Assembly (NCBI GenBank): GCA_045544455.1
Contig: JAZPYZ010000022.1
Coordinates: forward strand, 8,819-72,818
Origin: Acutalibacteraceae bacterium
GTDB taxonomy: Bacteria; Bacillota; Clostridia; Oscillospirales; Acutalibacteraceae
Direction of reading: 5' to 3'
Length of the DNA stretch: 64,000 bases
Part shown: positions 1 to 64,000 of the stretch, piece by piece
Layout of the letters: the number at the start of each line of letters is the position of its first letter
Position numbering within the stretch: the stretch's first letter is position 1
Position numbers and translations under genes: made by a program
The notes under the pieces: generated by a model
The model's input: the letters and a program-made list of their open reading frames with translations, nothing else
Databases searched by the model: none
What the model was told of the DNA's origin: nothing

Positions 1-1
1 T

Positions 2-823
2 CATGCCGTATTCCTGCAACCAGTAGCATTGCCAGTCGAGCACCGTGGGATCATCGCCGCGATACCAACCGAGCAACGGATGCAGGTCCGGATCGTATTG
101 ATCGGTGGTCGATTGGGTGCCGCATTCCGGGCAAGCGGGCGGTTCATACGGGTTTTCGACGATCGGCAGTTTGGCGCCGCATACGTCGCCGTTCGTTTTC
201 TTCGCTTGACAGGTGGTTCCGATATCGTGGTGGTTCCAACGCCAGTCGTACCACCCTTTCCAACCAAACTTGCCGGTCAAGGAGCACGATCTGCCGAAAT
301 CGTTGTACCAATACGGCAGAAAATCCACTTTGGTTTCGTAGTCGGCATCCGACAAGGGCGGCGACACCAAGTTGCCGTTGACCTGAAATCCCGATTCGGT
401 ACATTGGCGTTCCAGATGATTGTGCATCAATCCGATCAAGTTGCCGGCATCGTCAAAATTGATGATGTTGGTATTGGATACCTCGTTGCGGATGAGCACG
501 CCATCCATCGATTCAAACTCTACCCCACTGCTCAAATCCAGCGTGGTGCCGTTAAACAAATAGGTGCCGTTGGGATAATAGATCGGGAGCCCTAACTCGG
601 CGCCTTTTTTATGCATCTCCACCATCTGCAAGGTCAGATCGGTTTTGCCGGTGTTGTCCAAACCGTAATCCACCGCGTTGATCTGGTTTTCTCCGATAAT
701 CGGGCCGGCGTTGCCTTTATCTTTGCCGTTATCGGAATCGGCCTTTCCGCCGCACGCGGTCAATGCCAACACCAGCACGCCGCACAAGCACAACGTCAGC
801 CATCGTTTTATGGTCGATTTCAT
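2..823 (-). CDS. Secreted lipoprotein, 5' portion only (gene runs off the window start); tandem paralog of 867..2426
   Basis: Hand translation of the minus frame. ATG is the revcomp of cat at 821-823, then MKSTIKRWLTLCLCGVLVLALTACGGKADSDNGKD... (lipobox LTAC). No in-frame stop down to nt 2. Aligns along its length with the neighbouring 522-aa ORF (NAVDYGLDNTG, PIYYPNGTYLFNG, WYDWRWNHHD, HPLLGWYRGD, CYWLQEYGM). Not present in the supplied ORF track. Confidence 0.8.
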   Translation of the reverse strand, partial: MKSTIKRWLTLCLCGVLVLALTACGGKADSDNGKDKGNAGPIIGENQINAVDYGLDNTGKTDLTLQMVEMHKKGAELGLPIYYPNGTYLFNGTTLDLSSGVEFESMDGVLIRNEVSNTNIINFDDAGNLIGLMHNHLERQCTESGFQVNGNLVSPPLSDADYETKVDFLPYWYNDFGRSCSLTGKFGWKGWYDWRWNHHDIGTTCQAKKTNGDVCGAKLPIVENPYEPPACPECGTQSTTDQYDPDLHPLLGWYRGDDPTVLDWQCYWLQEYGM

Positions 824-866
824 ACAGTTCCTCCAACTTAGGGTTTGCCGACACACCAGCGCGGCG

Positions 867-2426
867 TTACGAGATCACGAGATTATCGCGGATGGTTTCC
901 AGATAGCCGAAGCCGTCGCCGACCGTCGGTACCAAACCGGATCGGCCTTCCGCCCATTCCGATACGTTATAACACGTCACCATCTGCGGACGAGTCTTAT
1001 CGCCGACCGTCGCTTCGATCGCATCCGACAACCAGTTGCCGAACAGTTCCGGTGTGGAGCCGGGGCAAGTCCAGTTGGACGGGTGCGGCGTATGCGTATC
1101 CAACGCGGTCGATACCCCGTAGACACAACTGGTATCGGGGTTGGTCAGGAATTTGCCGCTGCGTTCTTCATACGTTGAACCGCTACCCACACAGTTGTTC
1201 GGGTAGCCTACGCTATACCACATCACGCCGGTGGCTGCCATCGTAGCACGAATCGCGGCGCCGCCTTCGTTTGCAAAACACGGGGTGCGCGCCAAAATGC
1301 AAACGCCGTCGTATCCGTTGTCTTTAAACGCTTGCACCACGTCGTTATACAGGTTGAGCAACGCGCCGTTTTCGTTACCGAGCGAATACCGGACCGAGTT
1401 TTCGTCCCACAAGAAGACGACCGGATACCGCTTGCCGTCTATTTCGTAGCAATAGACCATGTCTTGATAGGTTTCGTTGAAATAAAACTCATCAAACGCT
1501 TGCCACCATTCGGCGCGGATGGTCGCTTCGTCGGTCGAGAAAGAGGTCGACGCCAACCACAAAGAGAAATCCATGTTTTTGGCGTTGGGCGTTTTGTTCA
1601 ATAAACTATACAACCAGTGAGTACCGCAAAGCGGATCTTCCCAATTGTCCATGTTGAGTTTGTTCGCCATCAAGATGGTTTGTTTCATGCCGTATTCCTG
1701 CAACCAATAGCAGATCCAGTCGAGCGCTTCTTCGTGGTCACCGCGATAGAATCCAAGCAACGGATGCAAATTCGGATCATATGGATCGTACGGATTTTCT
1801 TCGGTACCGAGCGTTTCGCAATCGTGATGGTTCCAACGCCAATCGTACCAACCGTTCCACGTATCGGTCGAGGCAAAGTTGCGGCGCAGGCCGAAATCGT
1901 TGTACCAATACGGGATCAGATCCAGTTTCGTTTCGTATTCCGCGGTCGAGATCGGCGGCGATACCAGGTTGCCGTTCTCCACCCATTCGTCGGTTTTATC
2001 GTAGATCAATTCGAGATGGTTGTGCATCAACCCGATCAGGTTACCGGCATTATCGAAGTTGACGATCGGCGTATCCGAAATCGAGTTGCGGATGAGCACG
2101 CCGTCTTGCGATTCGAATTCCACACCACTGGTGAAATCGAGTTTGGTGCCGTTGAACAGATACGTGCCGTTGGGATAATAGATTGGCAAGTCCAGTTCGG
2201 CGCCTTTTTCATGCATTTCGATCATCTGTTCGGTCACGTCGGTCTCGCCGGTGTTATCCAAACCGTAATCCACTGCATTGATCCGTTTTTCCCCGATGAT
2301 TGGGCCGGCGTGGCCGTTATCTTTACCGTTATCGGAATCGGCCTTTTCGCCGCACGCGGTCATCGTAAACAACATCGCGATCCCGAGCAACAACGCCAAC
2401 CAACGTTTGGTTGTCATCGATTTCAT
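867..2426 (-). CDS. Secreted lipoprotein, putative glycan-active enzyme (pectate-lyase-fold-like N-terminal domain + WbsX/GH99-like C-terminal domain)
   Basis: ORF 867..2435 starts on GTG. I prefer the ATG at 2426 (MKSMTTKRWLALLLGIAMLFTMTACGEK, lipobox), which is preceded by GAGGTG. INAVDYGLDNTGETDVT...PIYYPNGTYLF resembles the start of pectate-lyase-superfamily beta-helices. ...CYNVSEWAEGRSGLVP..GFGYLETI resembles the NEWaEG end of WbsX-type domains. Family assignment is from memory. Confidence 0.8.
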   Translation of the reverse strand: MKSMTTKRWLALLLGIAMLFTMTACGEKADSDNGKDNGHAGPIIGEKRINAVDYGLDNTGETDVTEQMIEMHEKGAELDLPIYYPNGTYLFNGTKLDFTSGVEFESQDGVLIRNSISDTPIVNFDNAGNLIGLMHNHLELIYDKTDEWVENGNLVSPPISTAEYETKLDLIPYWYNDFGLRRNFASTDTWNGWYDWRWNHHDCETLGTEENPYDPYDPNLHPLLGFYRGDHEEALDWICYWLQEYGMKQTILMANKLNMDNWEDPLCGTHWLYSLLNKTPNAKNMDFSLWLASTSFSTDEATIRAEWWQAFDEFYFNETYQDMVYCYEIDGKRYPVVFLWDENSVRYSLGNENGALLNLYNDVVQAFKDNGYDGVCILARTPCFANEGGAAIRATMAATGVMWYSVGYPNNCVGSGSTYEERSGKFLTNPDTSCVYGVSTALDTHTPHPSNWTCPGSTPELFGNWLSDAIEATVGDKTRPQMVTCYNVSEWAEGRSGLVPTVGDGFGYLETIRDNLVIS

Positions 2427-2427
2427 A

Positions 2428-3339
2428 TCAAGCACCTCGTTTCGGTTTCTTATCTCTATGCGCCGTCCGTTTCGTGCTTTCGATATAGCGGGACGGCGAC
2501 ACGCCGTAGTGGTTGGAAAAGGCTCGGCTGAACGAGTGGATCGCCTGATACCCCAGTTGATCGGAGATCTGGGTGATACTCATATCCGACTGTAACATCT
2601 CCACCGCACGTTCAAACAACAGTTGTTGATAGTATTCTTTGATCGATTGCCCCATGCGACGGGTAAACACGTGAGACAGGTACGGATAACTGTAACCGAG
2701 CATATTGCTCAGTTCTGACAGGTTTTTCAGGGTGCCGCAGTTGGCTTCCAGCAAACCGATGATGCGCTCAACAATGTTGCTTTCGCCGCCTTCATCGGAT
2801 TGTCGGAATTTTTCAGATGACAGCGCGAAGTTGCGGCAGATCAACAACAACATCTGCTCGACGTTGAGAGCGAGCATCCGGTCGGAAAACTCATCGGTGC
2901 TAAGCAGTTCTCGCACCACGCGTCCGTACAGGTTTTGGATCTCGACCGAACCGGTGGTTTGACGGACCGGTCCTTCGACAAACAGTTCCCGGAACAGGTC
3001 AGATAACCCGTCAACCGGATGTTTGCCGGAAAATCCAAACGAAATATAAAAGCAACGCACCGGCTCTTCTGCATCGCCTACGATGCTAAACGCCTCGTTC
3101 GGGCGAACCAAAAACACTTGGTTGCCGCGAAACGCGTACTCGGCCGACCGCACGGTCATCGTGCCTTTACCGGTGATAACGCCGATAATTTTTTGACCGC
3201 CTTGTTCCGGTTCGTCGATTTTACATTCCGTGTTCAGGATAATTTCCCCGATACGATGGATGAGAAATCCGCCGCACACTTTGGGTTCGGTCGGCGATAC
3301 GTATTCGCGGAGCACCTTGCCTTGGTTTTGCGACGACAT
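2428..3339 (-). CDS. AraC/XylS-family transcriptional regulator
   Basis: ORF 2428..3441. Start moved to ATG 3339 (MSSQNQGK), behind AAAGGGGTGA. C-terminal double HTH: LSELSNMLGYSYPYLSHVFTRRMGQSIKEYYQQLLFERAVEMLQSDMSITQISDQLGYQAIHSFSRAFSNHYGVSPSRY. Stop lies 1 nt from the next gene's ATG. Confidence 0.9.
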   Translation of the reverse strand: MSSQNQGKVLREYVSPTEPKVCGGFLIHRIGEIILNTECKIDEPEQGGQKIIGVITGKGTMTVRSAEYAFRGNQVFLVRPNEAFSIVGDAEEPVRCFYISFGFSGKHPVDGLSDLFRELFVEGPVRQTTGSVEIQNLYGRVVRELLSTDEFSDRMLALNVEQMLLLICRNFALSSEKFRQSDEGGESNIVERIIGLLEANCGTLKNLSELSNMLGYSYPYLSHVFTRRMGQSIKEYYQQLLFERAVEMLQSDMSITQISDQLGYQAIHSFSRAFSNHYGVSPSRYIESTKRTAHRDKKPKRGA

Positions 3340-3372
3340 TTCGTCACCCCTTTCGTTTCGGTCGTACATACA

Positions 3373-3458
3373 GTTCGTGCCCGCACCCCGCGGACAGGCC
3401 GTTATATTCTGCGGTAAAGCCGCGATATAAGCCCACCGCAAAGGGTGCGGGCACGAAC
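3373..3458 (-). promoter_or_regulatory. Long-range perfect inverted repeat (16 bp arms, 54-nt spacer) between the surface-protein gene and araC
   Basis: gttcgtgcccgcaccc (3373-3388) is the exact reverse complement of 3443-3458. The spacer contains a nested imperfect hairpin (ttatat-cgcgg...ccgc-aatataa on the minus strand). No U-run follows. Confidence 0.5.
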
Positions 3459-3500
3459 GTCATTTGTTACAACAAGCGATCGGTATCGCTTGACAGACTA

Positions 3501-6500
3501 TTAGTCTTCGCGTTTTTTCTTGGTGACTACGATCACCGGAATCGCGAGAGCTGCGGTCAACGCCAACGCGCCGAGTGCACCGGAAGCGTTACCGGTATTC
3601 GAGTTCGGCGTATTGCCGTTCGAACCGGCCGTCGCTTTGGTGGTGCTACCGGCCGCCGTGGTGCTACCGTCCTTCGCGGTGGTGGTAGCCGCCGCTTTGG
3701 TGGTGGTAGCCGTGGTCGCTTGCGTTGCCGGAACCAACGTCTTATCGTTACGGATCGCTACGTCTTTCAACGTCAGACGATCGCCGTACGCTCTGGTCAG
3801 CGTTTGGATCGAGATGTCATCCGAAACGAGCACCTTCGAGATGGTACCGACATATTCGCCCGCATAGTAGATATCCACGTCGCGGAAGTTGGCGTCGGTC
3901 GCATTCGGATACACGTGCGCTACGACATTCACCGATTCGTTGGTCAACCAATCGAACACGGATTTGCCGCCGACCTTTTCGCTGGCTTTCACTTGTTGAT
4001 CGTCGTTGAAATAGATGCCGCCTTGTTTGGAAACCTTCACAACCGCATCGGCACCGAGCGTCAGTTTAAAGCCGTTTTCCAGATGAGCGCCGCCCATCTT
4101 GACGTTGAACGATACGGTGTATTCGTTCGCCAACGCACCGGTCATCACGTCGAAGTTGACCGCCGGCATACCGTTTTTCAGGCTGATGTCGATCGACGCG
4201 GTGTTTTTGTCAAAGGTCGCGCCGCTCACGGGACCGCTGGTCGAAACCACGGTGTTGTCGGCCGTTGCGAGGTTGACACCCGAAGCCGCTGGCGTGGTGG
4301 TCGGGTTGGTCGCTTGGCTGTTCGACGAGGTGGTCGACTGGCTGCCCGACGAGGCGGTCGACTGGCTGCCCGACGAGGAAGACGAACCAGACGGCACCAA
4401 CGACGGATCGTTGCGGATTTGGATGTTCTTGAGTTCTAACACGTCGCCCCAAGCGCTATTCTTGATGGTTTGGAACAAAACCGTGTCCGAAACGGTAACG
4501 CCGGTCATCGTGCCAATCAACTGGTTGTTGTAGTAGATGGCAACCTTGCTCTTGCCCGGGTTAGCGTTATCCGGTTGCACGTGCGCCACGATGTCGACCG
4601 TGTCGGTCGACATCGCTTTGTAGATGGCGACGTTCCTGGCTTGTTCCTCGCCGTTGAAGGTGAGGACACCGACGTCGCCTGCCGTTTTTTGGACTTGGAA
4701 CACCGCATCGGTACCCAGCGTCAGTTTCAAGCCGTTATCATAGAAACCGCCGTTCATTTTGGCGTTGAACGCCACAACGTATTCGTTTGCCAGCGCGCCG
4801 TCGGCAACTTCAAACTGAATGCCGACTGTTTTATCCTGATGCGCAAACGAAATATTGCTGGTGGTTTTATCAAAGACCGCCGTGGCCGCTTTATCGGTGA
4901 TCGACACGTTGGTGCTGTCGTCCACCGCGAGGTTGACGTTGGCCGCCGCCTGCACAGGGGTTTCGCCTACTTTGTAAACCACCAGGTTGGAAACCGTCCA
5001 GGTGTTGGTGCCGCCGCGCGAACCGACCAACGCGAGTTGCGGTTCGATCACCGGTTGTGCCGGCGAGGTGTACACCTTGGCGCCGTTGACGAACACGTAG
5101 TAGGTGCGCGTCGGGGAAGCGCCGGTGGTATCGACGTCGACCACGATGTCAAATTTCACCGAACCGGTCAAGGTTTGGCTAAACGAGGAAACCGCCGTGC
5201 CGTCGTTGTCGGTGAATTTATGGTTGTTCGTACCGGCAAAGATGAAGGACTGCTTGTTATCCACTTCACCGGCCTCGGTGATCATGCCGATCTGCAAGCC
5301 CCAGGTCGAACTAATCCAGTTGGCAAACGAACCGGCGTTAAAGCTGATGATGTAATCGTCGTACATCGTCAGCCCGGTGAGATCAAATTCCGCACGGGAG
5401 TATCCGTTACCGGTACCGCCCAGCGTGATAGTGCCGCCCGCTTCGTCTTTTACCGGAGCCGGCGCCGTGTTGTTTTGATACCCTTCCATCGCGCTAAGCG
5501 GCGCGTAGTTGGTTCCACCAAACACTTTACCCGGCACCGCATCGGTGTTGGTCATCGCGCCGTTATTCGGGATCTGAATCGGCGCGGTGGATTGGGTGGA
5601 TTGGGTGCTCGACGACTCCGTCGACTGCGTGGTGGTCGTCGTGGTCGTCGTGGAGGTAGTCGTAGCACCCGGAACCAACGAAGCGTTGTTCGCAATTGTG
5701 ATGTCGGTCAAGGTCAGTTTGTCGTTCCAGGATTGAACAATCGTTTGGAACGAAATGGTGTCGGAAACGGTAACACCTTCCATCGTGCCGATCAGCGTAT
5801 CGGCATAATAGATGTCGATGTCTTTCTTAGCCGAGTCGGTGGCGTTGGGTTGCACGTGTGCCACTACGTCAACCGAATTCGTAACCATCCAGTTGCGAAC
5901 ATCGGTGGAATCGATGGTGTCGGTGTATGCTTTTTTCTTGGTGTCGGTGGTTCCGTCGCTGAAATAGATACCGCCCAATTCATCGCCGCTTGCGGCATAG
6001 TTTTGTTTGTGCAATTTCAGGATTGCATCCGGGCCAAGCGTCAGTTTCAAGCCGTTGGTTTCCCAACCGCCATTCATCTTGACGTTGAAGGATACGACGT
6101 ATTCGTCCGCCAACGCACCGGCCGGAACTGCAAACGAGATGCTCGGCGTACCGGAGGTCAACGGAATCTCAATCGACGCGGTCGTTTTATCAAACACACC
6201 GCCATTAAGCGTGCCGGAAGTCGACACAACGGTGTTATCGTCCACCGCGAGGTTGACGTTGGAGGCCGCCGGACCGTTCGAACCGGTGGTCGTCGTAGTG
6301 GTGGTCGTCGTAGTGGTGGTCGAACTCGACTCGCTCGCCGGGGCCGCTACTTCATACACCACGATGTTGGACACTTTCGGCGCATACCCACTGTGGTGAC
6401 CACTTTGGTCAAAGCGCAACATGGTGGGTTGCGGTTGGCCGGCACACGAACCTTTCAACGTGCCGTCCACGAAGAAGTAGTAGGTGTACGTACCGTCGGT

Positions 6501-7001
6501 TTGTGCATCGGCATACACAGCATACGTCTTCGCACCCTGCCGAGAGACGAGGGCGTTCAGCGCCTGCGGCGCGTTACTCGAATCGTAGTACGTGACACCG
6601 GTGTCGTTATTGAGCAACTTCAAATAGTTCGCACTCGTCACGCCGGTGAACGAGACACGCACACCCCAGCCGTTACTATAGGTCAAGCCGGTGTGGGTGA
6701 ATTGCATCACCATGTCTTTGCCGGCAAGGGACGCGAGATCCACTTCCGCATAGGAGTAACCGTTGCTCGAACCGGTCAAGGTAACGGTATCGGTGCCGGC
6801 TTCGTAGGTGGCAACCGGTGCGCTGGCGCCCAATTCTGCCGCTTTGGAATGACCGAGCACGATGGTGCTTTCGGTCGCGAGGTCAGCACTGCTGCCTTGC
6901 GCCGGGACCGAAGTAACTTCAGCCGTGCCGCCGAGTGACAGGCCGACGCACATACCGGCGACCAGGCACACGCTCAGCACAATGGCTAAGATTTTCTTCA
7001 T
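3501..7001 (-). CDS. Large modular cell-surface protein (signal peptide, 2 A-type + 3 B-type beta-sandwich-like modules, Thr/Ser linkers, C-terminal hydrophobic anchor + KKKRED tail)
   Basis: 1166-aa ORF. Signal peptide MKKILAIVLSVCLVAGMCVGLSLGG. Internal repeats are visible in the translation. B-type modules begin NVNLAVDDxT.V and end L.L.DI.I.N..SLVP (3 copies). A-type modules contain GYS.AE.DL and end VSN.VVY.V (2 copies). Poly-T / S-rich linkers. C-terminus is PNSNTGNASGALGALALTAALAIPVIVVTKKKRED. Confidence 0.9.
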   Translation of the reverse strand: MKKILAIVLSVCLVAGMCVGLSLGGTAEVTSVPAQGSSADLATESTIVLGHSKAAELGASAPVATYEAGTDTVTLTGSSNGYSYAEVDLASLAGKDMVMQFTHTGLTYSNGWGVRVSFTGVTSANYLKLLNNDTGVTYYDSSNAPQALNALVSRQGAKTYAVYADAQTDGTYTYYFFVDGTLKGSCAGQPQPTMLRFDQSGHHSGYAPKVSNIVVYEVAAPASESSSTTTTTTTTTTTTGSNGPAASNVNLAVDDNTVVSTSGTLNGGVFDKTTASIEIPLTSGTPSISFAVPAGALADEYVVSFNVKMNGGWETNGLKLTLGPDAILKLHKQNYAASGDELGGIYFSDGTTDTKKKAYTDTIDSTDVRNWMVTNSVDVVAHVQPNATDSAKKDIDIYYADTLIGTMEGVTVSDTISFQTIVQSWNDKLTLTDITIANNASLVPGATTTSTTTTTTTTQSTESSSTQSTQSTAPIQIPNNGAMTNTDAVPGKVFGGTNYAPLSAMEGYQNNTAPAPVKDEAGGTITLGGTGNGYSRAEFDLTGLTMYDDYIISFNAGSFANWISSTWGLQIGMITEAGEVDNKQSFIFAGTNNHKFTDNDGTAVSSFSQTLTGSVKFDIVVDVDTTGASPTRTYYVFVNGAKVYTSPAQPVIEPQLALVGSRGGTNTWTVSNLVVYKVGETPVQAAANVNLAVDDSTNVSITDKAATAVFDKTTSNISFAHQDKTVGIQFEVADGALANEYVVAFNAKMNGGFYDNGLKLTLGTDAVFQVQKTAGDVGVLTFNGEEQARNVAIYKAMSTDTVDIVAHVQPDNANPGKSKVAIYYNNQLIGTMTGVTVSDTVLFQTIKNSAWGDVLELKNIQIRNDPSLVPSGSSSSSGSQSTASSGSQSTTSSNSQATNPTTTPAASGVNLATADNTVVSTSGPVSGATFDKNTASIDISLKNGMPAVNFDVMTGALANEYTVSFNVKMGGAHLENGFKLTLGADAVVKVSKQGGIYFNDDQQVKASEKVGGKSVFDWLTNESVNVVAHVYPNATDANFRDVDIYYAGEYVGTISKVLVSDDISIQTLTRAYGDRLTLKDVAIRNDKTLVPATQATTATTTKAAATTTAKDGSTTAAGSTTKATAGSNGNTPNSNTGNASGALGALALTAALAIPVIVVTKKKRED
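4308..4379 (-). repeat. 3 x 24-nt in-frame tandem repeat inside the surface-protein gene (encodes SSGSQST-type linker)
   Basis: ggtcgactggctgcccgacgagg occurs at 4332-4354 and at 4356-4378. A degenerate copy lies at 4308-4331. The protein reads ...SSGSQSTASSGSQSTTSSNSQ... Confidence 0.85.
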
Positions 7002-7138
7002 ACAGTTCCCTTCTTTCTCAAGAGTTTTGTCTCGCGCAACGCCTTGCGCGTAACTTTTTATATATATTAGAGCCCGTTATGTAAAAAACATAACGGAAAA
7101 AAGCCCTAAAATAGCGTCTATTTTTAGAGACAACACAT

Positions 7139-7176
7139 CGTAGGGGCGCAAACGCATCGGCGATGCGCCCCTACGA
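7139..7176 (-). terminator. Stem-loop after the 628-aa SBP gene (weak terminator / processing site)
   Basis: tcgtaggggcgca ... tgcgcccctacga, a 13-bp stem. Only a weak U-run follows on the minus strand. Confidence 0.4.
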
Positions 7177-7208
7177 GATGATTCAGTTATACAAGGTGAT
7201 CAGAGAGA

Positions 7209-9044
7209 TTATTCTTCCGAGTTGTATGCTTCGAGGTTGTCGAGCCAGAAGGTGTGTTGGCCTTTGCCATCCACGTACAGGCCGATGTTTTGGATCTTCG
7301 CGAGTTCCCATTCTTCCGAAGCGGAGGTTTCGCTGGCGGTAAAGTCAGCGAACGGAATCGACACGAGTTTACCTTCGCTACCGGTGATTTCGTGTTCATA
7401 GTAGAACGAAGCACCGTTGACGCAGTTAACCGTGATCTTCAGGGTTTGTTCGCTACCGTCACCTTTCACCCAGAAACGCAAGCCGTTGTTGTTTTCCCAG
7501 GTCTTGCCGTAGGTCAGTTTCACACCGCCCCAGCCAACGTCGGAGACGTCATAGGTGTATTTCACCGCGTATCCGCTACCGCCTTGGGCATTGTCCTTAT
7601 CCAGCGTGAGCTTGATGTTGGTGCCGGCGGATTGTTCGACCACGTATTGAGCAATGTGGGTTTCGGCGTCGATTTCATAGTTGTCGAAGTTGTCGACCGT
7701 CTTCGGCGAGATCGGCAGATCTTCTTCCAACGGTTTGAACAAGCTGTCGATGGTCGCTTGGTTCGAAGCACTCGCTTTTTCGAGTTCTACTTCCCAAGTC
7801 GAGCTCTTTTGAATCACGTGCCAGGACGCGCCGCCCAACCACGGGCAGAGTTCGAGGACGAGTTTGACTTTTTCCGGATCGTAGTTGTTCTTCATTTGTT
7901 CCATGTTCAGTTCGGAGAAGCCGTTGCCTTCTGCCGTGTCGAACAAGCTTTGGAGATGACCTTGTTCTTGAGCATCGAGAATATAGGCGTTCCACAGAGC
8001 GATCGCACCGCCCGGGTTTTTCGCGCCTTTTACCAGCCAGAACGAGAGAACTTCACCACGAGCATAGTAGCCGTCGGTTTGCGCGTCACGAGCCATCGGT
8101 ACGATACCGAGGTTGCCTTCTTGCGCAAGCGAGACAACAGCCGCGTTGGAGTAGAAGTTTTGAGCAAAGACCATCGCGATACGGCCGTCAGACAGCCAGT
8201 TGATGGTATCTTCCAACTGCGGAGGCGTGCATTGATACACGTTTACCCAGTCGGACAGATATTTCATCGAACGAGCGATCGCCGGATCGGAGGTGTTGTT
8301 GATAACCGCACCGGTTTCAGCGTCGAATTCACCCATCGGGATACCGACGGTGTACAACATACCGAACGCACGGCACATACCCAGACCGTAACGAGTCGGC
8401 ACGCCGTCGGCGCCCATTTCGGTCATTTCGATGGCATATTCTTGCAGTTTGTCAAGCGTCCATTCGTCTTTCAGGTAGAGTTCCCACGGGGTTTCGAGGC
8501 CCGCGTCACGGAACAGTTTTTCGTTGTAGAACATGGTTTGCGACTGTTGCAAGGTGTACGGCATCATATAGTTGCCGCCTTGGTAGGTGGTCGCATCCAA
8601 CAGGTCGCGGATCGGATCGTAGAATTTGTGGCTCAGATCCACGTATTGGTTAACGTCGTCAACCAGGTTGTTTACGATGTAGCGCGGGAAATCCGCCGAG
8701 TCAGGACGGTACGAACCGACATCCGGTGCGTCACCCGACAAAACTAACGTCGCAAATTTGGTGGTGTATTCGTTGTAGTGAACCGCCGTAACGTCCACTT
8801 CCAGTTCATACACATCTTTCAGCATGTTTCTGTACCGTTCGGTCAAATCACCGGTCAGGCACATGGTAACCTTGTTGCTTTTAACCGTAACAGCCGGCAT
8901 ACCCAGTTCGTTGTCTGCACCGACTTCGTAGCCTTCGTCGCTATCGCCTTTGTTGCCATCGCCTTTTTTACCGCAAGCGGTCAGGCTGAACAGGCAACCG
9001 AAAACGAGCAACAAAGCCAAAAGCAAGGATAATGCTCTTTTCAT
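7209..9044 (-). CDS. ABC transporter substrate-binding lipoprotein (family-1 SBP) with C-terminal CBM-like domain
   Basis: ORF 7209..9095. Start moved to ATG 9044 (MKRALSLLLALLLVFGCLFSLTACGKK, lipobox), behind GGAGGAGA. Central region is a typical sugar SBP. The last ~150 aa (GLRFWVKGDGSEQTLKITV...LVSIPFADF...WELAKIQNIGLYV) look like a CBM11-type carbohydrate-binding module. Confidence 0.85.
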   Translation of the reverse strand: MKRALSLLLALLLVFGCLFSLTACGKKGDGNKGDSDEGYEVGADNELGMPAVTVKSNKVTMCLTGDLTERYRNMLKDVYELEVDVTAVHYNEYTTKFATLVLSGDAPDVGSYRPDSADFPRYIVNNLVDDVNQYVDLSHKFYDPIRDLLDATTYQGGNYMMPYTLQQSQTMFYNEKLFRDAGLETPWELYLKDEWTLDKLQEYAIEMTEMGADGVPTRYGLGMCRAFGMLYTVGIPMGEFDAETGAVINNTSDPAIARSMKYLSDWVNVYQCTPPQLEDTINWLSDGRIAMVFAQNFYSNAAVVSLAQEGNLGIVPMARDAQTDGYYARGEVLSFWLVKGAKNPGGAIALWNAYILDAQEQGHLQSLFDTAEGNGFSELNMEQMKNNYDPEKVKLVLELCPWLGGASWHVIQKSSTWEVELEKASASNQATIDSLFKPLEEDLPISPKTVDNFDNYEIDAETHIAQYVVEQSAGTNIKLTLDKDNAQGGSGYAVKYTYDVSDVGWGGVKLTYGKTWENNNGLRFWVKGDGSEQTLKITVNCVNGASFYYEHEITGSEGKLVSIPFADFTASETSASEEWELAKIQNIGLYVDGKGQHTFWLDNLEAYNSEE

Positions 9045-9211
9045 GATGTCTCCTCCAAACATTTTTCTTCTTTGTATTTTACCGCACGCGAGCAAGTCCC
9101 TCCGCGCGGAAATTACCGTTTTTGTACTACTGGTTACATTTTACTATAAACCATAGCGTTTGTAAATCGTTTTTTGCGGTTTTTTCTGCCAAATTTTGCA
9201 AATCCACTCGA

Positions 9212-10183
9212 TTACATACCGGTCAAACCGGAACGTTCCAACCCTTGCGTAAAGTGTTTCTGCAAGAAGATGTACATAACCAATACCGGCAAGATAACCA
9301 ACAAGCAGGCGCCTTGCACACGAGCCGAGCTTGCGTACGCGTCGAGCATCATCGCGTTGTGCTGCGGGCTGAGGGCCGACAACAACGATCGGATGTTCGA
9401 CAAAGCCGACGAAATGGTCATCGTGCTGGTGAAGTACATCGTGGTGAAATAGTAGTCGTTCCAGTACCACACCGTCGAGATCAGGAATACCGTCAAGAAG
9501 GACGATTTGGCGTTCGGGATGATGACCTGCAGGAAGGTGCGAACAAAGCCGCAACCGTCGATATAGGCCGCATCTTCCAGTTCTTTCGGCAAGCCGCGGT
9601 AGAACTGACGGAAGATGTAGATAAACAACCCGGCGCGCATACCCACGCCCAACAATGCCGGTAACCACATGACGAACGGCGTGTTCAAAATGCCGAGGTC
9701 TTTGTAGAACAGGTAGGTCGGGGTGTATACGACCTGCGGCGGAACCATGATGGTCAAAATAACCAACGCAAACAGCAGCCCTTTGCCTTTAAAGTTGAAA
9801 CGGGCAAAGCCGTAACCAACCAGCGTACAGGCGGCCACCTGCAACACCGAACTGAACAAGCAGATGGTGATGGTGTTCCACAGCGAGGACGGGTATTTCA
9901 ACGCGTTAAACGCATCGACGATCGGTTCGACCGTGAAATGTTTCGGAACCCACACGACCGACGGATCGGTCAAGTCGGCTTGCGAACGGAACGCGTAGCT
10001 GATCATCGTCAACAACGGGTAGATGATGATAAAACAGACGCCGATCAGCAACATCGCACGGAACAACGACCAGCCGATGGATTTCACCTTTTGAGTGGCG
10101 CGGAATCCGCGGTTATTGCCTTCCCAAAGCGCAATGGCTTTGTTGGCAACGTTGCTCTTGGCAGCTTCAAAATTGATTGCCAT
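9212..10183 (-). CDS. Carbohydrate ABC transporter permease (MalG-like)
   Basis: 323-aa polytopic ORF with the EAA loop LEDAAYIDGCGFVRTFLQVIIP. Confidence 0.9.
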   Translation of the reverse strand: MAINFEAAKSNVANKAIALWEGNNRGFRATQKVKSIGWSLFRAMLLIGVCFIIIYPLLTMISYAFRSQADLTDPSVVWVPKHFTVEPIVDAFNALKYPSSLWNTITICLFSSVLQVAACTLVGYGFARFNFKGKGLLFALVILTIMVPPQVVYTPTYLFYKDLGILNTPFVMWLPALLGVGMRAGLFIYIFRQFYRGLPKELEDAAYIDGCGFVRTFLQVIIPNAKSSFLTVFLISTVWYWNDYYFTTMYFTSTMTISSALSNIRSLLSALSPQHNAMMLDAYASSARVQGACLLVILPVLVMYIFLQKHFTQGLERSGLTGM

Positions 10184-10223
10184 ATGCTTTTACCTCCAAT
10201 TTCAAATCATAATAGGGTGTGTC

Positions 10224-11132
10224 TTAGTCGAGATAGGTAACGCGTTTGTTTACAAACCCTATTACAACTGCCAGAATCACGATAATGACGACGAAGTAAA
10301 CCCAGGCCAGCGCCGCCGAATAGTCGAAATCAATATCGGTGCGCACCGCGCTCAGAATCTGCGTCATAACGTTGTTGCCATAAGCGGTAAAGGTGTCGGT
10401 AATGGTGTAAACCATATTAACCAACAACATCGGTGTGATCATCGGGAAGGTAACTTTCCAGAAAATCTCCCATTTCGTACCGCCGTCGATCGAAGCCGCT
10501 TCATACAATGTGGGCGGAATCGATTGCAACGCCGACAAGAACAACACGATCTGAATACCGGATTTCCAAACCAGTTCGAAGATGTTGTTGGCGGCATCGA
10601 CGATAAACGAGGTGATCTCTTCCGGTAGGTTCATCCCCTGCAACATCGTTGCCAAGGACGTAACCTGGAACATCTGCGACGTCTTTTCACCCGATTGCAT
10701 CATCTGCGAGGCGATATCGCCGTTGATGATCTCAATAACGACACCGGATGCGATGATAACCGGCAGGAAGAAGATCGCACGTACCGCGGTACGACCGTGG
10801 AATTCCTGGTTGATCAACAACGCCAAGATCAAACTGAACACCATAACCAACGGCACTTGATACAACAGGTCTTTCAAGGCGTTGACCAAAGCCGGCGTAT
10901 AATCCGGATCTTCGGTAAAGATCTCGACAAAGTTGCCGATGCCTTTCCATTCCATCTCAAACCCGTTGGTGGTAATGGTGAGTTCGTTAAAGCCGTATAC
11001 AAACGACATGATCAACGGGTAGGCGTAAAGAACGAAGAAACCGATCAACCACAAGGCGATAAAGCCATAGCCGACAAGCGCCTTTTTGCGCTCGTACGAC
11101 ATTTTACGGCGTTTCAAAGGGGATTCGCTCAT
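10224..11132 (-). CDS. Carbohydrate ABC transporter permease (MalF/LplB-like)
   Basis: 302-aa polytopic ORF with the EAA loop YEAASIDGGTKWEIFWKVTFP. Its start abuts the stop of the upstream gene. Confidence 0.9.
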   Translation of the reverse strand: MSESPLKRRKMSYERKKALVGYGFIALWLIGFFVLYAYPLIMSFVYGFNELTITTNGFEMEWKGIGNFVEIFTEDPDYTPALVNALKDLLYQVPLVMVFSLILALLINQEFHGRTAVRAIFFLPVIIASGVVIEIINGDIASQMMQSGEKTSQMFQVTSLATMLQGMNLPEEITSFIVDAANNIFELVWKSGIQIVLFLSALQSIPPTLYEAASIDGGTKWEIFWKVTFPMITPMLLVNMVYTITDTFTAYGNNVMTQILSAVRTDIDFDYSAALAWVYFVVIIVILAVVIGFVNKRVTYLD

Positions 11133-11133
11133 A

Positions 11134-13374
11134 TCAGTTTCCTCCTTTCACGGTGTAACCGTTGGCCGGTACCGTCACATCATCCACCGACACGTCCGCA
11201 TCGGTATAGTTTACATAGACCGTAGCACCGTTTTCGTACACGGTTTTCGCGACGTCTTCCACCACGTAGCTGTGATGCATGATCGCCGAACCTTCGGTTT
11301 GATCATAGACGTCGTTCAGCGTTTCGTACGCGGTCACCACGTCGTCGGCATATTGGCCGTATTCGATGCTGTACAGCGTGGTGTACTTGGTGTCACGCAG
11401 TTCGTCATAGTCGGTTTCGGTCAACAAGAAGGTCATCATGCTGCCGGTCTCGATCGCCTGCAAGGTCATTTCGCTGACCGAGGAGGTCAAGTTCGCCGCG
11501 GAAGCCGAATAGGTTTTCGCGCCGGAGAATACCAACTGATAGAACGGGATCGAACGATCCACCACGTCGAAGCGGCTGGACGAGATCGGCAGGTTGATGA
11601 TCGTGTCCGCGCTGAGCACGCCCGGCAGGTTACCGCCGGAAGCCATTACCGGATACGATTCTGCAAATTTCGCCGTGGCCTTTTCGATTGCTTGTTCACT
11701 GTCGTTGCGGATCCAACCAACCTGACGGTAGTCGGAATACAACGTATCGCCGAACGAACCGGTCGAGATACCGATTTCGCCGTATTGATCCAGTTTCGAG
11801 AAGGCTTTTATCACCTTATCGCTGATATCGCCGATATTGACCATCGACATCAGTTTAGAGGATTGCGATTTGGTTTCAAACAACAGTTGGATACTGAAGG
11901 CTTCTTTCTTCGCCAAGGTGCCGCTGATGGTCTGTGCACCGCTGGCGAACGACAGATAGCCGTTTCCAAACTTGTTAGTCAGTTGTAATTCTTGATCCAG
12001 ATACAGATCCACGTCGTTTTCGTTGCAGTATTGGATCAGTTCTTTAAAGGCTTTTTTGCCGCCCAGATCGCCCGAGATCGACACCTTGCCGGCGGCTTTC
12101 TGTTTGATCAGGGTGTTGTCCCAGTTAACGTAACGGACCGTGATATCGTCCACACCGGCTTTTTGAAGTTTTTCCAACATCGCTTTTGCCGCGGTGTAGT
12201 CGGTGATCTCTTGGATTACGTCGGTCTGGATGCCCATAACCGGACGAGTAACGCTGACACCACCGTACAGTTCGAGGAAGATGCTCGTATCGGATTCATC
12301 CGACACGGTCATGCCTTCTTCTTCGATCAGGTATTGTTGATAGCGTTTCGCCATGCCGGAATAATCCGCATTCTCTTTGTCCAAGAAGAAGTAGGACATT
12401 TCGACAAAGTCGGCGTTGATGCCGCCCTCTTCGTACACGATGAACTGCTGCACACGGGTGTACACGGTGGTACCGAGCGTGTAGGTATCGTCGCCACGTA
12501 CCCGGAAGGTCACGCTGGCGTTGTTGTACGAGGTTTTGTTGCCCGAAACGCCGGCGTTGATTTCCGCCGAACTGTTTTGGGTAATAACACCCAGCATCGC
12601 GGCATCGCCGTTCTTGATACCGAACATCGGCAGATGCGCATCTTGCGTGGTGGTTTCTTTCCGGAGCAGGGTTTCGGTCACGTCACGGCCGTACACCGGT
12701 TGCGAGTACGACGTATAGGCGTTTTTGCCGTTGTTGAAGTCGATCATCGCACCGCTGCCGTCCGGCACCACGATGTAGCCGGTATCTTCGGTCGAGCCGG
12801 CGCCGAAATACGGCAACAGATCAATCTTAGACATGACGTTGGTACCGGTTTCGGTGATCTCTTCGGTGATGATCCGTGCGCACAACCGATCTTCTTTCAG
12901 TTCGAGTTCGACCGGAATGAAGAACCCTTCATAATCCATCGTATACTCGATGCGGACACCGTTTTCGATGCCTTTGACCTCAAAGTTGCCGGATTTGACC
13001 GACGAGGTAAAGGACGCGGCGGTATCGCGCACGCTGTTTTTGTCGATGTAATGTACGATCAGCATCGTTGCGAGTTGTTGCTGATACTTACCTTTCGCAA
13101 GCGGATCTTCTTCCCACGCGGTGGGGTTACTGTACCAAACCTTGCCGGATTTCAAATCTTCTACCGTAAAGAAACAGGTTTCTTGGTTGAAGGTGAATTT
13201 CAGGTTTTTGTTTTCGATCACGACGTCGCCGGCCGGCAGATCAAAGGTTTCTTTCGAAACGGCTTTGTCGCCATCGTCCGCGGTCGCCGAAATCATCGCC
13301 CCATGCGAGAAACCGACAATGCAGGCCATCGCACACACGCACGCGAGAAGAGCTTTCAGTTTTGTATGTAACAT
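11134..13374 (-). CDS. Secreted protein of unknown function, DUF5696-like
   Basis: 746-aa ORF behind GAAGGAGGAA, with an N-terminal signal/anchor MLHTKLKALLACVCAMACIVGF. No catalytic motif I can name. Size, secretion signal and position next to a Yip1 gene inside a sugar-ABC cluster match what I recall for DUF5696 proteins. This needs HMM confirmation. Confidence 0.7.
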   Translation of the reverse strand: MLHTKLKALLACVCAMACIVGFSHGAMISATADDGDKAVSKETFDLPAGDVVIENKNLKFTFNQETCFFTVEDLKSGKVWYSNPTAWEEDPLAKGKYQQQLATMLIVHYIDKNSVRDTAASFTSSVKSGNFEVKGIENGVRIEYTMDYEGFFIPVELELKEDRLCARIITEEITETGTNVMSKIDLLPYFGAGSTEDTGYIVVPDGSGAMIDFNNGKNAYTSYSQPVYGRDVTETLLRKETTTQDAHLPMFGIKNGDAAMLGVITQNSSAEINAGVSGNKTSYNNASVTFRVRGDDTYTLGTTVYTRVQQFIVYEEGGINADFVEMSYFFLDKENADYSGMAKRYQQYLIEEEGMTVSDESDTSIFLELYGGVSVTRPVMGIQTDVIQEITDYTAAKAMLEKLQKAGVDDITVRYVNWDNTLIKQKAAGKVSISGDLGGKKAFKELIQYCNENDVDLYLDQELQLTNKFGNGYLSFASGAQTISGTLAKKEAFSIQLLFETKSQSSKLMSMVNIGDISDKVIKAFSKLDQYGEIGISTGSFGDTLYSDYRQVGWIRNDSEQAIEKATAKFAESYPVMASGGNLPGVLSADTIINLPISSSRFDVVDRSIPFYQLVFSGAKTYSASAANLTSSVSEMTLQAIETGSMMTFLLTETDYDELRDTKYTTLYSIEYGQYADDVVTAYETLNDVYDQTEGSAIMHHSYVVEDVAKTVYENGATVYVNYTDADVSVDDVTVPANGYTVKGGN

Positions 13375-13396
13375 CTCTTATTCCTCCTTCAAGCTC

Positions 13397-14014
13397 TTAG
13401 ACACGGTACGCGAGTTCCTGGAAGATCGACACCACAAAGGATGCAAGTTGTTGTGCCAAGCTGAAGATCAGTAAGCACACAAACACGATAATCAGGATCA
13501 TGACGATCGTAAGCAGAATCGATTTTATGGTTTCGCCGAGCGAATAGTCGTGAAACACCGTAATGCCGCAAACCAAAATCAACACACCCCACAACGCACC
13601 GACCGCACCGACGATCGTCATGAACAACGATTCGTTCGCGAGCAACGCGTTACTGATCAGGGTGTTGATCAGGATCGACAAACTGTACGGCAACAACGCG
13701 ATCGAGCAGAAGAACGCGATCTGGAACAGATGCGCTTTACCGTCGGCCAGCGTCGACACCATCCAGTTACAAACCACAAACAGGATATACAGCACCACCG
13801 TTTGCAGGAAGATCATGCCGATGTTCAGATCTTGCAGTTGGTTTTGGTTGAAGTAAAATCCGGTGCATTGCCGTTCGACAATGCGGGCAATGAAGAATAT
13901 CACAACACTCAGAACCGCAATCACCTTACAGTAGTTGCGACGTTCTTTGTAGTTGGTAAACCCATCCGCCGGATGCATCATGGTGTGCCACAGATTTTTC
14001 CATGTAGATTTCAT
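13397..14014 (-). CDS. Yip1-domain integral membrane protein
   Basis: 205-aa ORF behind GGAGGGATGA. The short N-terminal segment MKSTWKNLWHTMMHPADGFTNYKER is followed by about 5 hydrophobic helices, the typical Yip1-family layout. Confidence 0.7.
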   Translation of the reverse strand: MKSTWKNLWHTMMHPADGFTNYKERRNYCKVIAVLSVVIFFIARIVERQCTGFYFNQNQLQDLNIGMIFLQTVVLYILFVVCNWMVSTLADGKAHLFQIAFFCSIALLPYSLSILINTLISNALLANESLFMTIVGAVGALWGVLILVCGITVFHDYSLGETIKSILLTIVMILIIVFVCLLIFSLAQQLASFVVSIFQELAYRV

Positions 14015-14039
14015 GTTATCATCCCTCCGTCAAATGGAT

Positions 14040-15515
14040 TTACTGGTTCTTCTTTTTCTTGATCTTTTTGATGAATTGAATCACCTTGACCAAGATATAC
14101 AGCGATACACCGCCGATAACCACGAACGGAATCATTACGTTGATGGTTTCTTTACGGGTGTGTTCGAGCGCTTTGATGTAACCATCGCGATCGTCGCCGA
14201 GTTTAAAGTATTTTTTCGCCATGTCGTAGTCGCCAAGCACGTAGTAGGCTTTACCGATACCCGAATAGGCGAGTTGCAGGTTACCGTTTTGTTTGATAAC
14301 GTCGTTCCACTCGGTCATCGCGCCTTTGACGTCACCGTCATCGTACAAGGCCAGCGCCTTCTTGATCGAGTTGATGTAGGCAGTCGGTTCGTAAACCGTG
14401 AAATACCGTTTGTTACTGTCGAGCACCAGGATCTTATCCCCGAGGGTATCGATCGCGGCGACCGTACGGCCGGTACCGACCTGATCACCGGTGCCGCCGA
14501 AGATGCAGATCAAATCACCGGTTTCGTCGCTGTATTGGAACACGCGGCCGGCCTGCCGGTCAAGACAGTTGATATAGCCTGCTTCGTCGTAGCACACGTC
14601 GACGATCGACGTTTGCACGGTGACCGCCATATAGTATCTTGTCTTGGTGTCACCGTAACGGGTGGCATACGACGACGAGATCAACATGTTATCTTTCATG
14701 ATGTCTTCACCGGTCGGATCGATCTTGACCACGTTGTTGGACACCGAGTTGGCCGTACAGGTGAAGATAAACCCTTCCTCGTTGATGTCGAGGTTGGTGA
14801 ATTCCGACGGAATACTGCGTTCCATTTGCGCAATTTGTTCGTCGGTCATAAAGTTACGCCAGATGTTTTTAAACACCTCGGTCACACCCACCGTCACGGC
14901 GTTACCGGCAAAGTAACCGATGAACTTACCGTCGTCCGAATAGGTAATCGCACCTTGATAAATACCTTGACAATGCACGTACACGAAACCACGCACGTCC
15001 ACCACCACGTGCATCGGCAAAAAGTCGATGCCGCTGAACGCGATATCCGCGTCGGGTTTCAGGTATTCGGTCAAGATCTCGCCCGCCGGGCTAACCTTGA
15101 TCGCGCGGTGGTTGTTGTAGTCGGCGATATACATGTTGTCGTTTTCGTCAACATAGATGCCTTGCGGCGCGTTCATCGTCAACACGTCCGAACCACCGGT
15201 AAAGGTGACGTATTCGGCTTTGAGGTTGTATTCGCTGTCGAACACCACGATGCGGTTATTGTTTTTATCCACCACGTAGATGTCTTCGTTCGCGGATACG
15301 AACAGGTCGCTCGGTTCGTTAAACGCGGTGAGCCCCACGTCGACCGCACTGACCGAACGAACCGGCACGTACGAGTCGGGCGCCATAACTTCGTTACCCC
15401 AATAGTTATAGGTGTACGAATTGTAGACCGGTTCCGATAAGGCCGAGGCCGGCGCGGCAAACATTAAAACCACGACCGACAATACGCTGAGGATACAAGT
15501 TATTTTCTTTTTCAT
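14040..15515 (-). CDS. Extracytoplasmic NHL-repeat beta-propeller + TPR protein with C-terminal membrane anchor
   Basis: 491-aa ORF with signal peptide MKKKITCILSVLSVVVLMFAAPASA. NHL-like blades: DIYVVDKNNNRIVVFD, NMYIADYNNHRAIKV, KILVLDSNKRYFTVY. TPR-like AYSGIGKAYYVLGDYDMAKKYFKLG. C-terminal TM IPFVVIGGVSLYILVKVIQFI followed by KKIKKKKNQ. Confidence 0.75.
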   Translation of the reverse strand: MKKKITCILSVLSVVVLMFAAPASALSEPVYNSYTYNYWGNEVMAPDSYVPVRSVSAVDVGLTAFNEPSDLFVSANEDIYVVDKNNNRIVVFDSEYNLKAEYVTFTGGSDVLTMNAPQGIYVDENDNMYIADYNNHRAIKVSPAGEILTEYLKPDADIAFSGIDFLPMHVVVDVRGFVYVHCQGIYQGAITYSDDGKFIGYFAGNAVTVGVTEVFKNIWRNFMTDEQIAQMERSIPSEFTNLDINEEGFIFTCTANSVSNNVVKIDPTGEDIMKDNMLISSSYATRYGDTKTRYYMAVTVQTSIVDVCYDEAGYINCLDRQAGRVFQYSDETGDLICIFGGTGDQVGTGRTVAAIDTLGDKILVLDSNKRYFTVYEPTAYINSIKKALALYDDGDVKGAMTEWNDVIKQNGNLQLAYSGIGKAYYVLGDYDMAKKYFKLGDDRDGYIKALEHTRKETINVMIPFVVIGGVSLYILVKVIQFIKKIKKKKNQ

Positions 15516-15529
15516 GGCTTGTTCCTCCC

Positions 15530-16453
15530 TTATTCTTTAATACCGGCGTGAGCCATCGTTTGCAACACGTTGCTCTGCGAAATGATGAACAACGCAATCG
15601 GCGGAATCATCAGGAACACGGTTGCCGCCGCGCTAACGCCCATACGGGCGATCGAGTTACTCGCGATAAGCTGGGTAATCGCCGTCGGCAACATTTTGAT
15701 CTGTTCGGTGAAGATGTAACCGCCGCCGGTGGAGTTCCACGCACCTTGGAAGGTCAAGATCAACAAGGTCAACCATGCCGGTTTTACGTTCGGCATCACG
15801 ATCTGATAGTAGATGCGGAATTCGCTCGCGCCGTCGATACGCGCCGCTTCCAGCAGCGAGTTCGGGATAACGCTCATAAAGTTCTGCATCAGGAACAGAC
15901 CCATCGAGCCGCCGATAAACGGGCAGATGATCGATGCATAGGTATCGATCAGGCCGAGGTTGGCCATGATGATGTACCGCGGCAACGCGGTAACCGTCGG
16001 CACGAACAACAACGCCGTCATGATCAAACTGGACAGCATTTTGCGGCCGCGGAATTGGTTTTTCGCCATCGGGTATGCCGCCATCGAGGCAAAGAAAATA
16101 TGTAACACGGTAGCGACGATCGATACGAAAATACTGTTCATAACGTACCGCAAGAACGGCACTTGAGAACCCGCAAACATCGCAAACAGGTCGTAGAAGT
16201 TATCGACCGTCGGGTTTACGACGTAGAACTTCGGCGGGAAAATGAAAATTTCTTCGTACGGTTTGAGTGCGGACAGGATCGCGTACACCAACGGGAACGC
16301 CATCATTACCGCAAATAACAGCAACACAATCATAACGAAAGCGTTACCGGTCATAGAACGGTTCGCTTTCTTGCGATGGAAAATGTGTTTGATCCATTGC
16401 ACGAAAGTCCGTCTGGGTTGCTTTGTCTTTGTCATGCTTATCTTACACACCAT
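15530..16453 (-). CDS. Carbohydrate ABC transporter permease (MalG/LplC-like)
   Basis: 307-aa polytopic ORF with the EAA loop LLEAARIDGASEFRIYYQIVMP. Exact start is ambiguous (ATG 16453 or ATG 16435, MTKTKQ). Confidence 0.9.
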   Translation of the reverse strand: MVCKISMTKTKQPRRTFVQWIKHIFHRKKANRSMTGNAFVMIVLLLFAVMMAFPLVYAILSALKPYEEIFIFPPKFYVVNPTVDNFYDLFAMFAGSQVPFLRYVMNSIFVSIVATVLHIFFASMAAYPMAKNQFRGRKMLSSLIMTALLFVPTVTALPRYIIMANLGLIDTYASIICPFIGGSMGLFLMQNFMSVIPNSLLEAARIDGASEFRIYYQIVMPNVKPAWLTLLILTFQGAWNSTGGGYIFTEQIKMLPTAITQLIASNSIARMGVSAAATVFLMIPPIALFIISQSNVLQTMAHAGIKE

Positions 16454-16526
16454 TTCTCCGTCAAAATCTTGAATCCCCCTGCATCGACGAAAAGCAGGGA
16501 TCGTAAATAGTCTGCTTTTCAGTCGA

Positions 16527-17450
16527 TTAGTGGCCGACGTTCGCCAATACCTTGGTGACGAGTTTCTTAGCGAACATCATCATCAAGAACAGAACGGTTG
16601 CGATCGCACAGGCGTATCCCAACTCAAAACGAGTGGAACCGTAGTCCTGGATGTGCAACACGATCGTGTGACCGGCGTATTCCGAAGATGGCATACCGGC
16701 CAGCGCCTGCGAAATACCACCGACTTCGAACGCGCTAACGATCTGGGTGATCGCGCCGAAGGTCAAGGACGGCAGCATCTGCGGCAACGTAACGTACCAC
16801 AATTCTTGCAAACGGTTGCGAATACCGTCGATCATACCGGCATCGAACAAGGAGTTATCCAACCCTTGCAGACCGGCGATGAACGCCAGGAAGCCGGTAC
16901 CCAAACTCAACCACAACTGCACGATGATCAGCACCGGCATAATGTAGTCGGCGGTTTGCAACCACGCCAGCGGTTCGGTAAAGATACCGAGTTGCATCAA
17001 CGCGGCGTTGATCAAACCGTATTCGTCACCACTGAACAGATAACCGAAGATGGTGTACGCCGTACCGGACAAGGCCGGCGCGTAGAAGATAACCGTCATG
17101 ATCGCACGTGCTTTCGGGCTCAATTCGTTGATGAGCCATGCGAAGAAGAAGCACATGAAGTAACCGACCGGGCCGGTGATCAGCGCGAAGATCAGGGTGT
17201 TCTTCAACGCGATCATAAACAACGGATCTTCGGTAAACATACGGAAATAGTTGTCAAAGAAAACGAAGTTCGGAGCTTGCAACATGTTAAAGTCGGTGAA
17301 GCCCAACACAAACGAGGTGGCAACCGGCAGAATGGTGAAGATGAAGAACATCAGCATAAAGGGCGCCATCAACACGTAGTTTTCGCGGTCACGGCGACGT
17401 AACTCGCGCTTAAACTCCGATGATCTCGGCTGTTTTTTTACTTTTGTCAC
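16527..17450 (-). CDS. Carbohydrate ABC transporter permease (MalF/LplB-like)
   Basis: 307-aa polytopic ORF with DAGMIDGIRNRLQELWYVTLP. Its start lies 4 nt after the stop of the SBP gene. Confidence 0.9.
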   Translation of the reverse strand: MTKVKKQPRSSEFKRELRRRDRENYVLMAPFMLMFFIFTILPVATSFVLGFTDFNMLQAPNFVFFDNYFRMFTEDPLFMIALKNTLIFALITGPVGYFMCFFFAWLINELSPKARAIMTVIFYAPALSGTAYTIFGYLFSGDEYGLINAALMQLGIFTEPLAWLQTADYIMPVLIIVQLWLSLGTGFLAFIAGLQGLDNSLFDAGMIDGIRNRLQELWYVTLPQMLPSLTFGAITQIVSAFEVGGISQALAGMPSSEYAGHTIVLHIQDYGSTRFELGYACAIATVLFLMMMFAKKLVTKVLANVGH

Positions 17451-17453
17451 AGC

Positions 17454-20426
17454 TTATCCCTCCCATGTGCCGTCGTGCAACCCGAACTCTTCGCGTTTAC
17501 GCTCGATTTCGCGGTTGGTTTCGTTTGTCCAATAGGTCAGCATTTCGCGCGCATCTTCGTTACGCAGGTAGGTCGCTTTGAACGCGTTGTCCAAGTTACG
17601 GGCCACGTAGTAACCACCCGGCAACTGCGGCAGTTCGATCACGTGTTCGCGTTGTGCGTTCATCGCTTCGAGTTCGGTTTTCGACCAAGACAGTTGGCCA
17701 AAACCTTCGATGTTCGCGGTGGTGTAACGGGCTGCCGCGCCTAACAACGCTTCAATGTCGTTGCCGTAGGACGCTTGCGTATCCGCGCTGACCCACCATT
17801 TCATGTATTCCCAAGCTTGTTCGTCGGTACCGCGTTGCGTTGCCGCTTTCGGCATTACGCACGCCGCGCCGGCGCCGATTTGGGTACGGACGATCTCGCC
17901 CGTCTCTTCGTTAACAAGGCCCGGCACCAGCGCCACGTCCCACAGGCCGGAAATTTCCGGTGCGGCAACTTTCAGCTTGTTGTACATGGTGTATTCACAG
18001 ATCGAGATCGGCATTTCGCCCGAACGGAAACGGTTGTAGTCATCCTTATACAGGTTGAACCCGTAATCGGCGTAGAACGACACCCAATCCTTAAAGGCTT
18101 CGATACCGTATTCACTCGTAAAGGTACATTCGGTCTTTTCTTCGTTGTAGTAGCTACCGCCACTTTGCAACAACAGCATCTGGAATACCGTCGCTTGCGG
18201 CAAACCGATTTCCATGTTGTTGTGTTGCAGGATCGGTGCCATCTCTAACAATTCGTCCCAGGTTTGCGGCAATTCCAACCCCAAATCTTCGAGGATGTCT
18301 TTGCGGTAGAACATCATGTCAAAGGTCTGCGTTTCGGGCAACGCGTAGTAGTGGCCTTCGATCTCATACGGATCCATACCGGTTTCGACGAACCAGGAGG
18401 TCACTTCATCGTATCCATCGTACCCTTCCAGCGATTGCAACGCGCCACGGAGCGCCAAGTTAACCGGCGTATCGCGTGTTGCTGACAAATACACATCCGG
18501 TGCATAACCGGCCATGATCGCGTTGATCAAGCTGGTCGTAACCAACTGTACGTTAACCGGGATTCCGGTTTCTTTATAGAAGCTTTCATCGCTCAAACGT
18601 TTCACGATGTTGGCTTGGTCACGCGCGGTACTGGTCCACACGATGATGCCGCCTTCGCCCGAGTTACCGATGGTTTCATAGTCCATCGTGTACGAGCCGT
18701 ACAGTTGAACCAGTTGATGCCACAAGCTTTCGAAGAAATTGGCACTGGCTTTCGGCGCTTCTTGGTCCGAGGAGGCCACGTACAGATAATCGAGTTGCAG
18801 CGGTTGTTCTTTCATGGTCAAGATCCATTGCGACAACGCGCTGAGGTTTTCTTTAAAGGTGGTCAGTTTTTTCGCGATGCGGCTGGGCCGGTCACAGAAC
18901 TCTTTCAACTGATCCGCCATGGTATACAAAACGGTCGCGGTCGAACCTTCTTTGCCGATAACCGCTTCCAGGGTTTCCGCCTGCGAATACAGGAGATTGG
19001 CTTCACTTTCCAGCGTGTTGAGCAGGTTCGGGATATCGCGCACCAAATCGTAGTCTTGGTAGGAGTCCGGCACCACGCCGGTGATCATGATGATCTTGCG
19101 GTAGATCGCATTGAGCGAATCTTGCGATTCGGCAACCTGTGCCATAACGTTGGACAACTCGTCGAGCGACGGTTCCATCGTGATGGTGTGAGTGCCTTTG
19201 GTCAGGTAGAAGTAATACGGTTCATCTTCCGACGCGCCAACCTCGTTGATCTGCCAATCGGAACCATACAAGAACCGAACCGATTTCATCTCTTCGCAGA
19301 GATATTCATCGTCAACCTTGATCGAATAGGTGGTAAACAAACCGCGCACGTACGATTGTTTATATTTAATACCTATTTTATACCAACCGTCTTCAGGAAC
19401 GTCGAGTTCCCACGATACCCATTGGCCGGTATATTTCCACATTTCGCCGCCCATCGCGTTCATGCGCGCATACAAACCGCCATACGGTTCGGTCGACGGG
19501 CTGGAATAGTCGGCCACCGGACGGGAAACCGGATCCGCTTTCGCGACCGGATTTTCCGCTTGCACCTGTTTAAATTGACCGGTGGTATCTTTTTCTTCGC
19601 CGCCTTGCGGCGCGATGTCTTTATATTTCGGCATATCTTCCGGAGCCGTCAGGAGGAGAGACGCAATATACAACGGTTCACGAATGATGCCCAGTTCGAT
19701 GGTGTGAGTGCCTTCTTCCAGGTAGAAGACAAACGGCAACGTGTGCATGCCTTCGAAATCCATGAACGCCGCGGTCCGCCACCGATACACTTCCAAATAG
19801 TCCGGCGTCAGTTCGTTGCCCTTTTCATCTTGGGCGAAACGACCGTCTTCGGTCTGTTCGTCGATGAAAATACGGCTAAACGAAAATTCATCCGCTTCGA
19901 CAAAGGGATGTTGTCCGTCGATCTTCAAGGACAGTTCGATCGCTTTGTTGGTGTAGGCGATCGCCTGGTACTCCATCTCAAGTTGGTATAAGCCGGTTGC
20001 CGGTACTTCGACCGTCCAGCTAACACTACCCTCTTGGCTTTCCCATTTGAGCACGTTTTCTTTGCCGTCGAAGTCTACCGCTTCGGCAGCCGCACCGTTG
20101 TCACCGGTGAAATCACCGCCGGCGATCACGATATCTTCGGTCGCGCTCGGAATCTCGCCGTACTGCTTGTAGTATTTGTCATACGTCGGCAGTTTTTGGC
20201 TCTCTTCCGGCTCGGCCGTTTCGTCCGAACCTTCCGCCTCTTGCGAAGCATCCGTCTCGTCCGAACCTTCCGTGCTTTCTTGCTCTTCGTCTTCTTTCTC
20301 GGTCACGACCAGAGAAAGATCTTCTTCATCGGTGACGGTCGTCTCGTCCGCCGCCACTACGTACGTGCCGCCCAGCGAGAAAATGACCATCCACAATGCC
20401 AAAAGAAATGACAGCCGCTTTTTCAT
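17454..20426 (-). CDS. Giant (990 aa) extracellular solute-binding protein with acidic N-terminal region and two CBM-like domains
   Basis: Signal peptide MKKRLSFLLALWMVIFSLGGTYVVAA behind TAGGAGGAGAA. Acidic low-complexity stretch (DEEDLSL..EDEEQESTEGSDETDASQEAEGSDETAEPEESQ). Two similar modules (SVSWTVEVPATGLYQLEMEYQAI... and WVSWELDVPEDGWYKIGIKYKQ...), as in CBM6/35-type sandwiches. The C-terminal ~430 aa is a family-1 sugar SBP (IIVWTSTARDQANIVKRL...). Confidence 0.85.
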   Translation of the reverse strand: MKKRLSFLLALWMVIFSLGGTYVVAADETTVTDEEDLSLVVTEKEDEEQESTEGSDETDASQEAEGSDETAEPEESQKLPTYDKYYKQYGEIPSATEDIVIAGGDFTGDNGAAAEAVDFDGKENVLKWESQEGSVSWTVEVPATGLYQLEMEYQAIAYTNKAIELSLKIDGQHPFVEADEFSFSRIFIDEQTEDGRFAQDEKGNELTPDYLEVYRWRTAAFMDFEGMHTLPFVFYLEEGTHTIELGIIREPLYIASLLLTAPEDMPKYKDIAPQGGEEKDTTGQFKQVQAENPVAKADPVSRPVADYSSPSTEPYGGLYARMNAMGGEMWKYTGQWVSWELDVPEDGWYKIGIKYKQSYVRGLFTTYSIKVDDEYLCEEMKSVRFLYGSDWQINEVGASEDEPYYFYLTKGTHTITMEPSLDELSNVMAQVAESQDSLNAIYRKIIMITGVVPDSYQDYDLVRDIPNLLNTLESEANLLYSQAETLEAVIGKEGSTATVLYTMADQLKEFCDRPSRIAKKLTTFKENLSALSQWILTMKEQPLQLDYLYVASSDQEAPKASANFFESLWHQLVQLYGSYTMDYETIGNSGEGGIIVWTSTARDQANIVKRLSDESFYKETGIPVNVQLVTTSLINAIMAGYAPDVYLSATRDTPVNLALRGALQSLEGYDGYDEVTSWFVETGMDPYEIEGHYYALPETQTFDMMFYRKDILEDLGLELPQTWDELLEMAPILQHNNMEIGLPQATVFQMLLLQSGGSYYNEEKTECTFTSEYGIEAFKDWVSFYADYGFNLYKDDYNRFRSGEMPISICEYTMYNKLKVAAPEISGLWDVALVPGLVNEETGEIVRTQIGAGAACVMPKAATQRGTDEQAWEYMKWWVSADTQASYGNDIEALLGAAARYTTANIEGFGQLSWSKTELEAMNAQREHVIELPQLPGGYYVARNLDNAFKATYLRNEDAREMLTYWTNETNREIERKREEFGLHDGTWEG

Positions 20427-20972
20427 CTGTTCTCCTCCTATGATGGGCGAATCCTTCGCCCGAATAGTCTTTTTTCACAAACGGGAAAGGTGCGGTTCCC
20501 CGTTTGTTAAAACCGGTCTTTTCTTGCCGAAAAACGCGCAAAGAACACCATTTAGCCTGGTTTTTTTGGAAAAACCGGCTAATAGTGTCAATTCATTCGT
20601 TTGATGTTTGCAACGAACGGCAAAAAATTTTGCCCGATTTTGTATAAAACAAACAACTACTTATACTATAACGGAAACATCTTGTTTTGTATTTGCTCAT
20701 TTTTGGTTCATATTTGTCATTTTTTGCTATGATTGTTGTGCGAAATAGTTAATCATTCCCATCGCTTTTTAGTAGAGTTTTTATTCTTTTGAGCAAAACA
20801 ACCAATGTTTTTGTTGATTTTGTAACAAATCGACAAAAATGTTTAGCAAAAAAAGTCGGTCGGTGAGGCGGCATTTGAGCATGTTTTGACAAATTGACCA
20901 CCATCCGTTGCGGTTTTATACTCCTGTAAACACAACCGATAGATATCATCGGCACGAACGCCCGTTGCAAAC

Positions 20973-21009
20973 AAAAACCGGTGAGGGACAATTTGTCCCT
21001 CACCGGTTT
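20973..21009 (-). terminator. Intrinsic terminator of the 21030..21731 gene
   Basis: aaaccggtgagggacaa / ttgtccctcaccggttt, a 17-bp stem, followed on the minus strand by a TTTTT run. Confidence 0.8.
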
Positions 21010-21029
21010 ATATGCACAGTCACGTCGGG

Positions 21030-21731
21030 TTATGACGCTTCGTAAGCCTCGATATAGGTTTGCAACAGTTGGTGATGCGCGTCCGATACCGCTTCGTATT
21101 TCTCGCCGGCCGCCAAGCCGGTGGCCGCCCGCACGAACCACACGAAATCCTCGGTGTACCACACCTGCATAAGATCGGCGTCCGACAAGGCATTTTCGGC
21201 GTTCCACACCCACCGGTCGGTCAACCCGCCGTCGGTCGTGGTGAGTGGCCGGAAAAAGTCCTCATCCGCTTCCAACAATTCTTTCAGATCCGCTTCGTAC
21301 ACGTCTTTTTCCACCGCAAACAACATAAAATCCCCAGCGCCAATCACCGTCATCAGTTTTTGATGGCCGGCATACGGATCTTCCATGCCGTTCGCCGCTA
21401 ACGCGATGTTATCGACCAGGATCGACACCTTGCCATTGCCATCCACGTCGGTGGCAAAAGGGGCAAGTTCCGCTTTCATCAGATCCAGTGTGGTCGGCGC
21501 GATCATCTGATCGCTAACCACCGTCACGGTATAGTCGTATTTCTCTTTGGTGAGATACTGCACCGTCAACAACACGGCCGCCACCAGCGTAAACGCCGCT
21601 AAACAGGCCGGTATTTTGTAATGATACCAAAAATTCTCCCATTTCCCTTTCGGCGTTTTCGGTGCCCCGATTTCTTCCGCCGGTTTCAGGTCCTCCTCAC
21701 TCACATGCACCAAATAGCGTTCTCTCGCCAT
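21030..21731 (-). CDS. Single-pass membrane protein, unknown function
   Basis: ORF 21030..21851. Start moved to ATG 21731 (MARERYLVHV), behind GGGAG. TM is IPACLAAFTLVAAVLLTV. No recognisable domain. It has its own extended -10 (TGgTATAAT, revcomp of 21769..21774) and its own terminator. Confidence 0.6.
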   Translation of the reverse strand: MARERYLVHVSEEDLKPAEEIGAPKTPKGKWENFWYHYKIPACLAAFTLVAAVLLTVQYLTKEKYDYTVTVVSDQMIAPTTLDLMKAELAPFATDVDGNGKVSILVDNIALAANGMEDPYAGHQKLMTVIGAGDFMLFAVEKDVYEADLKELLEADEDFFRPLTTTDGGLTDRWVWNAENALSDADLMQVWYTEDFVWFVRAATGLAAGEKYEAVSDAHHQLLQTYIEAYEAS

Positions 21732-21798
21732 TGCGTTTAACTCCCTTTCCATGTAAGTTTGTATCTCGATTATACCAAACAACCCCATCGAAATCAAG

Positions 21799-21830
21799 CA
21801 AAAAGCCGTTCGGGTTAAACCGAACGGCTT
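21799..21830 (-). terminator. Intrinsic terminator of the aminopeptidase gene
   Basis: aagccgttcgg-gttaaa-ccgaacggctt, followed by a T-run on the minus strand. Confidence 0.75.
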
Positions 21831-21847
21831 GTTTTGGATTTGTGCGA

Positions 21848-23257
21848 TCAATCTTCACGGGTGAGCAGGGCAAAGAACGCCTTGTGCGCCATGAAAACGT
21901 CGAGTTTCGACACCACTTCCAGCGGCGCGTGCATCGATAGTACCGGCACGCCGAGGTCGACGGTATCGACATCGAGATTGGCGATATATTTCGCGACCGT
22001 TCCGCCGCCGCCGATATCGACGCGACCGAGTTCCCCGATCTGCCAGACAACCTCGTTTTGATCCATCAAACGGCGTACCCGGCCCATGAGTTCCGCCGAC
22101 GCGTCGGAGGTGTCGCCCTTGCCGCGTGCGCCGGTATATTTCGTGAGCACTACGCCGTTGTTGATCTGGGCACAGTTGCGCAGTTCCACCACGTCCGGAT
22201 AGATCGGATCGAACGCCACGTTGACGTCAGCCGACAAGCAGACCGAACGGGAAAACACGGTGCGCGCATGGGTATCGAACGCGGCGGCCAGTTCTTCCAC
22301 AAAATATTTCAAGAACGCCGATTGCATGCCGGTGTTGCCGTCCGAACCGGTTTCTTCCTTATCGGCCAACAACGTAACAGCGGTATACGCCGGCAGTTTG
22401 GTATCGAGCAACGCGGTCAACGCCGGATACGCGCAAACGCGATCGTCGTGTCCGTACGCGCCGATCATACTGCGATCGAACCCGATGTCGCGCGCGCCAA
22501 ACGCCGGTACCACTTCGAGTTCCGCCGACAGGAAATCGGCTTCCACGATGCCGTATTGTTTATTGAGGATATCCATGATATGCAGTTTGACCAGATCGGC
22601 GCCCTCTTCGTTGCCGATTGCACGCGAACCGATGAGAATGTTCAGATCTTCGCCGCGCACGAGTTCCGGTGCCGGGCGTTTCATCTGTTCGGACGCGAGG
22701 TGCGGCAACAGATCGGTTACGCAGAACACCGGATCGTCCGGGTTTTCGCCGATGTTGACCGTCACCGACGAACCGTCGCGGCGCATCACCACACCGTGCA
22801 ACGACAACGGGATCGAGGTCCATTGATATTTCTTGATACCGCCGTAATAATGAGTATCGAAATACGCCAAATTGTGATCTTCGTACAACGGATTGGGCTT
22901 GAGGTCCAGACGGGGCGAATCGATATGCGCCGCCGCGATCGAAACCCCTTCGGCCGGGGATTTGGTACCGATCACCGCCAGGATCAACGCTTTGCCGCGG
23001 TTGTTGACGTACACGCGATCGCCGGCTTTGAGCGCTTGTCCGGCTTTAAACGGCACAAATCCGGCTTTTTCGGCCATTTCGACCGCATAGGTCACCACTT
23101 CGCGCTCGGTTTTGGCGGTGGACAAAAACCGTTTGTATTCGTCGCAATACAGGTCTGCCGTCGCGATCTGTTGCGAATCGAGGGTTTTGTCGGCCTGGGT
23201 CGGTTTGTAAAGCAGATCTTCGCGCAGGGTGTCGAGTTTGCTGTTGGTTTCAGACAT
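21848..23257 (-). CDS. M18-family aminopeptidase
   Basis: 469 aa. AAHIDSPRLDLKPNPLYED and YYGGIKKYQW are typical of M18 (aspartyl/aminopeptidase 1) enzymes. Confidence 0.85.
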   Translation of the reverse strand: MSETNSKLDTLREDLLYKPTQADKTLDSQQIATADLYCDEYKRFLSTAKTEREVVTYAVEMAEKAGFVPFKAGQALKAGDRVYVNNRGKALILAVIGTKSPAEGVSIAAAHIDSPRLDLKPNPLYEDHNLAYFDTHYYGGIKKYQWTSIPLSLHGVVMRRDGSSVTVNIGENPDDPVFCVTDLLPHLASEQMKRPAPELVRGEDLNILIGSRAIGNEEGADLVKLHIMDILNKQYGIVEADFLSAELEVVPAFGARDIGFDRSMIGAYGHDDRVCAYPALTALLDTKLPAYTAVTLLADKEETGSDGNTGMQSAFLKYFVEELAAAFDTHARTVFSRSVCLSADVNVAFDPIYPDVVELRNCAQINNGVVLTKYTGARGKGDTSDASAELMGRVRRLMDQNEVVWQIGELGRVDIGGGGTVAKYIANLDVDTVDLGVPVLSMHAPLEVVSKLDVFMAHKAFFALLTRED

Positions 23258-23291
23258 GGTTATCTTCCTTTCTGTATATCACGTTATGTGT

Positions 23292-23870
23292 TTATAAATC
23301 ATAGAGCGACCGATACATCTCTTTGGCTTCGGCCACTTTTTGGACATATTGTTCGGTTTCCGCAAACGGAATGGTATGCAACGTTTCGCCGTCATCCGAA
23401 TACGCCGGATCATCCAACCATTTCCACACGTTGCCCATGCCGGCATTATACGCCGCGAGCACCGTTTCTTCTGTCGAAAACAGTTGACCAAGCGAGTGCA
23501 ACGTCGCGCACCCGAACCGAATGTTGAGTTCGGGATCGGTCAGACAGTCTGCCTCGTACGGCGGATCGATCCGTTCGCGCCATTGTGCCCATTCAAAGGT
23601 GTCCGGCGTAAGTTGCATCAACCCGATCGCGCCGGCCGGCGAAACCGCGTCGGCTTGAAACCCGCTTTCGGTACAGATCACCGCATACACCAACACGGGA
23701 TCTAATTCATATTCTGCCGCATATTGTTCTACCCATTCGGTATATTTTAACGGATATTGCGCACGGTAAAACCGATCCTGTGCCTCCCGGAACACCAGTA
23801 TTCCGGCGATCACGATCGCTACCGTCAATACACCCGTGATCGCGAGCGTGATCCAACGTTTTCGGTTCAT
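23292..23870 (-). CDS. Membrane-anchored lytic transglycosylase (SLT domain)
   Basis: N-terminal TM WITLAITGVLTVAIVIAGILVF. SLT catalytic block VICTESGFQADAVSPAGAIGLMQLTPDTFEW. Confidence 0.85.
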   Translation of the reverse strand: MNRKRWITLAITGVLTVAIVIAGILVFREAQDRFYRAQYPLKYTEWVEQYAAEYELDPVLVYAVICTESGFQADAVSPAGAIGLMQLTPDTFEWAQWRERIDPPYEADCLTDPELNIRFGCATLHSLGQLFSTEETVLAAYNAGMGNVWKWLDDPAYSDDGETLHTIPFAETEQYVQKVAEAKEMYRSLYDL

Positions 23871-24475
23871 ATCCCAACCTCCGCAACCAATCGGTCCACC
23901 TGGGCGGCCAACGCATCCAGATCGCCATCGTTAACAATCACCACGTCGGCTCGGTCCCGATAAAACGCATCATCGGGTTGGGCCGCCATGCGTTGTTTGG
24001 CGGCGGCCGCATCCAGCTGATCACGCGCACAAATCCGCGTTTCGCGAACGGCCGGCGTGGCCAATACCACGACCGAAAGCGCACATTCGCGATCGAGATC
24101 CGCCTCAAACAACAGCGGCGCATCCAACACCGCCATCTTCGCACCCGAAGCCTGGATCGCCTCGGCACGACGGCGAATCTCTTCTAAAATAAACGGATGT
24201 GCCACCGCGTTGAGTTTGGCCGTACTGTTCGCATCCGCAAACGCACGCGTGGCCAGAGCGCGGCGATCGAGCGTACCGTCTTGGCGCAGAATATCCGCGC
24301 CAAACGCTTTGGCTAACGCCGCCAAACACGGCGAACCGGCGGTTTGTACCGCGCGCGTCGCATCGTCGGCATCGATGATCGGCAGGTGATGTTGGTTTAA
24401 CAAAGCCGCTACCGTGCTTTTACCGGCACCCGTCGGGCCGGTCAGTCCCATCAGCCGAAATGTCGTCGATTTCAC
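23867..24475 (-). CDS. coaE: Dephospho-CoA kinase
   Basis: P-loop GLTGPTGAGKSTV and CoaE-like length. The start may be the internal ATG at 24451. Overlaps the 3' end of tsaC. Confidence 0.85.
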   Translation of the reverse strand: MKSTTFRLMGLTGPTGAGKSTVAALLNQHHLPIIDADDATRAVQTAGSPCLAALAKAFGADILRQDGTLDRRALATRAFADANSTAKLNAVAHPFILEEIRRRAEAIQASGAKMAVLDAPLLFEADLDRECALSVVVLATPAVRETRICARDQLDAAAAKQRMAAQPDDAFYRDRADVVIVNDGDLDALAAQVDRLVAEVGI

Positions 24476-25493
24476 CGTTGATCACCTCGAATCCGGCGGC
24501 GCGTAACAATCGGTTGTACACCGCCAATCCAATCCCGTTTGGATCGGGACAGGCAGCAAACACCCGTTTCGCACCGCGTTGATCTAATGCGCGCAAAGCA
24601 TCGAACAACCCTTGCGCTTGGGTGGCCGGCTCACGACGCGTCCCATAGGACACCGACGCGATGGCGATGTGTTCGATATCTTCTTCTAAGCAAAGAGCCG
24701 TATCGTCCGGCCGGGCGTGTTGCCGCACAAACCGGCGATAGGTATCGGTGTCACCGGTCACCAATATCACGTGAGCCGTCGGCGCATAGTGCTTATACTT
24801 CATGCCGGGCGATGCCGCCACTTGGCCGGCTTTAAGTTCGGCGGTAACGGCCGGATCAATCTCGATCTCGCCTACCACCTCACGAAGCATGTCCGGCGTG
24901 ATGCCGCCGGGACGAAGCAACCGCGGAACCGGCCCATCGAGCGCAACCACCGTCGATTCCAACCCGACGTCGCATCCGCCGCCGTCCACCACCGCGGCGA
25001 TCTTGCCGTCGAGATCGGCGAGCACGTGGGCCGCTGTCGTGGGACTGGGACTGCCCGATCGGTTGGCAGACGGCGCCGCCAACACACAACCTGATTGCCG
25101 GATCAACGCCTGCGCCACAGGGTGGGACGGAAACCGTACCGCTACCGTGGAAAGGCCGGCCGTGACCGCATCCGGCACGCACGGCGCATGCGGTAAAATC
25201 ATGGTCAACGGGCCGGGCCAAAACGCCTGTGCGAGTGCATGGGCGGCCGGTGTGATCTCGGTCACCAACGCGTCCCATTGGGACAGGTCGGCAATATGTA
25301 CGATCAACGGATTATCCATCGGGCGACCTTTTGCCTCAAAGATGCGGCGCACCGCACCGGGATTGAGGGCATCCGCCGCCAATCCATAGACCGTTTCGGT
25401 GGGGATCGCGACCACGTCACCTTGCGCGAGCAGGTCGGCCGCCACCGCTAAATCGGCGGCCGAATCGGTCAGTCGCCGGGTTTGTTTTGTCAT
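24420..25493 (-). CDS. tsaC: L-threonylcarbamoyladenylate synthase (Sua5/YwlC type, with C-terminal Sua5 domain)
   Basis: ORF 24420..25562. Start moved to ATG 25493 (MTKQTRRL), 4 nt after the prfA stop. Contains the YrdC block VVAIPTETVYGLAADALNP. Confidence 0.85.
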   Translation of the reverse strand: MTKQTRRLTDSAADLAVAADLLAQGDVVAIPTETVYGLAADALNPGAVRRIFEAKGRPMDNPLIVHIADLSQWDALVTEITPAAHALAQAFWPGPLTMILPHAPCVPDAVTAGLSTVAVRFPSHPVAQALIRQSGCVLAAPSANRSGSPSPTTAAHVLADLDGKIAAVVDGGGCDVGLESTVVALDGPVPRLLRPGGITPDMLREVVGEIEIDPAVTAELKAGQVAASPGMKYKHYAPTAHVILVTGDTDTYRRFVRQHARPDDTALCLEEDIEHIAIASVSYGTRREPATQAQGLFDALRALDQRGAKRVFAACPDPNGIGLAVYNRLLRAAGFEVINGEIDDISADGTDRPDGCR

Positions 25494-25497
25494 CGGT

Positions 25498-26571
25498 TTA
25501 TTCTTCCTTTGCTTGCAACTTTTCGGCGCGATCGGCGGTGGTAAGCGCATCGATGATCTCATCCAGATCGCCGTTCATGACCGCGTCGAGTTTATATAAC
25601 GTCAACCCGATCCGATGATCGGTGACGCGTCCTTGCGGAAAATTGTAGGTGCGGATACGCTCGCTTCGATCGCCGGTACCAACCTGCGATTTGCGATCCG
25701 CCGCGACCGCCGCTTGTTGCGCCGCCATCTCCTGTTCGTATAGCCGCGCACGCAATACGCGCATGGCTTTTTCCTTGTTCTTCAACTGGCTGCGTTCGTC
25801 CTGACATTCCACCACCATGCCGGTCGGCAGGTGGGTGATGCGGATGGCAGATTCGGTCTTGTTGATATGCTGCCCGCCGGCGCCGGACGCACGAAACGTA
25901 TCGATCTGCAGGTCGCCGGACGCGATCTGCACGTCCACCTCTTCCACCTCCGGCAACACCGCTACCGTGGCGGTGGAGGTGTGAATGCGGCCGCCGGCTT
26001 CGGTTTCGGGCACGCGTTGCACCCGATGTACGCCGCTTTCGAACTTAAATTTACTGTATGCGCCGTCACCACTGACCGAAAACACCACTTCTTTATAACC
26101 GCCGAGTTCGGTTTGGTTCTCGTTGATGATCTCCACCGAAAACCCGTGCGCTTCCGCGTACATGGTATACAGGCGGTACAACGAATGCGCGAACAACGCC
26201 GATTCTTCCCCGCCGGCACCGCCGCGAATCTCGACCATGACGTCGCGATCGTCGTTCGGATCACGGGGCGCGAGCAGAATTTTCAGATCCTCGGTCAGTT
26301 GCGCAACCTTGGCTTTCCCCTCTTTAAACTCGATGTCCGCGAGTTCTTTGAGTTCTTTATCGCCGCCGGCTTCGCCGATCAGCGCTTCGGCCTCTTCCAC
26401 CTGTTTAACGGCGGCGTTATATGCCTCATACGCCTCGATAATCGGGCGCAGTTTGGCCGATTCTTTCATCAGTTGTCGCAACAATTCGGGATTCGCCGCG
26501 ACATCGGGTTCGTATAAACGGTGGGACAGTTCGTCGTACCGTTTGGCCACTTGTTGCAGTTTGGAAAACAT
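25498..26571 (-). CDS. prfA: Peptide chain release factor 1
   Basis: ORF 25498..26679. Start moved to ATG 26571 ([15 protein letters not shown]), behind GGGGGTG. GGQ motif in [18 protein letters not shown]1-type PxT tripeptide in [15 protein letters not shown]. Confidence 0.95.
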
Positions 26572-26594
26572 CCCACCGCACCCCCTTTTTAAAA

Positions 26595-26780
26595 TCAGTC
26601 GGTATCTCTCACGATCTTGCGAATGTGTTTTTCGGTTTTTTGGCGCGGTACCAGCATTTCGCGGCCGCACTGTACGCATTTCAACCGAAAATCCATGCCG
26701 ATCCGCAACACTTCGAATCGGTTACCGCCGCACGGGTGCGGCTTTTTCATTTCCAACACGTCTCCGATGCGCACATCCAT
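26595..26780 (-). CDS. DUF951-family small protein
   Basis: 61 aa: [46 protein letters not shown]. This matches the conserved DUF951 (YyzM-like) pattern of Firmicutes. Confidence 0.8.
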
Positions 26781-26892
26781 CGCGATGACTCCCTTCTGTA
26801 TCCGGAACTTGATACATATAGTTTAGTATAGCATAGTCGGCGGTATTACCGCAAGTGCTGTGTTAAATTTTTCCATAAAGGAGAACCGTGTC

Positions 26893-27642
26893 ATGTTATG
26901 CGTGATGGTCCTGTCCCCAACCGGCCGATACGGGCGAGTAACCACGGCGGTACGCACCTTGAACCACACCCCGTATCGATTGATCGCGGTATCACCGCAA
27001 AAAGACGGCGGTATCGCGTGGGACAAGGTGCGCCGACACGTCGGTGACGACACACTGGTATTGCCGCGTGGTGTGGTGCCGCCGTCCCGATACGGGTTGC
27101 GCGTATTTACCGGCACGGCGTTGCGGCGAATCTGGATGCTGGCGGCGGCCGAAACCTTGCTTGCCCCCACACCACCGGCCAAGCGAACGGTCGCGCTATA
27201 CGATGCGAACGCGCGGTATCCGTCGGTCGCGCTCGCGCTCGCGCCGCAGGTGGGTGAATTGTTGATCGTGACCGATCGGCGCGGCGGTTTTGATACGGTT
27301 TCGCGCACCCTCATGCACCGGTACGGGGCGGCGATCTCGTTTGTCGCGCCGGACACGGCCAAACACGCCTTGATCGGGGTGGCGCCGGCCGGTTTGACGG
27401 TAAACCTTCCGCGTCCGACCGTCACCTTGTCGGGTGCGCCGTGCGACCTATCCGGTGTGTTTGACGGGTATCTGCCGCCGCCGGCATTTTGTGTCGAAGA
27501 CGCCACGCCGTCCCTCTACGATGCGTTGTATCAAGTCGCCTATCGGCGCGAACTCGCCGCTTGTGTGCCGGTGGCGGCGGTATCGGGCACGAAATTGCTG
27601 TCGATTGCCGCGGCAGGTCTTGACATCGCACGGTCGGTTTAG
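26893..27642 (+). CDS. Hypothetical cytoplasmic protein (no recognisable family)
   Basis: ORF 26860..27642. Start moved to ATG 26893 (MLCVMVLSP), behind AAAGGAGAA. Codon choice (ttg, gcg, ccg, acg) matches neighbouring genes. The opposite strand is also open (26823..27506) but lacks an RBS. Confidence 0.55.
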   Translation: MLCVMVLSPTGRYGRVTTAVRTLNHTPYRLIAVSPQKDGGIAWDKVRRHVGDDTLVLPRGVVPPSRYGLRVFTGTALRRIWMLAAAETLLAPTPPAKRTVALYDANARYPSVALALAPQVGELLIVTDRRGGFDTVSRTLMHRYGAAISFVAPDTAKHALIGVAPAGLTVNLPRPTVTLSGAPCDLSGVFDGYLPPPAFCVEDATPSLYDALYQVAYRRELAACVPVAAVSGTKLLSIAAAGLDIARSV

Positions 27643-27648
27643 TATAAT
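27620..27648 (+). promoter_or_regulatory. Sigma-A consensus promoter for greA
   Basis: TTGACA (27620-27625), 17 nt, TATAAT (27643-27648). The -10 box begins immediately after the upstream ORF's stop codon. Confidence 0.7.
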
Positions 27649-27685
27649 ACCTTATAACTGTTGAAACGAAAGGGCAGATGAAAAG

Positions 27686-28162
27686 ATGGCAACCAAACAA
27701 ACCGTCATCACCGACGAAGGGTTAAAGAAACTCGAACAGGAACTCGAATTTTTGAAAACCGTCAAACGTAAAGAAGTGGCGGAGAAGATCAAAGTGGCGT
27801 TGTCGTTCGGCGACTTGTCCGAAAACAGCGAATATGACGAAGCGAAAAACGATCAGGCGATTCTCGAAGGCCGGATTGCGGAAATCGAAAATCAACTGAA
27901 AAACGTGCGCGTGCTCGATGAAAGCGAACTCACCACCGAAAAGATCCATATCGGTTCGAAAATCAAGATCCAGGACATGGACGATGACGAGGTGTACGAA
28001 TATAAGATTGTCGGTTCGACCGAGTCCGATCCCGTAAAAGGCTTGATCTCGGATGAAGCGCCGGTGGGCAAAGGTCTACTGGACCACAAGGTCGGCGACG
28101 TGGTAGAGATCGAAATTCCGAACGGACTGGCAAAATACAAAGTGTTAGAGATTTCGAAATAA
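27686..28162 (+). CDS. greA: Transcription elongation factor GreA
   Basis: 158 aa: TDEGLKKLEQELEFLK...SENSEYDEAKNDQA...ISDEAPVGKGLLDHKVGDVVEI. Confidence 0.95.
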   Translation: MATKQTVITDEGLKKLEQELEFLKTVKRKEVAEKIKVALSFGDLSENSEYDEAKNDQAILEGRIAEIENQLKNVRVLDESELTTEKIHIGSKIKIQDMDDDEVYEYKIVGSTESDPVKGLISDEAPVGKGLLDHKVGDVVEIEIPNGLAKYKVLEISK

Positions 28163-28172
28163 TAACGGCCGT

Positions 28173-28200
28173 AAAACGGGTGCGATACGGCACCCGTTTT
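28173..28200 (+). terminator. Hairpin between greA and lysS (terminator/attenuator)
   Basis: aaaacgggtg-cgatacgg-cacccgtttt. Confidence 0.6.
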
Positions 28201-28220
28201 GGCTTTGAGGAGAGAACATC

Positions 28221-29732
28221 ATGAGCGAACAAACTGTACCGGTAACCGAAACGCCCGAAATGACCGAACAGCAGTTATCCGAACTGTTGCAGGTGCGTCG
28301 GGACAAGCTGGCCGCGTTGAAAGAGGCCGGTTGTGATCCGTTTACCGTGACGAAATACGACGTGACCGCCCACAACGCGGATATCCGCGCGAATTTCGAT
28401 GAGATGGACGGCACTACCGTGTCGATCGCCGGCCGGATGATGAGCCGCCGGATCATGGGTAAAGCGAGCTTTATGGATCTGCGTGACGGTACCGACCGCA
28501 TGCAGGTGTACGTTCGTCGGGACGACGTCGGCGAAGACGTGTATGCCGGGTTTAAAAAATTCGACGTGGGCGATATTCTGGGTATCACCGGCACCGTGTT
28601 CCGCACCCAAAAAGGGGAAATTTCGGTACACGCGACCGGCGTGACGTTGTTGTCGAAATCGTTGTTGCCGTTACCGGAAAAATTCCACGGACTGAGAGAT
28701 ACCGATATTCGGTATCGTCAACGGTATCTCGACCTGATCGTGAACCCGGAAGTGCGCGACACCTTTGTCAAACGTAGCCGGATCATGAAAGAACTGCGCG
28801 CGTATCTCGACGATCGCGGATTCCTGGAGGTCGATACCCCCATTTTGGTGCCGTTGGAGATCGGGGCGGCGGCGCGCCCGTTTGCCACCCACCACAACAC
28901 GCTCGATATGGATATGTATCTGCGGATCGAGACCGAACTGTACCTCAAACGGCTGATCGTCGGCGGTATGGAACGGGTGTATGAAGTGGGGCGTATCTTC
29001 CGTAACGAAGGCATGGACACCAAACACAACCCGGAATTCACCACCATTGAGTTGTACCAAGCCTATACCGACTACAAAGGTATGATGGATCTGGTGGAAG
29101 ACATGTATCGCACCGTGACCAAAAACATCTGCGGCGACCTGACCATCACCTATCAAGGGACCGAGATCAACATGGACAAGTGGGAACGCCTGACCATGGT
29201 GGAAGCGGTTAAGAAATATGCCGGCGTGGACTATTATGACTGGGCATCGGACGAAGAAGCCCGTGCCATCGCGAAAGCCAAACACGTGGACGTGCCGGCC
29301 GATGCGACAAAAGGCACCGTGTTGATCGAATTGTTTGACGAATACGTCGAGAAGAACTTGATTCAACCGACCTTTATCTACGATTATCCGGTTGAAAACA
29401 GTCCGTTGGCGAAACGGAAACCCGACGAACCGGCGTTTACCGAACGGTTTGAGTATTTTATCAACGCGACCGAGTTCGGCAACGCGTTCAGTGAACTCAA
29501 CGATCCGATCGATCAAAAAGAACGGTTTGAGAAACAAGTTGCTGCCAAACGCGCCGAAGATCCGAATACCAAAGCGGAAGTGGATTATGACTACGTCACC
29601 GCGTTGGAATACGGCCTTGCGCCGACCGGCGGTTTAGGGTTCGGCGTGGACCGGTTGGTCATGTTGTTGACCGATTCGGCCTCCATCCGCGACGTGCTCC
29701 TGTTCCCCACCATGAAACCTCTTTCAGAGTAA
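28221..29732 (+). CDS. lysS: Lysine--tRNA ligase (class II)
   Basis: 503 aa. Class II motifs FRNEGMDTKHNPEFTTIELY and GGLGFGVDRLVMLLT. Confidence 0.95.
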   Translation: MSEQTVPVTETPEMTEQQLSELLQVRRDKLAALKEAGCDPFTVTKYDVTAHNADIRANFDEMDGTTVSIAGRMMSRRIMGKASFMDLRDGTDRMQVYVRRDDVGEDVYAGFKKFDVGDILGITGTVFRTQKGEISVHATGVTLLSKSLLPLPEKFHGLRDTDIRYRQRYLDLIVNPEVRDTFVKRSRIMKELRAYLDDRGFLEVDTPILVPLEIGAAARPFATHHNTLDMDMYLRIETELYLKRLIVGGMERVYEVGRIFRNEGMDTKHNPEFTTIELYQAYTDYKGMMDLVEDMYRTVTKNICGDLTITYQGTEINMDKWERLTMVEAVKKYAGVDYYDWASDEEARAIAKAKHVDVPADATKGTVLIELFDEYVEKNLIQPTFIYDYPVENSPLAKRKPDEPAFTERFEYFINATEFGNAFSELNDPIDQKERFEKQVAAKRAEDPNTKAEVDYDYVTALEYGLAPTGGLGFGVDRLVMLLTDSASIRDVLLFPTMKPLSE

Positions 29733-29738
29733 AAACGT

Positions 29739-29775
29739 GCCGCAAACGCTTATTTCACAGCGTTTGCGGCTTTTT
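29739..29775 (+). terminator. Intrinsic terminator of lysS
   Basis: gccgcaaacgct-tatttcac-agcgtttgcggc followed by ttttt. Confidence 0.85.
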
Positions 29776-29897
29776 ATTGCTTGCTTTTTTCTTTACAATC
29801 GCGGATGGGATATGCTATGATGAACTAAATTGACCGATGGGACGATGTTGCCGTTAAAATGCGGCGGGTTTCCCGGCAAAACAAGGAGGAACACCTT

Positions 29898-31028
29898 ATG
29901 AAAACCGACGAGAAGAATACCGGCGTTTGTCCGCAACGTGCCTTGTCTGCTTTTCAATTAGACGGCGTGGTGGAAAATGTTGCGCGATACGGAAGCGGAC
30001 TGATCAACGACACGTTTTTGGTTACCGTTCGCCAAGCAAACGGGAAAAGCCGGCGATTGATTTTGCAGCGGTTGAATCCACTTGTTTTCCCGAAACCCGA
30101 AGACGTTATGCACAATATTTTAGGGGTAACGTCGTTTCTGCGCGAACGAATCCTGGAACACGGCGGCGATCCGGAACGGGAAACGTTAACGCTTCTGTTA
30201 TCAAACGACAACCAGCCGTTTTGGGTGGATGAACAAGGGTTATACTGGCGAGGATACCTATTTATCGAAAGAACGACCAGTTATGACCGGGTGGAGAATC
30301 CGGACGTGTTTTACCAAAGCGCGGTTGCGTTTGGGAACTTTCAGCGGTTGCTGGCCGATTATCCGGCCGCTACGCTTCATGAGACCATTCCCGGATTTCA
30401 CGATACGCGAGCGCGGTTTAACATGTTTAAAACCGCGGTGGAACAAGACGTATGCGGCCGGGCTTCTTCGGTAAAAGAAGAGATTGATTTTTACATGTCG
30501 CGCGAGAACGTCGCTCACGTGTTTGGGGACCTGTTGGATAAAGGCGAATTGCCGATTCGCGTGACGCATAACGATACCAAACTCAACAACGTGCTGTTGG
30601 ACAGCGACACGCGCCAAGGGGTTTGTGTGATCGATTTAGATACGGTGATGCCGGGCCTTGCGATGAACGATTTCGGCGATTCGATTCGATTTGGCGCCAA
30701 CACCGCCGCCGAAGACGAACGCGATTTGGACAAGGTGTGGTGTGACCTGGCGTTGTTTGAAATCTATACCAAAGGGTTTATAGAAGGTTGCGGCGGCCGG
30801 TTGACCGAACCGGAAATCGACCTTCTACCGATGGGGGCCAAGATCATGACCTATGAATGTGGGTTGCGCTTTTTGACCGATTATCTCCAAGGAGACGTGT
30901 ATTTTAAAACACAACGGGAAGGTCAAAACCTGGATCGGGCACGCACCCATATGAAACTGGTGCAGGATATGGAAAACAAGTGGGAACAGATGGTCGCGAT
31001 CGTGGATACCTATCGTGGTCAACGGTAA
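29898..31028 (+). CDS. N-acetylhexosamine 1-kinase-like phosphotransferase (NahK/APH fold)
   Basis: ORF 29859..31028. Start moved to ATG 29898, behind AAGGAGGAA. Blocks RVTHNDTKLNNVLLD, IDLDTVMPG, DFGDSIRFGANTAAEDERDLDKV and ECGLRFLTDYLQGDVYF match my recollection of Bifidobacterium NahK closely. Confidence 0.8.
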   Translation: MKTDEKNTGVCPQRALSAFQLDGVVENVARYGSGLINDTFLVTVRQANGKSRRLILQRLNPLVFPKPEDVMHNILGVTSFLRERILEHGGDPERETLTLLLSNDNQPFWVDEQGLYWRGYLFIERTTSYDRVENPDVFYQSAVAFGNFQRLLADYPAATLHETIPGFHDTRARFNMFKTAVEQDVCGRASSVKEEIDFYMSRENVAHVFGDLLDKGELPIRVTHNDTKLNNVLLDSDTRQGVCVIDLDTVMPGLAMNDFGDSIRFGANTAAEDERDLDKVWCDLALFEIYTKGFIEGCGGRLTEPEIDLLPMGAKIMTYECGLRFLTDYLQGDVYFKTQREGQNLDRARTHMKLVQDMENKWEQMVAIVDTYRGQR

Positions 31029-31052
31029 CGCACCGTCGTTTGGAGTAAGAGT

Positions 31053-31670
31053 ATGTTGTATCGTGTAAAACAGATTGCCGACAGAGCCCTTGTGGAACAG
31101 TGCGAGCGCTTTGACATACAGCGCTACCAGTGGCACAGCAAACAAGAACCGCGCACCTACGGATGGATGGGATACCTGGACGGAGAGGGGTTGTTTGTGA
31201 AAATGGTTTGCGAGGAAACCAACCCCAAACGAGTATACACCCACCACAAAGATCCGGTTTATCGGGACAGTGCCATGGAAATCTTTTTGGCGTTTTTAAA
31301 ACCGCAAGAACCGTTAACCAACGCCTGTATGTACACCAATTTTGAAATCAACGCCAACGCTGCCATGTTGGCTAATTATGGGGCCGGTCGAGAACATCGG
31401 TGTTTTATTTCGGATGAACAGTATAAACAAACCGGTGTCACGGCCACCATACACGAAGACCGGTGGAGTGTAGAGGCGTTGTTTCCGGAATCGTATTTAA
31501 ACGAGATTGGCGATTTTGAAGCGGTTAAAAAAGGGGCCGCGTTCTACTGTAATTTTTATAAAATCTCCGAATCGGACGAGATTTTGCATTTTGGCAGTTA
31601 TTCGCCGATAGCGAGTGAGACACCCAACTTTCATCTGCCGGTGTGTTTTGCCAAAGCGCGTATCGTATAA
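31053..31670 (+). CDS. Cytoplasmic CBM9/DOMON-like protein (tentative)
   Basis: 205-aa ORF with no signal peptide. The pattern DSAMEIFLAF...NFEINANAAML...FYCNFYKI recalls carbohydrate-binding family 9-like proteins. Weak call. Confidence 0.5.
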   Translation: MLYRVKQIADRALVEQCERFDIQRYQWHSKQEPRTYGWMGYLDGEGLFVKMVCEETNPKRVYTHHKDPVYRDSAMEIFLAFLKPQEPLTNACMYTNFEINANAAMLANYGAGREHRCFISDEQYKQTGVTATIHEDRWSVEALFPESYLNEIGDFEAVKKGAAFYCNFYKISESDEILHFGSYSPIASETPNFHLPVCFAKARIV

Positions 31671-31716
31671 CGGGTATGCGCTATCGGCGACCGTAACACA
31701 CCCGTGCATAAAACTA

Positions 31717-31763
31717 CATCAAAACCGGACGGTGACTGCGTGTGTCACCGTCCGGTTTTGATG
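31717..31763. terminator. Bidirectional terminator between convergent genes
   Basis: Perfect 20-bp stem catcaaaaccggacggtgac / gtcaccgtccggttttgatg with a 7-nt loop. Confidence 0.8.
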
Positions 31764-31774
31764 TGAGGGGACTG

Positions 31775-32494
31775 TCAAAACGTGAGCGTGCCTTGCACCC
31801 TGGTCATCTTGACAAACTGATATTTCGCCATGGTATACTGCCCGGACGTGCCGCCATCTCCTATGGAAAAGGAAATGTACGATTCGCTGTTTCCGGCGTT
31901 CAACGTGCCAAGTTGTTCGTCAAACACGTCGATCGGCTCACCTATAACGCAGCTCTTGCTCGGCACATCATACGTTACCTCACAATGACTTTGATGAATT
32001 AGATATTCGCAAGCAACGTCTGCATTGCACACATCTCGATACTCCGGTTTTAAATTAAAACTGATCCGTATACCAAAAAATGCGGTTGGTTCTCCAAAGG
32101 CATTTTCTTTCCAATCCACCCACTCGTACACTTCGAAATACTGCTCCCAGTTGTCGAGCGTAATCGCAACCTCGCCACCTGTTTTATCGCAACGCGAACA
32201 CGCGCCGTTTACATAATTGTGTCCCAACGCCGAACCCTGAACATCGCCACACGAACAGATCGCCGGCTCCTCACACGTCGCGTCGGAATAGACGTGCGTG
32301 TGGGTGGTGGACGATTCTTCTTGGCTTGTCCTCTCACTTAGCGATGTGTTGATATCGGTTGCGCGATTGGTGGTGCTCAGGGTTATCGGTTGCCGGTCGG
32401 TGGTTTTGCCGGATGATATATCGGCTGCTTTATCACATGCCGACAACCCTATTAACAACCCAAGCCATACCGCTAATACCGCCACTCGCTTCAT
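31775..32494 (-). CDS. Lipoprotein with Cys/His-rich motif, unknown function
   Basis: ORF 31775..32623. Start moved to ATG 32494 (MKRVAVLAVWLGLLIGLSACDK, lipobox), behind GAGGAGGAGA. Motif HTHVYSDATCEEPAICSCGDVQGSALGHNYVNGACSRCDK. Confidence 0.7.
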   Translation of the reverse strand: MKRVAVLAVWLGLLIGLSACDKAADISSGKTTDRQPITLSTTNRATDINTSLSERTSQEESSTTHTHVYSDATCEEPAICSCGDVQGSALGHNYVNGACSRCDKTGGEVAITLDNWEQYFEVYEWVDWKENAFGEPTAFFGIRISFNLKPEYRDVCNADVACEYLIHQSHCEVTYDVPSKSCVIGEPIDVFDEQLGTLNAGNSESYISFSIGDGGTSGQYTMAKYQFVKMTRVQGTLTF

Positions 32495-32640
32495 CGTTTC
32501 TCCTCCTCGCAAATCTCTTGCCATCCCCATTATAACACAGGAGTTAACAGCCGGCAACCGGTGATGAAGCGGTTTGACACCTCTTGTTCTTTTTGGTATA
32601 CTGATGACATACGAATATAACAACGGGAGGACGATACGGC

Positions 32641-33522
32641 ATGAAACAAACGCGGCTATCCGAACTAAAAACGTTGCGTATCCAAAATTTCATCTGTTTG
32701 CTGGTAGCCGGTTTTATCAACGCGTTTGGCGTGATCATGTTTCTTGCGCCGGTCAAACTCTACGATAGCGGTATTTCGGGCAGTTCGATGCTGTTATCGC
32801 AACTCACCGACGGACACGTATCGTTATCGGTGTTTTTGTTGATTCTAAACGTGCCGTTGTTTTTATACGGACTAAAAAAACAAGGGGCGGCGTTTACCGT
32901 GTATTCCCTGTTTACGGTCGGGGTGTATTCCTTGTTCGCGTGGTTGATCACCGACGTATTGCCGATCGACGTGAGCATCGTATCGCCGCTGGCCGGCAAC
33001 GATTTGTTGCTGTGCGCGTTGTTTGGCGGCGTGATCTCCGGAATCGGGAGTGGGTTGACCATTCGGTTCGGCGGCGCGATCGATGGGATCGAGGTTATGG
33101 CGGTGATCTTTGCCAAGAAACTGAACGTGACGGTCGGTACCTTTGTCATGATCTACAACGTGATTTTGTATGTGATCGCCGGTATTGCGCGGCACAGTTG
33201 GGTGTTGCCGTTGTATTCGATCATCGCGTATGGGGCGGCATTGAAGACCGTCGACTTTATCGTGGAAGGGTTTGACCGGTCGAAAGAAGTGATGATCATC
33301 ACCGATACGCCGGACGAACTGATCGTGGCCTTGACCGAAACGTTTGGGCACGGCGCCACCAAGATCGCGGCCAAAGGCGGTTATTCCAACAAGGATAAAG
33401 CGGTCATTTATTTCGTGGTCAACCGGTTCGAGATCTCGCGGATGCGCGAACTGGTCCACACGATCGATCCGGCGGCGTATCTCACCATCAGCGAAGTGGC
33501 GGATGTCTTTAAAGGACAATAA
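32641..33522 (+). CDS. YitT-family membrane protein (DUF2179 C-terminal domain)
   Basis: 293 aa, 5-6 TM helices, then a soluble tail KAVIYFVVNRFEISRMRELVHTIDPAAYLTISEVADVFKG. Confidence 0.8.
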   Translation: MKQTRLSELKTLRIQNFICLLVAGFINAFGVIMFLAPVKLYDSGISGSSMLLSQLTDGHVSLSVFLLILNVPLFLYGLKKQGAAFTVYSLFTVGVYSLFAWLITDVLPIDVSIVSPLAGNDLLLCALFGGVISGIGSGLTIRFGGAIDGIEVMAVIFAKKLNVTVGTFVMIYNVILYVIAGIARHSWVLPLYSIIAYGAALKTVDFIVEGFDRSKEVMIITDTPDELIVALTETFGHGATKIAAKGGYSNKDKAVIYFVVNRFEISRMRELVHTIDPAAYLTISEVADVFKGQ

Positions 33523-33530
33523 CACCAACC

Positions 33531-33568
33531 AAAAAAACCGGTTCGGCCCATGCCGAACATCTTTTTTT
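33531..33568. terminator. Bidirectional terminator (yitT, plus strand / hexapeptide-repeat gene, minus strand)
   Basis: aaaaaaaccg gttcggc ccat gccgaac atcttttttt, with A/T runs on both sides. Confidence 0.7.
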
Positions 33569-33579
33569 AATGAAGATAC

Positions 33580-34254
33580 TTATCGCGGTTGTTTTTGAGC
33601 GACTTCGCCTTGCTTTTTATAGATGCTGGCGGCCGGTACAAAACCGCGCGGCGCGGACAACGGATAAATCTGACTGTTGGCGCCGATGACGGTACCGGGA
33701 TTGAGCACGCTGCCGCAACCGACTTCGACACAATCGCCGAGCATGGCACCCATCTTTTTCAGACCGGTTTCGATCTTTTCATCTCCGACACGGATGGCGA
33801 CCAGCGTTTTATCGCTTTTGACGTTCGAGGTGATCGAACCGGCACCCATATGCGACTTGAACCCTAAGATCGAGTCGCCGACGTAGTTGTAATGCGGCAC
33901 CTGCACGTTATCGAACAGGATGACGTTTTTAAGTTCGGTGGAGTTACCGACCACCGCGCCGGCACCGACCAACGCGTTACCGCGGATAAAGGCACCATGC
34001 CGCACTTCGGTTTCCGGCCCGATGATAACGTTCGCACCGATAAACGCGGTGGGCGCTACCTTCGCGGTGCGATGAATCCATACGGTGGGGGCGGTTTGTT
34101 CGTATTCGTCCGCCGGCAAGGTCGCGCCGAGTTCGGTGATAAAAGCACCGATCTTCGGCAAAGCTTCCCACGGGTAGGTGGTCTGCGCCAACAGCGGCGC
34201 GGCCGCCGTGTGAGACAGGTCGTACAGACGGCTGGTTTCGAGTTGTGCTTTCAT
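33580..34254 (-). CDS. Left-handed beta-helix (hexapeptide-repeat) protein, GlmU C-terminal-like
   Basis: 224 aa with repeated [LIV]G-x4 hexapeptides (AFIGANVIIGPETEVRHGAFIRGNALVGAGAVVGNSTELKNVILFDNVQV...). Starts 15 nt after the mnmE stop. Confidence 0.65.
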   Translation of the reverse strand: MKAQLETSRLYDLSHTAAAPLLAQTTYPWEALPKIGAFITELGATLPADEYEQTAPTVWIHRTAKVAPTAFIGANVIIGPETEVRHGAFIRGNALVGAGAVVGNSTELKNVILFDNVQVPHYNYVGDSILGFKSHMGAGSITSNVKSDKTLVAIRVGDEKIETGLKKMGAMLGDCVEVGCGSVLNPGTVIGANSQIYPLSAPRGFVPAASIYKKQGEVAQKQPR

Positions 34255-34269
34255 AACAATGTCCTCCCT

Positions 34270-35643
34270 TTATTTTCCTACGCAGAATCGCGCAAAAATA
34301 TCTTCAATAATCGCTTCGGACGCGCGTTCGCCGGTCAGTTCCCCGATCGCGCCGATCGCGCTATCGATACTGATCGCGGCGGCATCCGGTGTTAATCCGC
34401 TATCCAACGCAAACAACGCTTCGTCAACACCGGCACTCGCGCGCAAGGCGCAATCGCGTTGCCGTTCGGTCGCTAAGATCGGTTCGTCCCCGGTGATGCC
34501 GGCGATGCCGGTAACACGTGCGACCGCCGCGCTCAATTCCGCGATCCCGTCGCCGGTGACGGCGCTGAGTTTCACGGTATGTTCAAATGCGGTTTGAACC
34601 ACCGACGGATCCCACGCGGCGGCTTGATCGGTTTTGTTGATGATGGCGATAACAGGTTGTCCATCGAGTTGACGGATGAGATCGGTATCGTCGGCGATCA
34701 ACGGACGACTGCCGTCAAACACCGCCAAGATCAACGCGGCGTGTTTCATACGGGCGCGCGCACGCGCAATGCCGATCGATTCGACCTCGTCTTCCCCGTC
34801 GTGCAGGCCGGCGGTATCGGCTAACCGCAAGGTGACGTCACCGAGCCGCACCGTTTGTTCCACGATATCGCGGGTGGTGCCGGCGATCGGGGTGACGATA
34901 CTGCAATCGTAGCCGGTGAGTTGGTTCATCAAGGTAGATTTCCCCACGTTGGGACTGCCGACAATCACCGCATCCACCCCTTCACGAATAACGCGCCCGG
35001 CATCAAAGGTATCCAGTAACGCCGCAAGGCCGCTTTTCGCGGTGCGCAGGATGGATTGCAGTTCCTCAACCGGCAGGTCGGGGATATCGTCGTCGGGATA
35101 GTCGATAAACGCAGCAAAACCGGACGCCGCTTCGGTTAATTGCTGTTTGATGTCGGCCAACGCCCGATAGATCGCGCCTTCACGCGCGGCGGCCGCGGTT
35201 TTGACCGACAGTTGTCCGTCGGCGGCGATGACCTGCATCACCGCTTCGGCACCGGTGAGATCCATTTTGCCGTTGATAAAGGCGCGTTTGGTGAATTCCC
35301 CGGCGGTGGCAGGCCGCGCACCAGCGGCAATCGCCGCGCGTAACACCCGTTGTAACAAGTATATGCCGCCATGGCAAGAAAATTCAACAACCTCTTCTCC
35401 GGTATAACTGTGGGGCGCACGAAACACCAACGCCACACAATCGTCCAGGTCGCCGGTTTCGTCAAACACGTGCCCATATAACGCCGTATAGCCGGCGGCA
35501 TCCAGCAAAGACGATCCTTGTTTGGCCGGCCGGAACATCGAATTGGCGATTTGAACCGCGTTGTCGCCGGATAATCGCACCACGCCTAAACCGGCCGGTG
35601 CGGCCGGTGTCGCGATCGCCGCAATGGTCGTCTGCATGATCAT
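34270..35643 (-). CDS. mnmE: tRNA modification GTPase MnmE
   Basis: 457 aa. G1 GSPNVGKSTLMN, DTAG, terminal CVGK tetrapeptide. Its ATG overlaps the upstream stop (ATGA). Confidence 0.95.
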   Translation of the reverse strand: MIMQTTIAAIATPAAPAGLGVVRLSGDNAVQIANSMFRPAKQGSSLLDAAGYTALYGHVFDETGDLDDCVALVFRAPHSYTGEEVVEFSCHGGIYLLQRVLRAAIAAGARPATAGEFTKRAFINGKMDLTGAEAVMQVIAADGQLSVKTAAAAREGAIYRALADIKQQLTEAASGFAAFIDYPDDDIPDLPVEELQSILRTAKSGLAALLDTFDAGRVIREGVDAVIVGSPNVGKSTLMNQLTGYDCSIVTPIAGTTRDIVEQTVRLGDVTLRLADTAGLHDGEDEVESIGIARARARMKHAALILAVFDGSRPLIADDTDLIRQLDGQPVIAIINKTDQAAAWDPSVVQTAFEHTVKLSAVTGDGIAELSAAVARVTGIAGITGDEPILATERQRDCALRASAGVDEALFALDSGLTPDAAAISIDSAIGAIGELTGERASEAIIEDIFARFCVGK

Positions 35644-38600
35644 ATCCCCCCGTTCGCCGTCACCAACTGCACGTTAGACGAGGTGGTGATCGAGTAATAG
35701 TGTGCGAGGATCTGGTCATAGGTCCAACCGTATTCGCCGGCGTAGATCATCGCACCGAGTTGACTTAATCCGACGCCGTGTCCGTGTCCGTAACAGGTGA
35801 TGATCACCTGGTTGCCGTTATATTGAATGGTAAACGCGTGCGAAAACAGGTCGAGTGCCGAACGGATCTGACGGCCGGTGAGATATTTTTTGGTCGAACC
35901 GCTGAAGTAATACGCGTTGGTTTTGGTAACGTAGCGGTTGACGCCGCCGGCGCCGGTTCCGTAAGCCGTGACAGCAAAGGTATCCCCGTCGAGATACACC
36001 GGTTTGCCCGTGTAGGCGGTGAGTTTATCGGTCAACGTATCCGCCGCCATCTGTTCTTGCGATTGGACGGTGGTGGTTTTGGTGGGTATATATTTTTGAC
36101 ACATTTCGATGGTTTCGGCCGAACTGTCTACCGATACCAAATGCGCCAAACTGGAACCGAACACCTCGTGATTATTGGCCGTGATACCGGCAGAAGCGGC
36201 ATAATACGGCGTATACGGCAGTTTGCCGGTAGACGTATCGATCAGTTTTTCGCCCAATACCGCTTGGACCGCCGCATATACCCGTTGTTCGGTCGCGGAA
36301 CCGTTTGGATCGAACGATTTGATAAATGTGACCGGATACGCTTGGTTTTCGGTTTGCACGTAGAACAACACGTAGGTGTAAGCGGCCACGGCTTGTGCTT
36401 TCATCGCCTCGATATTGGCGTTGACGTAGCCGATTTCGTGAAATACCAGTTTCGATAACGCCAAACACACCTCGTCTCGGGTGCTGTGCGGCAATTCTCC
36501 GCTTTCTTTCCCCTTGCCGTAGATGCGGAAATCCGCAAATCGTTCGGTTTCGGACACGGTATCCACCCCTTTAACCGGAGAGGCCGGCGGTTCGGTCGAA
36601 CCAAGCGGCAGATAGGTCGGCGCGGTGGTCGTCGTGGTGGTCGTCGTGGTGGTAGGCGGCGCGGTCGTCGTGGTCGACGGGGCCGTCGTAGTCGTGCCGG
36701 TGGTGGTAGACGCACCGGAATCCGTCACGCCGGCGATCCCGCGATACCCATCGGGTAAGATCGCGCGAGTATTGGGTTCGACCGTGATATCGGTGGTGGG
36801 TTCCCACACCTTTTTCGCCGCGATAATCAGACGCACCCCGTCGAGCCCGGTTTCGACCGACAGGTCGGTATCGAGCAACAACAACTGGTCGGTGATATCC
36901 GGTTCGACCGAGACGTTAAACAACGAACGGGCTTGCAGTTCGCTGATAAAGGTCACGAATTTATCGTCGTCCGAATGCGGATGTTTGGTATAGTCGAACG
37001 CGCCTTCGGTTTCGTCCGGTTGGACCACCGCTACCGCAAAGATCTCCCAACGGGCGGTTTCGAACAAAGTATCCATCTGCATCGAGGGATGGTCGCGCAA
37101 AAACGCTGCGTCGGCGTACTGCACCAGTTCGGCAAATCCTTGTTGTTCCTCGACGTTACTGCCGGTGATCCGCAATACACGGTTGTTGGAATAAATGCTG
37201 TAAAACGAGGCGTCGTGCGAGAAATACGGCGTGCCGATCTCGCTTTCCTCGCGGTTGAAATCGTGGGTTTGATAGTAGGTTTCGTCAATCGATTGCACCA
37301 CCGGCGTATCGATAGTTGTTCCCGGGATGGTTAACCAACCACGCACGTCGTCGTTGGTCTCGTACAAGGTGACAAACTGTTCGAGCATGCCTTCGGGTGC
37401 ATCGGGTTTCTCTTGGTCTTCTTGGTCGATCTGCCAATCATAGTCGCCCTCGGTCACGACGTCGCGAGTCGGGAACAACCATTGATACAACGCGGTATTG
37501 TTCCACCACGGCAATGCCCATTCGGTGAACATAAACGCGACGAACGAACCGAGTAAAAGCAACATCCATACGATACTTTTGATCCATTTGGCGGTGCGAC
37601 TGCCCTTCCACGGCCAGATGCCGCCCATACCGGTGGGTTTGGCGTCCACCGGGGCACGTTCAATCACCGTGGGTTCGGGTTGATCGGCAGACGGTTGAAT
37701 CAACAGGCCGCCGGCCATGACCGTCGGGATCGCCAGCAAATACCGGCGCACCAGATCCAGCGCGTGGGAGGTGGCCAAATACCGCACCTGTTCCCGGTCG
37801 TTGAGCCGGCCGGAGGTGATCTTTTTCACCCAAACGCGTTTTTCGTCGGCTAACGCGATATATACCGTGCCGACGGGTTTTCCTTCGCTTTCGTCGGGAC
37901 CGGCCACGCCCGAAATGCCTACGCCGAGGTCGGCGTTGCCGACGCGGCGCGCACCGATGGCCATCGCACTGACGGTTTCGGCACTGATCGCGCCGTATTG
38001 ATCCAACATTTCTTGCGGCACACCGAGCACTTGATGTTTAATCTCGTTGGAATACGAAGCAATACCGCAATCAAACACGTCCGATACGCCGGGCACTTCG
38101 GTCAAACGACCGGATAACAGGCCGGCGGTACAGGATTCGGCGGTGGCGATCTTTAAACCGTGTTGGCGCAACATCGACACGACCACCTGTTGCAGGTTGC
38201 CGTCCCCGATAAGGTATACCGCGTCGCCTAACCGGTCACGAATTTGATCGATCGCCGGTTGACACAGCGCGTGGGCTTGTTCTTCGTCGGCGGCACGCGC
38301 GGTCACGCGCAACACCACTTCACCCGATTTGGCATACGGGGCAACCGTCGGGTTTTCGCCGGCCATCAGGTCGGCGCACCGTTCGGAAATGGTGGATTCC
38401 GGAATACCGAACACGTGCAGATTATGCGACAAGATCACCCCGTCGGTAAAACCGGCGAGATACGGCGCTACGTGGGTTTCGAACATGGGAATCAGTTCGC
38501 GTGGCGGACCGGGTAACATCACCACGATCGTGCCGCCGTGTTCTACCGCGCAACCCGGCGCGGTACCGAACGCGTTGGGAAACACGGTGCACCCGGCCGG

Positions 38601-38960
38601 CAACATCGCTTGTTTTTCGTTGTTGGCGGTCATGGGATTGCCGGTACGGGCAAAATACGCGCGGATGGCGTTTAAACTCTCTTCGTGGGCGACTAACTCA
38701 ATCCCCAACACGTCACTGACCGTTTCGCGCGTCAGATCGTCCTGTGTCGGGCCGAGACCGCCCGTAATCACGATCAGATCACTGCGCAAAATCGCGGCGC
38801 GCAACTCGGTTTGTAACCGGTCGACGTTATCGCCGACGGTCGATTGATGCAACACCGACACGCCAAGCGCAGCCAGTTCTTTAGATAAAAACTGACTGTT
38901 GGAATTTAAAATATCCCCGAGCAACAACTCGGTGCCGACGGTGATGATTTCGGCGTTCAA
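35640..38960 (-). CDS. Fusion protein: CinA (MoCF-binding + PncC/NMN-deamidase domains) - TM helix - degenerate class B sortase-like domain - Thr-rich linker - SpoIID/LytB domain
   Basis: Continuous ORF 35640..39146. I place the start at TTG 38958-38960 (M)NAEIITVGTELLLGDILNSN, 6 nt after AAAGGAGAG. CinA C-domain: IATAESCTAGLLSG. TM: IVWMLLLLGSFVAFMF. Sortase-B-like region: DDVRGWLTIPGTTIDTPVVQ ... RITGSNVEE ... LLLLDTDLS. Poly-T linker. SpoIID blocks: AMKAQAVAAYTYVL and GHGHGVGLSQLGAMIYA...ILAHYY. Confidence 0.8.
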   Translation of the reverse strand: MNAEIITVGTELLLGDILNSNSQFLSKELAALGVSVLHQSTVGDNVDRLQTELRAAILRSDLIVITGGLGPTQDDLTRETVSDVLGIELVAHEESLNAIRAYFARTGNPMTANNEKQAMLPAGCTVFPNAFGTAPGCAVEHGGTIVVMLPGPPRELIPMFETHVAPYLAGFTDGVILSHNLHVFGIPESTISERCADLMAGENPTVAPYAKSGEVVLRVTARAADEEQAHALCQPAIDQIRDRLGDAVYLIGDGNLQQVVVSMLRQHGLKIATAESCTAGLLSGRLTEVPGVSDVFDCGIASYSNEIKHQVLGVPQEMLDQYGAISAETVSAMAIGARRVGNADLGVGISGVAGPDESEGKPVGTVYIALADEKRVWVKKITSGRLNDREQVRYLATSHALDLVRRYLLAIPTVMAGGLLIQPSADQPEPTVIERAPVDAKPTGMGGIWPWKGSRTAKWIKSIVWMLLLLGSFVAFMFTEWALPWWNNTALYQWLFPTRDVVTEGDYDWQIDQEDQEKPDAPEGMLEQFVTLYETNDDVRGWLTIPGTTIDTPVVQSIDETYYQTHDFNREESEIGTPYFSHDASFYSIYSNNRVLRITGSNVEEQQGFAELVQYADAAFLRDHPSMQMDTLFETARWEIFAVAVVQPDETEGAFDYTKHPHSDDDKFVTFISELQARSLFNVSVEPDITDQLLLLDTDLSVETGLDGVRLIIAAKKVWEPTTDITVEPNTRAILPDGYRGIAGVTDSGASTTTGTTTTAPSTTTTAPPTTTTTTTTTTAPTYLPLGSTEPPASPVKGVDTVSETERFADFRIYGKGKESGELPHSTRDEVCLALSKLVFHEIGYVNANIEAMKAQAVAAYTYVLFYVQTENQAYPVTFIKSFDPNGSATEQRVYAAVQAVLGEKLIDTSTGKLPYTPYYAASAGITANNHEVFGSSLAHLVSVDSSAETIEMCQKYIPTKTTTVQSQEQMAADTLTDKLTAYTGKPVYLDGDTFAVTAYGTGAGGVNRYVTKTNAYYFSGSTKKYLTGRQIRSALDLFSHAFTIQYNGNQVIITCYGHGHGVGLSQLGAMIYAGEYGWTYDQILAHYYSITTSSNVQLVTANGGI

Positions 38961-39007
38961 AACGGTCTCTCCTTTCGCGCCCATTTCCGAAACACGGCGT
39001 ATGGCCG

Positions 39008-40186
39008 TTATCGGATCCGCATCCAGCGCAGATTCGACATCGCCTGTTCGACCAATTCGTCGATCGGCAAACGGCTTTCGGCGCGTTCGGCCATCTCGAC
39101 AGTCGGGCGGGTGCGCGGATGTTTGGGGGTAAATACGGTACAACAATCTTCGTACGGCAGGATCGAGATCTCAAACGTTTCGATCTTGCGTGCGATCTGA
39201 ATGATTTCTTCTTTATCCATCCCGATGACCGGACGGAATACCGGCAAGGTGGTGACCGCATCGGTACACATCAACGCCGGAATGGTTTGACTGGCGACCT
39301 GGGCCACACTTTCGCCGGTAATCAACGCGCCGCAGTCTTCCTTGCGGGCGATTTGTTCGGCAATGCGCATCATCATACGGCGCATGGTGACGGTAAACAT
39401 CTCTTCGGGACTGAGATCCCGGATGCGTTCTTGAATCTCGGTAAACGGAACGATACACAGCGAAATGGTACCGGCATATCGCGCCACCTGTTTGAGTAGT
39501 GAAATAACCTTTTGTTCGGCGCGTTCACTGGTATACGGCGGCGATGCAAAATGGATGCAGGTCAATTCGATCCCGCGTTTGGCCATCATGTACGCCGCGA
39601 CCGGCGAATCGATACCGCCGGAAATGAGCAGGGCCGCTTTGCCACCGGTTCCGACCGGTAATCCGCCGGCGCCCGGCAGTTGGGCCGCGTGAATATACGC
39701 ACCGAAATCCCGAATCTCTACCCAAACGGTGACGTCGGGATGGTGTACGTCCACCTTCAGATGCGGAAACGCGGCGAGTAACGCGCCGCCGACCTGGGCC
39801 CCGATCTGGGGCGACGTTAACGGAAACTGTTTATCGCTGCGGCGTGCTTCAACCTTAAAGGTGCGTGCCGTGGATAACCATTCCCGCACGTAGTCGGGCG
39901 CCGCTTGTTGAATCGCGGTGATATCTTTCTCCACCATCAACGCACGGGTATACGCCGAAATGCCGAATACCCGCGATACGCGGTCACACGCCTCGTCCAA
40001 ATCGAGATCGTCTTCCAACGGACGGATAAAGATGGTGGATTGTGATTTGCGGATATCAAACGCACCCAGTTCTTTCAAGCGCCACCGCAGATTGTGGATG
40101 AGCACATCCTCAAAATGGCCGCGGTTTAATCCTTTGAGTGCCAATTCTCCGTTTTTAATTAAGATCATTTCCTGCCGATTTTGCAT
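39008..40186 (-). CDS. thiI: tRNA 4-thiouridine(8) synthase ThiI
   Basis: ORF 39008..40198. Start moved to ATG 40186, behind GAGGGA. THUMP-type N-terminus (ILIKNGELALKGLNR). PP-loop ALLISGGIDSPVAAYM. Confidence 0.9.
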   Translation of the reverse strand: MQNRQEMILIKNGELALKGLNRGHFEDVLIHNLRWRLKELGAFDIRKSQSTIFIRPLEDDLDLDEACDRVSRVFGISAYTRALMVEKDITAIQQAAPDYVREWLSTARTFKVEARRSDKQFPLTSPQIGAQVGGALLAAFPHLKVDVHHPDVTVWVEIRDFGAYIHAAQLPGAGGLPVGTGGKAALLISGGIDSPVAAYMMAKRGIELTCIHFASPPYTSERAEQKVISLLKQVARYAGTISLCIVPFTEIQERIRDLSPEEMFTVTMRRMMMRIAEQIARKEDCGALITGESVAQVASQTIPALMCTDAVTTLPVFRPVIGMDKEEIIQIARKIETFEISILPYEDCCTVFTPKHPRTRPTVEMAERAESRLPIDELVEQAMSNLRWMRIR

Positions 40187-40237
40187 GGTATCCCTCACTC
40201 CACGCCCGTGGATTTACCGGGCGTGTTTTCGTTATGA

Positions 40238-41665
40238 TCAAGTCGACGGGGTAGCCGTCGTGGTGGTCGTGGTGGTCGATTCGCCACTCGACGAGGTATC
40301 GGACCCGGAGGTCGTCGTGGTCGTGCCGGTGGTGCCGCCGAACAGTTTCGACGTGTAGAAATCCGGCACCTGCAGATGATGGTTTACATACCACGCATAC
40401 GGCATGATGACGTCTTTGTTCGCGGTGATGGCATTTTCGTCGGTCTCGTACGATTCGTGCGAACGCAACAACCGCGCAAACACCGCAATGCGTCCGTTTT
40501 TCAGTTTGGACGTGTTTTCGGTCGTGCAGGTAGACAACACCAACAACTGATCGTCCGGCCGGATGTCTACCGCGTCATAGTTCCAGTATGACCGGGTGCG
40601 GACCTGTTCGATAAAGTCCAGGAATTCCGCATCGCCGGAAAACACCTTTTGCCGGTAATCGAAATAGTATTTCTCCTCGGCATCTTCGTCGAACATCGCG
40701 ATCGCAAACACGCGATATACCTCATGCCCGTACAGGGTTTCGAGCGCGATGCTGGTGGCGTTGCGCGCTTTGTCCAGGTTGGTGGTCAGCGAAATGACGT
40801 CCGAGAACATCTGGCCGTTGATGTTGTTATGACCGTAGACGATGGTGCTTCTCAGGTTGTTACGGAAGGTATCCACCCAGTTTTGTTCGTCAAAGAACAA
40901 CGCACCGTTGCTGTTTTTCTTTTTGTAAAAATCGTGATCCAGATAATACTCGTTATCCCCCGACCACATGACCGGATACTCGATATCCAATTGGTTGGAT
41001 CCGTCATCCGATTCAAAGATCAAGTAGCCGCGCAGATCGTTGTTTTGGGCATACATCGCTTTGAGCACGTTGGTCATGCCGGACGGAAATTCTACCCCTT
41101 GATACTCGATCGGTACGTCGACCGGCGCATCGGGATTGTATAAATCGCTGACACTGTTGTACGTCTGCTCGTTCATAAACGGCACGTACACCATATCGTA
41201 TACCAAATAGCATATCGAACTCAGCAACGATACGATCGCGACCAAAAACACGGACTTGCGCACCTTTTCGCGGCCGGAGTCGCGTTTGGTTGGGAATATT
41301 TTACCCAGTTTTTCACCGATCTTATGCATGGCGCGGCGGCTGTATTTCGCCGGAACGACCGCTTCTTCTGCCTCGGATTCCCGTTCGGACGAAACCGCAT
41401 ATACCAACGACATATCTTTCGGCGTTGCCGACGGAGCAGTATCTTCCTCCGGTTGCGCATCGCCTTGTTCGGCCGCGTCCTCAACCGGTTCTTCCGTTTC
41501 CGCAACCGCGTCCTCGGCCGGCGGTTCGGCAACAGCCGGTTCCGCCGGTTGGGTAGCCAGATCGTCCAACACTTCGTCTACCGTTTCGTCCAAATTGGGT
41601 TCGACCGGGTTGGTGTCGGTGTTGGGCAATTGATTGTTTTCCCGTTCGGTATTCATATTCGACAA
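40238..41665 (-). CDS. srtB: Class B sortase with long acidic cytoplasmic N-terminus and Thr/Ser-rich C-terminal tail
   Basis: 475 aa. TM VFLVAIVSLLSSICYLVY. Catalytic blocks TIVYGHNNINGQMF (His), LLVLSTCT (Cys) and GRIAVFARLL (Arg). N-terminal lead-in NDLRGYL...DIEYPVMWSGDNEYYLDHDF is typical of SrtB. Tail is GGTTGTTTTTSGSDTSSSGESTTTTTTTATPST. Confidence 0.85.
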   Translation of the reverse strand: MSNMNTERENNQLPNTDTNPVEPNLDETVDEVLDDLATQPAEPAVAEPPAEDAVAETEEPVEDAAEQGDAQPEEDTAPSATPKDMSLVYAVSSERESEAEEAVVPAKYSRRAMHKIGEKLGKIFPTKRDSGREKVRKSVFLVAIVSLLSSICYLVYDMVYVPFMNEQTYNSVSDLYNPDAPVDVPIEYQGVEFPSGMTNVLKAMYAQNNDLRGYLIFESDDGSNQLDIEYPVMWSGDNEYYLDHDFYKKKNSNGALFFDEQNWVDTFRNNLRSTIVYGHNNINGQMFSDVISLTTNLDKARNATSIALETLYGHEVYRVFAIAMFDEDAEEKYYFDYRQKVFSGDAEFLDFIEQVRTRSYWNYDAVDIRPDDQLLVLSTCTTENTSKLKNGRIAVFARLLRSHESYETDENAITANKDVIMPYAWYVNHHLQVPDFYTSKLFGGTTGTTTTTSGSDTSSSGESTTTTTTTATPST

Positions 41666-41694
41666 CTCCTTCTTTGTGTCTGTTACGGTTTATG

Positions 41695-42831
41695 TTATCG
41701 GGCGCGCGCCAAGGTGCGCATCCCTTCATGCAAGACGGCAACCAACCGGTCGATATCTGCTTCGGTGTTTTGCCGGCCAAAACTGATCCGCAATGCGGAA
41801 TCGGCTTCGCGTTTCGGGAGTCCCATCGCCATCAACACGGCGCTTGGTTTCCCTTTAGCACAGGCCGAACCACTGGACAGATAGATCTCGCGCGAGGCGA
41901 GAAAATGCAACATGGTTTCGCTGCGAATACCAATGACCGACAGGTTGACGATTGCCGGCAGATGGTTGGCCGGACGGTGGAACACGATCCCGTCTTCCCC
42001 CTCGAGTGCCGTGACCAATCGATCGCACAACGTCTGCATATGGCGGCGATGTTCCGTCAAGTTCGGTAACGCCCGGATCGCCGCGCCAAACGCCGCGATC
42101 AACGGAACCGCTTCGGTCCCGCCGCGCAAACCGCGTTCTTGTTCACCGCCGCAGATCAACGGACGGATCCGTTCATTTTTGCGGATATACAGCGCACCAC
42201 ACCCTTTGGGCGCGTGCAATTTATGCGCGCTGACCGTGAGAAAATGCACGCCGAGTTTGCGCACGTTGACCGGCAGTTTGCCGATCGCTTGTACCGCGTC
42301 ACAATGTATCTTCGCGTTTGGGAACTCCCGCGCGATCGCCGCGGCGGTTTCGGCCACCGGAAAAATGGCACCGGTTTCGTTATTGACCAACATCATGCTG
42401 ACCAACACGGTGTCCGGTCGACAGGCCGCGAGCATCTGTTCGGCCGCGATATCGCCGTGTTCATCCGGCAACACACGCGTGACTTCGTACCCGTTTTGTT
42501 CCAACGTGGCGGCCGCGGCACCCACCGAAGAATGTTCCACCGCGGTGATCACCACGTGTTTACCGACACGCGGGCGAGCGGTACAACTGCCGATGATGGC
42601 GAGATTGTTGGCCTCGGTGCCGCCGGACGTGAAGAGAATTTCGTCTTCCCTGGCCCCGATCAGCGTGGCAACCGCTTCTCTTGCGGCATTCAACTCCTGC
42701 TCGGCCCGGATACCCAACGTGTGCAAAGACGACGGATTGCCGAACGTATCGGTCATCATCGCCATCGCTTTGGCGGCGGCTTGTTCACACACCGGCGTCG
42801 TCGCACTGTTATCCAAATAGCACAGATCCAT
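41695..42831 (-). CDS. nifS: Cysteine desulfurase (NifS/IscS class V aminotransferase)
   Basis: ORF 41695..42987. Start moved to ATG 42831 (MDLCYLDNSATTP), behind AAAGGAGAG. PLP-lysine block LTVSAHKLHAPKG. Catalytic Cys loop LSSGSACA. Confidence 0.9.
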   Translation of the reverse strand: MDLCYLDNSATTPVCEQAAAKAMAMMTDTFGNPSSLHTLGIRAEQELNAAREAVATLIGAREDEILFTSGGTEANNLAIIGSCTARPRVGKHVVITAVEHSSVGAAAATLEQNGYEVTRVLPDEHGDIAAEQMLAACRPDTVLVSMMLVNNETGAIFPVAETAAAIAREFPNAKIHCDAVQAIGKLPVNVRKLGVHFLTVSAHKLHAPKGCGALYIRKNERIRPLICGGEQERGLRGGTEAVPLIAAFGAAIRALPNLTEHRRHMQTLCDRLVTALEGEDGIVFHRPANHLPAIVNLSVIGIRSETMLHFLASREIYLSSGSACAKGKPSAVLMAMGLPKREADSALRISFGRQNTEADIDRLVAVLHEGMRTLARAR

Positions 42832-42903
42832 TCTCTCACTCTCCTTTGCGCCGTAACCTTTCGTAAAATCCATCTCGACAGTTACCCTATTATACATCTT
42901 AAT

Positions 42904-42932
42904 ATTATAGCGTATCTGAGCCCAATTCGCAA
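42904..42932 (-). promoter_or_regulatory. Sigma-A-type promoter for the nifS-srtB-thiI-cinA fusion-mnmE operon
   Basis: Minus strand: TTGCGA (revcomp of 42927-42932), 17 nt, TATAAT (revcomp of 42904-42909). Lies about 70 nt upstream of the nifS ATG. Confidence 0.6.
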
Positions 42933-43024
42933 CCTTTTTTCTTTTAACATTCTTTGAATTTCCGGTGGAAAAGTTTGCGATAAACAAAGCGTATTATTTT
43001 TAGCAAATATTCCTTGCTGTATAT

Positions 43025-43055
43025 CAAAAAACGCTCCCTTTTTCAGGGAGCGTTT
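43025..43055 (-). terminator. Intrinsic terminator of the second yitT gene
   Basis: aaacgctccct-ttttc-agggagcgttt, followed by a T-run on the minus strand. Confidence 0.8.
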
Positions 43056-43066
43056 CGAGTTGGTGA

Positions 43067-43984
43067 TTATTTACTGCTTTTAAATCCTTCACCGAGCACC
43101 TCGTCGGTGGTGACGGTGATGACGAACGCCGACGGATCGATATCGTAGACCAGTTGCTTGACCGGGTACACCTCGTTACGGCGGACGGCGATGAGCAACA
43201 TGTCGCGCGGCGCGCCGGTATAGCCGCCGACCGCATTGAGCCTGGTTACGCCGCGATCGATTTGGGTGATGATGGCGTTGATGATTTCTTGTTCATGTTT
43301 AGACGAAACCAACAACATTTTACCGGCATCGTTACCGTAGATGAGGGTATCGATGAGTTGACTGGACATAAAGATGGTTACGCTGGCGTACAGCGCGTTT
43401 TCCAAATGGCCGTACACGAACACCGATGCCGCTACAACCACCACGTCTAACAGCAACATAAACCGGCCGATCGGGATGTGGCGCAGTTTTCGTTCGAGCA
43501 ACTGGGCAATAATGTCGGTACCGCCGGTGGATGCCCCTCGCATGAAAATAAGTCCTAAGCCGGCACCGGCCAACACGCCGCCGGCCAACGCCACCAAGAT
43601 CATGTCTCCTTCAAACGGGGTGATCCATACCGAAAACACGTCGATCAGGACCGAACTGATCGCCATACAGATGGCGCTTTTGAACACGAATGCGTGTCCG
43701 AGTTTGATCCAACCGATCACCACGATGGGAACGTTCATCACGATCATCGAAATACCGATCGGCAGGCCAAACAGATAGTTGAGCAAGGTGGCGATACCCG
43801 AAATGCCGCCCGGCGCAATATCGTTGGGGGCGGTGAACATCGCGACCGAAAGGGCGTAGATTGCACTACCCGATAAATACGCCATCCAATCGACGATCCA
43901 ACGTTTCCATTGGGCACGACGAGCAAGGGTTTCGGGTTTGGGTTGTTTTTTCTTAAGCTTCGGTTTGTTGCGTTTCATCGGCAT
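43067..43984 (-). CDS. YitT-family membrane protein (second copy)
   Basis: 305 aa, polytopic, with a DUF2179-like tail LLIAVRRNEVYPVKQLVYDIDPSAFVITVTTDEVLGEGF. Confidence 0.8.
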   Translation of the reverse strand: MPMKRNKPKLKKKQPKPETLARRAQWKRWIVDWMAYLSGSAIYALSVAMFTAPNDIAPGGISGIATLLNYLFGLPIGISMIVMNVPIVVIGWIKLGHAFVFKSAICMAISSVLIDVFSVWITPFEGDMILVALAGGVLAGAGLGLIFMRGASTGGTDIIAQLLERKLRHIPIGRFMLLLDVVVVAASVFVYGHLENALYASVTIFMSSQLIDTLIYGNDAGKMLLVSSKHEQEIINAIITQIDRGVTRLNAVGGYTGAPRDMLLIAVRRNEVYPVKQLVYDIDPSAFVITVTTDEVLGEGFKSSK

Positions 43985-44360
43985 TCTCCTCTACCACGAC
44001 GCTAAACAATTCACGAATACGGTCGATCTGCCCGTCCAGATACAAGTATCCGAACAAGGCTTCCAAGCCGGTGGCACTGTGGTACGCGTCACCGGTGCGC
44101 GCGGTATGCGCGTTACGGCCACGTTTATATACCGCCACTTCCCGGTCGGTCAACAGAGGCATCAGGCGGTCCATCGCGGCGGCCTGCGCTTCGGCACAGA
44201 CCATCGATACCGACAACTTGTGCAGTTGGCCGTTTTTGCGGTTGACGCCACTAAGCAGATGTTCCCGTACCAACAGTTCATATACCCCGTCACCGATAAA
44301 CGCGAGCGATAACGGGCTGACGGTATGCACGTCCATAGGTTGTGATAAAAACCGTTCCAT
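43953..44360 (-). CDS. mrnC: Mini-ribonuclease 3
   Basis: 135 aa with LSLAFIGDGVYELLVREHL...KRGRNAH. Confidence 0.85.
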   Translation of the reverse strand: MERFLSQPMDVHTVSPLSLAFIGDGVYELLVREHLLSGVNRKNGQLHKLSVSMVCAEAQAAAMDRLMPLLTDREVAVYKRGRNAHTARTGDAYHSATGLEALFGYLYLDGQIDRIRELFSVVVEENADETQQTEA

Positions 44361-44370
44361 TACTCACACT

Positions 44371-45642
44371 CTATTCCACAAAATCAAATTCAAAATCATC
44401 GATCCGCACGGTATCGCCGTCGGTACAACCGGCTTCTTTCAACGCGTTGATCACACCGGCCGATTCCAATACCCGTTCGAGATAATGCAGACTCTCGGTT
44501 TCGTCGACGTTGATGCCGCGCATCACCTGCATCAACCAATCGGCGGTCACTTCAAACGCACCGTCGACCTGTTCGATCGTCACCGCGTGACGATCGCCAT
44601 CCGCGACCACCGCGACCGGTACGGGATCGGGTTCAAATCGGCGTACCGGAGGCAGTTTTTGCAACGTTTCGGCACAGGCGTTGACCAACGCGTCGGTGCC
44701 GTGTGCAATGGGCGCCATGATCGGAAAATACGCCAAACCGCGTTTTTCCATTTCGGCCGCAAACGCCGCTTGTTGGTCGTCGGTCGCGAGATCGCATTTG
44801 TTGCCGGCGACCAACATCGGGCAATCCGCCAACTGGGGATTAAACGCTTTGAGTTCGCGGTTGATGGTATCGAAATCCTCGATCGGATCGCGGCCTTCGC
44901 TGCCGGCGACGTCCACCACGTGAATCAGCAGGCGGCAACGTTCAACGTGGCGCAAAAACGCGTGGCCGAGACCGGCCCCTTCGCTCGCGCCTTCGATCAC
45001 ACCGGGAATATCCGCCATCACAAACGAAACCCCTTCGGTCACCCGTACCACACCGAGAACCGGCGTGATGGTGGTGAAATGGTAGTTGGCGATTTCGGGT
45101 TTGGCTTCGCTGACTACCGAGATCAGCGTGGATTTACCGACGTTCGGGAACCCAACAAGGCCCACGTCGGCCAGTAATTTCAGTTCTAACCGCAGATCGT
45201 ACTGTTCACCGAGTCCGCCGGGTTTGGCAAACCGCGGCGCTTGTCTGGTGGGGGTGGCGAAATGCGCGTTACCCCAACCGCCGCGACCGCCTTGTGCCGC
45301 GACAAACGGGGTATCGTCCGACATATCGGCCATCAAACGGCCGGTATTGTCGTCGTAGATCAAGGTGCCGCGCGGCACTTTGACGATACAATCCGCACCG
45401 GCTTTCCCGAAACACCGTTTGCCGCCGCCGTTTTGTCCATGCGGCGCGGTGAATTTGCGTTTATACCGAAAATCCACCAAGGTATTCAGTCCGTCATCCA
45501 CCTGGAACACGATGCTGCCGCCATTACCGCCATCACCACCGTCCGGGCCGCCGGATGCTACGTATTTTTCGCGATGAAACGCCACCGCACCGTCGCCACC
45601 GTTGCCGGCGGCGATATGAATCTTTGCTTTATCTACAAACAT
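44371..45642 (-). CDS. obg: GTPase Obg
   Basis: 423 aa. Gly-rich Obg fold (AAGNGGDGAVAFHREKY..GGPDGGDGGNGG), G1 GFPNVGKSTLIS, C-terminal OCT-like domain. Confidence 0.95.
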   Translation of the reverse strand: MFVDKAKIHIAAGNGGDGAVAFHREKYVASGGPDGGDGGNGGSIVFQVDDGLNTLVDFRYKRKFTAPHGQNGGGKRCFGKAGADCIVKVPRGTLIYDDNTGRLMADMSDDTPFVAAQGGRGGWGNAHFATPTRQAPRFAKPGGLGEQYDLRLELKLLADVGLVGFPNVGKSTLISVVSEAKPEIANYHFTTITPVLGVVRVTEGVSFVMADIPGVIEGASEGAGLGHAFLRHVERCRLLIHVVDVAGSEGRDPIEDFDTINRELKAFNPQLADCPMLVAGNKCDLATDDQQAAFAAEMEKRGLAYFPIMAPIAHGTDALVNACAETLQKLPPVRRFEPDPVPVAVVADGDRHAVTIEQVDGAFEVTADWLMQVMRGINVDETESLHYLERVLESAGVINALKEAGCTDGDTVRIDDFEFDFVE

Positions 45643-45673
45643 AGCGTCTTTCCTCCGTCTTATTAACCAATTT

Positions 45674-45703
45674 ATTATATCGCGACTTGTCCCGTTCTGT
45701 CAA
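45674..45703 (-). promoter_or_regulatory. Sigma-A-type promoter for obg
   Basis: Minus strand: TTGACA (revcomp of 45698-45703), 18 nt, TATAAT (revcomp of 45674-45679). Confidence 0.6.
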
Positions 45704-45812
45704 CGCTCTCCCCCCTCTGTCGACACGAAAAAACACAACTTTCTTGTAATAACGATTGAAAACCCGCGTTTTTTGTGGTATGGTTAGTATACATTGTAAA
45801 GGGGGAACGGCG

Positions 45813-47102
45813 ATGCAAGAGCGTACAACCGATACCACCGCGCGCGTAGCGTGGTTGTGGGCGTTACCGGCAATATGGTTGCCGCTTTTACCGGAATATA
45901 TTGCGCCGATCTTAGCGATCGTATCCTTTGTGGTGGTGTGCGTAACTACCCACAAACATCGCGAATCGTTGCAAATCGGGCAGATCGGGAAGATTTTGTT
46001 GATTTACATGGCGTATATGTTGATCGGCACGTTGTATTCGGCCCATCCGCTCAACACCCTATCTACCTTTGCGATGTGGTTGGTGATGTTTGCGTTTTAC
46101 CTGTCGCTGACCACCCTGCTTCAAACGCGCGAACGGTTTGATATGCTGTTTGCCGGACTCGCCATCGCGGCTGGCGTGGCCGGTTTGATCGCGGTGGTCC
46201 AATACGTAGGGATCGCGTTTTTTAAATGGGAGATCTCGGAATATTTTTGGGATCCGATCGACATGATCTTCTATAAATATTTCCCGATGGAACTCGACTT
46301 TTTCGTGCCGGGGAAATTGCGGACCGGCGGTCCGTTCAACAACCAAAATATCTTTGCGGAATATCTGGTGATGGCGTTGCCGTTTTCGGTCTATTACGCC
46401 TTTTCCGGACGGCGCACCACGATGAAACTGGTCGCGCGCATCGCGGTAGTGTTCGCGGTGGCCGGTGTGGGCGTTTCGCTTTGTCGCGGCGCGTATCTCG
46501 CGCTGTTGGTCATGATCGTTGTGTGGATGATCTTTGTGGCGCGCAGTCGGATTCCGTTGATCACGTTCGGCGTGGCCGGTGTTTCGTGTTTGCCACAATC
46601 GATCCTCGATCGGTTTGTCTCGATCGGATCGGGCGATAAATCCATCATGAACCGGTTACGGCAATGGCAGATCGCACTGGAACACATCGCCGCGCGCCCG
46701 TTGTTTGGGTATGGCGCCGGTGTAAGCAACACCACCGACATGTTACACGCCGCCAAAATGGACGCGCCGCATATGCACAACTTGATTTTGATGTTGTGGA
46801 TCGAAGGCGGATTGCCGTCGCTGATCTTGGTCGGGATGGTGATCTTTACGGTGTTGCGATACAGCATGGATCTGTTGATCCGGCGGATCAACCGGCCGTT
46901 AGCGGTGGCACTGATGGCGTTTGTAGCCGGGTTTATGACCTGCAGCATGTTCGATTTCCCCCTCATGACGCCGAAACTGGTCGGGTTTTTCCTGATCGTC
47001 ATGGCGATCGCCGATGCCGGCGCACGTGTGGAACTTGGCCGTACGACTTCTTGGTTATCGCGGTTGGATTCGTCCCGTCGGTCACGGCTTAACAACCCGT
47101 AA
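45813..47102 (+). CDS. O-antigen ligase/polymerase-family membrane protein (Wzy_C)
   Basis: ORF 45756..47102. Start moved to ATG 45813, behind AAGGGGGAA. About 10-12 TM helices and the loop PLFGYGAGVSN...PHMHNLILMLWIEGGLP. Confidence 0.75.
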   Translation: MQERTTDTTARVAWLWALPAIWLPLLPEYIAPILAIVSFVVVCVTTHKHRESLQIGQIGKILLIYMAYMLIGTLYSAHPLNTLSTFAMWLVMFAFYLSLTTLLQTRERFDMLFAGLAIAAGVAGLIAVVQYVGIAFFKWEISEYFWDPIDMIFYKYFPMELDFFVPGKLRTGGPFNNQNIFAEYLVMALPFSVYYAFSGRRTTMKLVARIAVVFAVAGVGVSLCRGAYLALLVMIVVWMIFVARSRIPLITFGVAGVSCLPQSILDRFVSIGSGDKSIMNRLRQWQIALEHIAARPLFGYGAGVSNTTDMLHAAKMDAPHMHNLILMLWIEGGLPSLILVGMVIFTVLRYSMDLLIRRINRPLAVALMAFVAGFMTCSMFDFPLMTPKLVGFFLIVMAIADAGARVELGRTTSWLSRLDSSRRSRLNNP

Positions 47103-47114
47103 TCCCCACAAAAC

Positions 47115-47146
47115 AAACCCCCTCGAGACATCTCGAGGGGGTTTTT
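47115..47146. terminator. Bidirectional terminator (O-antigen-ligase-like gene / serS)
   Basis: aaaccccctcgaga-ca-tctcgagggggttttt. Confidence 0.8.
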
Positions 47147-47185
47147 CGTATGTGAATGATTGGTCAAACTATCCCGGGGTGGCTA

Positions 47186-48457
47186 TTATCGAATGACGTC
47201 GCAACCCATATACGGTTGCAACACGGCCGGTACCCGCACCGAACCGTCTTCGTTTTGATAGTTTTCAAGGATCGCGGCTACCGTGCGGCCAACCGCTAAG
47301 CCCGACCCGTTAAGGGTATGCACCAACTGCGCTTTGTCTTTCGGATCGCGTTTAAACCGGATTGACGCACGGCGCGCTTGATAATCTTCAAAGTTGGAAC
47401 AACTGGAGATCTCGACATACCGGTTATACGACGGCATCCACACTTCGATATCGTAGGTTTTTGCGCTCGAAAAACCAAGGTCGCCGGTCGACAAGGTAAC
47501 CACGCGGTGCGGCAGTTCGAGTTGTTGTAACAGATATTCCGCATCGTTCGTAAGTTTTTCCAGTTCGTCATAACTGGTTTCGGGATCGGCGAATTTCACC
47601 AGTTCAACTTTATTGAATTGGTGTTGACGGATCAAACCGCGGGTATCGCGGCCGGCGCTACCGGCTTCTGCACGGAAACACGCCGAATACGCACAATAAC
47701 GGATCGGCAGTTTCGTCCCGTCGATGATCTCGTCGCGGTGCATGTTGGTAACCGGCACTTCCGCCGTCGGAATCAGGAAATAATCCTCGTTTTCAAGATG
47801 GAACGCATCTTCTTCAAATTTCGGCAACTGGCCGGTACCGGTCATCGAGGCACGGTTAACCATAAACGGCGGCAAAATCTCGGTATAGCCGCGTTCGGTA
47901 TGGGTGTTGAGGAAAAAGTTGATGACCGCGCGTTCCAACCGCGCGCCGAGTCCTCGATAGAAATGGAACCGCGCACCGGTAACTTTGGCCGCAACGTCCG
48001 GGTTGAGGATGTTCAGGTTCGCGCCGATATCCCAATGGGGTTTCGGTTCGAACGCAAACGCCGTCGGTTCGCCAAACCGGCGCATTTCCACGTTTTCGCT
48101 ATCGTCTTTCCCGACCGGCACGCTCGCGTTCGGGATATTCGGGATCGACAGCAGAATCTGCCGTTGTTCGTCCTCAATCTTCGCGAGTTGTTGATCCCCT
48201 TCCTTAACCTGGTCGGAAATCTCTTTCATCTTCGCCAAAATGGCCGACACGTCGCCGCCCTCTTTTTTGATCTGCGGAATCTGTTTGCTGGCTTGGTTTT
48301 GTTCGGCTTTCAACGCCTCGACAGATGCCGTGATCTCGCGGCGTTTGCCGTCCAACGCGATGACCTGGTCGATCAACGCGTCCATATCTTTGTTGCGCGA
48401 CCGCATGGCCTGTTTGACCATATCCGGTTGACTGCGTACCAATTTGATGTCTAACAT
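47186..48457 (-). CDS. serS: Serine--tRNA ligase
   Basis: 423 aa. Coiled-coil N-arm, [12 protein letters not shown], and motif 3 [19 protein letters not shown]. Starts only 23 nt after the parB stop, so there is no room for a T-box leader. Confidence 0.95.
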
Positions 48458-48480
48458 ACTGTATTATCCCCTTTGCTCGA

Positions 48481-49338
48481 TTATCTGTCTTCCGGTACCA
48501 GTCGGTTTGCGAGTTCCTGCAAATCGGCATCCCCGTAAAATTCGATCTGTAATACGCCTTTGTTGCCGCCGGCAGTCACCTTGACCTTGCGACCGAGATG
48601 TTCGGTCAACGCGATAGCTACTTCTTGATAAAACGCGTGGCCGCCGCCAAAGGTGGCCGGTTTGGTGCCGGACTTTTCGGTCGGGTTGGCTTTGGCGCGT
48701 TGTTCGGTCTCACGTACCGACCAACCGGCCGCTACCGCCTGCTTCGACAGTTCGATCTGCCGTGCTTCGTCGGCCTGCGCCAAGATCGCCCGGGCGTGTC
48801 CGGCAGACAGTTGACCGGATTCGACCATTTCCGCCACCGATGCCGGCAGTTTCAACAACCGCAACGCGTTGGCTACCGCCGGCCGTGATTTACCGACTGC
48901 CGTGGCCGCTTGTTCTTGCGTCAAACCATAGGTTTCCATCAACGTACGATACCCCAACGCCTCTTCCATCGGGTTCAAGTCTTCGCGTTGCAGGTTTTCG
49001 ATGATAGCGAGTTCCGCCGCCTCACGATCGCTCATTTCGCGCACCACCGCCGGGATTTCGGTCAATCCGGCCGCTTGTGCCGCGCGCCAACGCCGTTCGC
49101 CGGCCACGATGCGATACCCACCGCGCGTCAACGGACGCACCAAAATCGGTTGCAACACCCCGTGTTCGGCAATCGAAGCGGTCAATTCCGCCATCGCCTG
49201 TTCATCAAACCGCTTACGCGGTTGATCAACGTTGGGTTCCACTTCTAAAATCGGTAACAATTCGGCAGCGGTCGACACGGTATCGTTTTCTTCAAACAAC
49301 GCCGTGAGCCCTTTGCCAAGTCCCCGTTGAATCGCCAT
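48481..49338 (-). CDS. parB: Chromosome partitioning protein ParB/Spo0J
   Basis: 285 aa with IVAGERRWRAAQAAGL and the HTH LTQEQAATAVGKSRPAVANALRLL. Confidence 0.95.
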   Translation of the reverse strand: MAIQRGLGKGLTALFEENDTVSTAAELLPILEVEPNVDQPRKRFDEQAMAELTASIAEHGVLQPILVRPLTRGGYRIVAGERRWRAAQAAGLTEIPAVVREMSDREAAELAIIENLQREDLNPMEEALGYRTLMETYGLTQEQAATAVGKSRPAVANALRLLKLPASVAEMVESGQLSAGHARAILAQADEARQIELSKQAVAAGWSVRETEQRAKANPTEKSGTKPATFGGGHAFYQEVAIALTEHLGRKVKVTAGGNKGVLQIEFYGDADLQELANRLVPEDR

Positions 49339-49339
49339 C

Positions 49340-50101
49340 TTATTGCCCTCCTATCAATTCATCTGCGAGCATATTATACGCGATCGCCCCCTTGGACGAG
49401 CGATCGTAATACGCGATCGGTTTCCCGTGGCTGGGCGCTTCCGACAACCGCACACTACGCGGAATCGGTTGCGAAAACACCTTGCGCGGAAAGAATTTCT
49501 TGACCTCAGCCGCGACCTGTTGCGTCAAATTCAACCGCCCGTCAAACATGGTCAACAACACCCCTTCGATATCGATGTGGGGATTGTACAACCGCTTGAC
49601 CTGCCGCACCGTCGCCATCAGTTGGGATAACCCTTCGAGCGCAAAATATTCGCACTGGATCGGCACGATCAAGGTATCGGCCGCACACAACGCGTTGAGT
49701 GTCAACAATCCGAGCGACGGCGGACAATCGATGAAAATATAATCGTATTCGTCCCGCAACGCCGCGAGCGCCACTTTCAGACGTGCCTCTCGCCGAGAAA
49801 ACTCGATGAGTTCGATCTCCGCGCCGGCCAACTCCATGCCGGACGGAATCACATCCACGTTGGTAAACGCGGTGTGTACGATCACGTCCTTCGCGTCGAC
49901 ACCGTTAATCAACATCTCGTACGACGTTCCCTCGGTCTTGCGTTTGTTGATGCCCATGCCGCTGGTGGCGTTTCCTTGCGGATCGATATCCACCAACAGG
50001 CACTTTTTATCTTTGAGTCCGACCGCCGCCGTCAGGTTAACGCTGGTCGTGGTCTTCCCCACGCCGCCCTTTTGGTTGACGATCGCCATGATTTTTCCCA
50101 T
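49340..50101 (-). CDS. parA: Chromosome partitioning ATPase ParA/Soj
   Basis: 253 aa with the deviant Walker A NQKGGVGKTTTS. Confidence 0.95.
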   Translation of the reverse strand: MGKIMAIVNQKGGVGKTTTSVNLTAAVGLKDKKCLLVDIDPQGNATSGMGINKRKTEGTSYEMLINGVDAKDVIVHTAFTNVDVIPSGMELAGAEIELIEFSRREARLKVALAALRDEYDYIFIDCPPSLGLLTLNALCAADTLIVPIQCEYFALEGLSQLMATVRQVKRLYNPHIDIEGVLLTMFDGRLNLTQQVAAEVKKFFPRKVFSQPIPRSVRLSEAPSHGKPIAYYDRSSKGAIAYNMLADELIGGQ

Positions 50102-50116
50102 GCCGTTCTCCTCTCA

Positions 50117-50132
50117 TGTTTCACGTGAAACA
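50117..50132. promoter_or_regulatory. parS site 1 (perfect TGTTTCACGTGAAACA)
   Basis: Exact 16-bp palindrome matching the Firmicute parS consensus TGTTNCACGTGAAACA. Lies immediately upstream of the parA RBS (GAGGAG at 50104-50109, minus strand). Confidence 0.9.
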
Positions 50133-50153
50133 TTGGCCGTTTGGCGGTTCGTT

Positions 50154-50169
50154 TGTTTCACGTGAAACA
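50154..50169. promoter_or_regulatory. parS site 2 (perfect TGTTTCACGTGAAACA)
   Basis: Second identical 16-bp palindrome, 37 bp centre-to-centre from site 1. Confidence 0.9.
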
Positions 50170-50274
50170 AATGAACCCGTTGTTGCTCATTGTAACACAC
50201 TTTTTTCGCGTTGTAAACGCTTTTTTGCGGCGGAATCCGACCAAAACCGACGGAAAACTTTGGTTCTCTCCTCA

Positions 50275-50307
50275 AAATAAAACCGCACACCGTCGGTGTG
50301 CGGTTTT
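50275..50307 (-). terminator. Intrinsic terminator of the mgtC pair
   Basis: aaaaccgcacacc-gtc-ggtgtgcggtttt, followed by a T-rich run on the minus strand. Confidence 0.8.
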
Positions 50308-50323
50308 AAGGGTTGTCCTGTTG

Positions 50324-51052
50324 TCAGAAGCTGATCGACTTGATGCCGGGGTATTTGTCTGTAAACGCCATCACCTGTTCGAAAGTGATATGCCCCTTCA
50401 TCCGCGCCGACATCACCAGATCCAACGTGCCATCGGCCGACTTGGTGATACGCGAATTGTATACCTCGATACCGAGTTTTTCTTGCTTTTGTTTCAAGAC
50501 CGCGCGCAGTTCGGGCGTATCGTCCATGATGATGCGGATCTCCGTGTTGGAATACGAATCGTTACCGATATTGAACCGGTGCATCAACAGTTGGATGATC
50601 ACGATAAGTGCGGTCACGAAGAATGCCATCGCGTACATGCCGCTGCCACACGCCAAGCCCACCGCCGCCGTCGCCCAAATGCCGGCCGCCGTGGTAAGCC
50701 CCTTTACGGTGTTGCCGTTTTTAAAGATAACGCCGGCGCCGAGGAACGAAATGCCACTGACCACCTGGCTCGCCACACGGCTGGGATCGGCGCCGCGCAA
50801 GCCGGGATACAGATCGCCGAGTTGCGTTACCAAATCCATAAAGCCGTATTTCGAGATCACCATAATCAGCGCCGAGGCGCACGCGATGATGCAGTGAGTG
50901 CGAATACCAGCCTCTTTCGACCGTTTGGTGCGTTCCAATCCGATGATCGCGCCGCACAAGGTTGCCGCCGCCACCCGTAACACAAACGCACACGTCGGGT
51001 AGGTTTCCAAAAAACTCACAACCGCGTTATAGGTTTCGATTATCCATTCCAT
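50324..51052 (-). CDS. MgtC/SapB-family membrane protein
   Basis: ORF 50324..51112. Start moved to ATG 51052, behind GAGGAGAG. Signature LCGAIIGLERTKRSKEAGIRTH, followed by a soluble ACT-like tail. Confidence 0.8.
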   Translation of the reverse strand: MEWIIETYNAVVSFLETYPTCAFVLRVAAATLCGAIIGLERTKRSKEAGIRTHCIIACASALIMVISKYGFMDLVTQLGDLYPGLRGADPSRVASQVVSGISFLGAGVIFKNGNTVKGLTTAAGIWATAAVGLACGSGMYAMAFFVTALIVIIQLLMHRFNIGNDSYSNTEIRIIMDDTPELRAVLKQKQEKLGIEVYNSRITKSADGTLDLVMSARMKGHITFEQVMAFTDKYPGIKSISF

Positions 51053-51074
51053 GTTGTCTACTCTCTCCTCTTCC

Positions 51075-51734
51075 TTATATCGAGATCGCCAATATCTCTT
51101 CGTGCTCGTCACACAGCCGCAACGCTTGTTCGATGCTCAAACGGCGCGCCGTGCGCACACGTAACGTAAATTGTAAAGCGTCCCCTTGCCGCTTATATCG
51201 CGCGGTGAGAACGCGCACGTCGTCTCCCAGCACCCGTTGTTGCAACAACGCGCGTGCCGCCGGCGTGTCGGTAACGGTCACCTTGATCTTACGGATCATC
51301 CAATCCTGCCCGTCAAGCGTGCCGTAGTAAAAAACCAGTTGCACCAGAATAATGAGCCCCGTCGCGATCGCCGCCACCGCATACAGCCCCATGCCACAGG
51401 CCATGCCGATGGCCACCGTTGCCCAAACGCCGGTCGCCGTCCGCAACCCGGCCACCACCTGGTACTTGCTACGCAGGATCATGCCGGCGCCCATAAACGA
51501 AAACCCATACACAATCTGGGTTGCGAGGATCGAATAATCCGTCTCGAACGGCGAATCCGCATACGCGTATACCGACAACAACATATACGCCGCCGCAGCC
51601 GCCGCCACAATGCTGTGCGTGCGGATGCCGGCATCGCGCAACCGCAAGCCGCGCTCTAATCCGACGCAAGCGCCGAGCGCCGCCGCTACCGTGATCCGCA
51701 TCATCACCACGCCAACCAGTTCCCATCCGGTCAT
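51075..51734 (-). CDS. MgtC/SapB-family membrane protein (tandem paralog)
   Basis: 219 aa with the signature LGACVGLERGLRLRDAGIRTH. Confidence 0.8.
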   Translation of the reverse strand: MTGWELVGVVMMRITVAAALGACVGLERGLRLRDAGIRTHSIVAAAAAAYMLLSVYAYADSPFETDYSILATQIVYGFSFMGAGMILRSKYQVVAGLRTATGVWATVAIGMACGMGLYAVAAIATGLIILVQLVFYYGTLDGQDWMIRKIKVTVTDTPAARALLQQRVLGDDVRVLTARYKRQGDALQFTLRVRTARRLSIEQALRLCDEHEEILAISI

Positions 51735-51973
51735 CCGTCCGTCACCGCCCTTTATAATAAAGTAATAATATTGCTTTTTAATATATTTTAATATATTATC
51801 ACAATCACTAAAAAATGTACAGTCTTTTTTTAAATTCCATGGAAATTTGCTAAAAATATGACTTTACCTCTCTTGATTTGCTTTTTTTAAGGTGTTTGAC
51901 TTCAAGCGTTTACTTTTTTCTCGGATTTCGGTATAGTAAACTTAGAAAATTATCTGCAGATGAGGTGATCTTT

Positions 51974-53011
51974 GTGTTCCGACGTCAACTTGTTCGGGTG
52001 TTGACCGCGACGGTGTTGACCGTGTGTTTGGTTGTTGCCGGCCTGCCGGTACAGGCGGCAACTGCTTGTCCCGATATGCCCAAAGGCGCCGACAACCTGT
52101 TCGATGCCGACACGATGCAGGTGGTGGGCACCGGTGCGTTAGCGATATACGAAAACGAAACCTTGTTGTTGCAACCGCGCAACGGCGTTGATCCGGCGTA
52201 CGGATATATGGTGGCCTCGTTTGACCTGCCGGATTCGCTGGCGTCTTCTTCAACCGGGTTTGTCATCCGGTTTTGGACGCGGCTATCCACCTCTTGGTCG
52301 GATGGGACAGACGGATTACATATGCGGTTCTTGGATGCCGGATCCGGTGATTACTTCGGGGACTACTACGATATCCTGTTCCAACGCAGCAAAGCGATCT
52401 TGTACCGGGGACGTGGCGAACAAGCCAACCTGGCGCTCCCTTCCACCGGCAAATGTCTAGGTTCTTCCGAAGACACCTCGGTGATGGGCGACTGGAAAGA
52501 GATCAGCATCTATCTCAAACCGACCGGTAACCAATACGCGTTATCGGTGTTTGTCGACCGTGAAGCCATGGCCGACGACGGCGTCGATACCATTACGCTC
52601 GACAAAATGGATCTGTGTTTGATGTTTGGGTTCCAAAATCAAAGCGCGACCGTTCGCGGCATCCGGGTATACCAAGTCGATCCCGCTGCAACCGCCTTTG
52701 AACCGGCATTCGAACCCAACGCCGAATTCGATAACGCCGAAAACGGCACCGCCGGCGCCGATGGCGGCAACGGCGGCGTGACCTTGCTCGGAGACGCCGC
52801 GGATTCCGATACCGCTACCGACGGCGCGGCGGATGATTCTCCGTCTCATCAAGCCGATTCGGACTCCCCCGGCCTCCTGCCACTTATACTCGGCATCGGC
52901 GGCGGTGTCCTGGTATTGGCCGGCGCAATAATCGCGTTCATTTTAATCAAACGTAAACCGGCACCGGCCGCAACCGACGATAAGGAGGTGGACGACGATG
53001 AAAAGGTGTAA
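51974..53011 (+). CDS. Membrane-anchored extracytoplasmic protein with one A-type (ConA/LamG-like) module
   Basis: ORF 51878..53011. I prefer GTG 51974 (fRRQLVRVLTATVLTVCLVVAGLPVQAATA signal peptide), 5 nt after GAGGTGA. The module GYMVASFDL...ALSVFVDREA...VRGIRVYQV aligns with the A modules of the 1166-aa protein. It is followed by an acidic/Gly linker, TM LLPLILGIGGGVLVLAGAIIAFILI, and an acidic tail. Confidence 0.7.
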   Translation: MFRRQLVRVLTATVLTVCLVVAGLPVQAATACPDMPKGADNLFDADTMQVVGTGALAIYENETLLLQPRNGVDPAYGYMVASFDLPDSLASSSTGFVIRFWTRLSTSWSDGTDGLHMRFLDAGSGDYFGDYYDILFQRSKAILYRGRGEQANLALPSTGKCLGSSEDTSVMGDWKEISIYLKPTGNQYALSVFVDREAMADDGVDTITLDKMDLCLMFGFQNQSATVRGIRVYQVDPAATAFEPAFEPNAEFDNAENGTAGADGGNGGVTLLGDAADSDTATDGAADDSPSHQADSDSPGLLPLILGIGGGVLVLAGAIIAFILIKRKPAPAATDDKEVDDDEKV

Positions 53012-54209
53012 AGGTTTATGCCTTGTCATTGGACTATTCTTGTTGTTTGGTATGTTCGGCGGTTTATCCGCCTCGGCCTTTACGTATGCAGAATTGGGAG
53101 GCGTTATGGTGAAACTGAATCAGGATTGTGTGGACGTCTCGCTGATGCAACTCGGCGACATCACGCGTATGGCGAACGTGATGCGCCGCGCCCAAAACGG
53201 GGAAGAGATCACCATCGGCTTTATCGGTGGTTCAATCACCTATGGCTCGGGCATGATCGATAACGACGGCACGAACATGGATCGGTTCTCGGAACACGTA
53301 CAAGCGTGGTTCCGGGAGAAGTTCCCAAACGCGGTGTGTAACCTGGTCAACGCCGGCCTGCCGGCGACCGGTTCACTCATCGGCACTTTCCGCGCACCGA
53401 CCGACCTGTTTGCCGCCAAACCCGATCTGGTCGTGATCGAATACGCGGTCAACGAAGGTGCCGATCACAGTTCGCAAGAATCGACCGAAGCGTTGATCCG
53501 CAACGCGTTTGCGCTCGAAAACGATCCGGCAGTCATGTTGTTGTTTATGGCTACCAAAGGCGGTAACGGTTGGAACTCACAAGACGGCAAAGCCGAACTC
53601 GGCCGGTACTACGATCTGCCGATGATCAGCTGGGCAGACGGAGTTCGACGCGCGTTTGCTCTGGGACTTGCCACGCCAGACGATTTCGACGCCGACGGCA
53701 CCCACCCGAACAAAAACGGACATGCCGCCGTCAGTCAGTTTATCATCAACTATCTCGAGCAGGTGTACGCCTCGCTCGATACCGCGCCGACCGAAACGCC
53801 GGCCGTTCCCGAACCGTTATACAGCGACGATCTGCGGTACGTAAAAGCGTTGTCGTCCGCTAATTTTGCGCCGTCATCGCTCGGCAGTTTCTTGATCAGC
53901 GATAACGCCTGCATGTATGAACAGTTTAAACAAGGATGGACGGTCAACGGCGGCAGCGAACCGTTTGTGTTCGAATGCGAGGCCAAACGGGTATATATCC
54001 CGTACCAACGGTCCACCTCGTCCAACGGCGTGGTACAAGTAACGGTCAACGGCGTTCCGGTCAAACTGCTCGAAGCCAAAGCCGCCTCGTATAACCAACT
54101 CGGCGCGGCGCTGGTGTTTGAATCGGATACCACGAAAAAGGTGACCGTCGAACTCAAGCTCGTCAGCGGTTCGTCGTTCCAACTGTCCGGCATCTGGCTG
54201 GCTTATTGA
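52998..54209 (+). CDS. Secreted SGNH/GDSL-family hydrolase (esterase) with C-terminal beta-domain
   Basis: Signal peptide MKRCKGLCLVIGLFLLFGMFGGLSASA. Block I ITIGFIGGSITYGSG, block III DLVVIEYAVNE, block V DADGTHPN. Confidence 0.8.
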   Translation: MKRCKGLCLVIGLFLLFGMFGGLSASAFTYAELGGVMVKLNQDCVDVSLMQLGDITRMANVMRRAQNGEEITIGFIGGSITYGSGMIDNDGTNMDRFSEHVQAWFREKFPNAVCNLVNAGLPATGSLIGTFRAPTDLFAAKPDLVVIEYAVNEGADHSSQESTEALIRNAFALENDPAVMLLFMATKGGNGWNSQDGKAELGRYYDLPMISWADGVRRAFALGLATPDDFDADGTHPNKNGHAAVSQFIINYLEQVYASLDTAPTETPAVPEPLYSDDLRYVKALSSANFAPSSLGSFLISDNACMYEQFKQGWTVNGGSEPFVFECEAKRVYIPYQRSTSSNGVVQVTVNGVPVKLLEAKAASYNQLGAALVFESDTTKKVTVELKLVSGSSFQLSGIWLAY

Positions 54210-54235
54210 TCGGATACCTTAACCGATAACGTAAA

Positions 54236-54270
54236 CCCCCTGCGGAAACGCCGCAGGGGGTTGTTGTGTT
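54236..54270 (+). terminator. Intrinsic terminator of the SGNH hydrolase gene
   Basis: ccccctgcgg-aaacg-ccgcaggggg followed by ttgttgtgttt. Confidence 0.75.
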
Positions 54271-54279
54271 TGTCGACGG

Positions 54280-54308
54280 TTGCGATACGCCGGCAAACGT
54301 GGTATACT
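54280..54308 (+). promoter_or_regulatory. Sigma-A-type promoter for the flavoprotein gene
   Basis: TTGCGA, 17 nt, TATACT, with TG at the extended -10 position. Confidence 0.5.
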
Positions 54309-54349
54309 GTGGTTTGTAAAAGACGTTTCCACCGGAAAGGATGATACAG

Positions 54350-54967
54350 ATGAAGATTTTGATGATCAACGGCAGTCCACGCGCCAACAGCAACACCGGT
54401 ATTGCCCTGTCGGAAATGGCACAGGTGTTTGCCAAACACGGGATCGATACCGAAATCGTACAGGTCGGTGGCGAAGAGATTCGCGGTTGTTTGGGATGTG
54501 GCTACTGTTTTAAAAACGGCCGTTGCGTCATCGACGATCTCGTCAACCAACTCGCCGAAAAGTTTGAGGCGTGTGACGGATTGGTGATCGGCAGTCCGGT
54601 CTATTATGCCGCCGCCAACGGCACGTTGGTCTCGTTGCTCGACCGCCTGTTTTACAGTACGCCGTTCAACAAAACCATGAAAGTCGGTGCGGCAGTCGCG
54701 GTCGCACGGCGCGGCGGTTGTTCCGCCACCTTTGATCAACTCAACAAATATTTCACCATCGCCGGCATGCCGGTCGCGTCCAGCCAGTACTGGAACAGCG
54801 TACACGGCCGCAAGGTAGGGGAGGCGTCCGCCGACGCCGAAGGCCTGCAAACCATGCGCACCCTGGCCGAAAACATGGCGTTTTTGGTCAAAAGCATTGC
54901 ACTCGGCAAACAAGCCTTTGGCCTGCCCGAAAAAGAGCCCTGGCAGATGACCAACTTTATCCGCTGA
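54350..54967 (+). CDS. Flavodoxin-fold NAD(P)H-dependent FMN reductase / iron-sulfur flavoprotein-like
   Basis: ORF 54341..54967. Start moved to ATG 54350 (MKILMINGSPRANSNT), 8 nt after GGAAAGGA. Cys cluster IRGCLGCGYCFKNGRC. Confidence 0.8.
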   Translation: MKILMINGSPRANSNTGIALSEMAQVFAKHGIDTEIVQVGGEEIRGCLGCGYCFKNGRCVIDDLVNQLAEKFEACDGLVIGSPVYYAAANGTLVSLLDRLFYSTPFNKTMKVGAAVAVARRGGCSATFDQLNKYFTIAGMPVASSQYWNSVHGRKVGEASADAEGLQTMRTLAENMAFLVKSIALGKQAFGLPEKEPWQMTNFIR

Positions 54968-54973
54968 TTCATT

Positions 54974-55012
54974 AAAAAAGCGTCTGACGCTTTTTGCGAC
55001 AGACGCTTTTTT
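54974..55012. terminator. Bidirectional terminator region (flavoprotein gene, plus strand / tRNA transcript, minus strand)
   Basis: aaaaaagcg-tctga-cgcttttt, and the alternative agcgtct...agacgct followed by tttttt. Confidence 0.7.
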
Positions 55013-55150
55013 GGCACCCCCTGCGAGAATCGAACTCACAACGGCCCCTTAGGAGGGGGCTGTTCATACGGCGAAGCCGTATCAAGGTTCTCTCAGCCGT
55101 CCGGGACCCTTTGTCCCGGAGACGGCGTGAGGTTCTTATATCCATTTAAC
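55012..55150 (-). pseudogene. 5'-truncated second copy of tRNA-Arg(CCT), interrupted by a 73-nt structured insert
   Basis: 55012..55064 is identical to 55190..55242 (tRNA positions 23-75), and 55138..55150 is identical to 55243..55255 (positions 10-22). 73 nt (55065..55137) are inserted inside the 3' strand of the D stem. Positions 1-9 (5' acceptor strand) are replaced by unrelated sequence. Confidence 0.75.
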
Positions 55151-55189
55151 GAAACAAGCCGCCCCTCGATGGGCCGGCTTGTTTTCTTT

Positions 55190-55264
55190 TGGCACCCCCT
55201 GCGAGAATCGAACTCACAACGGCCCCTTAGGAGGGGGCTGTTATATCCATTTAACTAAAGGGGC
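55190..55264 (-). tRNA. tRNA-Arg (anticodon CCT, reads AGG)
   Basis: Revcomp is GCCCCTT TA GTTA AATGGATA TAAC A GCCCC CTCCTAA GGGGC CGTT GTGAG TTCGATT CTCGC AGGGGGT G CCA. This is a 75-nt canonical cloverleaf with GG in the D loop, a TTCGATT T loop and an encoded CCA. The acceptor stem has two G-T wobbles. Folded by hand. Confidence 0.85.
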
Positions 55265-55277
55265 GTTTACGCGTATC

Positions 55278-55307
55278 AGTATACCGCAACCCTCTACCGC
55301 TTGTCAA
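55278..55307 (-). promoter_or_regulatory. Promoter for tRNA-Arg
   Basis: Minus strand: TTGACA (revcomp of 55302-55307), 18 nt, TATACT (revcomp of 55278-55283). The -10 box ends 13 nt before tRNA position 1. Confidence 0.55.
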
Positions 55308-55317
55308 TAAACACCGG

Positions 55318-55345
55318 TTGACAAAATAGGCGTTCATGGTATAAT
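55318..55345 (+). promoter_or_regulatory. Promoter for tagD (divergent from the tRNA promoter)
   Basis: TTGACA (55318-55323), 16 nt, TGgTATAAT (55340-55345). Its -35 forms a 7-bp inverted repeat (ttgtcaa/ttgacaa) with the tRNA promoter's -35. Confidence 0.65.
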
Positions 55346-55407
55346 ATTCACGGAATTGCGCGCAGCTTTTTGGGCTGACGCCAAGTTTTGAAAACGAGGT
55401 GACTTTT

Positions 55408-55794
55408 ATGAAACGCGTCATTACCTACGGTACGTTTGACCTGCTTCATTACGGACACATCAACCTGCTTAAACGCGCGAAAGCGCTTGGTGATTATTTG
55501 ATCGTGGTGCTCTCGACCGACGAGTTTAACTGGAACGAGAAACAGAAAAAATGCTATTTCTCGTACGAGAAACGCAAAATGTTGCTCGAAGCGATCCGGT
55601 ACGTCGATCTGGTCATTCCGGAAGAATCGTGGGACCAAAAACGGTCGGACGTCAAAGAATACCACATCGACACCTTCGTCATGGGCGACGATTGGAGAGG
55701 CAAGTTTGATTTCCTGTCCGATCTGTGCGAAGTGGTATATCTCGAGCGTACCCCCGAAATCTCCACCACCCAAATCAAACAGGATCTGAAATGA
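55408..55794 (+). CDS. tagD: Glycerol-3-phosphate cytidylyltransferase
   Basis: ORF 55399..55794. Start moved to ATG 55408 ([25 protein letters not shown]), 5 nt after GAGGTGA. HxGH motif, and RTPEISTT near the C-terminus. Confidence 0.9.
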
Positions 55795-55807
55795 TCGAAC
55801 ACAACCT

Positions 55808-55840
55808 GCCGCCGGATTTTCGCGAATTCGGCGGCTTTTT
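55808..55840 (+). terminator. Intrinsic terminator of tagD
   Basis: gccgccg...ttcgcgaa...cggcggc followed by ttttt. Confidence 0.75.
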
Positions 55841-55945
55841 CTTTCCGTTTACAGGGATTACCAACAGAAAATGGTTGCCTTTTACGCGCTTTTGCCTTAT
55901 AATGGATGATAACAGAGATCCCTTTCATCCTAAGGAGGTTATTTT

Positions 55946-57007
55946 ATGTCTATTCGCAAACTCGGCGCGTTATTGTGCGCGGTTCTGATGATCGTAACCT
56001 GTGTCGGTTGCGCACCCGAACCCGTTAACGTCGACAAGGACAAGCTCACCTTAGCTACCACTACCACTACGACCACGCGGCCGATTGTTCAAGACGGAAC
56101 CTATAACCCTCTGACCGGTGAATACGATATTACTGATGGGGCCGGCACCCGTCCGGTCGCGTTGATGATCGGTAACAACGATAAATCCCGTCCGCAATAC
56201 GGCATCGACCAAGCCGACCTGATCGTCGAAATGGAAACCGAAGGCGGCATCACCCGTTTGATGGCGGTGTTTACCGGCGCCGAACAAATACCGGCTCAGA
56301 TCGGGCCGAACCGTAGCGCACGTACCCCGTTTGTCAAGATCGCCACCGCGTTGGACGCGATCTATTCGCATGCCGGCGGCAGTGAACCGGCCAAAGCGTT
56401 GCTCGCGACCAAGATCATCGACGAAATCGATGCGTTGGGCTATGACGGCACGGCCTATTGGCGCGATGCCGGTCTGCGCGCCAGCAAAGGGTTGGAATAC
56501 AGTATGATGACCAGTGGCGAAAACATCGCCGGCATCATCCAAAAACAAGGGTTCCGCACCACGACCGACCGGTTACCGCCGTATGACTTTGCTACCCCGA
56601 TCGGCACCAACGCCGGCGAAAAGGTTCAGGTCAAGTTCTCAACGGCGCAAACCATCTCGTTTGTCTACAACGCCGAAACCGGTACCTACACCAAATCCAA
56701 CGGCACCCTCGCCAACGGATCCGAACATACCACCGCCGACGGCGGCGTGATTACCGCGAAAAACATCTTCGTTATCTACGCGAAGAAAGTGTCCGAAGGC
56801 AACGGCATCACCATCAGTTTTGATTTCGATAAAGGCGGTGCCGGCTGTGCGATCTCCGGCGGTAAAAGCCGCGAAATCACCTGGGAAATGTCCAACGACG
56901 GCCTGATCTTCCGCGAACAGAACGGTTCGGTCGCGGCGGCCGCTCCCGGCAAATCCTACATCTGCGTTGTCAGCAATGCGGTCAAGAATCCGCTGGTCCT
57001 GGAATAA
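55946..57007 (+). CDS. DUF3048-family lipoprotein (YerB-like)
   Basis: Lipobox LMIVTCVGCAPEP, a poly-T stretch, then RPVALMIGNNDKSRPQYGIDQADLIVEMETEGGITRLMAVF, which is typical of DUF3048. Confidence 0.8.
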   Translation: MSIRKLGALLCAVLMIVTCVGCAPEPVNVDKDKLTLATTTTTTTRPIVQDGTYNPLTGEYDITDGAGTRPVALMIGNNDKSRPQYGIDQADLIVEMETEGGITRLMAVFTGAEQIPAQIGPNRSARTPFVKIATALDAIYSHAGGSEPAKALLATKIIDEIDALGYDGTAYWRDAGLRASKGLEYSMMTSGENIAGIIQKQGFRTTTDRLPPYDFATPIGTNAGEKVQVKFSTAQTISFVYNAETGTYTKSNGTLANGSEHTTADGGVITAKNIFVIYAKKVSEGNGITISFDFDKGGAGCAISGGKSREITWEMSNDGLIFREQNGSVAAAAPGKSYICVVSNAVKNPLVLE

Positions 57008-57016
57008 TCCACACAT

Positions 57017-57054
57017 AAAAAAGCACCCTCGATCTCGGTCGAGGGTGCTTTTTT
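57017..57054. terminator. Bidirectional terminator (DUF3048 gene / deoR)
   Basis: aaaaaagcaccctcga-tctcgg-tcgagggtgctttttt. Confidence 0.85.
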
Positions 57055-57065
57055 ATGCGGTTATA

Positions 57066-57767
57066 TCATTCGGTATCGGTGATCACCGCGGTCAGATCGT
57101 CTACGGTACACAGCGTATTCAAATACACGTGTCCCACCTTGCTTTGATCGCACAACAAATAGGTCTCGCGCGCTTGTTTCATCATGATCCGGCGAATGTT
57201 ATTCTCCATGATCGACGAATCGGTCACGCGCCCGTCTTCACCCAATCCCCGACAGGAGAAAAACGCCGCATCGGCGTTATACCGCGCGAGCGTGCGCTCG
57301 GCATCCGGCCCAATATATGAATAGGATTCCACCGCCATTTCGCCCCCGATACACAAGGTTCGTACCCCCATCGTCGCTAGTTCGAGTGCGGTTTTCGCCC
57401 CCGACGTGATAACAAACACATTTTTGCGATCACGCAGATACGGCACCAAACACCGCGCCGACGTCGACGCGTCCAACATGATCACCTGTCCGTCCCGAAT
57501 CAACGAAGCCGCCTGCCGGGCCATGGTATGTTTCGCCGCCGCGTTTTCGATATCCCGGATCGCCATCGGCACCCGTCGGTCGGGCGCACTCGCTCTCAGC
57601 GATACCCGGCCGCGCCGCCACTCCACCCAGTTTTTCTCTTTCAGTTGCAACAGATCTCGCCGCACCGTCGGTTCGCTGATAAACAACCGCCGCGCCAACT
57701 GCGCCACCGTTTGTTCGCCGTCCGCCAACACGCGCAGATACTGTTCTTCCCGTTGATAAATCGACAT
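57066..57767 (-). CDS. DeoR-family transcriptional regulator
   Basis: ORF 57066..57782. Start moved to ATG 57767 (MSIYQREEQYL), behind AAAGGTGAT. HTH TVAQLARRLFISEPTVRRDLLQLKE and a DeoR C-terminal sugar-phosphate sensor domain. Confidence 0.85.
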   Translation of the reverse strand: MSIYQREEQYLRVLADGEQTVAQLARRLFISEPTVRRDLLQLKEKNWVEWRRGRVSLRASAPDRRVPMAIRDIENAAAKHTMARQAASLIRDGQVIMLDASTSARCLVPYLRDRKNVFVITSGAKTALELATMGVRTLCIGGEMAVESYSYIGPDAERTLARYNADAAFFSCRGLGEDGRVTDSSIMENNIRRIMMKQARETYLLCDQSKVGHVYLNTLCTVDDLTAVITDTE

Positions 57768-57842
57768 GCGATCACCTTTCAATCATCTTTTGAGGTTATT
57801 ATAATCAAAAAACGATTGTTTTGTCAATGTTTTGATAAGTTC

Positions 57843-57870
57843 TTGACGAATTTGAGCGAACGCGTATAAT
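57843..57870 (+). promoter_or_regulatory. Promoter for the G1PDH-like gene, divergent from deoR
   Basis: TTGACG (57843-57848), 16 nt, TATAAT (57865-57870). Confidence 0.6.
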
Positions 57871-57901
57871 GAAGATAGATTCTCGAAAGGTGGTCTTTTG
57901 T

Positions 57902-59245
57902 ATGGGTTTAGACGTATTATATAACATGAACGGACGGGTTTGTGCTTGTGGCAAAACCCACGTGTTACCGGTCAAACATATTGAGGTGGGCAAGGGCGTT
58001 GTGGCGAAATTGCCGGCCTTGGCCAAAGAATACGGCGCGACCAAGGTGTTTGTGTTGTCGGATATCAACACCTATCGCGTAGCAGGGGAAACGGTCTGCC
58101 GTTTGCTGGAACAAAACGGCATCGCGTACACCTCGTATTCGTTACAGGAAAACCAACCCGAACCCGATGAAAAAAGCGTCGGTTCGGTGATCATGCATTA
58201 CGATGTCGCCTGTGATCTGATCGTTACGGTGGGATCGGGCGTGCTCAACGATATCGGCAAGATCGTCAGCGCGATTTCGGGCAAACCGTATTTCGTGGTC
58301 GGCACCGCGCCGTCGATGGACGGGTACGCGTCGGGTTCGTCGTCGATGACGCGTGACGGGCTCAAAATGTCGCTGAATTCCCGTTGCCCGGACGTCGTTA
58401 TCGGGGACACCGATATTTTGGCCACCGCACCCGACCACATGCTCAAATCGGGGTTGGGGGATATGCTGGCGAAGTACGTCAGTATCTGCGAATGGCGCAT
58501 CGCGCATCTGCTGATCGGCGAATATTATTGTGAAGAGGTCGCCGACCTGGTTCGCTTGGCGCTCAAACGCTGCGTCGACAACGCCGACGGGTTGCTCAAA
58601 CGGGACGAAGCCGCCCTCGCGTCCGTGTTCGAAGGGCTTGTCATCGGCGGCGTGGCCATGGCCTATGCCGGTCTGTCGCGTCCGGCCTCGGGTGTCGAAC
58701 ACTATTTCTCCCACGTGTGGGATATGCGCGGCACCTCGTTCGGTACGAAGGTGGATCTGCACGGCATTCAATGCGCGATCGGCACCCTGCTCGCGGCCCA
58801 GTTGTACGAACGCATCCGCACCATCACGCCGGACAAGGAAAAAGCGCTCGCTTTTGCAAAATCGTTTGACGTAGAAGCATGGCACCGCGACCTGCACGAA
58901 TTTCTCGGCGAAGGGGCGGTCAGCATGATCGCGTTGGAGAAAAAAGAGAAGAAATACGACGTCGAGCGCCACGCGGCGCGGTTGGATCGCATCCTCGAAC
59001 ATTGGAACGATATTTTGGCGATCATCGACGAAGAACTGCCGTCGGCGGCGGATATTGCGGCGTTGTTGGATGTGATTCAAGCGCCGAAAACCATGGCCGA
59101 AGCCGGTTTGGACGATTCGGTCCTGCCGATGACCTGGAAATCCACCAAAGATATCCGCGACAAATACGTGTTGTCCCGCCTGGCGTGGGACCTCGGCATC
59201 CTCGACGAACTGGCGCCGGTTGCCGGTTCAACCCCGTGGATGTAA
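57902..59245 (+). CDS. sn-Glycerol-1-phosphate dehydrogenase-like enzyme (AraM/EgsA branch of iron-type alcohol dehydrogenases)
   Basis: ORF 57869..59245, but its first 11 codons overlap the -10 box. Start moved to ATG 57902, behind AAAGGTGG. Blocks VGSGVLNDIGK, VGTAPSMDGYASGSS, GLGDMLAK and LHGIQCAIGT fit the G1PDH/glycerol-DH fold. Confidence 0.65.
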   Translation: MGLDVLYNMNGRVCACGKTHVLPVKHIEVGKGVVAKLPALAKEYGATKVFVLSDINTYRVAGETVCRLLEQNGIAYTSYSLQENQPEPDEKSVGSVIMHYDVACDLIVTVGSGVLNDIGKIVSAISGKPYFVVGTAPSMDGYASGSSSMTRDGLKMSLNSRCPDVVIGDTDILATAPDHMLKSGLGDMLAKYVSICEWRIAHLLIGEYYCEEVADLVRLALKRCVDNADGLLKRDEAALASVFEGLVIGGVAMAYAGLSRPASGVEHYFSHVWDMRGTSFGTKVDLHGIQCAIGTLLAAQLYERIRTITPDKEKALAFAKSFDVEAWHRDLHEFLGEGAVSMIALEKKEKKYDVERHAARLDRILEHWNDILAIIDEELPSAADIAALLDVIQAPKTMAEAGLDDSVLPMTWKSTKDIRDKYVLSRLAWDLGILDELAPVAGSTPWM

Positions 59246-59366
59246 TTATCGTCTGTTAATGTATAAAACGCCCCCGTTGCCAATGGTAACGGGGGCGTTT
59301 TGCGTCTTGCAATCGCGATAAGGGATATGGTATAATAATCAAAACCGATGTAACGGAGGTTCTGTT

Positions 59367-60140
59367 ATGAAAAAAGAATTGAGTATACAACTGTGGAACG
59401 TGCGTGATCACATGAAAGATCCGGCGCAAACCGCCGAAACCTTTAAGGCGCTCGCGTCCTACGGCTTTACCGGCATTCAAACCTACGACGCGCCGGCCGA
59501 TCCGGACGGGTTTGCCGCCATGGCGCGCGAAGCCGGCTTACAGGTCATCGGCACCCACGTGGATATCAGCGTTTTGAAAGATGTCGACCGCGCGGTCGCG
59601 ATGCATAAAACCCTCGGCACCACCAATGCCGGCGTCGGCAACCTGCCGAACATGTGGAGTTTCAAACTCACGCCGGCCGACGTGGCAAATTTCATCGACG
59701 ACGCCAACAAGGCCGCCGAACAACTCGCTAAACACGGGTTGCGGTTCACCTATCACCACCACGCGTACGAATTCGCCAAGATCGACGGGCAAAACACCAT
59801 CATGGATCTGTTGCTTAAAGAACTCGATCCGAAAAACACCGCTTTTGTGCTCGATACCTATTGGTTACAACTCGGGGGCGCGGATATTTTGGAATGGATC
59901 GACAAGGCGGCCGGCCGGTTGGATATCCTGCACCTGAAAGATCTGTGTATTCCGTTCAATACCAACGGCGCGCAAGTCACCGAACTCGGTGCCGGCAACC
60001 TGGATTTCCAAAAGATCGTTGCCGCGGCCGAAAAAGCCGGCGTCACCGACCTGTGCTACGAACAGGACGGCAACTTTGCGGTGGATGCGCTGGCGAGTGC
60101 CAAACAATCCGCCGACTATTTCTATCAACATCTGGTATAA
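59367..60140 (+). CDS. Sugar-phosphate isomerase/epimerase (xylose-isomerase-like TIM barrel)
   Basis: 257-aa ORF behind ACGGAGG. Layout is typical of AP-endonuclease-2/TIM-barrel family members (FTYHHHAYEF, LDTYWLQLGG, LHLKD). Confidence 0.7.
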   Translation: MKKELSIQLWNVRDHMKDPAQTAETFKALASYGFTGIQTYDAPADPDGFAAMAREAGLQVIGTHVDISVLKDVDRAVAMHKTLGTTNAGVGNLPNMWSFKLTPADVANFIDDANKAAEQLAKHGLRFTYHHHAYEFAKIDGQNTIMDLLLKELDPKNTAFVLDTYWLQLGGADILEWIDKAAGRLDILHLKDLCIPFNTNGAQVTELGAGNLDFQKIVAAAEKAGVTDLCYEQDGNFAVDALASAKQSADYFYQHLV

Positions 60141-60154
60141 TCGTTTTCATAAAC

Positions 60155-60185
60155 AAAGCCGTGTGTCGATTGACACACGGCTTTT
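60155..60185. terminator. Bidirectional terminator (isomerase gene / rsmG)
   Basis: aaagccgtgtgtc-gatt-gacacacggctttt. Confidence 0.8.
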
Positions 60186-60187
60186 GG

Positions 60188-60859
60188 TTATCTCTTTTCC
60201 AGTACGATCAGTTGCCGTTCCGGCGGTCGGTCGCCGTCACGCGGCAAACGGGGAAGGGTAAAGGTGACGGTATCCACCCATCGGCCGCCGTGTTTGGCGA
60301 TCGTTTTGGCGGCGGCTTCGGTCTCAGCGGTTCCGTCCGGCCCTTTCATCGCGATGGCTTTGCCGCCGCGCTTGACAAAGGGGAGCAGGTATCCGGCCAA
60401 CTTTTCCATCGCCGCCACCGCACGGGCGGTCGCGATATCAAATTGTCCTTTAAACGCGGCTTGTTTGCCGGCTTCTTCGGCACGCGCATGGATCCGTTCG
60501 GCTTTGACGCCGGTTTCGCGACACACCGTTTCCAAAAACACCAACCGCTTGTTCAAACTGTCCAACAAGGTCAGTTCGATATCCGGCCGCAAGATCGCGA
60601 GTGGCACGCCCGGAAACCCGGCGCCGGTCCCGACGTCGATCATCTTAAACGGCCCTTTCGGCAATACCGTCGCGACCGTCAAACTGTCGAGAAAATGTTT
60701 CACCAACACCTCTTCGGGTTCTTTGATGGCGGTCAGGTTCATTTTTTGGTTCCATTCGGCCAACAACGCGGCGTAAATATCCATCTTGTTCGCCGTTTCC
60801 TCGGTCAACGGCACGCCGAAATCGGCAGCCAGTTGTTGTAATCGTTTGGTATCGATCAT
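60188..60859 (-). CDS. rsmG: 16S rRNA (guanine527-N7)-methyltransferase
   Basis: 223 aa with the SAM motif MIDVGTGAGFPGVPLAI. Lies immediately downstream of mnmG. Confidence 0.9.
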   Translation of the reverse strand: MIDTKRLQQLAADFGVPLTEETANKMDIYAALLAEWNQKMNLTAIKEPEEVLVKHFLDSLTVATVLPKGPFKMIDVGTGAGFPGVPLAILRPDIELTLLDSLNKRLVFLETVCRETGVKAERIHARAEEAGKQAAFKGQFDIATARAVAAMEKLAGYLLPFVKRGGKAIAMKGPDGTAETEAAAKTIAKHGGRWVDTVTFTLPRLPRDGDRPPERQLIVLEKR

Positions 60860-60861
60860 GG

Positions 60862-62730
60862 TTATCTCCCTTGTCCCAAAAATACGATCAGCACCGACAC
60901 GTCCGCCGGACTGACACCGCTGATTCGCGAGGCTTGTCCCAGATTGCGCGGCCGAATCTTGTTGAGTTTTTCCTGCGCCTCTTTACGCAATCCGGTCACG
61001 GTGGTATAGTCGAGATCGTCCGGCAACAACCGGTTTTCCAACCGACGCATCTCGTCAACGTCACTTTGTTGACGGCGGATATAGCCGGCATATTTCAGTT
61101 CCACTTCCACCTGTTGGATCACCAACGAATCCAGTGCCGGCCGGTCGGGATCCACCGGCGCGAGATTCGCATAGTTCAGTTGCGGCCGACACAACAGATC
61201 GCTCAACCGCACCCCGGTACTGACCGGTGTAGTCCCGCACGCGACCAACAGGTCGTTGAGTTGATCGGTGGGGGAAAGCACCGTGCGTTTTAACCGGTCA
61301 AGTTCCTCTTTCTTTTGCGTTTGTCGCGCGCAAAACCGTTCCCACCGAAGGTCATCCACCAACCCGACCTTGCGGCCGATCGGCGTCAACCGTTCGTCGG
61401 CGTTATCTTGTCGTAAAATCAACCGGTATTCCGACCGCGACGTCATCATCCGGTAGGGATCGGCACATCCTTTCGTCACGAGATCGTCCACCAACGTGCC
61501 GGTATACCCGTCCGCGCGATCGAGAATCATCGGTTCTTTCCCTTGCAGTTTCAACGCGGCGTTGATCCCGGCGACCAACCCTTGGGCCGCCGCCTCTTCG
61601 TATCCGGAACTGCCGTTAAACTGGCCGGCGCCATACAGCCCCTCGATCTCTTTAAATTCCAAGGTCGCACGCAGTTGCAATGGATCACAGCAATCGTACT
61701 CGATCGCGTATGCCGGCCGCATCACCTGCACGTGTTCCAATCCCGGAATGGTATGTAAAAACGCCAGTTGAATGTCTTCCGGCAACGACGAAGACAACCC
61801 TTGCAGATACATCTCGTCGGTTTTTTCGCCGCACGGTTCGATAAACACCTGGTGCCGGGGTTTGTCGGCAAACCGCACGATTTTATCTTCAATACTCGGA
61901 CAATACCGCGGCCCGATCCCTTCGATGTCGCCGCCGTATAGGGGAGAGCGGTGCAGATTTTGCAAAATGATCTCTTTGGTCTGCTCGTTGGTCCAGGTAA
62001 TGTAACAGTCGCTTTTATTTTGTGGGGCGGTGGTCGTTTCAAACGAGAACGGCGTCACCGGTTCTTCGCCGGGTTGGCGTTCCAACCCTTCGAAATTCAC
62101 ACTCGACCGCAGCACGCGCGGCGGCGTTCCGGTCTTAAACCGGCGCATCGCCACGCCCATCTGTTCGAGCGATGCGGTTAACGAATTCGCGGCAAACATC
62201 CCGTCGGGACCGCCGTCATAATGCACGTCTCCCACAAAAATACGACCGCGTAAAAAGGTGCCGGTCGCGAGGATCACGGCTTTGGCGGCGTATTGCGCTT
62301 GCAGTTGGGTAGAGAGCAAAAACCGGCCGTCGTCCATCCGTTCGATGGCGGTGATCTCGGCTTGCCGCAACATCAACCGATCAGTGGTTTCCAACACGTG
62401 TTTCATATACGCGGCGTATTCGCGGCGATCGATCTGCGCGCGCAACGAATGAACCGCCGGCCCTTTGCCGCGGTTTAACATACGCGATTGTAGCATGGTT
62501 GCGTCGGCCGCCAACCCCATTTCGCCACCGAGCGCATCGATCTCGCGCACCAGATGGCCTTTGGCGGTACCGCCGATACACGGGTTACACGGCATGTTGC
62601 CGACACAGTCTAAGTTGATCGCGAAAATCGCGGTTTCACAACCCAGACGAGCGGCGGCAAGCGCCGCTTCGATCCCGGCATGGCCGGCACCGATCACCGC
62701 TACGTCATAGTCTCCGGCTAAAAATTTCAT
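60862..62730 (-). CDS. mnmG: tRNA uridine 5-carboxymethylaminomethyl modification enzyme MnmG (GidA)
   Basis: ORF 60862..62778. Start moved to ATG 62730 ([26 protein letters not shown] dinucleotide fold). Confidence 0.95.
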
Positions 62731-62760
62731 AAGCGTTGTTCCTTCGTCTTTAACAAGAAA

Positions 62761-62788
62761 ATCGGGCGGAATTTCCATTCCGCCCGAT
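62761..62788 (-). terminator. Hairpin between jag and mnmG (attenuator/terminator)
   Basis: atcgggcggaat-ttcc-attccgcccgat, a 12-bp stem, followed on the minus strand by tttcttgtt. Confidence 0.55.
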
Positions 62789-62793
62789 TCGAA

Positions 62794-63696
62794 TTACAGG
62801 TCAATGCGTCCGTACAACGTGGCGGAAGTTTCTTTTTCCGACTCGGTTCGAGACGGCGGCGTGATATCTTCGGCCGTCGGCAACGGATTGCTGCGCGGCA
62901 CAAATTCGCGCACCTGCCGTACCGGACGCGAGATGATCACATCTTCGTCACGACGGCCGCCGCGTTTACCGCTTTGGTCACGGCGTTTACCGTTCGAACG
63001 CTTGTTGCGCGCCGGACGGGACGAGGTCGGTACGTCTTTGCCGACTTCGCTATCGGTTTCCAACCCGATCACCACACGGCGATACGGTTCGTTCCCGACA
63101 CTCCACGACGTCACCCCTTCGACCTCCTGGATCGTGGTATGGATGATCCGGCGTTCATACGGACTCATCGGCTCCAGGGTGGAACGGCGGTGATTTTTCA
63201 TCACTTGATTGCCAATACGTTTGGCCAGATCCACCAACGCTTTGCGGCGTTTTTCGCGGTAGTTGCCGACATCCAGCGTCACCCGATAATAGGATTCGCC
63301 TTGTCGGTTCGCGACCAGACTGGTCAGATACTGCAACGCATCCAACGTGTCGCCGCGCCGGCCGATGATAAAGCCCAAATGCTCACCTTCGATGGTGATG
63401 GTGCATCCGCCGTCGGTTTCTTCGACGTGGAATTCCACGTCGCTTTTCCCAAACGCCGCCAGGATCTCTTTCAGATACGCCACGGCCGCGCCGGCAGGGG
63501 ACAGGTCCGCTTTCACGGTCGCGCGCACGATCGCGTCACAACCGCCAAACAAACCAAGCGCTTTTTTCTGCGGTTCTTGCAACACTTCAAACGAGAGTTG
63601 CTCTTCCGGCACGCCGAGTGCTTCTGCGGCCGCCGCTTTCGCTTCCTCAATGGTGGAAGCCTCTTTTACGATTTCGTTTGCCAACTTTCGGTTCAT
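62794..63696 (-). CDS. jag: Jag/KhpB RNA-binding protein (Jag_N + KH + R3H) with ~90-aa basic C-terminal extension
   Basis: Jag_N: ASTIEEAKAAAAEALGVPEEQLSFEVLQEPQKK. R3H: LEPMSPYERRIIHTTIQEVEGVTSWSVGNEPYRRVVI. Its ATG overlaps the yidC stop by 4 nt. Confidence 0.9.
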   Translation of the reverse strand: MNRKLANEIVKEASTIEEAKAAAAEALGVPEEQLSFEVLQEPQKKALGLFGGCDAIVRATVKADLSPAGAAVAYLKEILAAFGKSDVEFHVEETDGGCTITIEGEHLGFIIGRRGDTLDALQYLTSLVANRQGESYYRVTLDVGNYREKRRKALVDLAKRIGNQVMKNHRRSTLEPMSPYERRIIHTTIQEVEGVTSWSVGNEPYRRVVIGLETDSEVGKDVPTSSRPARNKRSNGKRRDQSGKRGGRRDEDVIISRPVRQVREFVPRSNPLPTAEDITPPSRTESEKETSATLYGRIDL

Positions 63697-64000
63697 TCCT
63701 TTCCTTCATCGGTTTGATCGATGATATTTGCATCCTCCGATGAAGTAGGCGTAGTGTCGGAGAGGTTGCTTTCTTCAGGTTTCGGTTCGGCCGGTTTGGC
63801 CGCTTTTTTGGTGGGTTTTTTCCCTTTCGCGGCGGCTTCGTTATTAAGTTTCGCTATCTCGCGTTGTTCTCTGGCGCGCGATTCGGCCAACCGTTTTTTG
63901 TCTTCGCGTTTTTGACGGCGGCGTTCTTCGTACTCGACCTCCGCTTGTGCCCGAATCTTCGCCGGGTTATAGATCGTGTTCAAAATCACCGTCTGTATCA
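63693..64000 (-). CDS. yidC: Membrane protein insertase YidC, 3' end only (runs off the window end)
   Basis: The frame is open to nt 64000; the track's GTG at 63989 is internal. ...QTVILNTIYNPAKIRAQ is followed by a Lys/Glu-rich tail, and the gene sits directly upstream of jag as in other Firmicutes. Confidence 0.7.
   Translation of the reverse strand, partial: IQTVILNTIYNPAKIRAQAEVEYEERRRQKREDKKRLAESRAREQREIAKLNNEAAAKGKKPTKKAAKPAEPKPEESNLSDTTPTSSEDANIIDQTDEGKE

Follow-up and report, generated by a model that had tools for sequence, protein, structure and literature searches.

Three probable accessory genes in a twin sugar-importer cassette: an NHL propeller protein, a Yip1 protein and a DUF5696 protein

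The CUT1-family (TC 3.A.1.1) ABC oligosaccharide importers of Bacillota that share an orphan MsmX/MsmK-type ATPase, such as the MalEFG-type systems and those of Gram-positive polysaccharide utilisation loci, have two MalF/MalG-like permeases per transporter and binding proteins of the SBP_bac_1/8 type, with no ATPase gene in the operon but a MalK-type ATPase encoded elsewhere, and sugar-type regulators and CAZymes nearby. The locus described here shares these features, but differs in having two permease pairs in one operon, a binding protein of roughly 1000 aa that is not a lipoprotein, and three additional membrane-anchored proteins that are strictly co-inherited with one of the permease pairs. 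To our knowledge, no CUT1 system with such subunits has been described, and a literature search for DUF5696 or PF18952 returned no paper in the library searched. The cassette is widespread in Gram-positive bacteria and apparently unstudied.

Three further systems bear comparison. The GH129 glycoside hydrolases include the alpha-N-acetylgalactosaminidase NagBb (PDB 5wzn/5wzr) and the GH129-like 3,6-anhydro-D-galactosidase DagB/ZgGH129 (PDB 5opq, 8rzk), with a three-domain architecture that is also seen in the DUF5696 protein, although NagBb and DagB are free enzymes whilst DUF5696 is membrane-anchored and tied to a transporter. In YknWXYZ of Bacillus, the Yip1-family protein YknW is encoded with an ABC transporter and an extracytoplasmic, membrane-anchored accessory protein, and modulates assembly of the complex (PMC4887032). 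YknYZ is, however, a MacB-type exporter with a membrane-fusion protein, whereas the partner here is a type I importer and Yip1 is joined to an NHL propeller/TPR ectodomain. The Sus-like outer-membrane utilisomes of Bacteroidota, in which glycan-binding and glycosidase-fold proteins are held on a transporter and a constant chassis is paired with variable enzymes, offer a functional analogy only, as there is no homology, and the membrane and the energy source (ABC against TonB) are different. A physical complex of the utilisome kind would be an inference in the present case.

The sequence analysed, referred to as the window, is a stretch of 64,000 nucleotides from an Acutalibacteraceae bacterium (assembly GCA_045544455.1, contig JAZPYZ010000022.1, positions 8,819 to 72,818). 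The features of the locus are as follows, in the order of transcription.

17454-20426, minus strand: giant solute-binding protein (990 aa), part of module A
16527-17450, minus strand: permease A1, MalF/UgpA-like (307 aa)
15530-16453, minus strand: permease A2, MalG/UgpE-like (307 aa)
14040-15515, minus strand: signal peptide, predicted six-bladed NHL beta-propeller, TPR-like helices, C-terminal TM helix and basic cytoplasmic tail (491 aa)
13397-14014, minus strand: Yip1-domain membrane protein with five TM helices (205 aa)
11134-13374, minus strand: DUF5696 protein with an N-terminal hydrophobic anchor and a predicted beta-sandwich, (beta/alpha)8 barrel and C-terminal beta-sandwich (746 aa)
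10224-11132, minus strand: permease B1 (302 aa)
9212-10183, minus strand: permease B2, the MalG-like partner of B1 (323 aa)
7209-9095, minus strand: lipoprotein SBP with a C-terminal CBM11 (628 aa)
2428-3441, minus strand: AraC-family regulator, a possible regulator of the locus

The preliminary description of three co-oriented genes lying between two sugar-permease pairs is confirmed. The gaps between the three genes are 25 and 22 nt, and each gene is preceded by a GGAGG-type Shine-Dalgarno site. Pfam searches identified NHL in the first protein (E 4e-9, 36.5 bits against a cut-off of 20), together with weak hits to TPR_2, TPR_11 and TPR_1 that fell below their cut-offs, Yip1 (PF04893) over the full length of the second (E 1.1e-11, 45.4 bits against a cut-off of 28.6), and DUF5696 (PF18952) in the third (E 2e-160, covering profile positions 4-612 of 612). 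Hydropathy analysis gave a signal peptide, a C-terminal TM segment (458-476) and a KKIKKKK tail for the propeller protein, five TM segments for Yip1 and one N-terminal hydrophobic segment for DUF5696. An AlphaFold2 model of a fused homologue with 48% identity to the propeller protein reached a pLDDT of 86.4, and the top Foldseek hits were NHL propellers, with TRIM71 at E 8e-16; this resembles generic NHL scaffolds and gives no clue to function.

With regard to the surrounding transporter genes, permease A1 had no Pfam hit at E 0.01 and matched the NCBIfam UgpA-like model at 55 bits, below cut-off, but scored 557 bits on the orthologue HMM, and its orthologues were found in 39 of 391 genomes. 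Permease A2 matched BPD_transp_1 (E 1.9e-16) and a UgpE-like model (91 bits), whilst B1 and B2 matched BPD_transp_1 at E 3.3e-10 and E 7.6e-17, respectively. The giant binding protein has an N-terminal hydrophobic segment without a lipobox Cys, an uncharacterised region of about 580 aa with a weak CBM_35 hit (E 2e-4, below its cut-off), and a C-terminal CUT1 SBP domain (SBP_bac_8, E 3.5e-20 at residues 615-890), with PDB sequence hits to Lin1841 and maltodextrin-binding proteins over residues 585-890. Of 96 orthologues, only 13 have a lipobox-like motif, 93 have an N-terminal hydrophobic segment, and none has a C-terminal TM. The downstream binding protein matched SBP_bac_8 (E 1.2e-17), SBP_bac_1 (E 2.2e-16) and CBM_11 (E 1e-11), and its true start is probably the internal Met about 17 codons in (near 9044), giving MKRALSLLLALLLVFGCLFSLTAC, which carries the lipobox. 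There is no ATPase gene in the operon, but an orphan MsmX/MalK-type ATPase lies elsewhere in this genome (G000), on its contig C9 (G000:C9:84797-85930), and in other genomes such an ATPase sits next to the cassette.

The arrangement recurs far beyond chance. The order propeller+Yip1 - DUF5696 - PermB1 - PermB2 was found in 115 of 124 sampled loci, comprising 43 of 44 loci seeded on DUF5696 and 72 of 80 seeded on the propeller protein. The single exception in the first sample (locus L052) still has a propeller-Yip1 fusion next to DUF5696, and the remaining eight in the second are cut by contig ends or permuted. The propeller and Yip1 are fused into one protein, with Yip1 at the C terminus, in 30 of the 44 DUF5696-seeded loci, and such Rosetta-stone fusions are also present in many database proteins. 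The median distance from the DUF5696 stop to the B1 start over the 44 loci is -4 nt, an overlap; in the window the B1 start lies 1 nt after the DUF5696 stop, with its Shine-Dalgarno site inside the end of DUF5696. Across 401 genomes, DUF5696 is present in 32, the propeller/Yip1 family in 32, and both in 31 (Fisher p = 5.5e-44), whilst B2 orthologues scoring 331 bits or more are in exactly 31 genomes, all of which carry DUF5696. A lack of conserved co-occurrence with ABC permeases had been named beforehand as grounds for rejecting the proposed association, and these counts decisively show the opposite. They also make it very unlikely that the trio has an envelope function unconnected with transport, such as cell-wall remodelling, and is merely co-transcribed: although all three proteins face the envelope and the pocket of DUF5696 has no identified ligand, the phyletic and positional coupling to B-type permeases is near-perfect across distant Bacillota lineages, with overlap of stop and start codons.

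The trio is therefore not placed neutrally between two transporters, but is coupled specifically to the downstream, B-type pair. The A-type pair and its giant SBP are usually linked but separable, being downstream or missing in some loci, disrupted by IS110 in one, and standing alone with their own two ATPase genes in another bacterial family. The flanking enzymes also differ between loci, and include GH26+CBM35, CBM65, GH95, GH36, GH127 and beta-helix proteins. Sugar-type regulators flank the cassette as well; the AraC-family gene in the window (HTH_18, E 1e-19; HTH_AraC, E 6e-16) lies downstream in the same orientation, and an AraC gene also follows the cassette in another sampled locus (L003). 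The proximity of AraC, LacI or GntR regulators to several cassettes, and the presence of the NHL sensor domain of PknD among the fold hits, could be taken to mean that the propeller/TPR-Yip1 protein senses extracellular glycan and signals to these regulators, with DUF5696 generating the inducer. This seems very unlikely, as the cytoplasmic parts are only a short disordered linker and tail with no kinase, HTH or other output domain, the regulator families vary and are not part of the conserved core, and the coupling is to permease genes rather than to regulators.

The DUF5696 protein, for which the preliminary description could assign no motif, is a remote homologue of GH129 glycosidases by predicted fold and by profile. 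Its model (pLDDT 89.4) matched 5opq (Foldseek E 2e-34) and 5wzr (E 7e-27), with a TM of about 0.7 normalised to the target; GH129 was the best match, followed by GH101, GH36 and GH31, and the earlier suggestion of a comparison with GH31-type folds was thus apt. A profile search against PDB sequences gave E 4.7e-14, and hhalign against PF11308 proteins gave a probability of 99.1, although the window protein does not itself hit Pfam PF11308. Shared motifs include GGN after strand 5 and [VI]P[LF]Y. The columns aligned to NagBb Asp435 and Glu478, the canonical nucleophile and acid/base, are, however, not conserved: the window protein has T538/S540 and S579 there, and in the family column 540 is Asp in 27-46% and column 579 is Asp/Glu in 29-46%, with no co-variation between the two (Fisher p 0.16). 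Instead, a different set of Asp, Asn, Arg and Trp residues is nearly invariant, at the C-terminal ends of barrel strands and in N-domain loops. Four Asp residues are 91-95% conserved in 142 diverse representatives, and so are N582, N628, R556 and W418, all on the barrel's catalytic face.

These observations can be read in two ways, both of them tentative. DUF5696 may be an active glycoside hydrolase or transglycosylase of a new GH129-related family with a relocated catalytic set, namely Asp548 in the loop after strand 4, Asp606 in the loop after strand 6 and the N-domain Asp205/Asp231, in which case the propeller/Yip1 unit would merely position the enzyme at the importer's mouth. The beta4/beta6 placement resembles GH31/GH36, which are also fold hits, and catalytic plasticity in this superfamily is documented, as DagB uses an N-domain Asp202 together with barrel Asp486/Glu517 and shares only the nucleophile with NagBb (PMC5698469). 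This reading is possible but less likely than not, given the loss of the canonical positions and the fact that the pocket is conserved in cassettes beside enzymes for unrelated glycans, which is also hard to square with binding of the variable glycan itself. Alternatively, and somewhat more doubtfully, DUF5696 may have lost catalysis and serve as a lectin, lid or docking subunit, with the trio chiefly stabilising, gating or assembling the B-type translocator in a chaperone-like or architectural role. The loss of the canonical pair, the strict, stoichiometric-looking coupling to PermB1, the precedent of Yip1 as an assembly modulator and the typical use of NHL and TPR domains as protein-interaction scaffolds would all agree with this, and the conserved pocket could bind a constant partner rather than the variable glycan, but strong conservation of a polar, Asp-rich pocket on the catalytic face is unusual for a purely structural relic.

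The interpretation offered in the preliminary description, of an extracytoplasmic capture, processing or gating module for a large glycan, is therefore partly supported. Its domain calls were right, the three proteins are not canonical ABC parts, and they form a conserved module with the transporter genes, but its view that the bacterial role of Yip1 is essentially unknown needs correction in light of YknW. The domain and fold assignments, the gene order, the fusions, the overlap, the phyletic coupling, the separability of the A-type permeases, the presence of an orphan MalK-type ATPase in this genome, the variety of flanking genes and the conservation of the polar residues are established by this analysis, whereas the role in carbohydrate uptake, binding, catalysis and a physical complex are inferred. 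Gene linkage shows functional association and not physical contact.

We consider it likely that the three genes encode the obligatory accessory unit of a distinct, B-type CUT1 ABC sugar importer functioning in carbohydrate uptake, within a conserved Bacillota cassette of the order giant SBP - PermA1 - PermA2 - [NHL propeller/TPR/TM + Yip1] - DUF5696 - PermB1 - PermB2 - SBP(s), which would be energised by the shared MsmX/MalK-type ATPase encoded elsewhere in this genome. That the three proteins form a physical complex with PermB1/B2 is only slightly more probable than not, and whether DUF5696 is catalytically active rather than only binding is evenly balanced. In this view, the TM helix of the propeller protein and the five Yip1 helices would form one membrane scaffold, holding an extracytoplasmic propeller/TPR platform next to PermB1/B2, with Yip1 acting as an assembly subunit as YknW does for YknXYZ. 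DUF5696, made in step with PermB1 and tethered by its N-terminal helix, would contribute a GH129-type barrel whose conserved pocket binds, and possibly cleaves, carbohydrate. Together, the three proteins would constitute a membrane-anchored glycan-handling platform assembled on the B importer, which may capture or trim glycan fragments released by locus-specific enzymes and present them to the binding proteins and the translocator.

The minus strand was found to carry a tight string of genes, arranged from the upstream to the downstream end of the cassette as follows, with the last two entries lying downstream of the cassette.

17454-20426, minus strand: 990-aa (giant) binding protein, part of module A
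16527-17450, minus strand: permease PermA1
15530-16453, minus strand: permease PermA2
14040-15515, minus strand: 491-aa NHL propeller protein with TPR-like helices
13397-14014, minus strand: Yip1 membrane protein
11134-13374, minus strand: DUF5696 protein
10224-11132, minus strand: permease PermB1
9212-10183, minus strand: permease PermB2
7209-9095, minus strand: 628-aa binding protein with CBM11
3501-7001, minus strand: 1166-aa protein, directly downstream of the cassette
867-2435, minus strand: 522-aa protein with a weak pectate-lyase/rhamnogalacturonase-like hit

The observation made in the preliminary description, that three unusual genes (NHL/TPR, Yip1 and DUF5696-like) are embedded among sugar permease genes, is real, and its domain calls were confirmed through Pfam. 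The NHL repeats (PF01436) were matched with an E value of 4e-9 and 36.5 bits against a cut-off of 20, whilst the TPR matches were weak, with TPR_2 at 22.8 bits against a cut-off of 27 and TPR_11 and TPR_1 also below their cut-offs. The Yip1 domain (PF04893) was matched over essentially its full length (profile positions 1-172 of 173) with an E value of 1.1e-11 and 45.4 bits against a cut-off of 28.6, and DUF5696 (PF18952) was matched over profile positions 4-612 of 612 with an E value of 2e-160 and 535.7 bits against a cut-off of 25.6. Hydropathy analysis gave a signal peptide, a C-terminal TM helix (458-476) and a KKIKKKK tail for the propeller protein, five TM helices for Yip1, and a single N-terminal hydrophobic helix for DUF5696. 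The gaps within the trio are 25 and 22 nt, each gene has a GGAGG ribosome-binding site, and the start codon of PermB1 lies 1 nt after the DUF5696 stop with its SD site inside DUF5696. Promoter and terminator scans gave results no better than those from shuffled sequences.

The components of a CUT1 type I ABC importer are present, with BPD_transp_1 domains in PermA2, PermB1 and PermB2 (PermA1 being UgpA-like only below cut-off) and SBP_bac_1/8 domains in both binding proteins. There is, however, no ATPase gene in the operon. The genome (1.6 Mb, 23 contigs) instead has an orphan MalK/MsmX-type ATPase on another contig, which is 55% identical to a MalK that sits beside the cassette in Paenibacillus lignilyticus. 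The listed TTG start of the 628-aa binding protein is probably too far upstream, as an internal Met about 17 codons in gives a classic lipoprotein signal (…LFSLTAC), and a binding protein fused to CBM11 is itself unusual. The giant binding proteins (about 1000 aa), on the other hand, are mostly not lipoproteins. Only 13 of 96 orthologues in the fetched loci have a lipobox, and they have only an N-terminal hydrophobic segment, unlike typical Gram-positive SBP lipoproteins, followed by an N-terminal region of about 580 aa without an assigned fold.

The DUF5696 protein is a remote homologue of GH129 glycosidases, as evidenced through both fold and sequence profiles. An AlphaFold2 model built on 57 homologues was confident (pLDDT 89.4, pTM 0.89) and shows an N-terminal helix, a beta-sandwich, a (beta/alpha)8 barrel and a C-terminal beta-sandwich. 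Foldseek against the PDB returned the GH129-like 3,6-anhydro-D-galactosidase 5opq (E 2e-34) and the GH129 enzyme NagBb (5wzr; E 7e-27), followed by GH101, GH36 and GH31. A family profile searched against PDB sequences hit the DagB/ZgGH129 sequence at E 4.7e-14 and NagBb at E 2.7e-7, and hhalign against three Bacillota PF11308 proteins gave a probability of 99.1% (E 5e-18). It is not a canonical member of GH129, however, as there was no PF11308 hit at E <= 0.01 for the protein, and PF11308 occurs in only 4 of the 401 genomes sampled, none of them the genome studied here.

The canonical GH129 catalytic positions were mapped through a Bacillota GH129 protein, which itself aligned only weakly to NagBb in a phmmer search against the PDB. 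NagBb Asp435 (in the motif AYLD, equivalent to DagB Asp486) at the end of strand 4 is one of the two catalytic residues of NagBb (PMC5698469). Glu478 (TSSEE) after the next strand is reportedly the other. In DUF5696, the first of these falls at columns 538-540, where the protein has T538 and S540, and the second falls at S579, with the motif SGGN in place of the EGGN of Bacillota GH129 proteins. Across 160 homologues, and again across 142 diverse representatives of 50% identity clusters, column 540 is Asp in 27-46% and column 579 is Asp/Glu in 29-46%, and the two columns do not co-vary, as a test for a subfamily that keeps an acidic residue at both gave no association. The acid/base Glu is therefore not conserved, whilst the alignment around strand 4 is gapped and uncertain, the profile did not align the catalytic half of the barrel to DagB, and the near-invariant Asp548, lying 8-10 residues further on, may or may not correspond to the nucleophile.

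Other residues are 89-100% conserved instead, namely P204, D205, G206, G208, Y228, G229 and D231 in N-domain loops, and W418, D548, R556, N582, D606, P610, F611 and N628, which lie at or just after the C-terminal ends of barrel strands 2, 4, 5, 6 and 7 in the model. This is the face where TIM-barrel enzymes bind substrate. Catalytic plasticity has already been reported in this superfamily, in that DagB shares only the nucleophile with NagBb, and an N-domain Asp202 from the second monomer is essential (PMC5698469). On this evidence, DUF5696 keeps a functional pocket, which may either cleave its ligand or only bind it. The DUF5696 proteins carry an N-terminal hydrophobic helix in 144 of 160 cases and never a C-terminal one, and by hydropathy are therefore membrane-tethered with the bulk of the protein outside.

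Homologues of the 491-aa propeller protein come in two forms, of about 490 aa, and of about 700 aa with a C-terminal Yip1 domain. A fused 717-aa homologue, 48% identical to the propeller protein, was modelled (pLDDT 86.4, pTM 0.78) and shows a signal peptide, a six-bladed propeller (31-376), four TPR-like paired helices (378-438), one long TM helix (442-484), a disordered cytoplasmic linker (486-504) and the Yip1 helices. The two genes at this locus are split exactly at that linker. A reading of this split as a frameshift artefact was rejected, because Yip1 has its own SD site and ATG and the same split occurs in relatives. The fold hits of the model are generic NHL scaffolds such as TRIM71, Thin and PknD-derived designs (TM 0.75-0.80 normalised to the target), which support the six-bladed propeller fold but give no enzymatic clue. 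The only studied bacterial Yip1 protein that could be documented is YknW, which modulates assembly of the ABC transporter YknXYZ with its extracytoplasmic partner (PMC4887032). A literature search combining Yip1, ABC transporters, NHL and solute-binding proteins found nothing relevant, and no paper in the library searched mentions DUF5696 or PF18952.

The arrangement of these genes is conserved well beyond this genome. Three neighbourhoods of homologues at 55, 34 and 25% identity already showed the same order, and in P. lignilyticus the propeller and Yip1 are fused and a MalK gene is adjacent. PF18952 was then located in 32 of 401 genomes of the phylum (8%; 19 of 278 genera), and 40 regions of up to 20 kb (most about 20 kb) were retrieved and scored with HMMs built from this locus and the three neighbourhoods. 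Among 44 loci, 43 have propeller+Yip1, DUF5696, PermB1 and PermB2 in that order on one strand, with the propeller and Yip1 fused in 30 and separate in 13, and the median distance from the DUF5696 stop to the PermB1 start is -4 nt. The one exception (locus L052, 6735-10860), from a 6.1-Mb genome, is a divergent variant that still has a 635-aa DUF5128-type propeller fused to Yip1 next to a weaker-scoring DUF5696, with the permeases lying 3 kb further on.

A second, independent sample, seeded on the propeller protein in named genomes, gave 72 of 80 complete cores. The others are cut by contig ends or have the B pair moved in front, as in loci L097 and L142, where the permuted order (SBP, B1, B2, giant SBP, A1, A2, propeller, Yip1, DUF5696) shows that the B pair can move to the front while staying in the locus. 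Carriers include many Paenibacillus and Cohnella, Thermobacillus xylanilyticus, Ruminococcus flavefaciens MA2007, Huintestinicola butyrica, Clostridium sp. KNHs205, Alkalibacterium iburiense, Lederbergia galactosidilytica and numerous gut and rumen MAGs. A complete cassette with an adjacent MalK also lies on a 135-kb contig of a MAG labelled Treponema sp. UBA4267 (locus L161), which is either horizontal transfer outside Bacillota or a binning error.

The preliminary description placed the trio symmetrically between two permease pairs, a picture that is refined by the distribution of these genes. The propeller/Yip1 profile was found in 32 of the same 401 genomes, of which 31 are shared with DUF5696 (Fisher p 5.5e-44). 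The scores of the PermB2 profile are bimodal, with all hits of 331 bits or more lying in 31 genomes, every one of which is DUF5696-positive. Below a gap there are three intermediate hits, at 284 bits (the genome of the divergent locus L052), 281 bits (a MAG fragment) and 251 bits, whilst ordinary CUT1 permeases score 233 bits or less. Module A (giant SBP, A1 and A2) behaves differently, as in the first sample it is directly upstream in 25 of 44 loci, downstream of B2 in 5, and not intact directly upstream in 14. In one of those 14 (locus L064, 3662-6521, in a complete genome), A is present upstream but PermA2 is split by an IS110-family transposase while the trio and the B pair stay intact, which is a natural knockout of module A, and in the other 13, A is not seen within about 10 kb. 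A1 orthologues also occur without the trio in five genomes of another bacterial family, and in the three of these whose neighbourhoods were retrieved (loci L162-L164) they form a self-contained A1-A2-MalK-MalK importer with an ordinary SBP of about 380 aa and no giant SBP. The trio is therefore the accessory of the B-type pair, and the A-type importer is a frequent but separable companion.

The enzymes flanking the cassette differ between loci, and include GH127 and DUF4832, GH26+CBM35 and CBM65, GH95, GH36, and a beta-helix protein. At this locus, there is an AraC regulator, which is overlapped by 8 nt by the 522-aa protein whose weak pectate-lyase/rhamnogalacturonase-like hit (E 5e-4, below cut-off) is the only hint at the substrate. 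The 1166-aa surface protein directly downstream of the cassette has a signal peptide and a C-terminal TM helix (1141-1159), but no Pfam, NCBIfam or PDB-sequence match, and a PDB sequence search of the 522-aa protein likewise gave nothing useful. The binding proteins after B2 vary from none to six copies. Several genomes of only 2.2-3.0 Mb (G044, G054, G088, G172 and G236 of those sampled) carry at least five B2 orthologues and at least four A1 orthologues, which implies several cassettes per genome and a large share of coding capacity.

The interpretation offered in the preliminary description was only partly supported. The analysis itself demonstrates the homology and folds, the membrane topology by hydropathy, the strict gene order, the fusion of the propeller and Yip1, the stop/start overlap with PermB1, the phyletic coupling to B-type permeases, the separability of module A, the orphan ATPase and the carbohydrate context. 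It is only inferred from these that the propeller/TPR-TM-Yip1 unit and DUF5696 assemble on PermB1/B2 as an extracytoplasmic platform, that Yip1 plays an assembly role as YknW does, that the DUF5696 pocket binds and possibly cleaves carbohydrate, and that glycan fragments made by locus-specific enzymes are then handed to the SBPs and the translocator. It is considered as likely as not that DUF5696 is catalytic, and it is puzzling what ligand an invariant pocket could have in cassettes that serve different glycans. A more far-reaching possibility, which is not excluded but is considered unlikely, is that the cassette encodes a monoderm counterpart of a utilisome, a stable supercomplex in which a propeller-TPR-Yip1 scaffold and a GH129-derived subunit dock on a type I ABC importer (PermB1/B2). 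This would define a new class of accessory-dependent ABC sugar importers, and DUF5696 would found a new glycoside hydrolase family with a non-canonical Asp-based active site.

CUT1 ABC importers are a known kind of transporter, and what is new here is their association with an obligatory, uncharacterised three-protein accessory unit, which appears unstudied. It is not peculiar to this genome but is a common cassette, as the DUF5696 family has 4,265 clusters at 50% identity with E <= 1e-30. The cassette occurs in cultured Paenibacillus, Cohnella, Thermobacillus, R. flavefaciens and others, and pairs with many different enzyme sets. How Gram-positive fibre degraders move large glycan fragments from the surface into ABC importers is poorly understood compared with the Sus systems of Bacteroidota. 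If the trio is a transporter-bound glycan-handling platform, this would add a new architectural principle to ABC importers, and would also give functions to three domains of unknown bacterial role.

Follow-up and report, generated by a model that had tools for sequence, protein, structure and literature searches.

A single-frame fusion of CinA, a transmembrane helix, a predicted non-catalytic sortase-fold domain and a SpoIID/LytB-type domain in an Acutalibacteraceae bacterium

Organization of the locus

The window analyzed here is a stretch of 64,000 nucleotides of DNA from an Acutalibacteraceae bacterium. The fusion gene lies in a conserved iscS-srtB-thiI-fusion block, and the following features were located around it.

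41695..42987, minus strand: iscS/nifS-type cysteine desulfurase, with which the conserved block begins
42904..42932, minus strand: promoter-like site (10/12 matches, a consensus match only), just upstream of the conserved part of iscS
40238..41665, minus strand: stand-alone SrtB-like paralog (475 aa), 1.3 kb upstream of the fusion gene
39008..40198, minus strand: thiI (tRNA 4-thiouridine synthase), between the sortase paralog and the fusion gene
35640..38960, minus strand: the whole fusion gene, 1106 aa plus stop, one open frame
34270..35643, minus strand: mnmE, with its ATG overlapping the TGA of the fusion gene (ATGA)
33541..33558, no strand assigned: bidirectional terminator-like hairpin, downstream of a hexapeptide-transferase gene

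The overlap of the mnmE ATG with the fusion TGA suggests that the two genes are translationally coupled in one operon, and the hairpin at 33541..33558 is probably the end of the operon. The 475-aa paralog was composed of an acidic low-complexity cytoplasmic N-terminus, which from its composition would be disordered, a TM helix, a sortase domain and a poly-Thr tail. Its sortase motifs (YGH...STC...GRI) contained an intact His/Cys/Arg triad. The original prediction called this protein a bona fide class B sortase; its SrtB-like character stood, with a Pfam Sortase score above the cutoff (34.1 vs 26.6), but the protein is divergent and fell below the cutoff of the NCBIfam equivalog TIGR03064. Apart from this paralog, no second cinA, spoIID or sortase gene was found within the window.

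A single reading frame encodes a bitopic membrane protein

The longest open reading frame at the fusion locus spans 35640..39146 on the minus strand. Homologs support a start at the TTG at 38960, which is preceded by the Shine-Dalgarno sequence AAAGGAGAG and gives the N-terminus MNAEIITVG.... The encoded protein contains, in order, CinA, one TM helix, a class-B-sortase fold, a Thr-rich stalk and a SpoIID/LytB domain. An uninterrupted four-part frame of about 1107 codons had been predicted, and the translation agreed with this: no in-frame stop was present, and all of the peptide strings quoted in the prediction were recovered, including the internal Met at 37628. Additionally, the other two frames were closed across the junction. 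The gene was also predicted to be a single cistron rather than two, which was supported by one open frame in orthologs of at least 10 independent assemblies. Separate translation from Met445 was rejected, as the single frame stays open in orthologs without conservation of the internal Met; the homolog P0003 has none at the equivalent position.

Errors of sequencing or assembly, whether loss of a stop codon, a frameshift or chimeric joining, could produce a false fusion, but we consider this explanation extremely improbable. Its one advantage is its prior; the identical protein P0001 adds no independent support for the fusion because it probably comes from the same assembly. However, proteins 31-47% identical, with the four-part frame, recur in metagenomes and in independent MAGs from the gut of humans, goats and sheep, with conserved synteny around the gene; the frame is stop-free there, and the alternative frames are closed in the window gene. 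Because seven database proteins and 9 of 11 species-level MAG loci share the single-frame fusion and the synteny, the fusion is not an assembly artefact. The fusion gene is real and conserved and encodes one bitopic membrane protein.

Among the homologs, P0002-6 and P0018 carry CinA-TM-dead sortase, in part followed by SpoIID, in one frame. The 11 genome loci are a lower bound, because they were found by a single peptide pattern taken from a 5-sequence alignment. With the fusion in 9 of them, orthologs are not uniformly split into separate genes; a comparison of fused and split forms had been proposed in the original prediction. The nearest relatives of the source organism are uncultured Ruminococcaceae and Acutalibacteraceae MAGs.

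CinA, linker and TM helix

The cytoplasmic and membrane portions were divided into the following parts.

38445..38960, minus strand: CinA N-terminal COG1058/MoCF (ADP-ribose pyrophosphatase-type) domain, residues 1-172, with a GGLGPTQDD motif
38211..38435, minus strand: CinA KH domain, residues 176-250
37731..38204, minus strand: PncC (NMN deamidase) domain, residues 253-410, active-site residues present
37581..37730, minus strand: cytoplasmic linker, residues 411-460, with two family-conserved motifs
37518..37580, minus strand: single TM helix, residues 461-481, positive-inside, N-in

Residues 1-409 matched the CinA equivalog PRK00549/NF001813 (NCBIfam) above its cutoff (505.3 bits vs 379), TIGR00200 was also passed (398.3 bits vs 243.15), and the Pfam matches were MoCF_biosynth, CinA_KH and CinA. 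The active-site residues of O. iheyensis PncC (OiPncC) are E281, S282, T284, G286, S299, Y309 and K314 (PMC3855486); the corresponding set in the window protein (E275, S276, T278, G280, S293, Y303 and K308) is complete, with identical spacing. T. thermophilus CinA is bifunctional, with a COG1058 ADP-ribose pyrophosphatase and a PncC NMN deamidase (PMC4246079). The CinA part of the fusion is thus complete, as had been proposed, with all three domains and the catalytic residues, and is predicted to have NMN deamidase and ADP-ribose pyrophosphatase activity. In these respects it resembles known CinA; however, known CinA is a soluble protein of ~410 aa, whereas the C-terminus of the window CinA runs into the TM helix and ~620 extracytoplasmic residues.

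In the linker, IPTVMAGG follows directly on CinA and IWPWKGS...K is found just ahead of the TM helix, and the family versions of these motifs, LPxVMAGG and PWKGD, are conserved. The juxtamembrane IWPWKGS at residues 448-454 fits the consensus (I/L/F)(I/L/F/W)PxKG(D/S); a strict regular expression for this motif matched 55 of the 136 family members in which the sortase domain is preceded by at least 110 residues. Residues 461-481 form the only hydrophobic segment of the protein, with Lys/Arg on the N-terminal flank, in agreement with the TM helix that had been placed between CinA and the sortase-like domain. Hydropathy and charge predict an N-in topology in which the sortase and SpoIID domains lie outside the cell.

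The sortase-fold domain

The extracytoplasmic portion begins with the domain described below.

36717..37409, minus strand: dead class-B-sortase-fold domain, residues 518-748
37158-37160, minus strand: codon of Ser601, in place of the sortase His
36864-36866, minus strand: codon of Asp699, in place of the sortase Cys
36831-36833, minus strand: codon of Arg710, which is kept

Residues 520-698 matched the class B sortase model TIGR03064 with an E-value of 4.5e-26 and 91.6 bits, below the cutoff of 153.75, and no match to Pfam Sortase (PF04203) was reported for the fusion protein. A phmmer search matched SrtB sequences in the PDB (E 6e-19). The AF2 model of the domain had a pLDDT of 86.9, and the top 19 PDB matches in Foldseek were all SrtB (best E 4e-20, TM 0.62-0.90). 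Sequence matches and predicted fold therefore both bear out the sortase-B-like middle domain of the original prediction. Compared with SrtB from S. aureus (1ng5/4lfd), B. anthracis (2oqw/1rz2), C. difficile (5gyj) and C. perfringens (5b23), the window domain shares the fold, the preceding N-terminal membrane anchor, the triad Arg and the Thr before the Cys position. In contrast to SrtB, its His and Cys are replaced, it falls below the NCBIfam equivalog cutoff, and it has a conserved C-terminal extension, N-x3-(L/I/M)(L/M)P. Ordinary SrtB is a stand-alone protein of ~220-250 aa, whereas the window domain sits between a 460-residue cytoplasmic CinA portion and SpoIID.

The triad substitutions were placed by alignment to B. 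anthracis SrtB 2oqw and by hmmalign, with a one-residue gap at Asp699. Loss of the whole His/Cys/Arg triad had been anticipated; the replacement of His by Ser and of Cys by Asp was confirmed, but Arg710 is retained in the window protein, and its position is only partly conserved within the dead clade (R, K or H). With Ser and Asp at the His and Cys positions and Arg710 kept, the domain could be pictured as still an enzyme that uses Ser601 and Asp697/699 as a substitute catalytic pair. Across the clade, however, the His site is N, S, K, E, A, Q or R, the Cys site is D, S, P, E, N, T, G or Q, and no alternative nucleophile is conserved. We rejected a re-invented catalytic pair on this variation at both sites and regard it as highly improbable. 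Judged from the alignments and the predicted structure, the middle domain is a class-B-sortase fold without the catalytic His and Cys.

The stalk and the SpoIID/LytB-type domain

The C-terminal portion contained three features.

36576..36716, minus strand: Thr/Pro-rich low-complexity stalk, approximately residues 749-795
35661..36458, minus strand: SpoIID/LytB-type lytic transglycosylase domain, residues 835-1100, with a GHGHGVGLSQ motif
36435-36437, minus strand: codon of the catalytic-type Glu842, which aligns to C. difficile SpoIID E101

Residues 838-1092 passed the SpoIID/LytB domain model TIGR02669 (101.9 bits vs 83.3), as expected from the SpoIID/LytB domain predicted after the poly-Thr linker. 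The family profile matched C. difficile SpoIID (PDB 5i1t) with an E-value of 3e-54, and the E842 column, aligned to E101 of 5txu, was invariant in the family alignment. E101 of C. difficile SpoIID is catalytic (PMC6221140); its B. subtilis counterpart is E88. The model of the domain had a pLDDT of 85.1, and its structure matches were solely SpoIID (TM 0.65-0.71). From sequence and model, the C-terminal domain is of the SpoIID/LytB type with the catalytic Glu kept, and glycan cleavage is its predicted activity. The proteins used for comparison were B. anthracis SpoIID (4rwr), C. difficile SpoIID (5i1t/5txu), B. subtilis LytB and a chlamydial SpoIID homolog (PMC6635528). The window domain has the fold, the catalytic Glu and the SSAGxT and GYGHGVGxSQ motifs in common with SpoIID/LytB, but its tether is a Thr-rich stalk to the sortase fold, whereas known SpoIID is tethered directly to a TM helix. 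The Zn-binding turn of the clostridial proteins (24 residues in C. difficile SpoIID) is absent from the window domain.

These shared features, namely the fold, the catalytic Glu and the GYGHGVGxSQ motif, would also be expected if the fusion were the sporulation SpoIID of the organism, that is, the engulfment lytic transglycosylase with extra domains, rather than part of vegetative wall and sortase biology. Additionally, the relatives are spore formers, judged by ypeB and spoVA near the locus in L014, L016 and L018. Nevertheless, we consider this assignment quite unlikely. The fusion scored 85 bits against the SpoIID equivalog TIGR02870, far from its cutoff of 234.75, and passed the generic SpoIID/LytB domain model only. 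Among stand-alone proteins, its nearest relatives are SpoIID/LytB paralogs 430-520 aa long, which are secreted and carry both a signal peptide and poly-Thr, and the canonical type (e.g., P0036) is distinct, with an insertion that is missing from the fusion family. The gene sits in a housekeeping tRNA-modification operon, and other family members have PASTA or Big_2 modules at the equivalent position. A canonical SpoIID ortholog was rejected on the equivalog score, the relatives, the operon context and these module swaps. No sporulation genes were found among the window ORFs scanned.

The wider family

By sequence comparison, the window protein is one variant of a large uncharacterised Oscillospirales/Clostridia family with the plan [CinA or degenerate CinA-N relic]-TM-[SrtB]-[SpoIID, PASTA, Big_2 or nothing]. 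Like the window gene, family members usually lie directly downstream of iscS-thiI, and the window protein has the defining CinA, one TM helix and SrtB-fold domain in one frame. A sortase profile search returned 4451 cluster representatives at E<=1e-30, and full CinA was present in dozens of the best 150 of these. His, Cys and Arg were kept in 117 of the 165 sortase domains scored (the 150 best representatives, 14 homolog proteins and the window protein), and a TM helix lay between CinA and sortase in 70 of 71 family proteins. A homolog search with the junction residues 331-640 gave mostly fragments and ordinary CinA proteins.

One example of the all-in-one counterparts is P0073 (MCI8442061.1, 1252 aa) from a Provencibacterium sp. 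MAG, with the plan CinA-TM-SrtB(His/Cys/Arg)-SpoIID. P0073 and the window protein are alike in domain order, position after iscS-thiI and juxtamembrane motif. They differ in that P0073-type proteins retain the triad without any stand-alone sortase next to them, whereas the sortase of the window protein is dead and an active paralog is encoded two genes upstream.

Loss of the triad, the adjacent paralog and selection

Triad loss tracks with an adjacent active paralog, as read from gene content: an active sortase paralog was found within two genes at every dead-sortase locus with a readable flank (13 loci, among them the window, L001, L003-5, L007-11, L014 and L016), although these loci are related and share ancestry, so the correlation represents few independent events. 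In two loci, L013 and L018/L019, which have the same iscS-thiI position, the triad is kept and no extra sortase is present. In an NJ tree built on 233 columns without bootstrap support, the dead sortases were monophyletic, with the stand-alone paralogs as the sister group. The 475-aa paralog is probably the catalytic partner of the dead sortase.

Between L003 and L004 (dS ~0.6), dN/dS was 0.039 for CinA, 0.077 for the dead sortase and 0.157 for SpoIID; the stalk was the least constrained segment (0.22), and the linker/TM segment was, like the dead sortase, under strong purifying selection (0.08). These values bear on a neutral origin, in which cinA fused by chance to a neighbouring gene for a membrane-anchored sortase/SpoIID protein, the parts are independent and share only expression and a tether, and the dead sortase is a spacer being lost. 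Such an origin would account for L016, in which cinA (468 aa, no TM helix) and srtB (400 aa) are separate neighbours at the same locus, for the location of CinA after iscS-thiI in all relatives examined, and for the decay of the CinA moiety to a relic in several paralogs. However, dozens of 50%-identity clusters preserve the fused form, CinA-N relics persist in degenerate form instead of having been deleted, and the cytoplasmic linker motifs are conserved together with the constrained linker/TM segment. In particular, the dead sortase is not a decaying spacer, because it is more constrained than the SpoIID domain. We therefore regard a purely neutral fusion as unlikely overall, while giving it more weight than the other alternatives. 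The split genes in L016 do indicate that the CinA fusion is not obligatory and may reflect operon adjacency over functional coupling.

A proposed scaffold function

We favor, with moderate confidence, an origin by duplication and subfunctionalisation in which the sortase part of the fused copy became a non-catalytic scaffold that would work together with the active paralog and the SpoIID-type glycan-cleaving domain. Comparative data suggest that the ancestor was an all-in-one, P0073-like protein with an active sortase. Duplication would have given rise to the stand-alone active SrtB paralog, here at 40238-41665, while the fused copy would have lost catalysis by subfunctionalisation, its dead sortase persisting at the membrane surface as a module without catalytic function. 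This module may bind the active paralog or the ligand of the paralog. That ligand could be a lipid II/stem peptide or a sorting-signal peptide, a candidate for the latter being the C-terminus of the protein encoded at 3501-7001. Binding of either kind would put the stalk-borne SpoIID-type domain where the paralog anchors proteins. The CinA part would remain the NMN deamidase/ADP-ribose pyrophosphatase of the cell and could also act as a cytoplasmic anchor or dimerisation domain. According to the original prediction, the wall module may bind sorting signals but cannot cleave them, and CinA chemistry may be coupled to that module; both ideas are plausible extrapolations. The family also offers a neat example of reciprocal decay of domains after a probable duplication: different lineages retain exactly one good CinA, a single good sortase and one SpoIID, shared out in different ways between two paralogs.

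EnvC and NlpD are degenerate LytM factors that activate amidases and thus represent dead-enzyme regulators of cell-wall hydrolases. By analogy only, the window protein is likewise a dead envelope-enzyme homolog under selection beside active wall-remodelling enzymes; its fold and partners are different, and amidase activation is a feature of EnvC/NlpD.

In a stronger form of coupling, the fusion would be a transmembrane coupling device, in which the ligand or oligomeric state of CinA is passed through the TM helix and the PWKGD motif to the dead sortase, which would be the allosteric partner both of the adjacent active sortase and of the lytic transglycosylase of SpoIID type. The CinA ligands considered were NMN, ADP-ribose or NAD-derived metabolites. 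We consider this reading quite unlikely. If it were true, wall-protein anchoring and glycan cleavage would follow NAD-turnover or damage status, and the long-enigmatic 'competence/damage-inducible' CinA would gain a cell-envelope role, and the protein would represent the first natural pseudo-sortase regulator.

The building blocks belong to three textbook families, whereas their combination, a cytoplasmic NAD-recycling enzyme covalently tethered across the membrane to a sortase fold and a peptidoglycan-cleaving domain, appears to be undescribed. The original prediction had regarded the pseudo-sortase architecture as such, and in the literature we found no paper describing a CinA-TM-sortase-SpoIID architecture or a natural dead sortase. 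The gene fusion itself hints at a possible link between the cell envelope and CinA, an enzyme with a physiological role that is still under debate. A natural pseudo-sortase under purifying selection beside an active paralog also offers a clean system for studying non-catalytic functions of the sortase fold. The family is large: the sortase profile gave thousands of matches, and the best 150 alone include dozens of different clusters fused to CinA. So far it is confined to mostly uncultured gut Clostridia, and its database labels are just 'CinA' or 'SrtB'; P0073, for instance, is named 'nicotinamide-nucleotide amidohydrolase family protein' by NCBI and 'SrtB family sortase' by JGI.

Reading frame and parts of the fusion protein

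Upon translation of the window, the fusion was found to be encoded in a single frame with no in-frame stop, as the original prediction had claimed, and all peptides quoted there were located in it. The frame is on the minus strand.

35640..39146, minus strand: longest ORF of the fusion frame, overlapping thiI, which ends at 39008

The TTG at 38960, which lies 6-7 bases past AAAGGAGAG, is supported as the start by all homologs and yields a protein of 1106 residues beginning MNAEIITVG. Neither of the alternative frames stays open over the CinA/TM junction, and the TGA of the fusion gene overlaps the ATG of mnmE. A single hydrophobic helix (residues 461-481) is flanked by Lys/Arg on its N-terminal side, so CinA is predicted to be inside the cell and the remainder outside. 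HMM searches returned all three expected families: CinA, class B sortase and SpoIID/LytB.

The CinA part is a complete member of the CinA family, with an HMM score of 505 bits against the NF001813 equivalog (cutoff 379) and Pfam matches to MoCF_biosynth, CinA_KH and CinA. The active-site residues of O. iheyensis PncC (E281, S282, T284, G286, S299, Y309 and K314; PMC3855486) correspond to E275, S276, T278, G280, S293, Y303 and K308, all present with identical spacing, and the COG1058 domain has the GGLGPTQDD motif; judged by sequence, the catalytic residues are intact. CinA has been described as joined on occasion to additional domains, and such fusions were omitted from the analysis there (PMC3855486). 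T. thermophilus CinA is a dimer (PMC4246079).

The middle domain matched the class B sortase model TIGR03064 over residues 520-698 (E 4.5e-26), below the equivalog cutoff, and in phmmer searches of PDB sequences aligned over about 220 residues with SrtB of B. anthracis, L. monocytogenes, C. difficile, C. perfringens and S. aureus (best E 6e-19). An AlphaFold2 model calculated from 13 family sequences (pLDDT 86.9, pTM 0.87) agreed with the predicted similarity to SrtB: all 19 of the 19 best PDB matches were class B sortases (E 4e-20, target-normalised TM 0.70-0.90). In the alignments, the YGH histidine position is occupied by Ser601 (TGS) and the STC cysteine position by Asp699 (DTD, with a one-residue gap), exactly the replacements proposed earlier. 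The Arg of the triad is retained as R710. Although the fold is that of class B sortases, the domain fails the catalytic-triad and HMM-cutoff tests and is thus not a sortase enzyme.

The C-terminal domain is a member of the SpoIID/LytB domain family and not a SpoIID equivalog, scoring 101.9 bits against TIGR02669 (cutoff 83.3) and 85 bits against TIGR02870 (cutoff 234.75). A profile of 16 family sequences matched SpoIID of C. difficile (E 3e-54) and B. anthracis (E 6e-47), and the AlphaFold2 model (pLDDT 85.1) matched SpoIID structures only (TM 0.65-0.71). The experimentally established catalytic Glu of C. difficile SpoIID, E101 (PMC6221140), aligns with an invariant family column, E842 in FHEIG of the fusion, and this catalytic residue therefore appears intact. 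The 24-residue Zn-binding turn described as specific to C. difficile SpoIID (PMC6221140) is absent from the family. The closest relatives that occur as separate proteins are secreted SpoIID/LytB paralogs (430-520 aa) in which a signal peptide and a poly-Thr stretch are present. A canonical sporulation SpoIID was rejected because of the score below the equivalog cutoff and the unfitting genomic context. The window encodes another peptidoglycan-cleaving enzyme, unrelated to SpoIID.

23292-23870, minus strand: 192-aa membrane-anchored SLT-domain lytic transglycosylase

Conservation of the fusion and its wider family

Using the C-terminal 662 residues as the query, we found six other proteins (1126-1158 aa) that share all four parts, with 31-40% identity over the C-terminal half; the database protein P0018, with a middle domain that has diverged further, was also recovered. 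When one genome from each GTDB species was scanned, 11 loci came to light, all in MAGs of uncultured Ruminococcaceae, Acutalibacteraceae and Clostridia that derive from the gut of humans, goats and sheep. At nine of these, CinA-TM-dead sortase(-SpoIID) is fused rather than split, with a single frame of 1120-1194 aa open throughout (contig ends truncate two of these frames). The gene order iscS, SrtB-like gene, thiI, fusion is conserved. An assembly artefact is excluded by these independent orthologs, and the architecture is almost certainly real.

Among 1.84 billion cluster representatives, a sortase-domain profile had 19,552 matches at E<=1e-3, of which 4,451 reached E<=1e-30; the weaker matches presumably include ordinary SrtB proteins. 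Domains were mapped with purpose-built HMMs on the best 150 representatives (all >229 bits), and the triad was read by hmmalign with B. anthracis SrtB as reference. Together with 14 proteins from the C-terminal-half search and the window protein, 165 sortase domains were scored, and the triad is kept in 117. Among these, a full CinA precedes the sortase in more than 50 members; others have PncC only (many of them fragments from contig ends) or a CinA-N relic that has degenerated. Independently, BLASTP aligned the N-termini of P0007, P0008, P0010, P0011, P0013 and P0014 with the N domain of CinA (18-27% identity). In 70 of the 71 PncC-containing members a TM helix, often preceded by a motif like IFPWKGD...RK, lies between CinA and the sortase. 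The C-terminal module differs, being SpoIID, three PASTA repeats (P0090), Big_2 repeats (P0104, P0175) or none. Intact CinA, intact triad and SpoIID occur together in the all-in-one proteins P0144, P0173, P0156, P0042, P0147, P0073 and P0116. P0073, from a Provencibacterium sp. MAG, is labelled "nicotinamide-nucleotide amidohydrolase family protein" by NCBI and "SrtB family sortase" by JGI; none of its database records names the architecture. Full-text literature searches turned up no paper that brings CinA together with SpoIID or sortase, nor any use of "pseudo-sortase" or like terms. The parts are known; the domain architecture and a natural dead sortase are undescribed, and the large family is present in databases but unrecognised there.

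Further family features were observed.

37596-37619 (residues 448-455): cytoplasmic juxtamembrane motif (I/L/F)(I/L/F/W)P(W/Q/C)KG(D/S)...(V/I)RK, directly before the TM helix family-wide, in active and dead members alike
LPxVMAGG: second conserved motif, directly after CinA
P0090 and P0175: 1194 aa and 1403 aa, respectively, CinA-SrtB with the repeats named above
P0132: 936 aa, two sortase-like domains in one protein

Triad loss and the adjacent paralog

The adjacent paralog is co-oriented with the fusion and has an intact triad. Across the loci compared, triad loss in the fused sortase tracks with such a neighbour.

Sortase state and neighbouring genes (locus; protein; neighbour)
Window, L001, L003-5, L007-11; fused sortase without His and Cys; separate SrtB-like gene, triad intact, located between iscS and thiI
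L014; dead sortase (NDK) + SpoIID + CinA-N relic (P0009); 977-aa CinA-TM-SrtB with triad, two genes upstream
L016; dead sortase (EDQ) + SpoIID (P0007); 400-aa SrtB with triad directly upstream, preceded by a separate 468-aa cinA
L013; CinA-TM-SrtB, triad kept; no active sortase nearby, same site after iscS-thiI
L018/L019; all-in-one P0073, triad kept; no active sortase nearby, same site after iscS-thiI

These loci indicate that each lineage retains one good CinA, one good sortase and one SpoIID, but that the way these are shared out between two paralogs differs. The window's lineage has the full CinA together with the dead sortase and SpoIID, and its triad-bearing sortase has only an acidic, low-complexity N-terminus. 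In a rough neighbour-joining tree, built without support values, the dead sortases all fell into a single clade whose sister was formed by the stand-alone paralogs from the window's lineage. The gene iscS is normally adjacent to thiI, its partner for tRNA thiolation.

40238-41665, minus strand: paralog between iscS and thiI; cytoplasmic N-terminus, about 140 residues long, strongly acidic and of low complexity; motif IFPTKRD ahead of the TM helix; poly-Thr tail at the C-terminus
L014, 4425-7358 and 8001-11018: CinA + active SrtB (977 aa) beside the relic CinA-dead SrtB-SpoIID protein; a TIR_2+Sel1 protein comes next
L016, 4264-9474: stand-alone cinA, stand-alone active srtB and relic-dead SrtB-SpoIID protein in a row

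Selection on the dead domain and proposed role

The dead sortase domain is under selection and appears functional. Nei-Gojobori dN/dS was calculated for the closest pair, in which dS (0.5-0.8) is not saturated; in more distant pairs, the dead sortase gave 0.13-0.19.

dN/dS by region, L003 vs L004
CinA; 0.039
Linker/TM; 0.080
Dead sortase; 0.077
Thr-rich stalk; 0.216
SpoIID domain; 0.157

Within the dead clade, the former His site varies among N, S, K, E, A, Q and R, and the former Cys site among D, S, P, E, N, T, G and Q. Since no replacement catalytic pair is conserved, the constraint falls on fold or surfaces and not on catalysis; a re-invented catalytic pair was rejected on the same grounds.

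The most serious rival is that CinA and the wall part were joined by neutral fusion of adjacent genes, which the split cinA and srtB of L016 support; the selection data and the retention of CinA-N relics argue against it. We consider subfunctionalisation probable, in which an all-in-one ancestor would have been duplicated and its functions divided. The dead sortase would be located at the outer membrane face, the workplace of the active paralog, and may play a non-catalytic role there as partner or as ligand-binding module, its candidate counterparts being the paralog, sorting-signal peptides and lipid II/stem peptide; this specific partner or scaffold role is put forward tentatively, as somewhat less than an even chance. 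The Thr-rich stalk would take the SpoIID-type glycan-cleaving domain into the wall, and CinA would continue its housekeeping work as NMN deamidase/pyrophosphatase. A further role of CinA as cytoplasmic anchor or oligomerisation domain is probable, given that paralogs have kept non-catalytic CinA-N relics. The reading that combines a real architecture, subfunctionalisation and the partner or scaffold role is modestly favoured.

Other features of the window

The sigma-70 site upstream of obg could drive a long transcript that covers obg-yitT-iscS-srtB-thiI-fusion-mnmE-hexapeptide transferase and stops at the 33541-33558 hairpin. A scan for terminator-like hairpins from the iscS promoter-like site to that hairpin found no strong intergenic hairpin and weak consensus matches only.

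45674-45703, minus strand: 12/12 sigma-70 consensus (TTGACA, 18 nt spacer, TATAAT)
43067-43984, minus strand, and 32641-33522, plus strand: YitT/DUF2179 membrane-protein paralogs (24% identity) on either side of the operon
48481-50101, minus strand: parB/noc-like gene and parA
60862-62778, minus strand: mnmG
34270-35643, minus strand: mnmE, about 25 kb from mnmG and not adjoining it

The parB/noc-like gene, parA and mnmG are of the kind found near oriC in Firmicutes.

A 1166-aa protein within a glycan-uptake cluster had no match in Pfam/NCBIfam searches. Its C-terminus resembles a cell-wall sorting signal (...NTPNSNTGNASG, a hydrophobic stretch and KKKRED), which makes it a candidate substrate of the SrtB-like enzyme. 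The ABC solute-binding proteins, fused to carbohydrate-binding modules, have a DUF5696 protein and sugar permeases as neighbours, a grouping suggestive of a polysaccharide-utilisation locus.

3501-7001, minus strand: 1166-aa protein with signal peptide
7209-9095, minus strand: ABC solute-binding protein, SBP_bac_8 + CBM_11
11134-13374: DUF5696 protein
17454-20426, minus strand: 990 aa, SBP_bac_8 and a weak, sub-threshold CBM_35 match (22 vs 28 bits)

Follow-up and report, generated by a model that had tools for sequence, protein, structure and literature searches.

A tandem copy of tRNA-Arg(CCU), probably a pseudogene split in its D stem by a small mobile element, in an Acutalibacteraceae genome

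How does a bacterial tRNA gene come to be followed, after a spacer of 39 nt, by a copy of itself that is interrupted within the D stem by a further 73 nt of highly structured sequence? The question is raised by a locus on the minus strand of the window, by which we mean the whole stretch of 64,000 nucleotides analysed here, from the 1.6-Mb genome of a member of the Acutalibacteraceae. The initial annotation offered three answers: a tandem tRNA duplicate hit by a miniature element, the scar of an integrative element that had used the tRNA gene as its attachment site, or a tRNA-derived non-coding RNA gene with a new hairpin domain. We consider the first of these probable. According to this explanation a tRNA-Arg(CCU) gene was duplicated in tandem, and the downstream copy (hereafter the twin) would be a pseudogene whose D stem has been split by a small, non-coding, non-autonomous mobile element. 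The grounds, set out below, are that the insert belongs to a multi-copy family with a covarying structure, that one member of this family shows a precise presence/absence polymorphism, and that the junction in the D stem recurs in other genomes, the window genome itself having a single copy.

The tRNA-Arg(CCU) locus

The annotated tRNA-Arg(CCU) gene at 55190..55264 (minus strand, as are all the features of the locus unless otherwise stated) is intact and is called both by ARAGORN and by Rfam (RF00005, 56.7 bits). A promoter-like site, TTGACA-18-TATACT, precedes it at 55278..55307 (11 of 12 matches in a consensus scan). On the plus strand, a perfect TTGACA-16-TATAAT with a TG extension (55318-55347) points away from this tRNA promoter and precedes a cytidylyltransferase-like gene (55399-55794). 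Across the 1.6 Mb of the genome ARAGORN finds 47 tRNAs, with a single CCU isoacceptor. The neighbours of the locus encode an FMN reductase, a GDSL hydrolase, the cytidylyltransferase, a DUF3048 protein, an iron-type alcohol dehydrogenase (Fe-ADH) and a DeoR regulator, and within about 4 kb there are no integrase, transposase, phage or plasmid genes.

Downstream of the intact gene comes the 39-nt spacer (55151..55189), which, as annotated, contains a hairpin; this is terminator-like, with 14-nt arms matching at 93% (inverted repeat I2; arms at 55152-55165/55171-55184 in the repeat search). The twin follows. Its positions 10-24 (gttaaatggatataa, at 55136..55150) are those of the working gene and finish with the TAA that serves as the insertion target; the inserted element occupies 55063..55135; and positions 25-75, including CCA, resume at 55012..55062, again 100% identical to the working gene, before a terminator-like hairpin with a T-run (54973..55011; inverted repeat I1, 17 nt at 94%). 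Two direct repeats define the duplication. D1 is 56 nt long and 100% identical (55009-55064/55187-55242), and spans tRNA positions 25-75 plus 'AAA'; D2, covering part of the D arm (TGGATATAAC in tRNA-Arg(CCU)), is 24 nt long at 88% (55131-55154/55236-55259), and reaches back to tRNA position 6. The perfect repetition of positions 10-75 that had been reported is therefore borne out by D1 together with the identical positions 10-24, and so is the 73-nt split of the D stem, which falls between positions 24 and 25, our 55063-55135 being equivalent to the 55065-55137 given earlier once the ambiguity of the flanking AA is allowed for.

The initial annotation also held that the twin lacks the 5' acceptor strand. 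This strand is certainly not intact, but it is degenerate rather than cleanly absent: the 10 nt ending with G10 of the twin (gcttgtttcg) match tRNA positions 1-10 (gcccctttag) at 6 of 10 places, and in the window the strand has one mismatch and several G.U pairs. To judge from D2 and the sequence itself, the 3' arm and tail of the spacer (55151-55159) are the degenerate remnant of twin positions 1-9. Both the homology of D2 back to position 6 and the 6/10 match over positions 1-10 indicate that the second copy was once a whole gene. As it stands, the twin is not called by ARAGORN, and its score of 16.4 bits against RF00005 lies below the gathering threshold of 29 bits, whereas the working gene is readily recognised. 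For the insert Rfam gave no match, a search of the locus with Rfam 15 at E values up to 10 revealing nothing beyond chance.

The inserted element and its family

The insert had been described as structured, with two hairpins and direct aggttct repeats at 55085 and 55130. The repeat search does find AGGTTCT twice, at those positions, and the 73 nt fold with a predicted energy of -36.2 kcal/mol, compared with a mean of -21.3 for shuffled sequences (z = -4.6; none of 200 shuffles was as good). Read along the minus strand, the insert is made up of G-AAC (55132-55135), hairpin 1 (55092-55131, with the arms of its distal stem at 55100-55107/55113-55120), AGAAC (55087-55091), CTTG (55083-55086), hairpin 2 (55066-55082, the second-hairpin arms appearing in the repeat search as an inverted repeat, 55063-55072/55076-55085) and GAA (55063-55065). 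It is recognised with E = 1.1e-13 by R1, a covariance model built from a 60-sequence alignment of element copies.

This alignment supports a single long bulged hairpin: paired cells make up 87.8%, against 75.4% in shuffles (none of 500 was as high), and two-sided changes are seen in six of the seven pairs of the distal stem. The pair that flanks and closes the AAC/AAC loop is UA in 34 sequences, GC in 19 and CG in three. Of the 60 sequences, 48 keep a U.G (T.G) pair that is strand-specific and marks one strand as the folded one. Comparison of copies gives the general layout of a unit as TAA^(G/T/C)AAC - hairpin 1 - AAC - (C/A/G)TTG - hairpin 2 - (A/T)ATAA (here and below, ^ marks a junction), with a longer hairpin-bearing spacer sometimes taking the position of hairpin 2. 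The core is AACCTCACGCCG-hairpin-CGGCTGAGAGAAC, and the base that follows TAA pairs with the base that follows the second AAC. Hairpin 1 is highly variable, from a 6-bp stem up to the long ACGCCG type found in the window. The units are about 45-80 nt in size, and in nearly all copies the 5' flank ends in TAA, usually as (T)ATAA. For the 3' flank the best pairing partner is the terminal block of the unit, which in many chromosomal copies is TRTGnTATAA, at +64 to +71, and resembles the extended -10 box of Gram-positive bacteria. Terminal inverted repeats are absent, the ends (GAACC... as against ...GTAATAA or ...GTATGAA) being non-complementary. The only repeats in the terminal regions of the window element are the direct AGAACCT boxes, and AGAACC precedes each of its two hairpins.

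How widely is the element distributed? A comparison of the insert with its own genome and with relatives, which the initial annotation had proposed as a way of recognising a mobile repeat, gave a divided answer: by BLAST and by model R1 the window genome has the one copy, and many copies are present in relatives. By a strict core pattern, 13 of 301 genomes of the same family are carriers, the highest number of copies being 22, and some copies form tandem arrays with a period of about 90 or 126 nt. The core occurs in at least 119 GTDB contigs, mostly from Acutalibacteraceae and Oscillospiraceae, and its carriers include Anaeromassilibacillus senegalensis, 'Clostridium' minihomine, Faecalispora and many metagenome-assembled genomes from gut and rumen. 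With model R1, A. senegalensis has at least 81 copies and two further genomes at least 60 and at least 61, while other small genomes have 1, 1 and 2; related Acutalibacteraceae and Oscillospirales have from 1 to more than 80 each. Four small genomes have no member of the family outside the tRNA-linked site. Elements of the high-copy genera sit at positions that are orthologous across genera; there they are old and stable, and not visibly hopping. The genes downstream of chromosomal copies are housekeeping genes of unrelated functions. Elements are more often co-oriented with the downstream gene than not (64 versus 27), which is what would be expected of strand-specific insertion in a Firmicute. 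Cultured phages and plasmids gave no match to the element, and a search of the literature brought to light nothing relevant to the core strings or the topic. Among 15 related loci, larger relatives of the element included, Rfam recorded nothing at gathering score except an unrelated pemK motif beside one copy.

Some of the chromosomal settings deserve a brief account. Arrays of three to six units lie 100-170 nt upstream of unrelated housekeeping genes in A. senegalensis (L035/L126), in 'C.' minihomine (L047/L062) and at L065, L085 and L098; their positions are conserved between genera while copy number varies. In these arrays a TRTGnTATAAT box lies ahead of the first unit and often recurs at the end of a unit, so that with an insertion the downstream gene would regain an extended -10 promoter. 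A short ORF whose N-terminus (MKATGIVRRIE.CVI) is AbrB/SpoVT-like, and which varies synonymously from genome to genome, runs into the element at L160, L097, L095, L114, L079 and about eight further loci; beyond the element lie first another conserved hairpin (gggcaaacc...ggtttgccc) and then the frame ...PIERIGVKNG..., as though an AbrB-type gene had been split by the element and a second insert. A pemK/mazF-type toxin gene at L099, L112, L134, L072 and other loci has one antisense copy in its 5' leader; the copy separates the Rfam pemK motif (RF02913) from the start codon, and part of a second copy, inverted, is close by. The segment is nearly identical across Fimivivens, Robinsoniella and Lachnospiraceae genomes, and is probably a cassette that moves horizontally. 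Finally, three loci of genome G184 (L025, L038, L046) have other small repeated modules beside their elements, with the same TGTGGTAT(A/C)AT box, a different hairpin (GGACACAGCC...GCTGTGTC) and a T-run; they could be either another family of repeats or small transcription units.

The most direct view of mobility comes from viral contigs. A scan of IMG/VR with the 15-mer AGAACCTTGTTACTC yielded 43 contigs, eight of which contain true elements as judged by model R1 and the presence of hairpin 2, the other 35 being chance matches without hairpin 2. In the filled contigs L206, L220, L221, L228 and L234, which are related to one another, the copy lies between a TAA stop codon and the ribosome-binding site of the next gene, with the structure ...CGCAAATAA^GAACC...CGTAATAA^TGAAAGGATG, and the predicted empty junction, ACCCGCAAATAATGAAAGGATG, was found in contigs L246, L247 and L248. 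When filled and empty contigs are aligned, they differ by a clean indel of 76-77 nt between flanks that are alignable throughout on both sides, and the most divergent relative in the alignment is empty. Three of the five filled contigs have AATAA at the left and right junctions alike, and in the other two the right junction is AATCAA; the TAA/AATAA at both junctions can be read as a duplication of 3-5 nt or, equally, as the target together with the terminal bases of the element itself. A second empty site, sought for the L207 group, was not found, so the comparison of filled and empty sites comprises one case. On the chromosome, one site common to two species of the Anaeromassilibacillus group has a single copy in one and about six in the other. 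The element behaves as mobile DNA, and the presence or absence of one copy is precise.

Insertion of this kind would proceed by a single-strand mechanism like that of IS200/IS605. A candidate partner, a Y1 transposase (PF01797), had no match in the window genome or in the three highest-copy genomes (the four together being G000, G316, G188 and G287), control genomes being positive, and was rejected as its presence does not track copy number. Various other identities for the element were considered and set aside. That of an sRNA gene transcribed from an extended -10 box of its own (TRTGnTATAAT) was dropped as the main reading because the promoter-like block, which pairs with the 3' flank, is part of the unit end, and also because the downstream genes are unrelated and a copy is a clean indel in phages. 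Riboswitches, T-boxes, K-turns, hammerhead and hairpin ribozymes and integron attC sites were discounted on the absence of their defining motifs in a comparison by eye. A single-strand promoter of the F-plasmid type, in which the stem would rebuild a -10 duplex, suits neither the chromosomal location of the copies nor their position before housekeeping genes.

The split tRNA gene in other genomes

At least nine genomes, from several genera, have one to three units in the D-stem site (GGATATAA^C) of a spare tRNA-Arg(CCU) gene. The junction TGGATATAA^GAACC... recurs in many genera, and the tRNA-linked copies are always in the sense orientation of the tRNA, although the surroundings take several forms. 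A layout like that of the window, with a tRNA, a terminator, a twin degenerate at its 5' end and an element at 24/25, is found in L156, L172, L264 and L265. L177 has the same order with the full 5' half kept, the contig ending inside the units, and L263 has a complete twin with three short units; the interrupted copies of L172 and L263 have a near-complete acceptor stem. In L120, L188 and L190 the broken copy is upstream (leader, positions 1-24, one to three units and a remnant) and the intact gene follows. In L068/L171, L129, L174, L193 and L197 there is a 5' half with one or more units, the partner being degenerate, differently placed or beyond the end of the contig. Many relatives have a plain single tRNA gene with an identical D arm and no twin.

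The near-complete acceptor stems of L172 and L263 could suggest that the 73 nt are an intron and that the second copy is a working, interrupted tRNA gene, an idea to which a highly structured insert at one exact position in many genomes might also lend itself. We consider this extremely improbable. The 5' acceptor strand of the window twin is degenerate, as described above, and Rfam has no intron or ribozyme match for the insert. Bacterial tRNA introns sit in the anticodon loop, and 73 nt is far below the size of a group I intron, so that both size and position are out of keeping. Moreover, one to three tandem units may occupy the identical site, and the same element is found in the intergenic DNA of phages and chromosomes.

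The most informative of the window-like cases is L156, which comes from a relative at about 40-75% protein identity whose genes map to the same neighbourhood. The tRNAs are identical at 71 of 75 positions and the two parts of the twin at 15/15 and 48/51, with a change in the twin anticodon of L156 from CCT to CTT. The element core is identical at 31 of 31 positions. The distal stem (11/22 identical) and hairpin 2 (12/23) have changed, with pairing kept in both, and the terminators have diverged so far as to be poorly alignable. The initial annotation had seen in the perfect identity of the twin in the window a sign of recent origin or of selection. Recent origin is doubtful, in view of the identical architecture in diverged relatives, and gene conversion would seem the better explanation of the identity. 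At the positions that distinguish the partner tRNAs of different genomes, every twin agrees with its own partner, acceptor and variable-loop variants included, and this points to concerted evolution with the working gene, for which gene conversion is the simplest cause. The same comparisons suggest that the twin is not kept as a tRNA: besides the anticodon change in L156, a T-stem base has been deleted from the twin of L264, and the acceptor of the L265 twin has decayed. Hairpin 1 is wholly different between genera and the number of units at the tRNA site ranges from 1 to 3, which suggests turnover at this site.

Might the twin nevertheless be a gene in its own right? It could be a selected chimeric ncRNA gene, encoding a functional structured RNA in which a tRNA-derived scaffold (anticodon arm, T arm and CCA) would provide for stability or processing, the hairpin domain being co-transcribed with tRNA-Arg(CCU) or read through from it. 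Much of the evidence can be turned in this direction. The covariation supports a fold in single strands, with the U.G pair conserved on the sense strand only; the comparison with L156 shows an unchanged core and altered but still paired hairpins between diverged terminators; the layout persists in several genera, always with the element in the sense orientation of the tRNA; and the four small genomes referred to above have the family nowhere else. Against this, the supposed scaffold is not conserved, as the lesions in L156, L264 and L265 show; in one genus the tRNA-derived 3' part of the twin is in decay, and in other genera the 3' part is missing, leaving the 5' half and units. The complete differences in hairpin 1 and the variation in unit number are more like insertion turnover than like one conserved RNA, a copy can be dispensed with in closely related phages, and the genes downstream of chromosomal copies have nothing in common functionally. 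On the sequences at hand, we regard such an RNA gene as rather unlikely, while noting that the 31/31 core, the compensated hairpins and the persistence of sole copies in small genomes fit selection as well as they fit re-insertion.

The tRNA-Arg(CCU) gene is evidently visited by other mobile DNA. In L172 (1300-2120) the terminator and split twin are directly preceded by a phage-like element, at whose end lies a piece of tRNA-Arg beginning in the anticodon loop, as at an att-type junction, so two kinds of mobile DNA use the one tRNA locus. Copies of tRNA-Arg(CCU) broken just past the anticodon loop by unrelated sequence were also seen in L197 (1620-1760; ...cctaagg^tcttgctc...) and in the first tRNA-like copy of L009 (...cctaa^acatcgg...). 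Could the window locus then be an attL/attR scar, with the 73 nt as the remnant of an integrative element? The L172 fragment beside its twin, as an instance of integration at tRNA-Arg(CCU) in this group, and the partial copies in L009 would be in favour of this, the second answer offered by the initial annotation, but it is very improbable. Nothing except the 39-nt terminator hairpin separates the two copies of the window, the extra DNA being within the second copy rather than between the two; the homology that extends into the 5' acceptor region implies duplication of the whole gene; the neighbourhood is free of integrase, phage and plasmid genes; the relative at about 40-75% protein identity has the same layout; and the 73 nt belong to a family whose dispersed copies occur also at non-tRNA sites.

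A possible mechanism, and known systems compared

We return to tandem duplication followed by insertion, which might have taken place as follows. The upstream copy is the working gene, and the first nine bases of the twin would have degenerated into the terminator hairpin that precedes it. The spare copy would then have received an insertion after T22-A23-A24 of its D stem. The element is envisaged as inserting immediately 3' of TAA, usually (T)ATAA, and since each copy finishes in (A/T)ATAA, the end of one copy can serve as the target of the next, giving rise to arrays. The D-stem sequence ATGGATATAA resembles the right end of the element (ATGGTATAA, GTAATAA), and because of this likeness the D stem (TGGATATAA^C) would be a preferred landing site; insertion beside sequences like the right end would explain the arrays, the insertions at -10-like boxes and the tRNA hot spot alike. 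As the genome has a single working tRNA-Arg(CCU), insertions would survive only in a spare copy. The twin, kept similar to the working gene by gene conversion, would itself lack function.

A more adventurous version, which we think unlikely, would have the twin selected as a landing pad: the D stem would mimic the right end of minimal, probably single-strand, elements, and the spare, gene-converted copy would absorb insertions or express a hairpin RNA. If true, this would explain why the split twin has survived across several genera of small-genome gut Clostridia as the family's only copy, and would imply an undescribed class of element that moves without a recognisable transposase.

The wider interest of the locus is of several kinds. 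A very small type of mobile element (about 45-80 nt) with a three-letter target would be a means of finding a new activity that cuts and joins DNA in Clostridia of the gut and rumen and in the phages of these bacteria, and the D stem of a tRNA would be a recurrent insertion hot spot, tolerated solely by means of gene duplication. The dozens of copies upstream of housekeeping genes in some genera may reshape promoters. There are also warnings for annotation: tRNA finders skip split copies, and the promoter-like end of the element (TGnTATAA) can seed false calls of promoters or sRNAs.

How does the locus compare with known systems? The duplications that accompany integration at tRNA genes likewise show an intact tRNA followed by a 5'-truncated direct repeat, but in the window no element lies between the repeats, no integrase is present, and the break is in the D stem rather than in the anticodon loop, the T loop or the 3' end. 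The RtT, or 178-bp, repeats behind tyrT-tyrV of Escherichia coli (RF00391) are similar in that the repeated units downstream of a tRNA gene include part of its own sequence; they differ in having no sequence or Rfam match to this locus, and in that each repeat includes a short 3' piece of tRNA, whereas here a whole second gene copy is split at 24/25 by a dispersed element.

Among interspersed repeats, bcr1 of the Bacillus cereus group, RUP and BOX of pneumococci and the Correia elements of Neisseria are MITE-like and about 50-150 bp in size; they end in inverted repeats or are built of modular boxes, and duplicate a defined target (TA, TTTAT). Like these, the element is small, non-coding, hairpin-forming, multi-copy, intergenic or promoter-proximal, sometimes tandem, and directed to an A/T-rich target; unlike them, it lacks inverted termini, its AGAACC repeats being direct, and has TAA at its junction. 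To our knowledge, recurrent landing in the D stem of a tRNA has no counterpart among MITE-like repeats. A classical MITE, as the derivative of a DDE transposon, requires terminal inverted repeats, and these the element does not have.

The closest parallel is with the non-autonomous derivatives of IS200/IS605 (PATEs, with IS608 as the model). These, too, have no terminal inverted repeats and two subterminal hairpins, insert directly 3' of a short fixed sequence, have a right end that finishes with a similar sequence, and show seamless presence and absence, strand-specific wobble pairs and orientation bias. The differences are that a Y1 transposase is absent from the window genome and from those with the highest copy numbers, that the target (TAA/ATAA) abuts the left hairpin of the element instead of being about 19 nt away, and that the same AGAACC box stands before both hairpins. 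The element agrees in anatomy and would share the logic of IS200/IS605, but on account of these three differences it would not be placed within that family. Small non-autonomous mobile repeats are known as a kind; in combining a TAA target, ends that are not inverted, movement by no known enzyme and a hot spot in the D stem of a tRNA, the element described here appears to be an undescribed variant of them.
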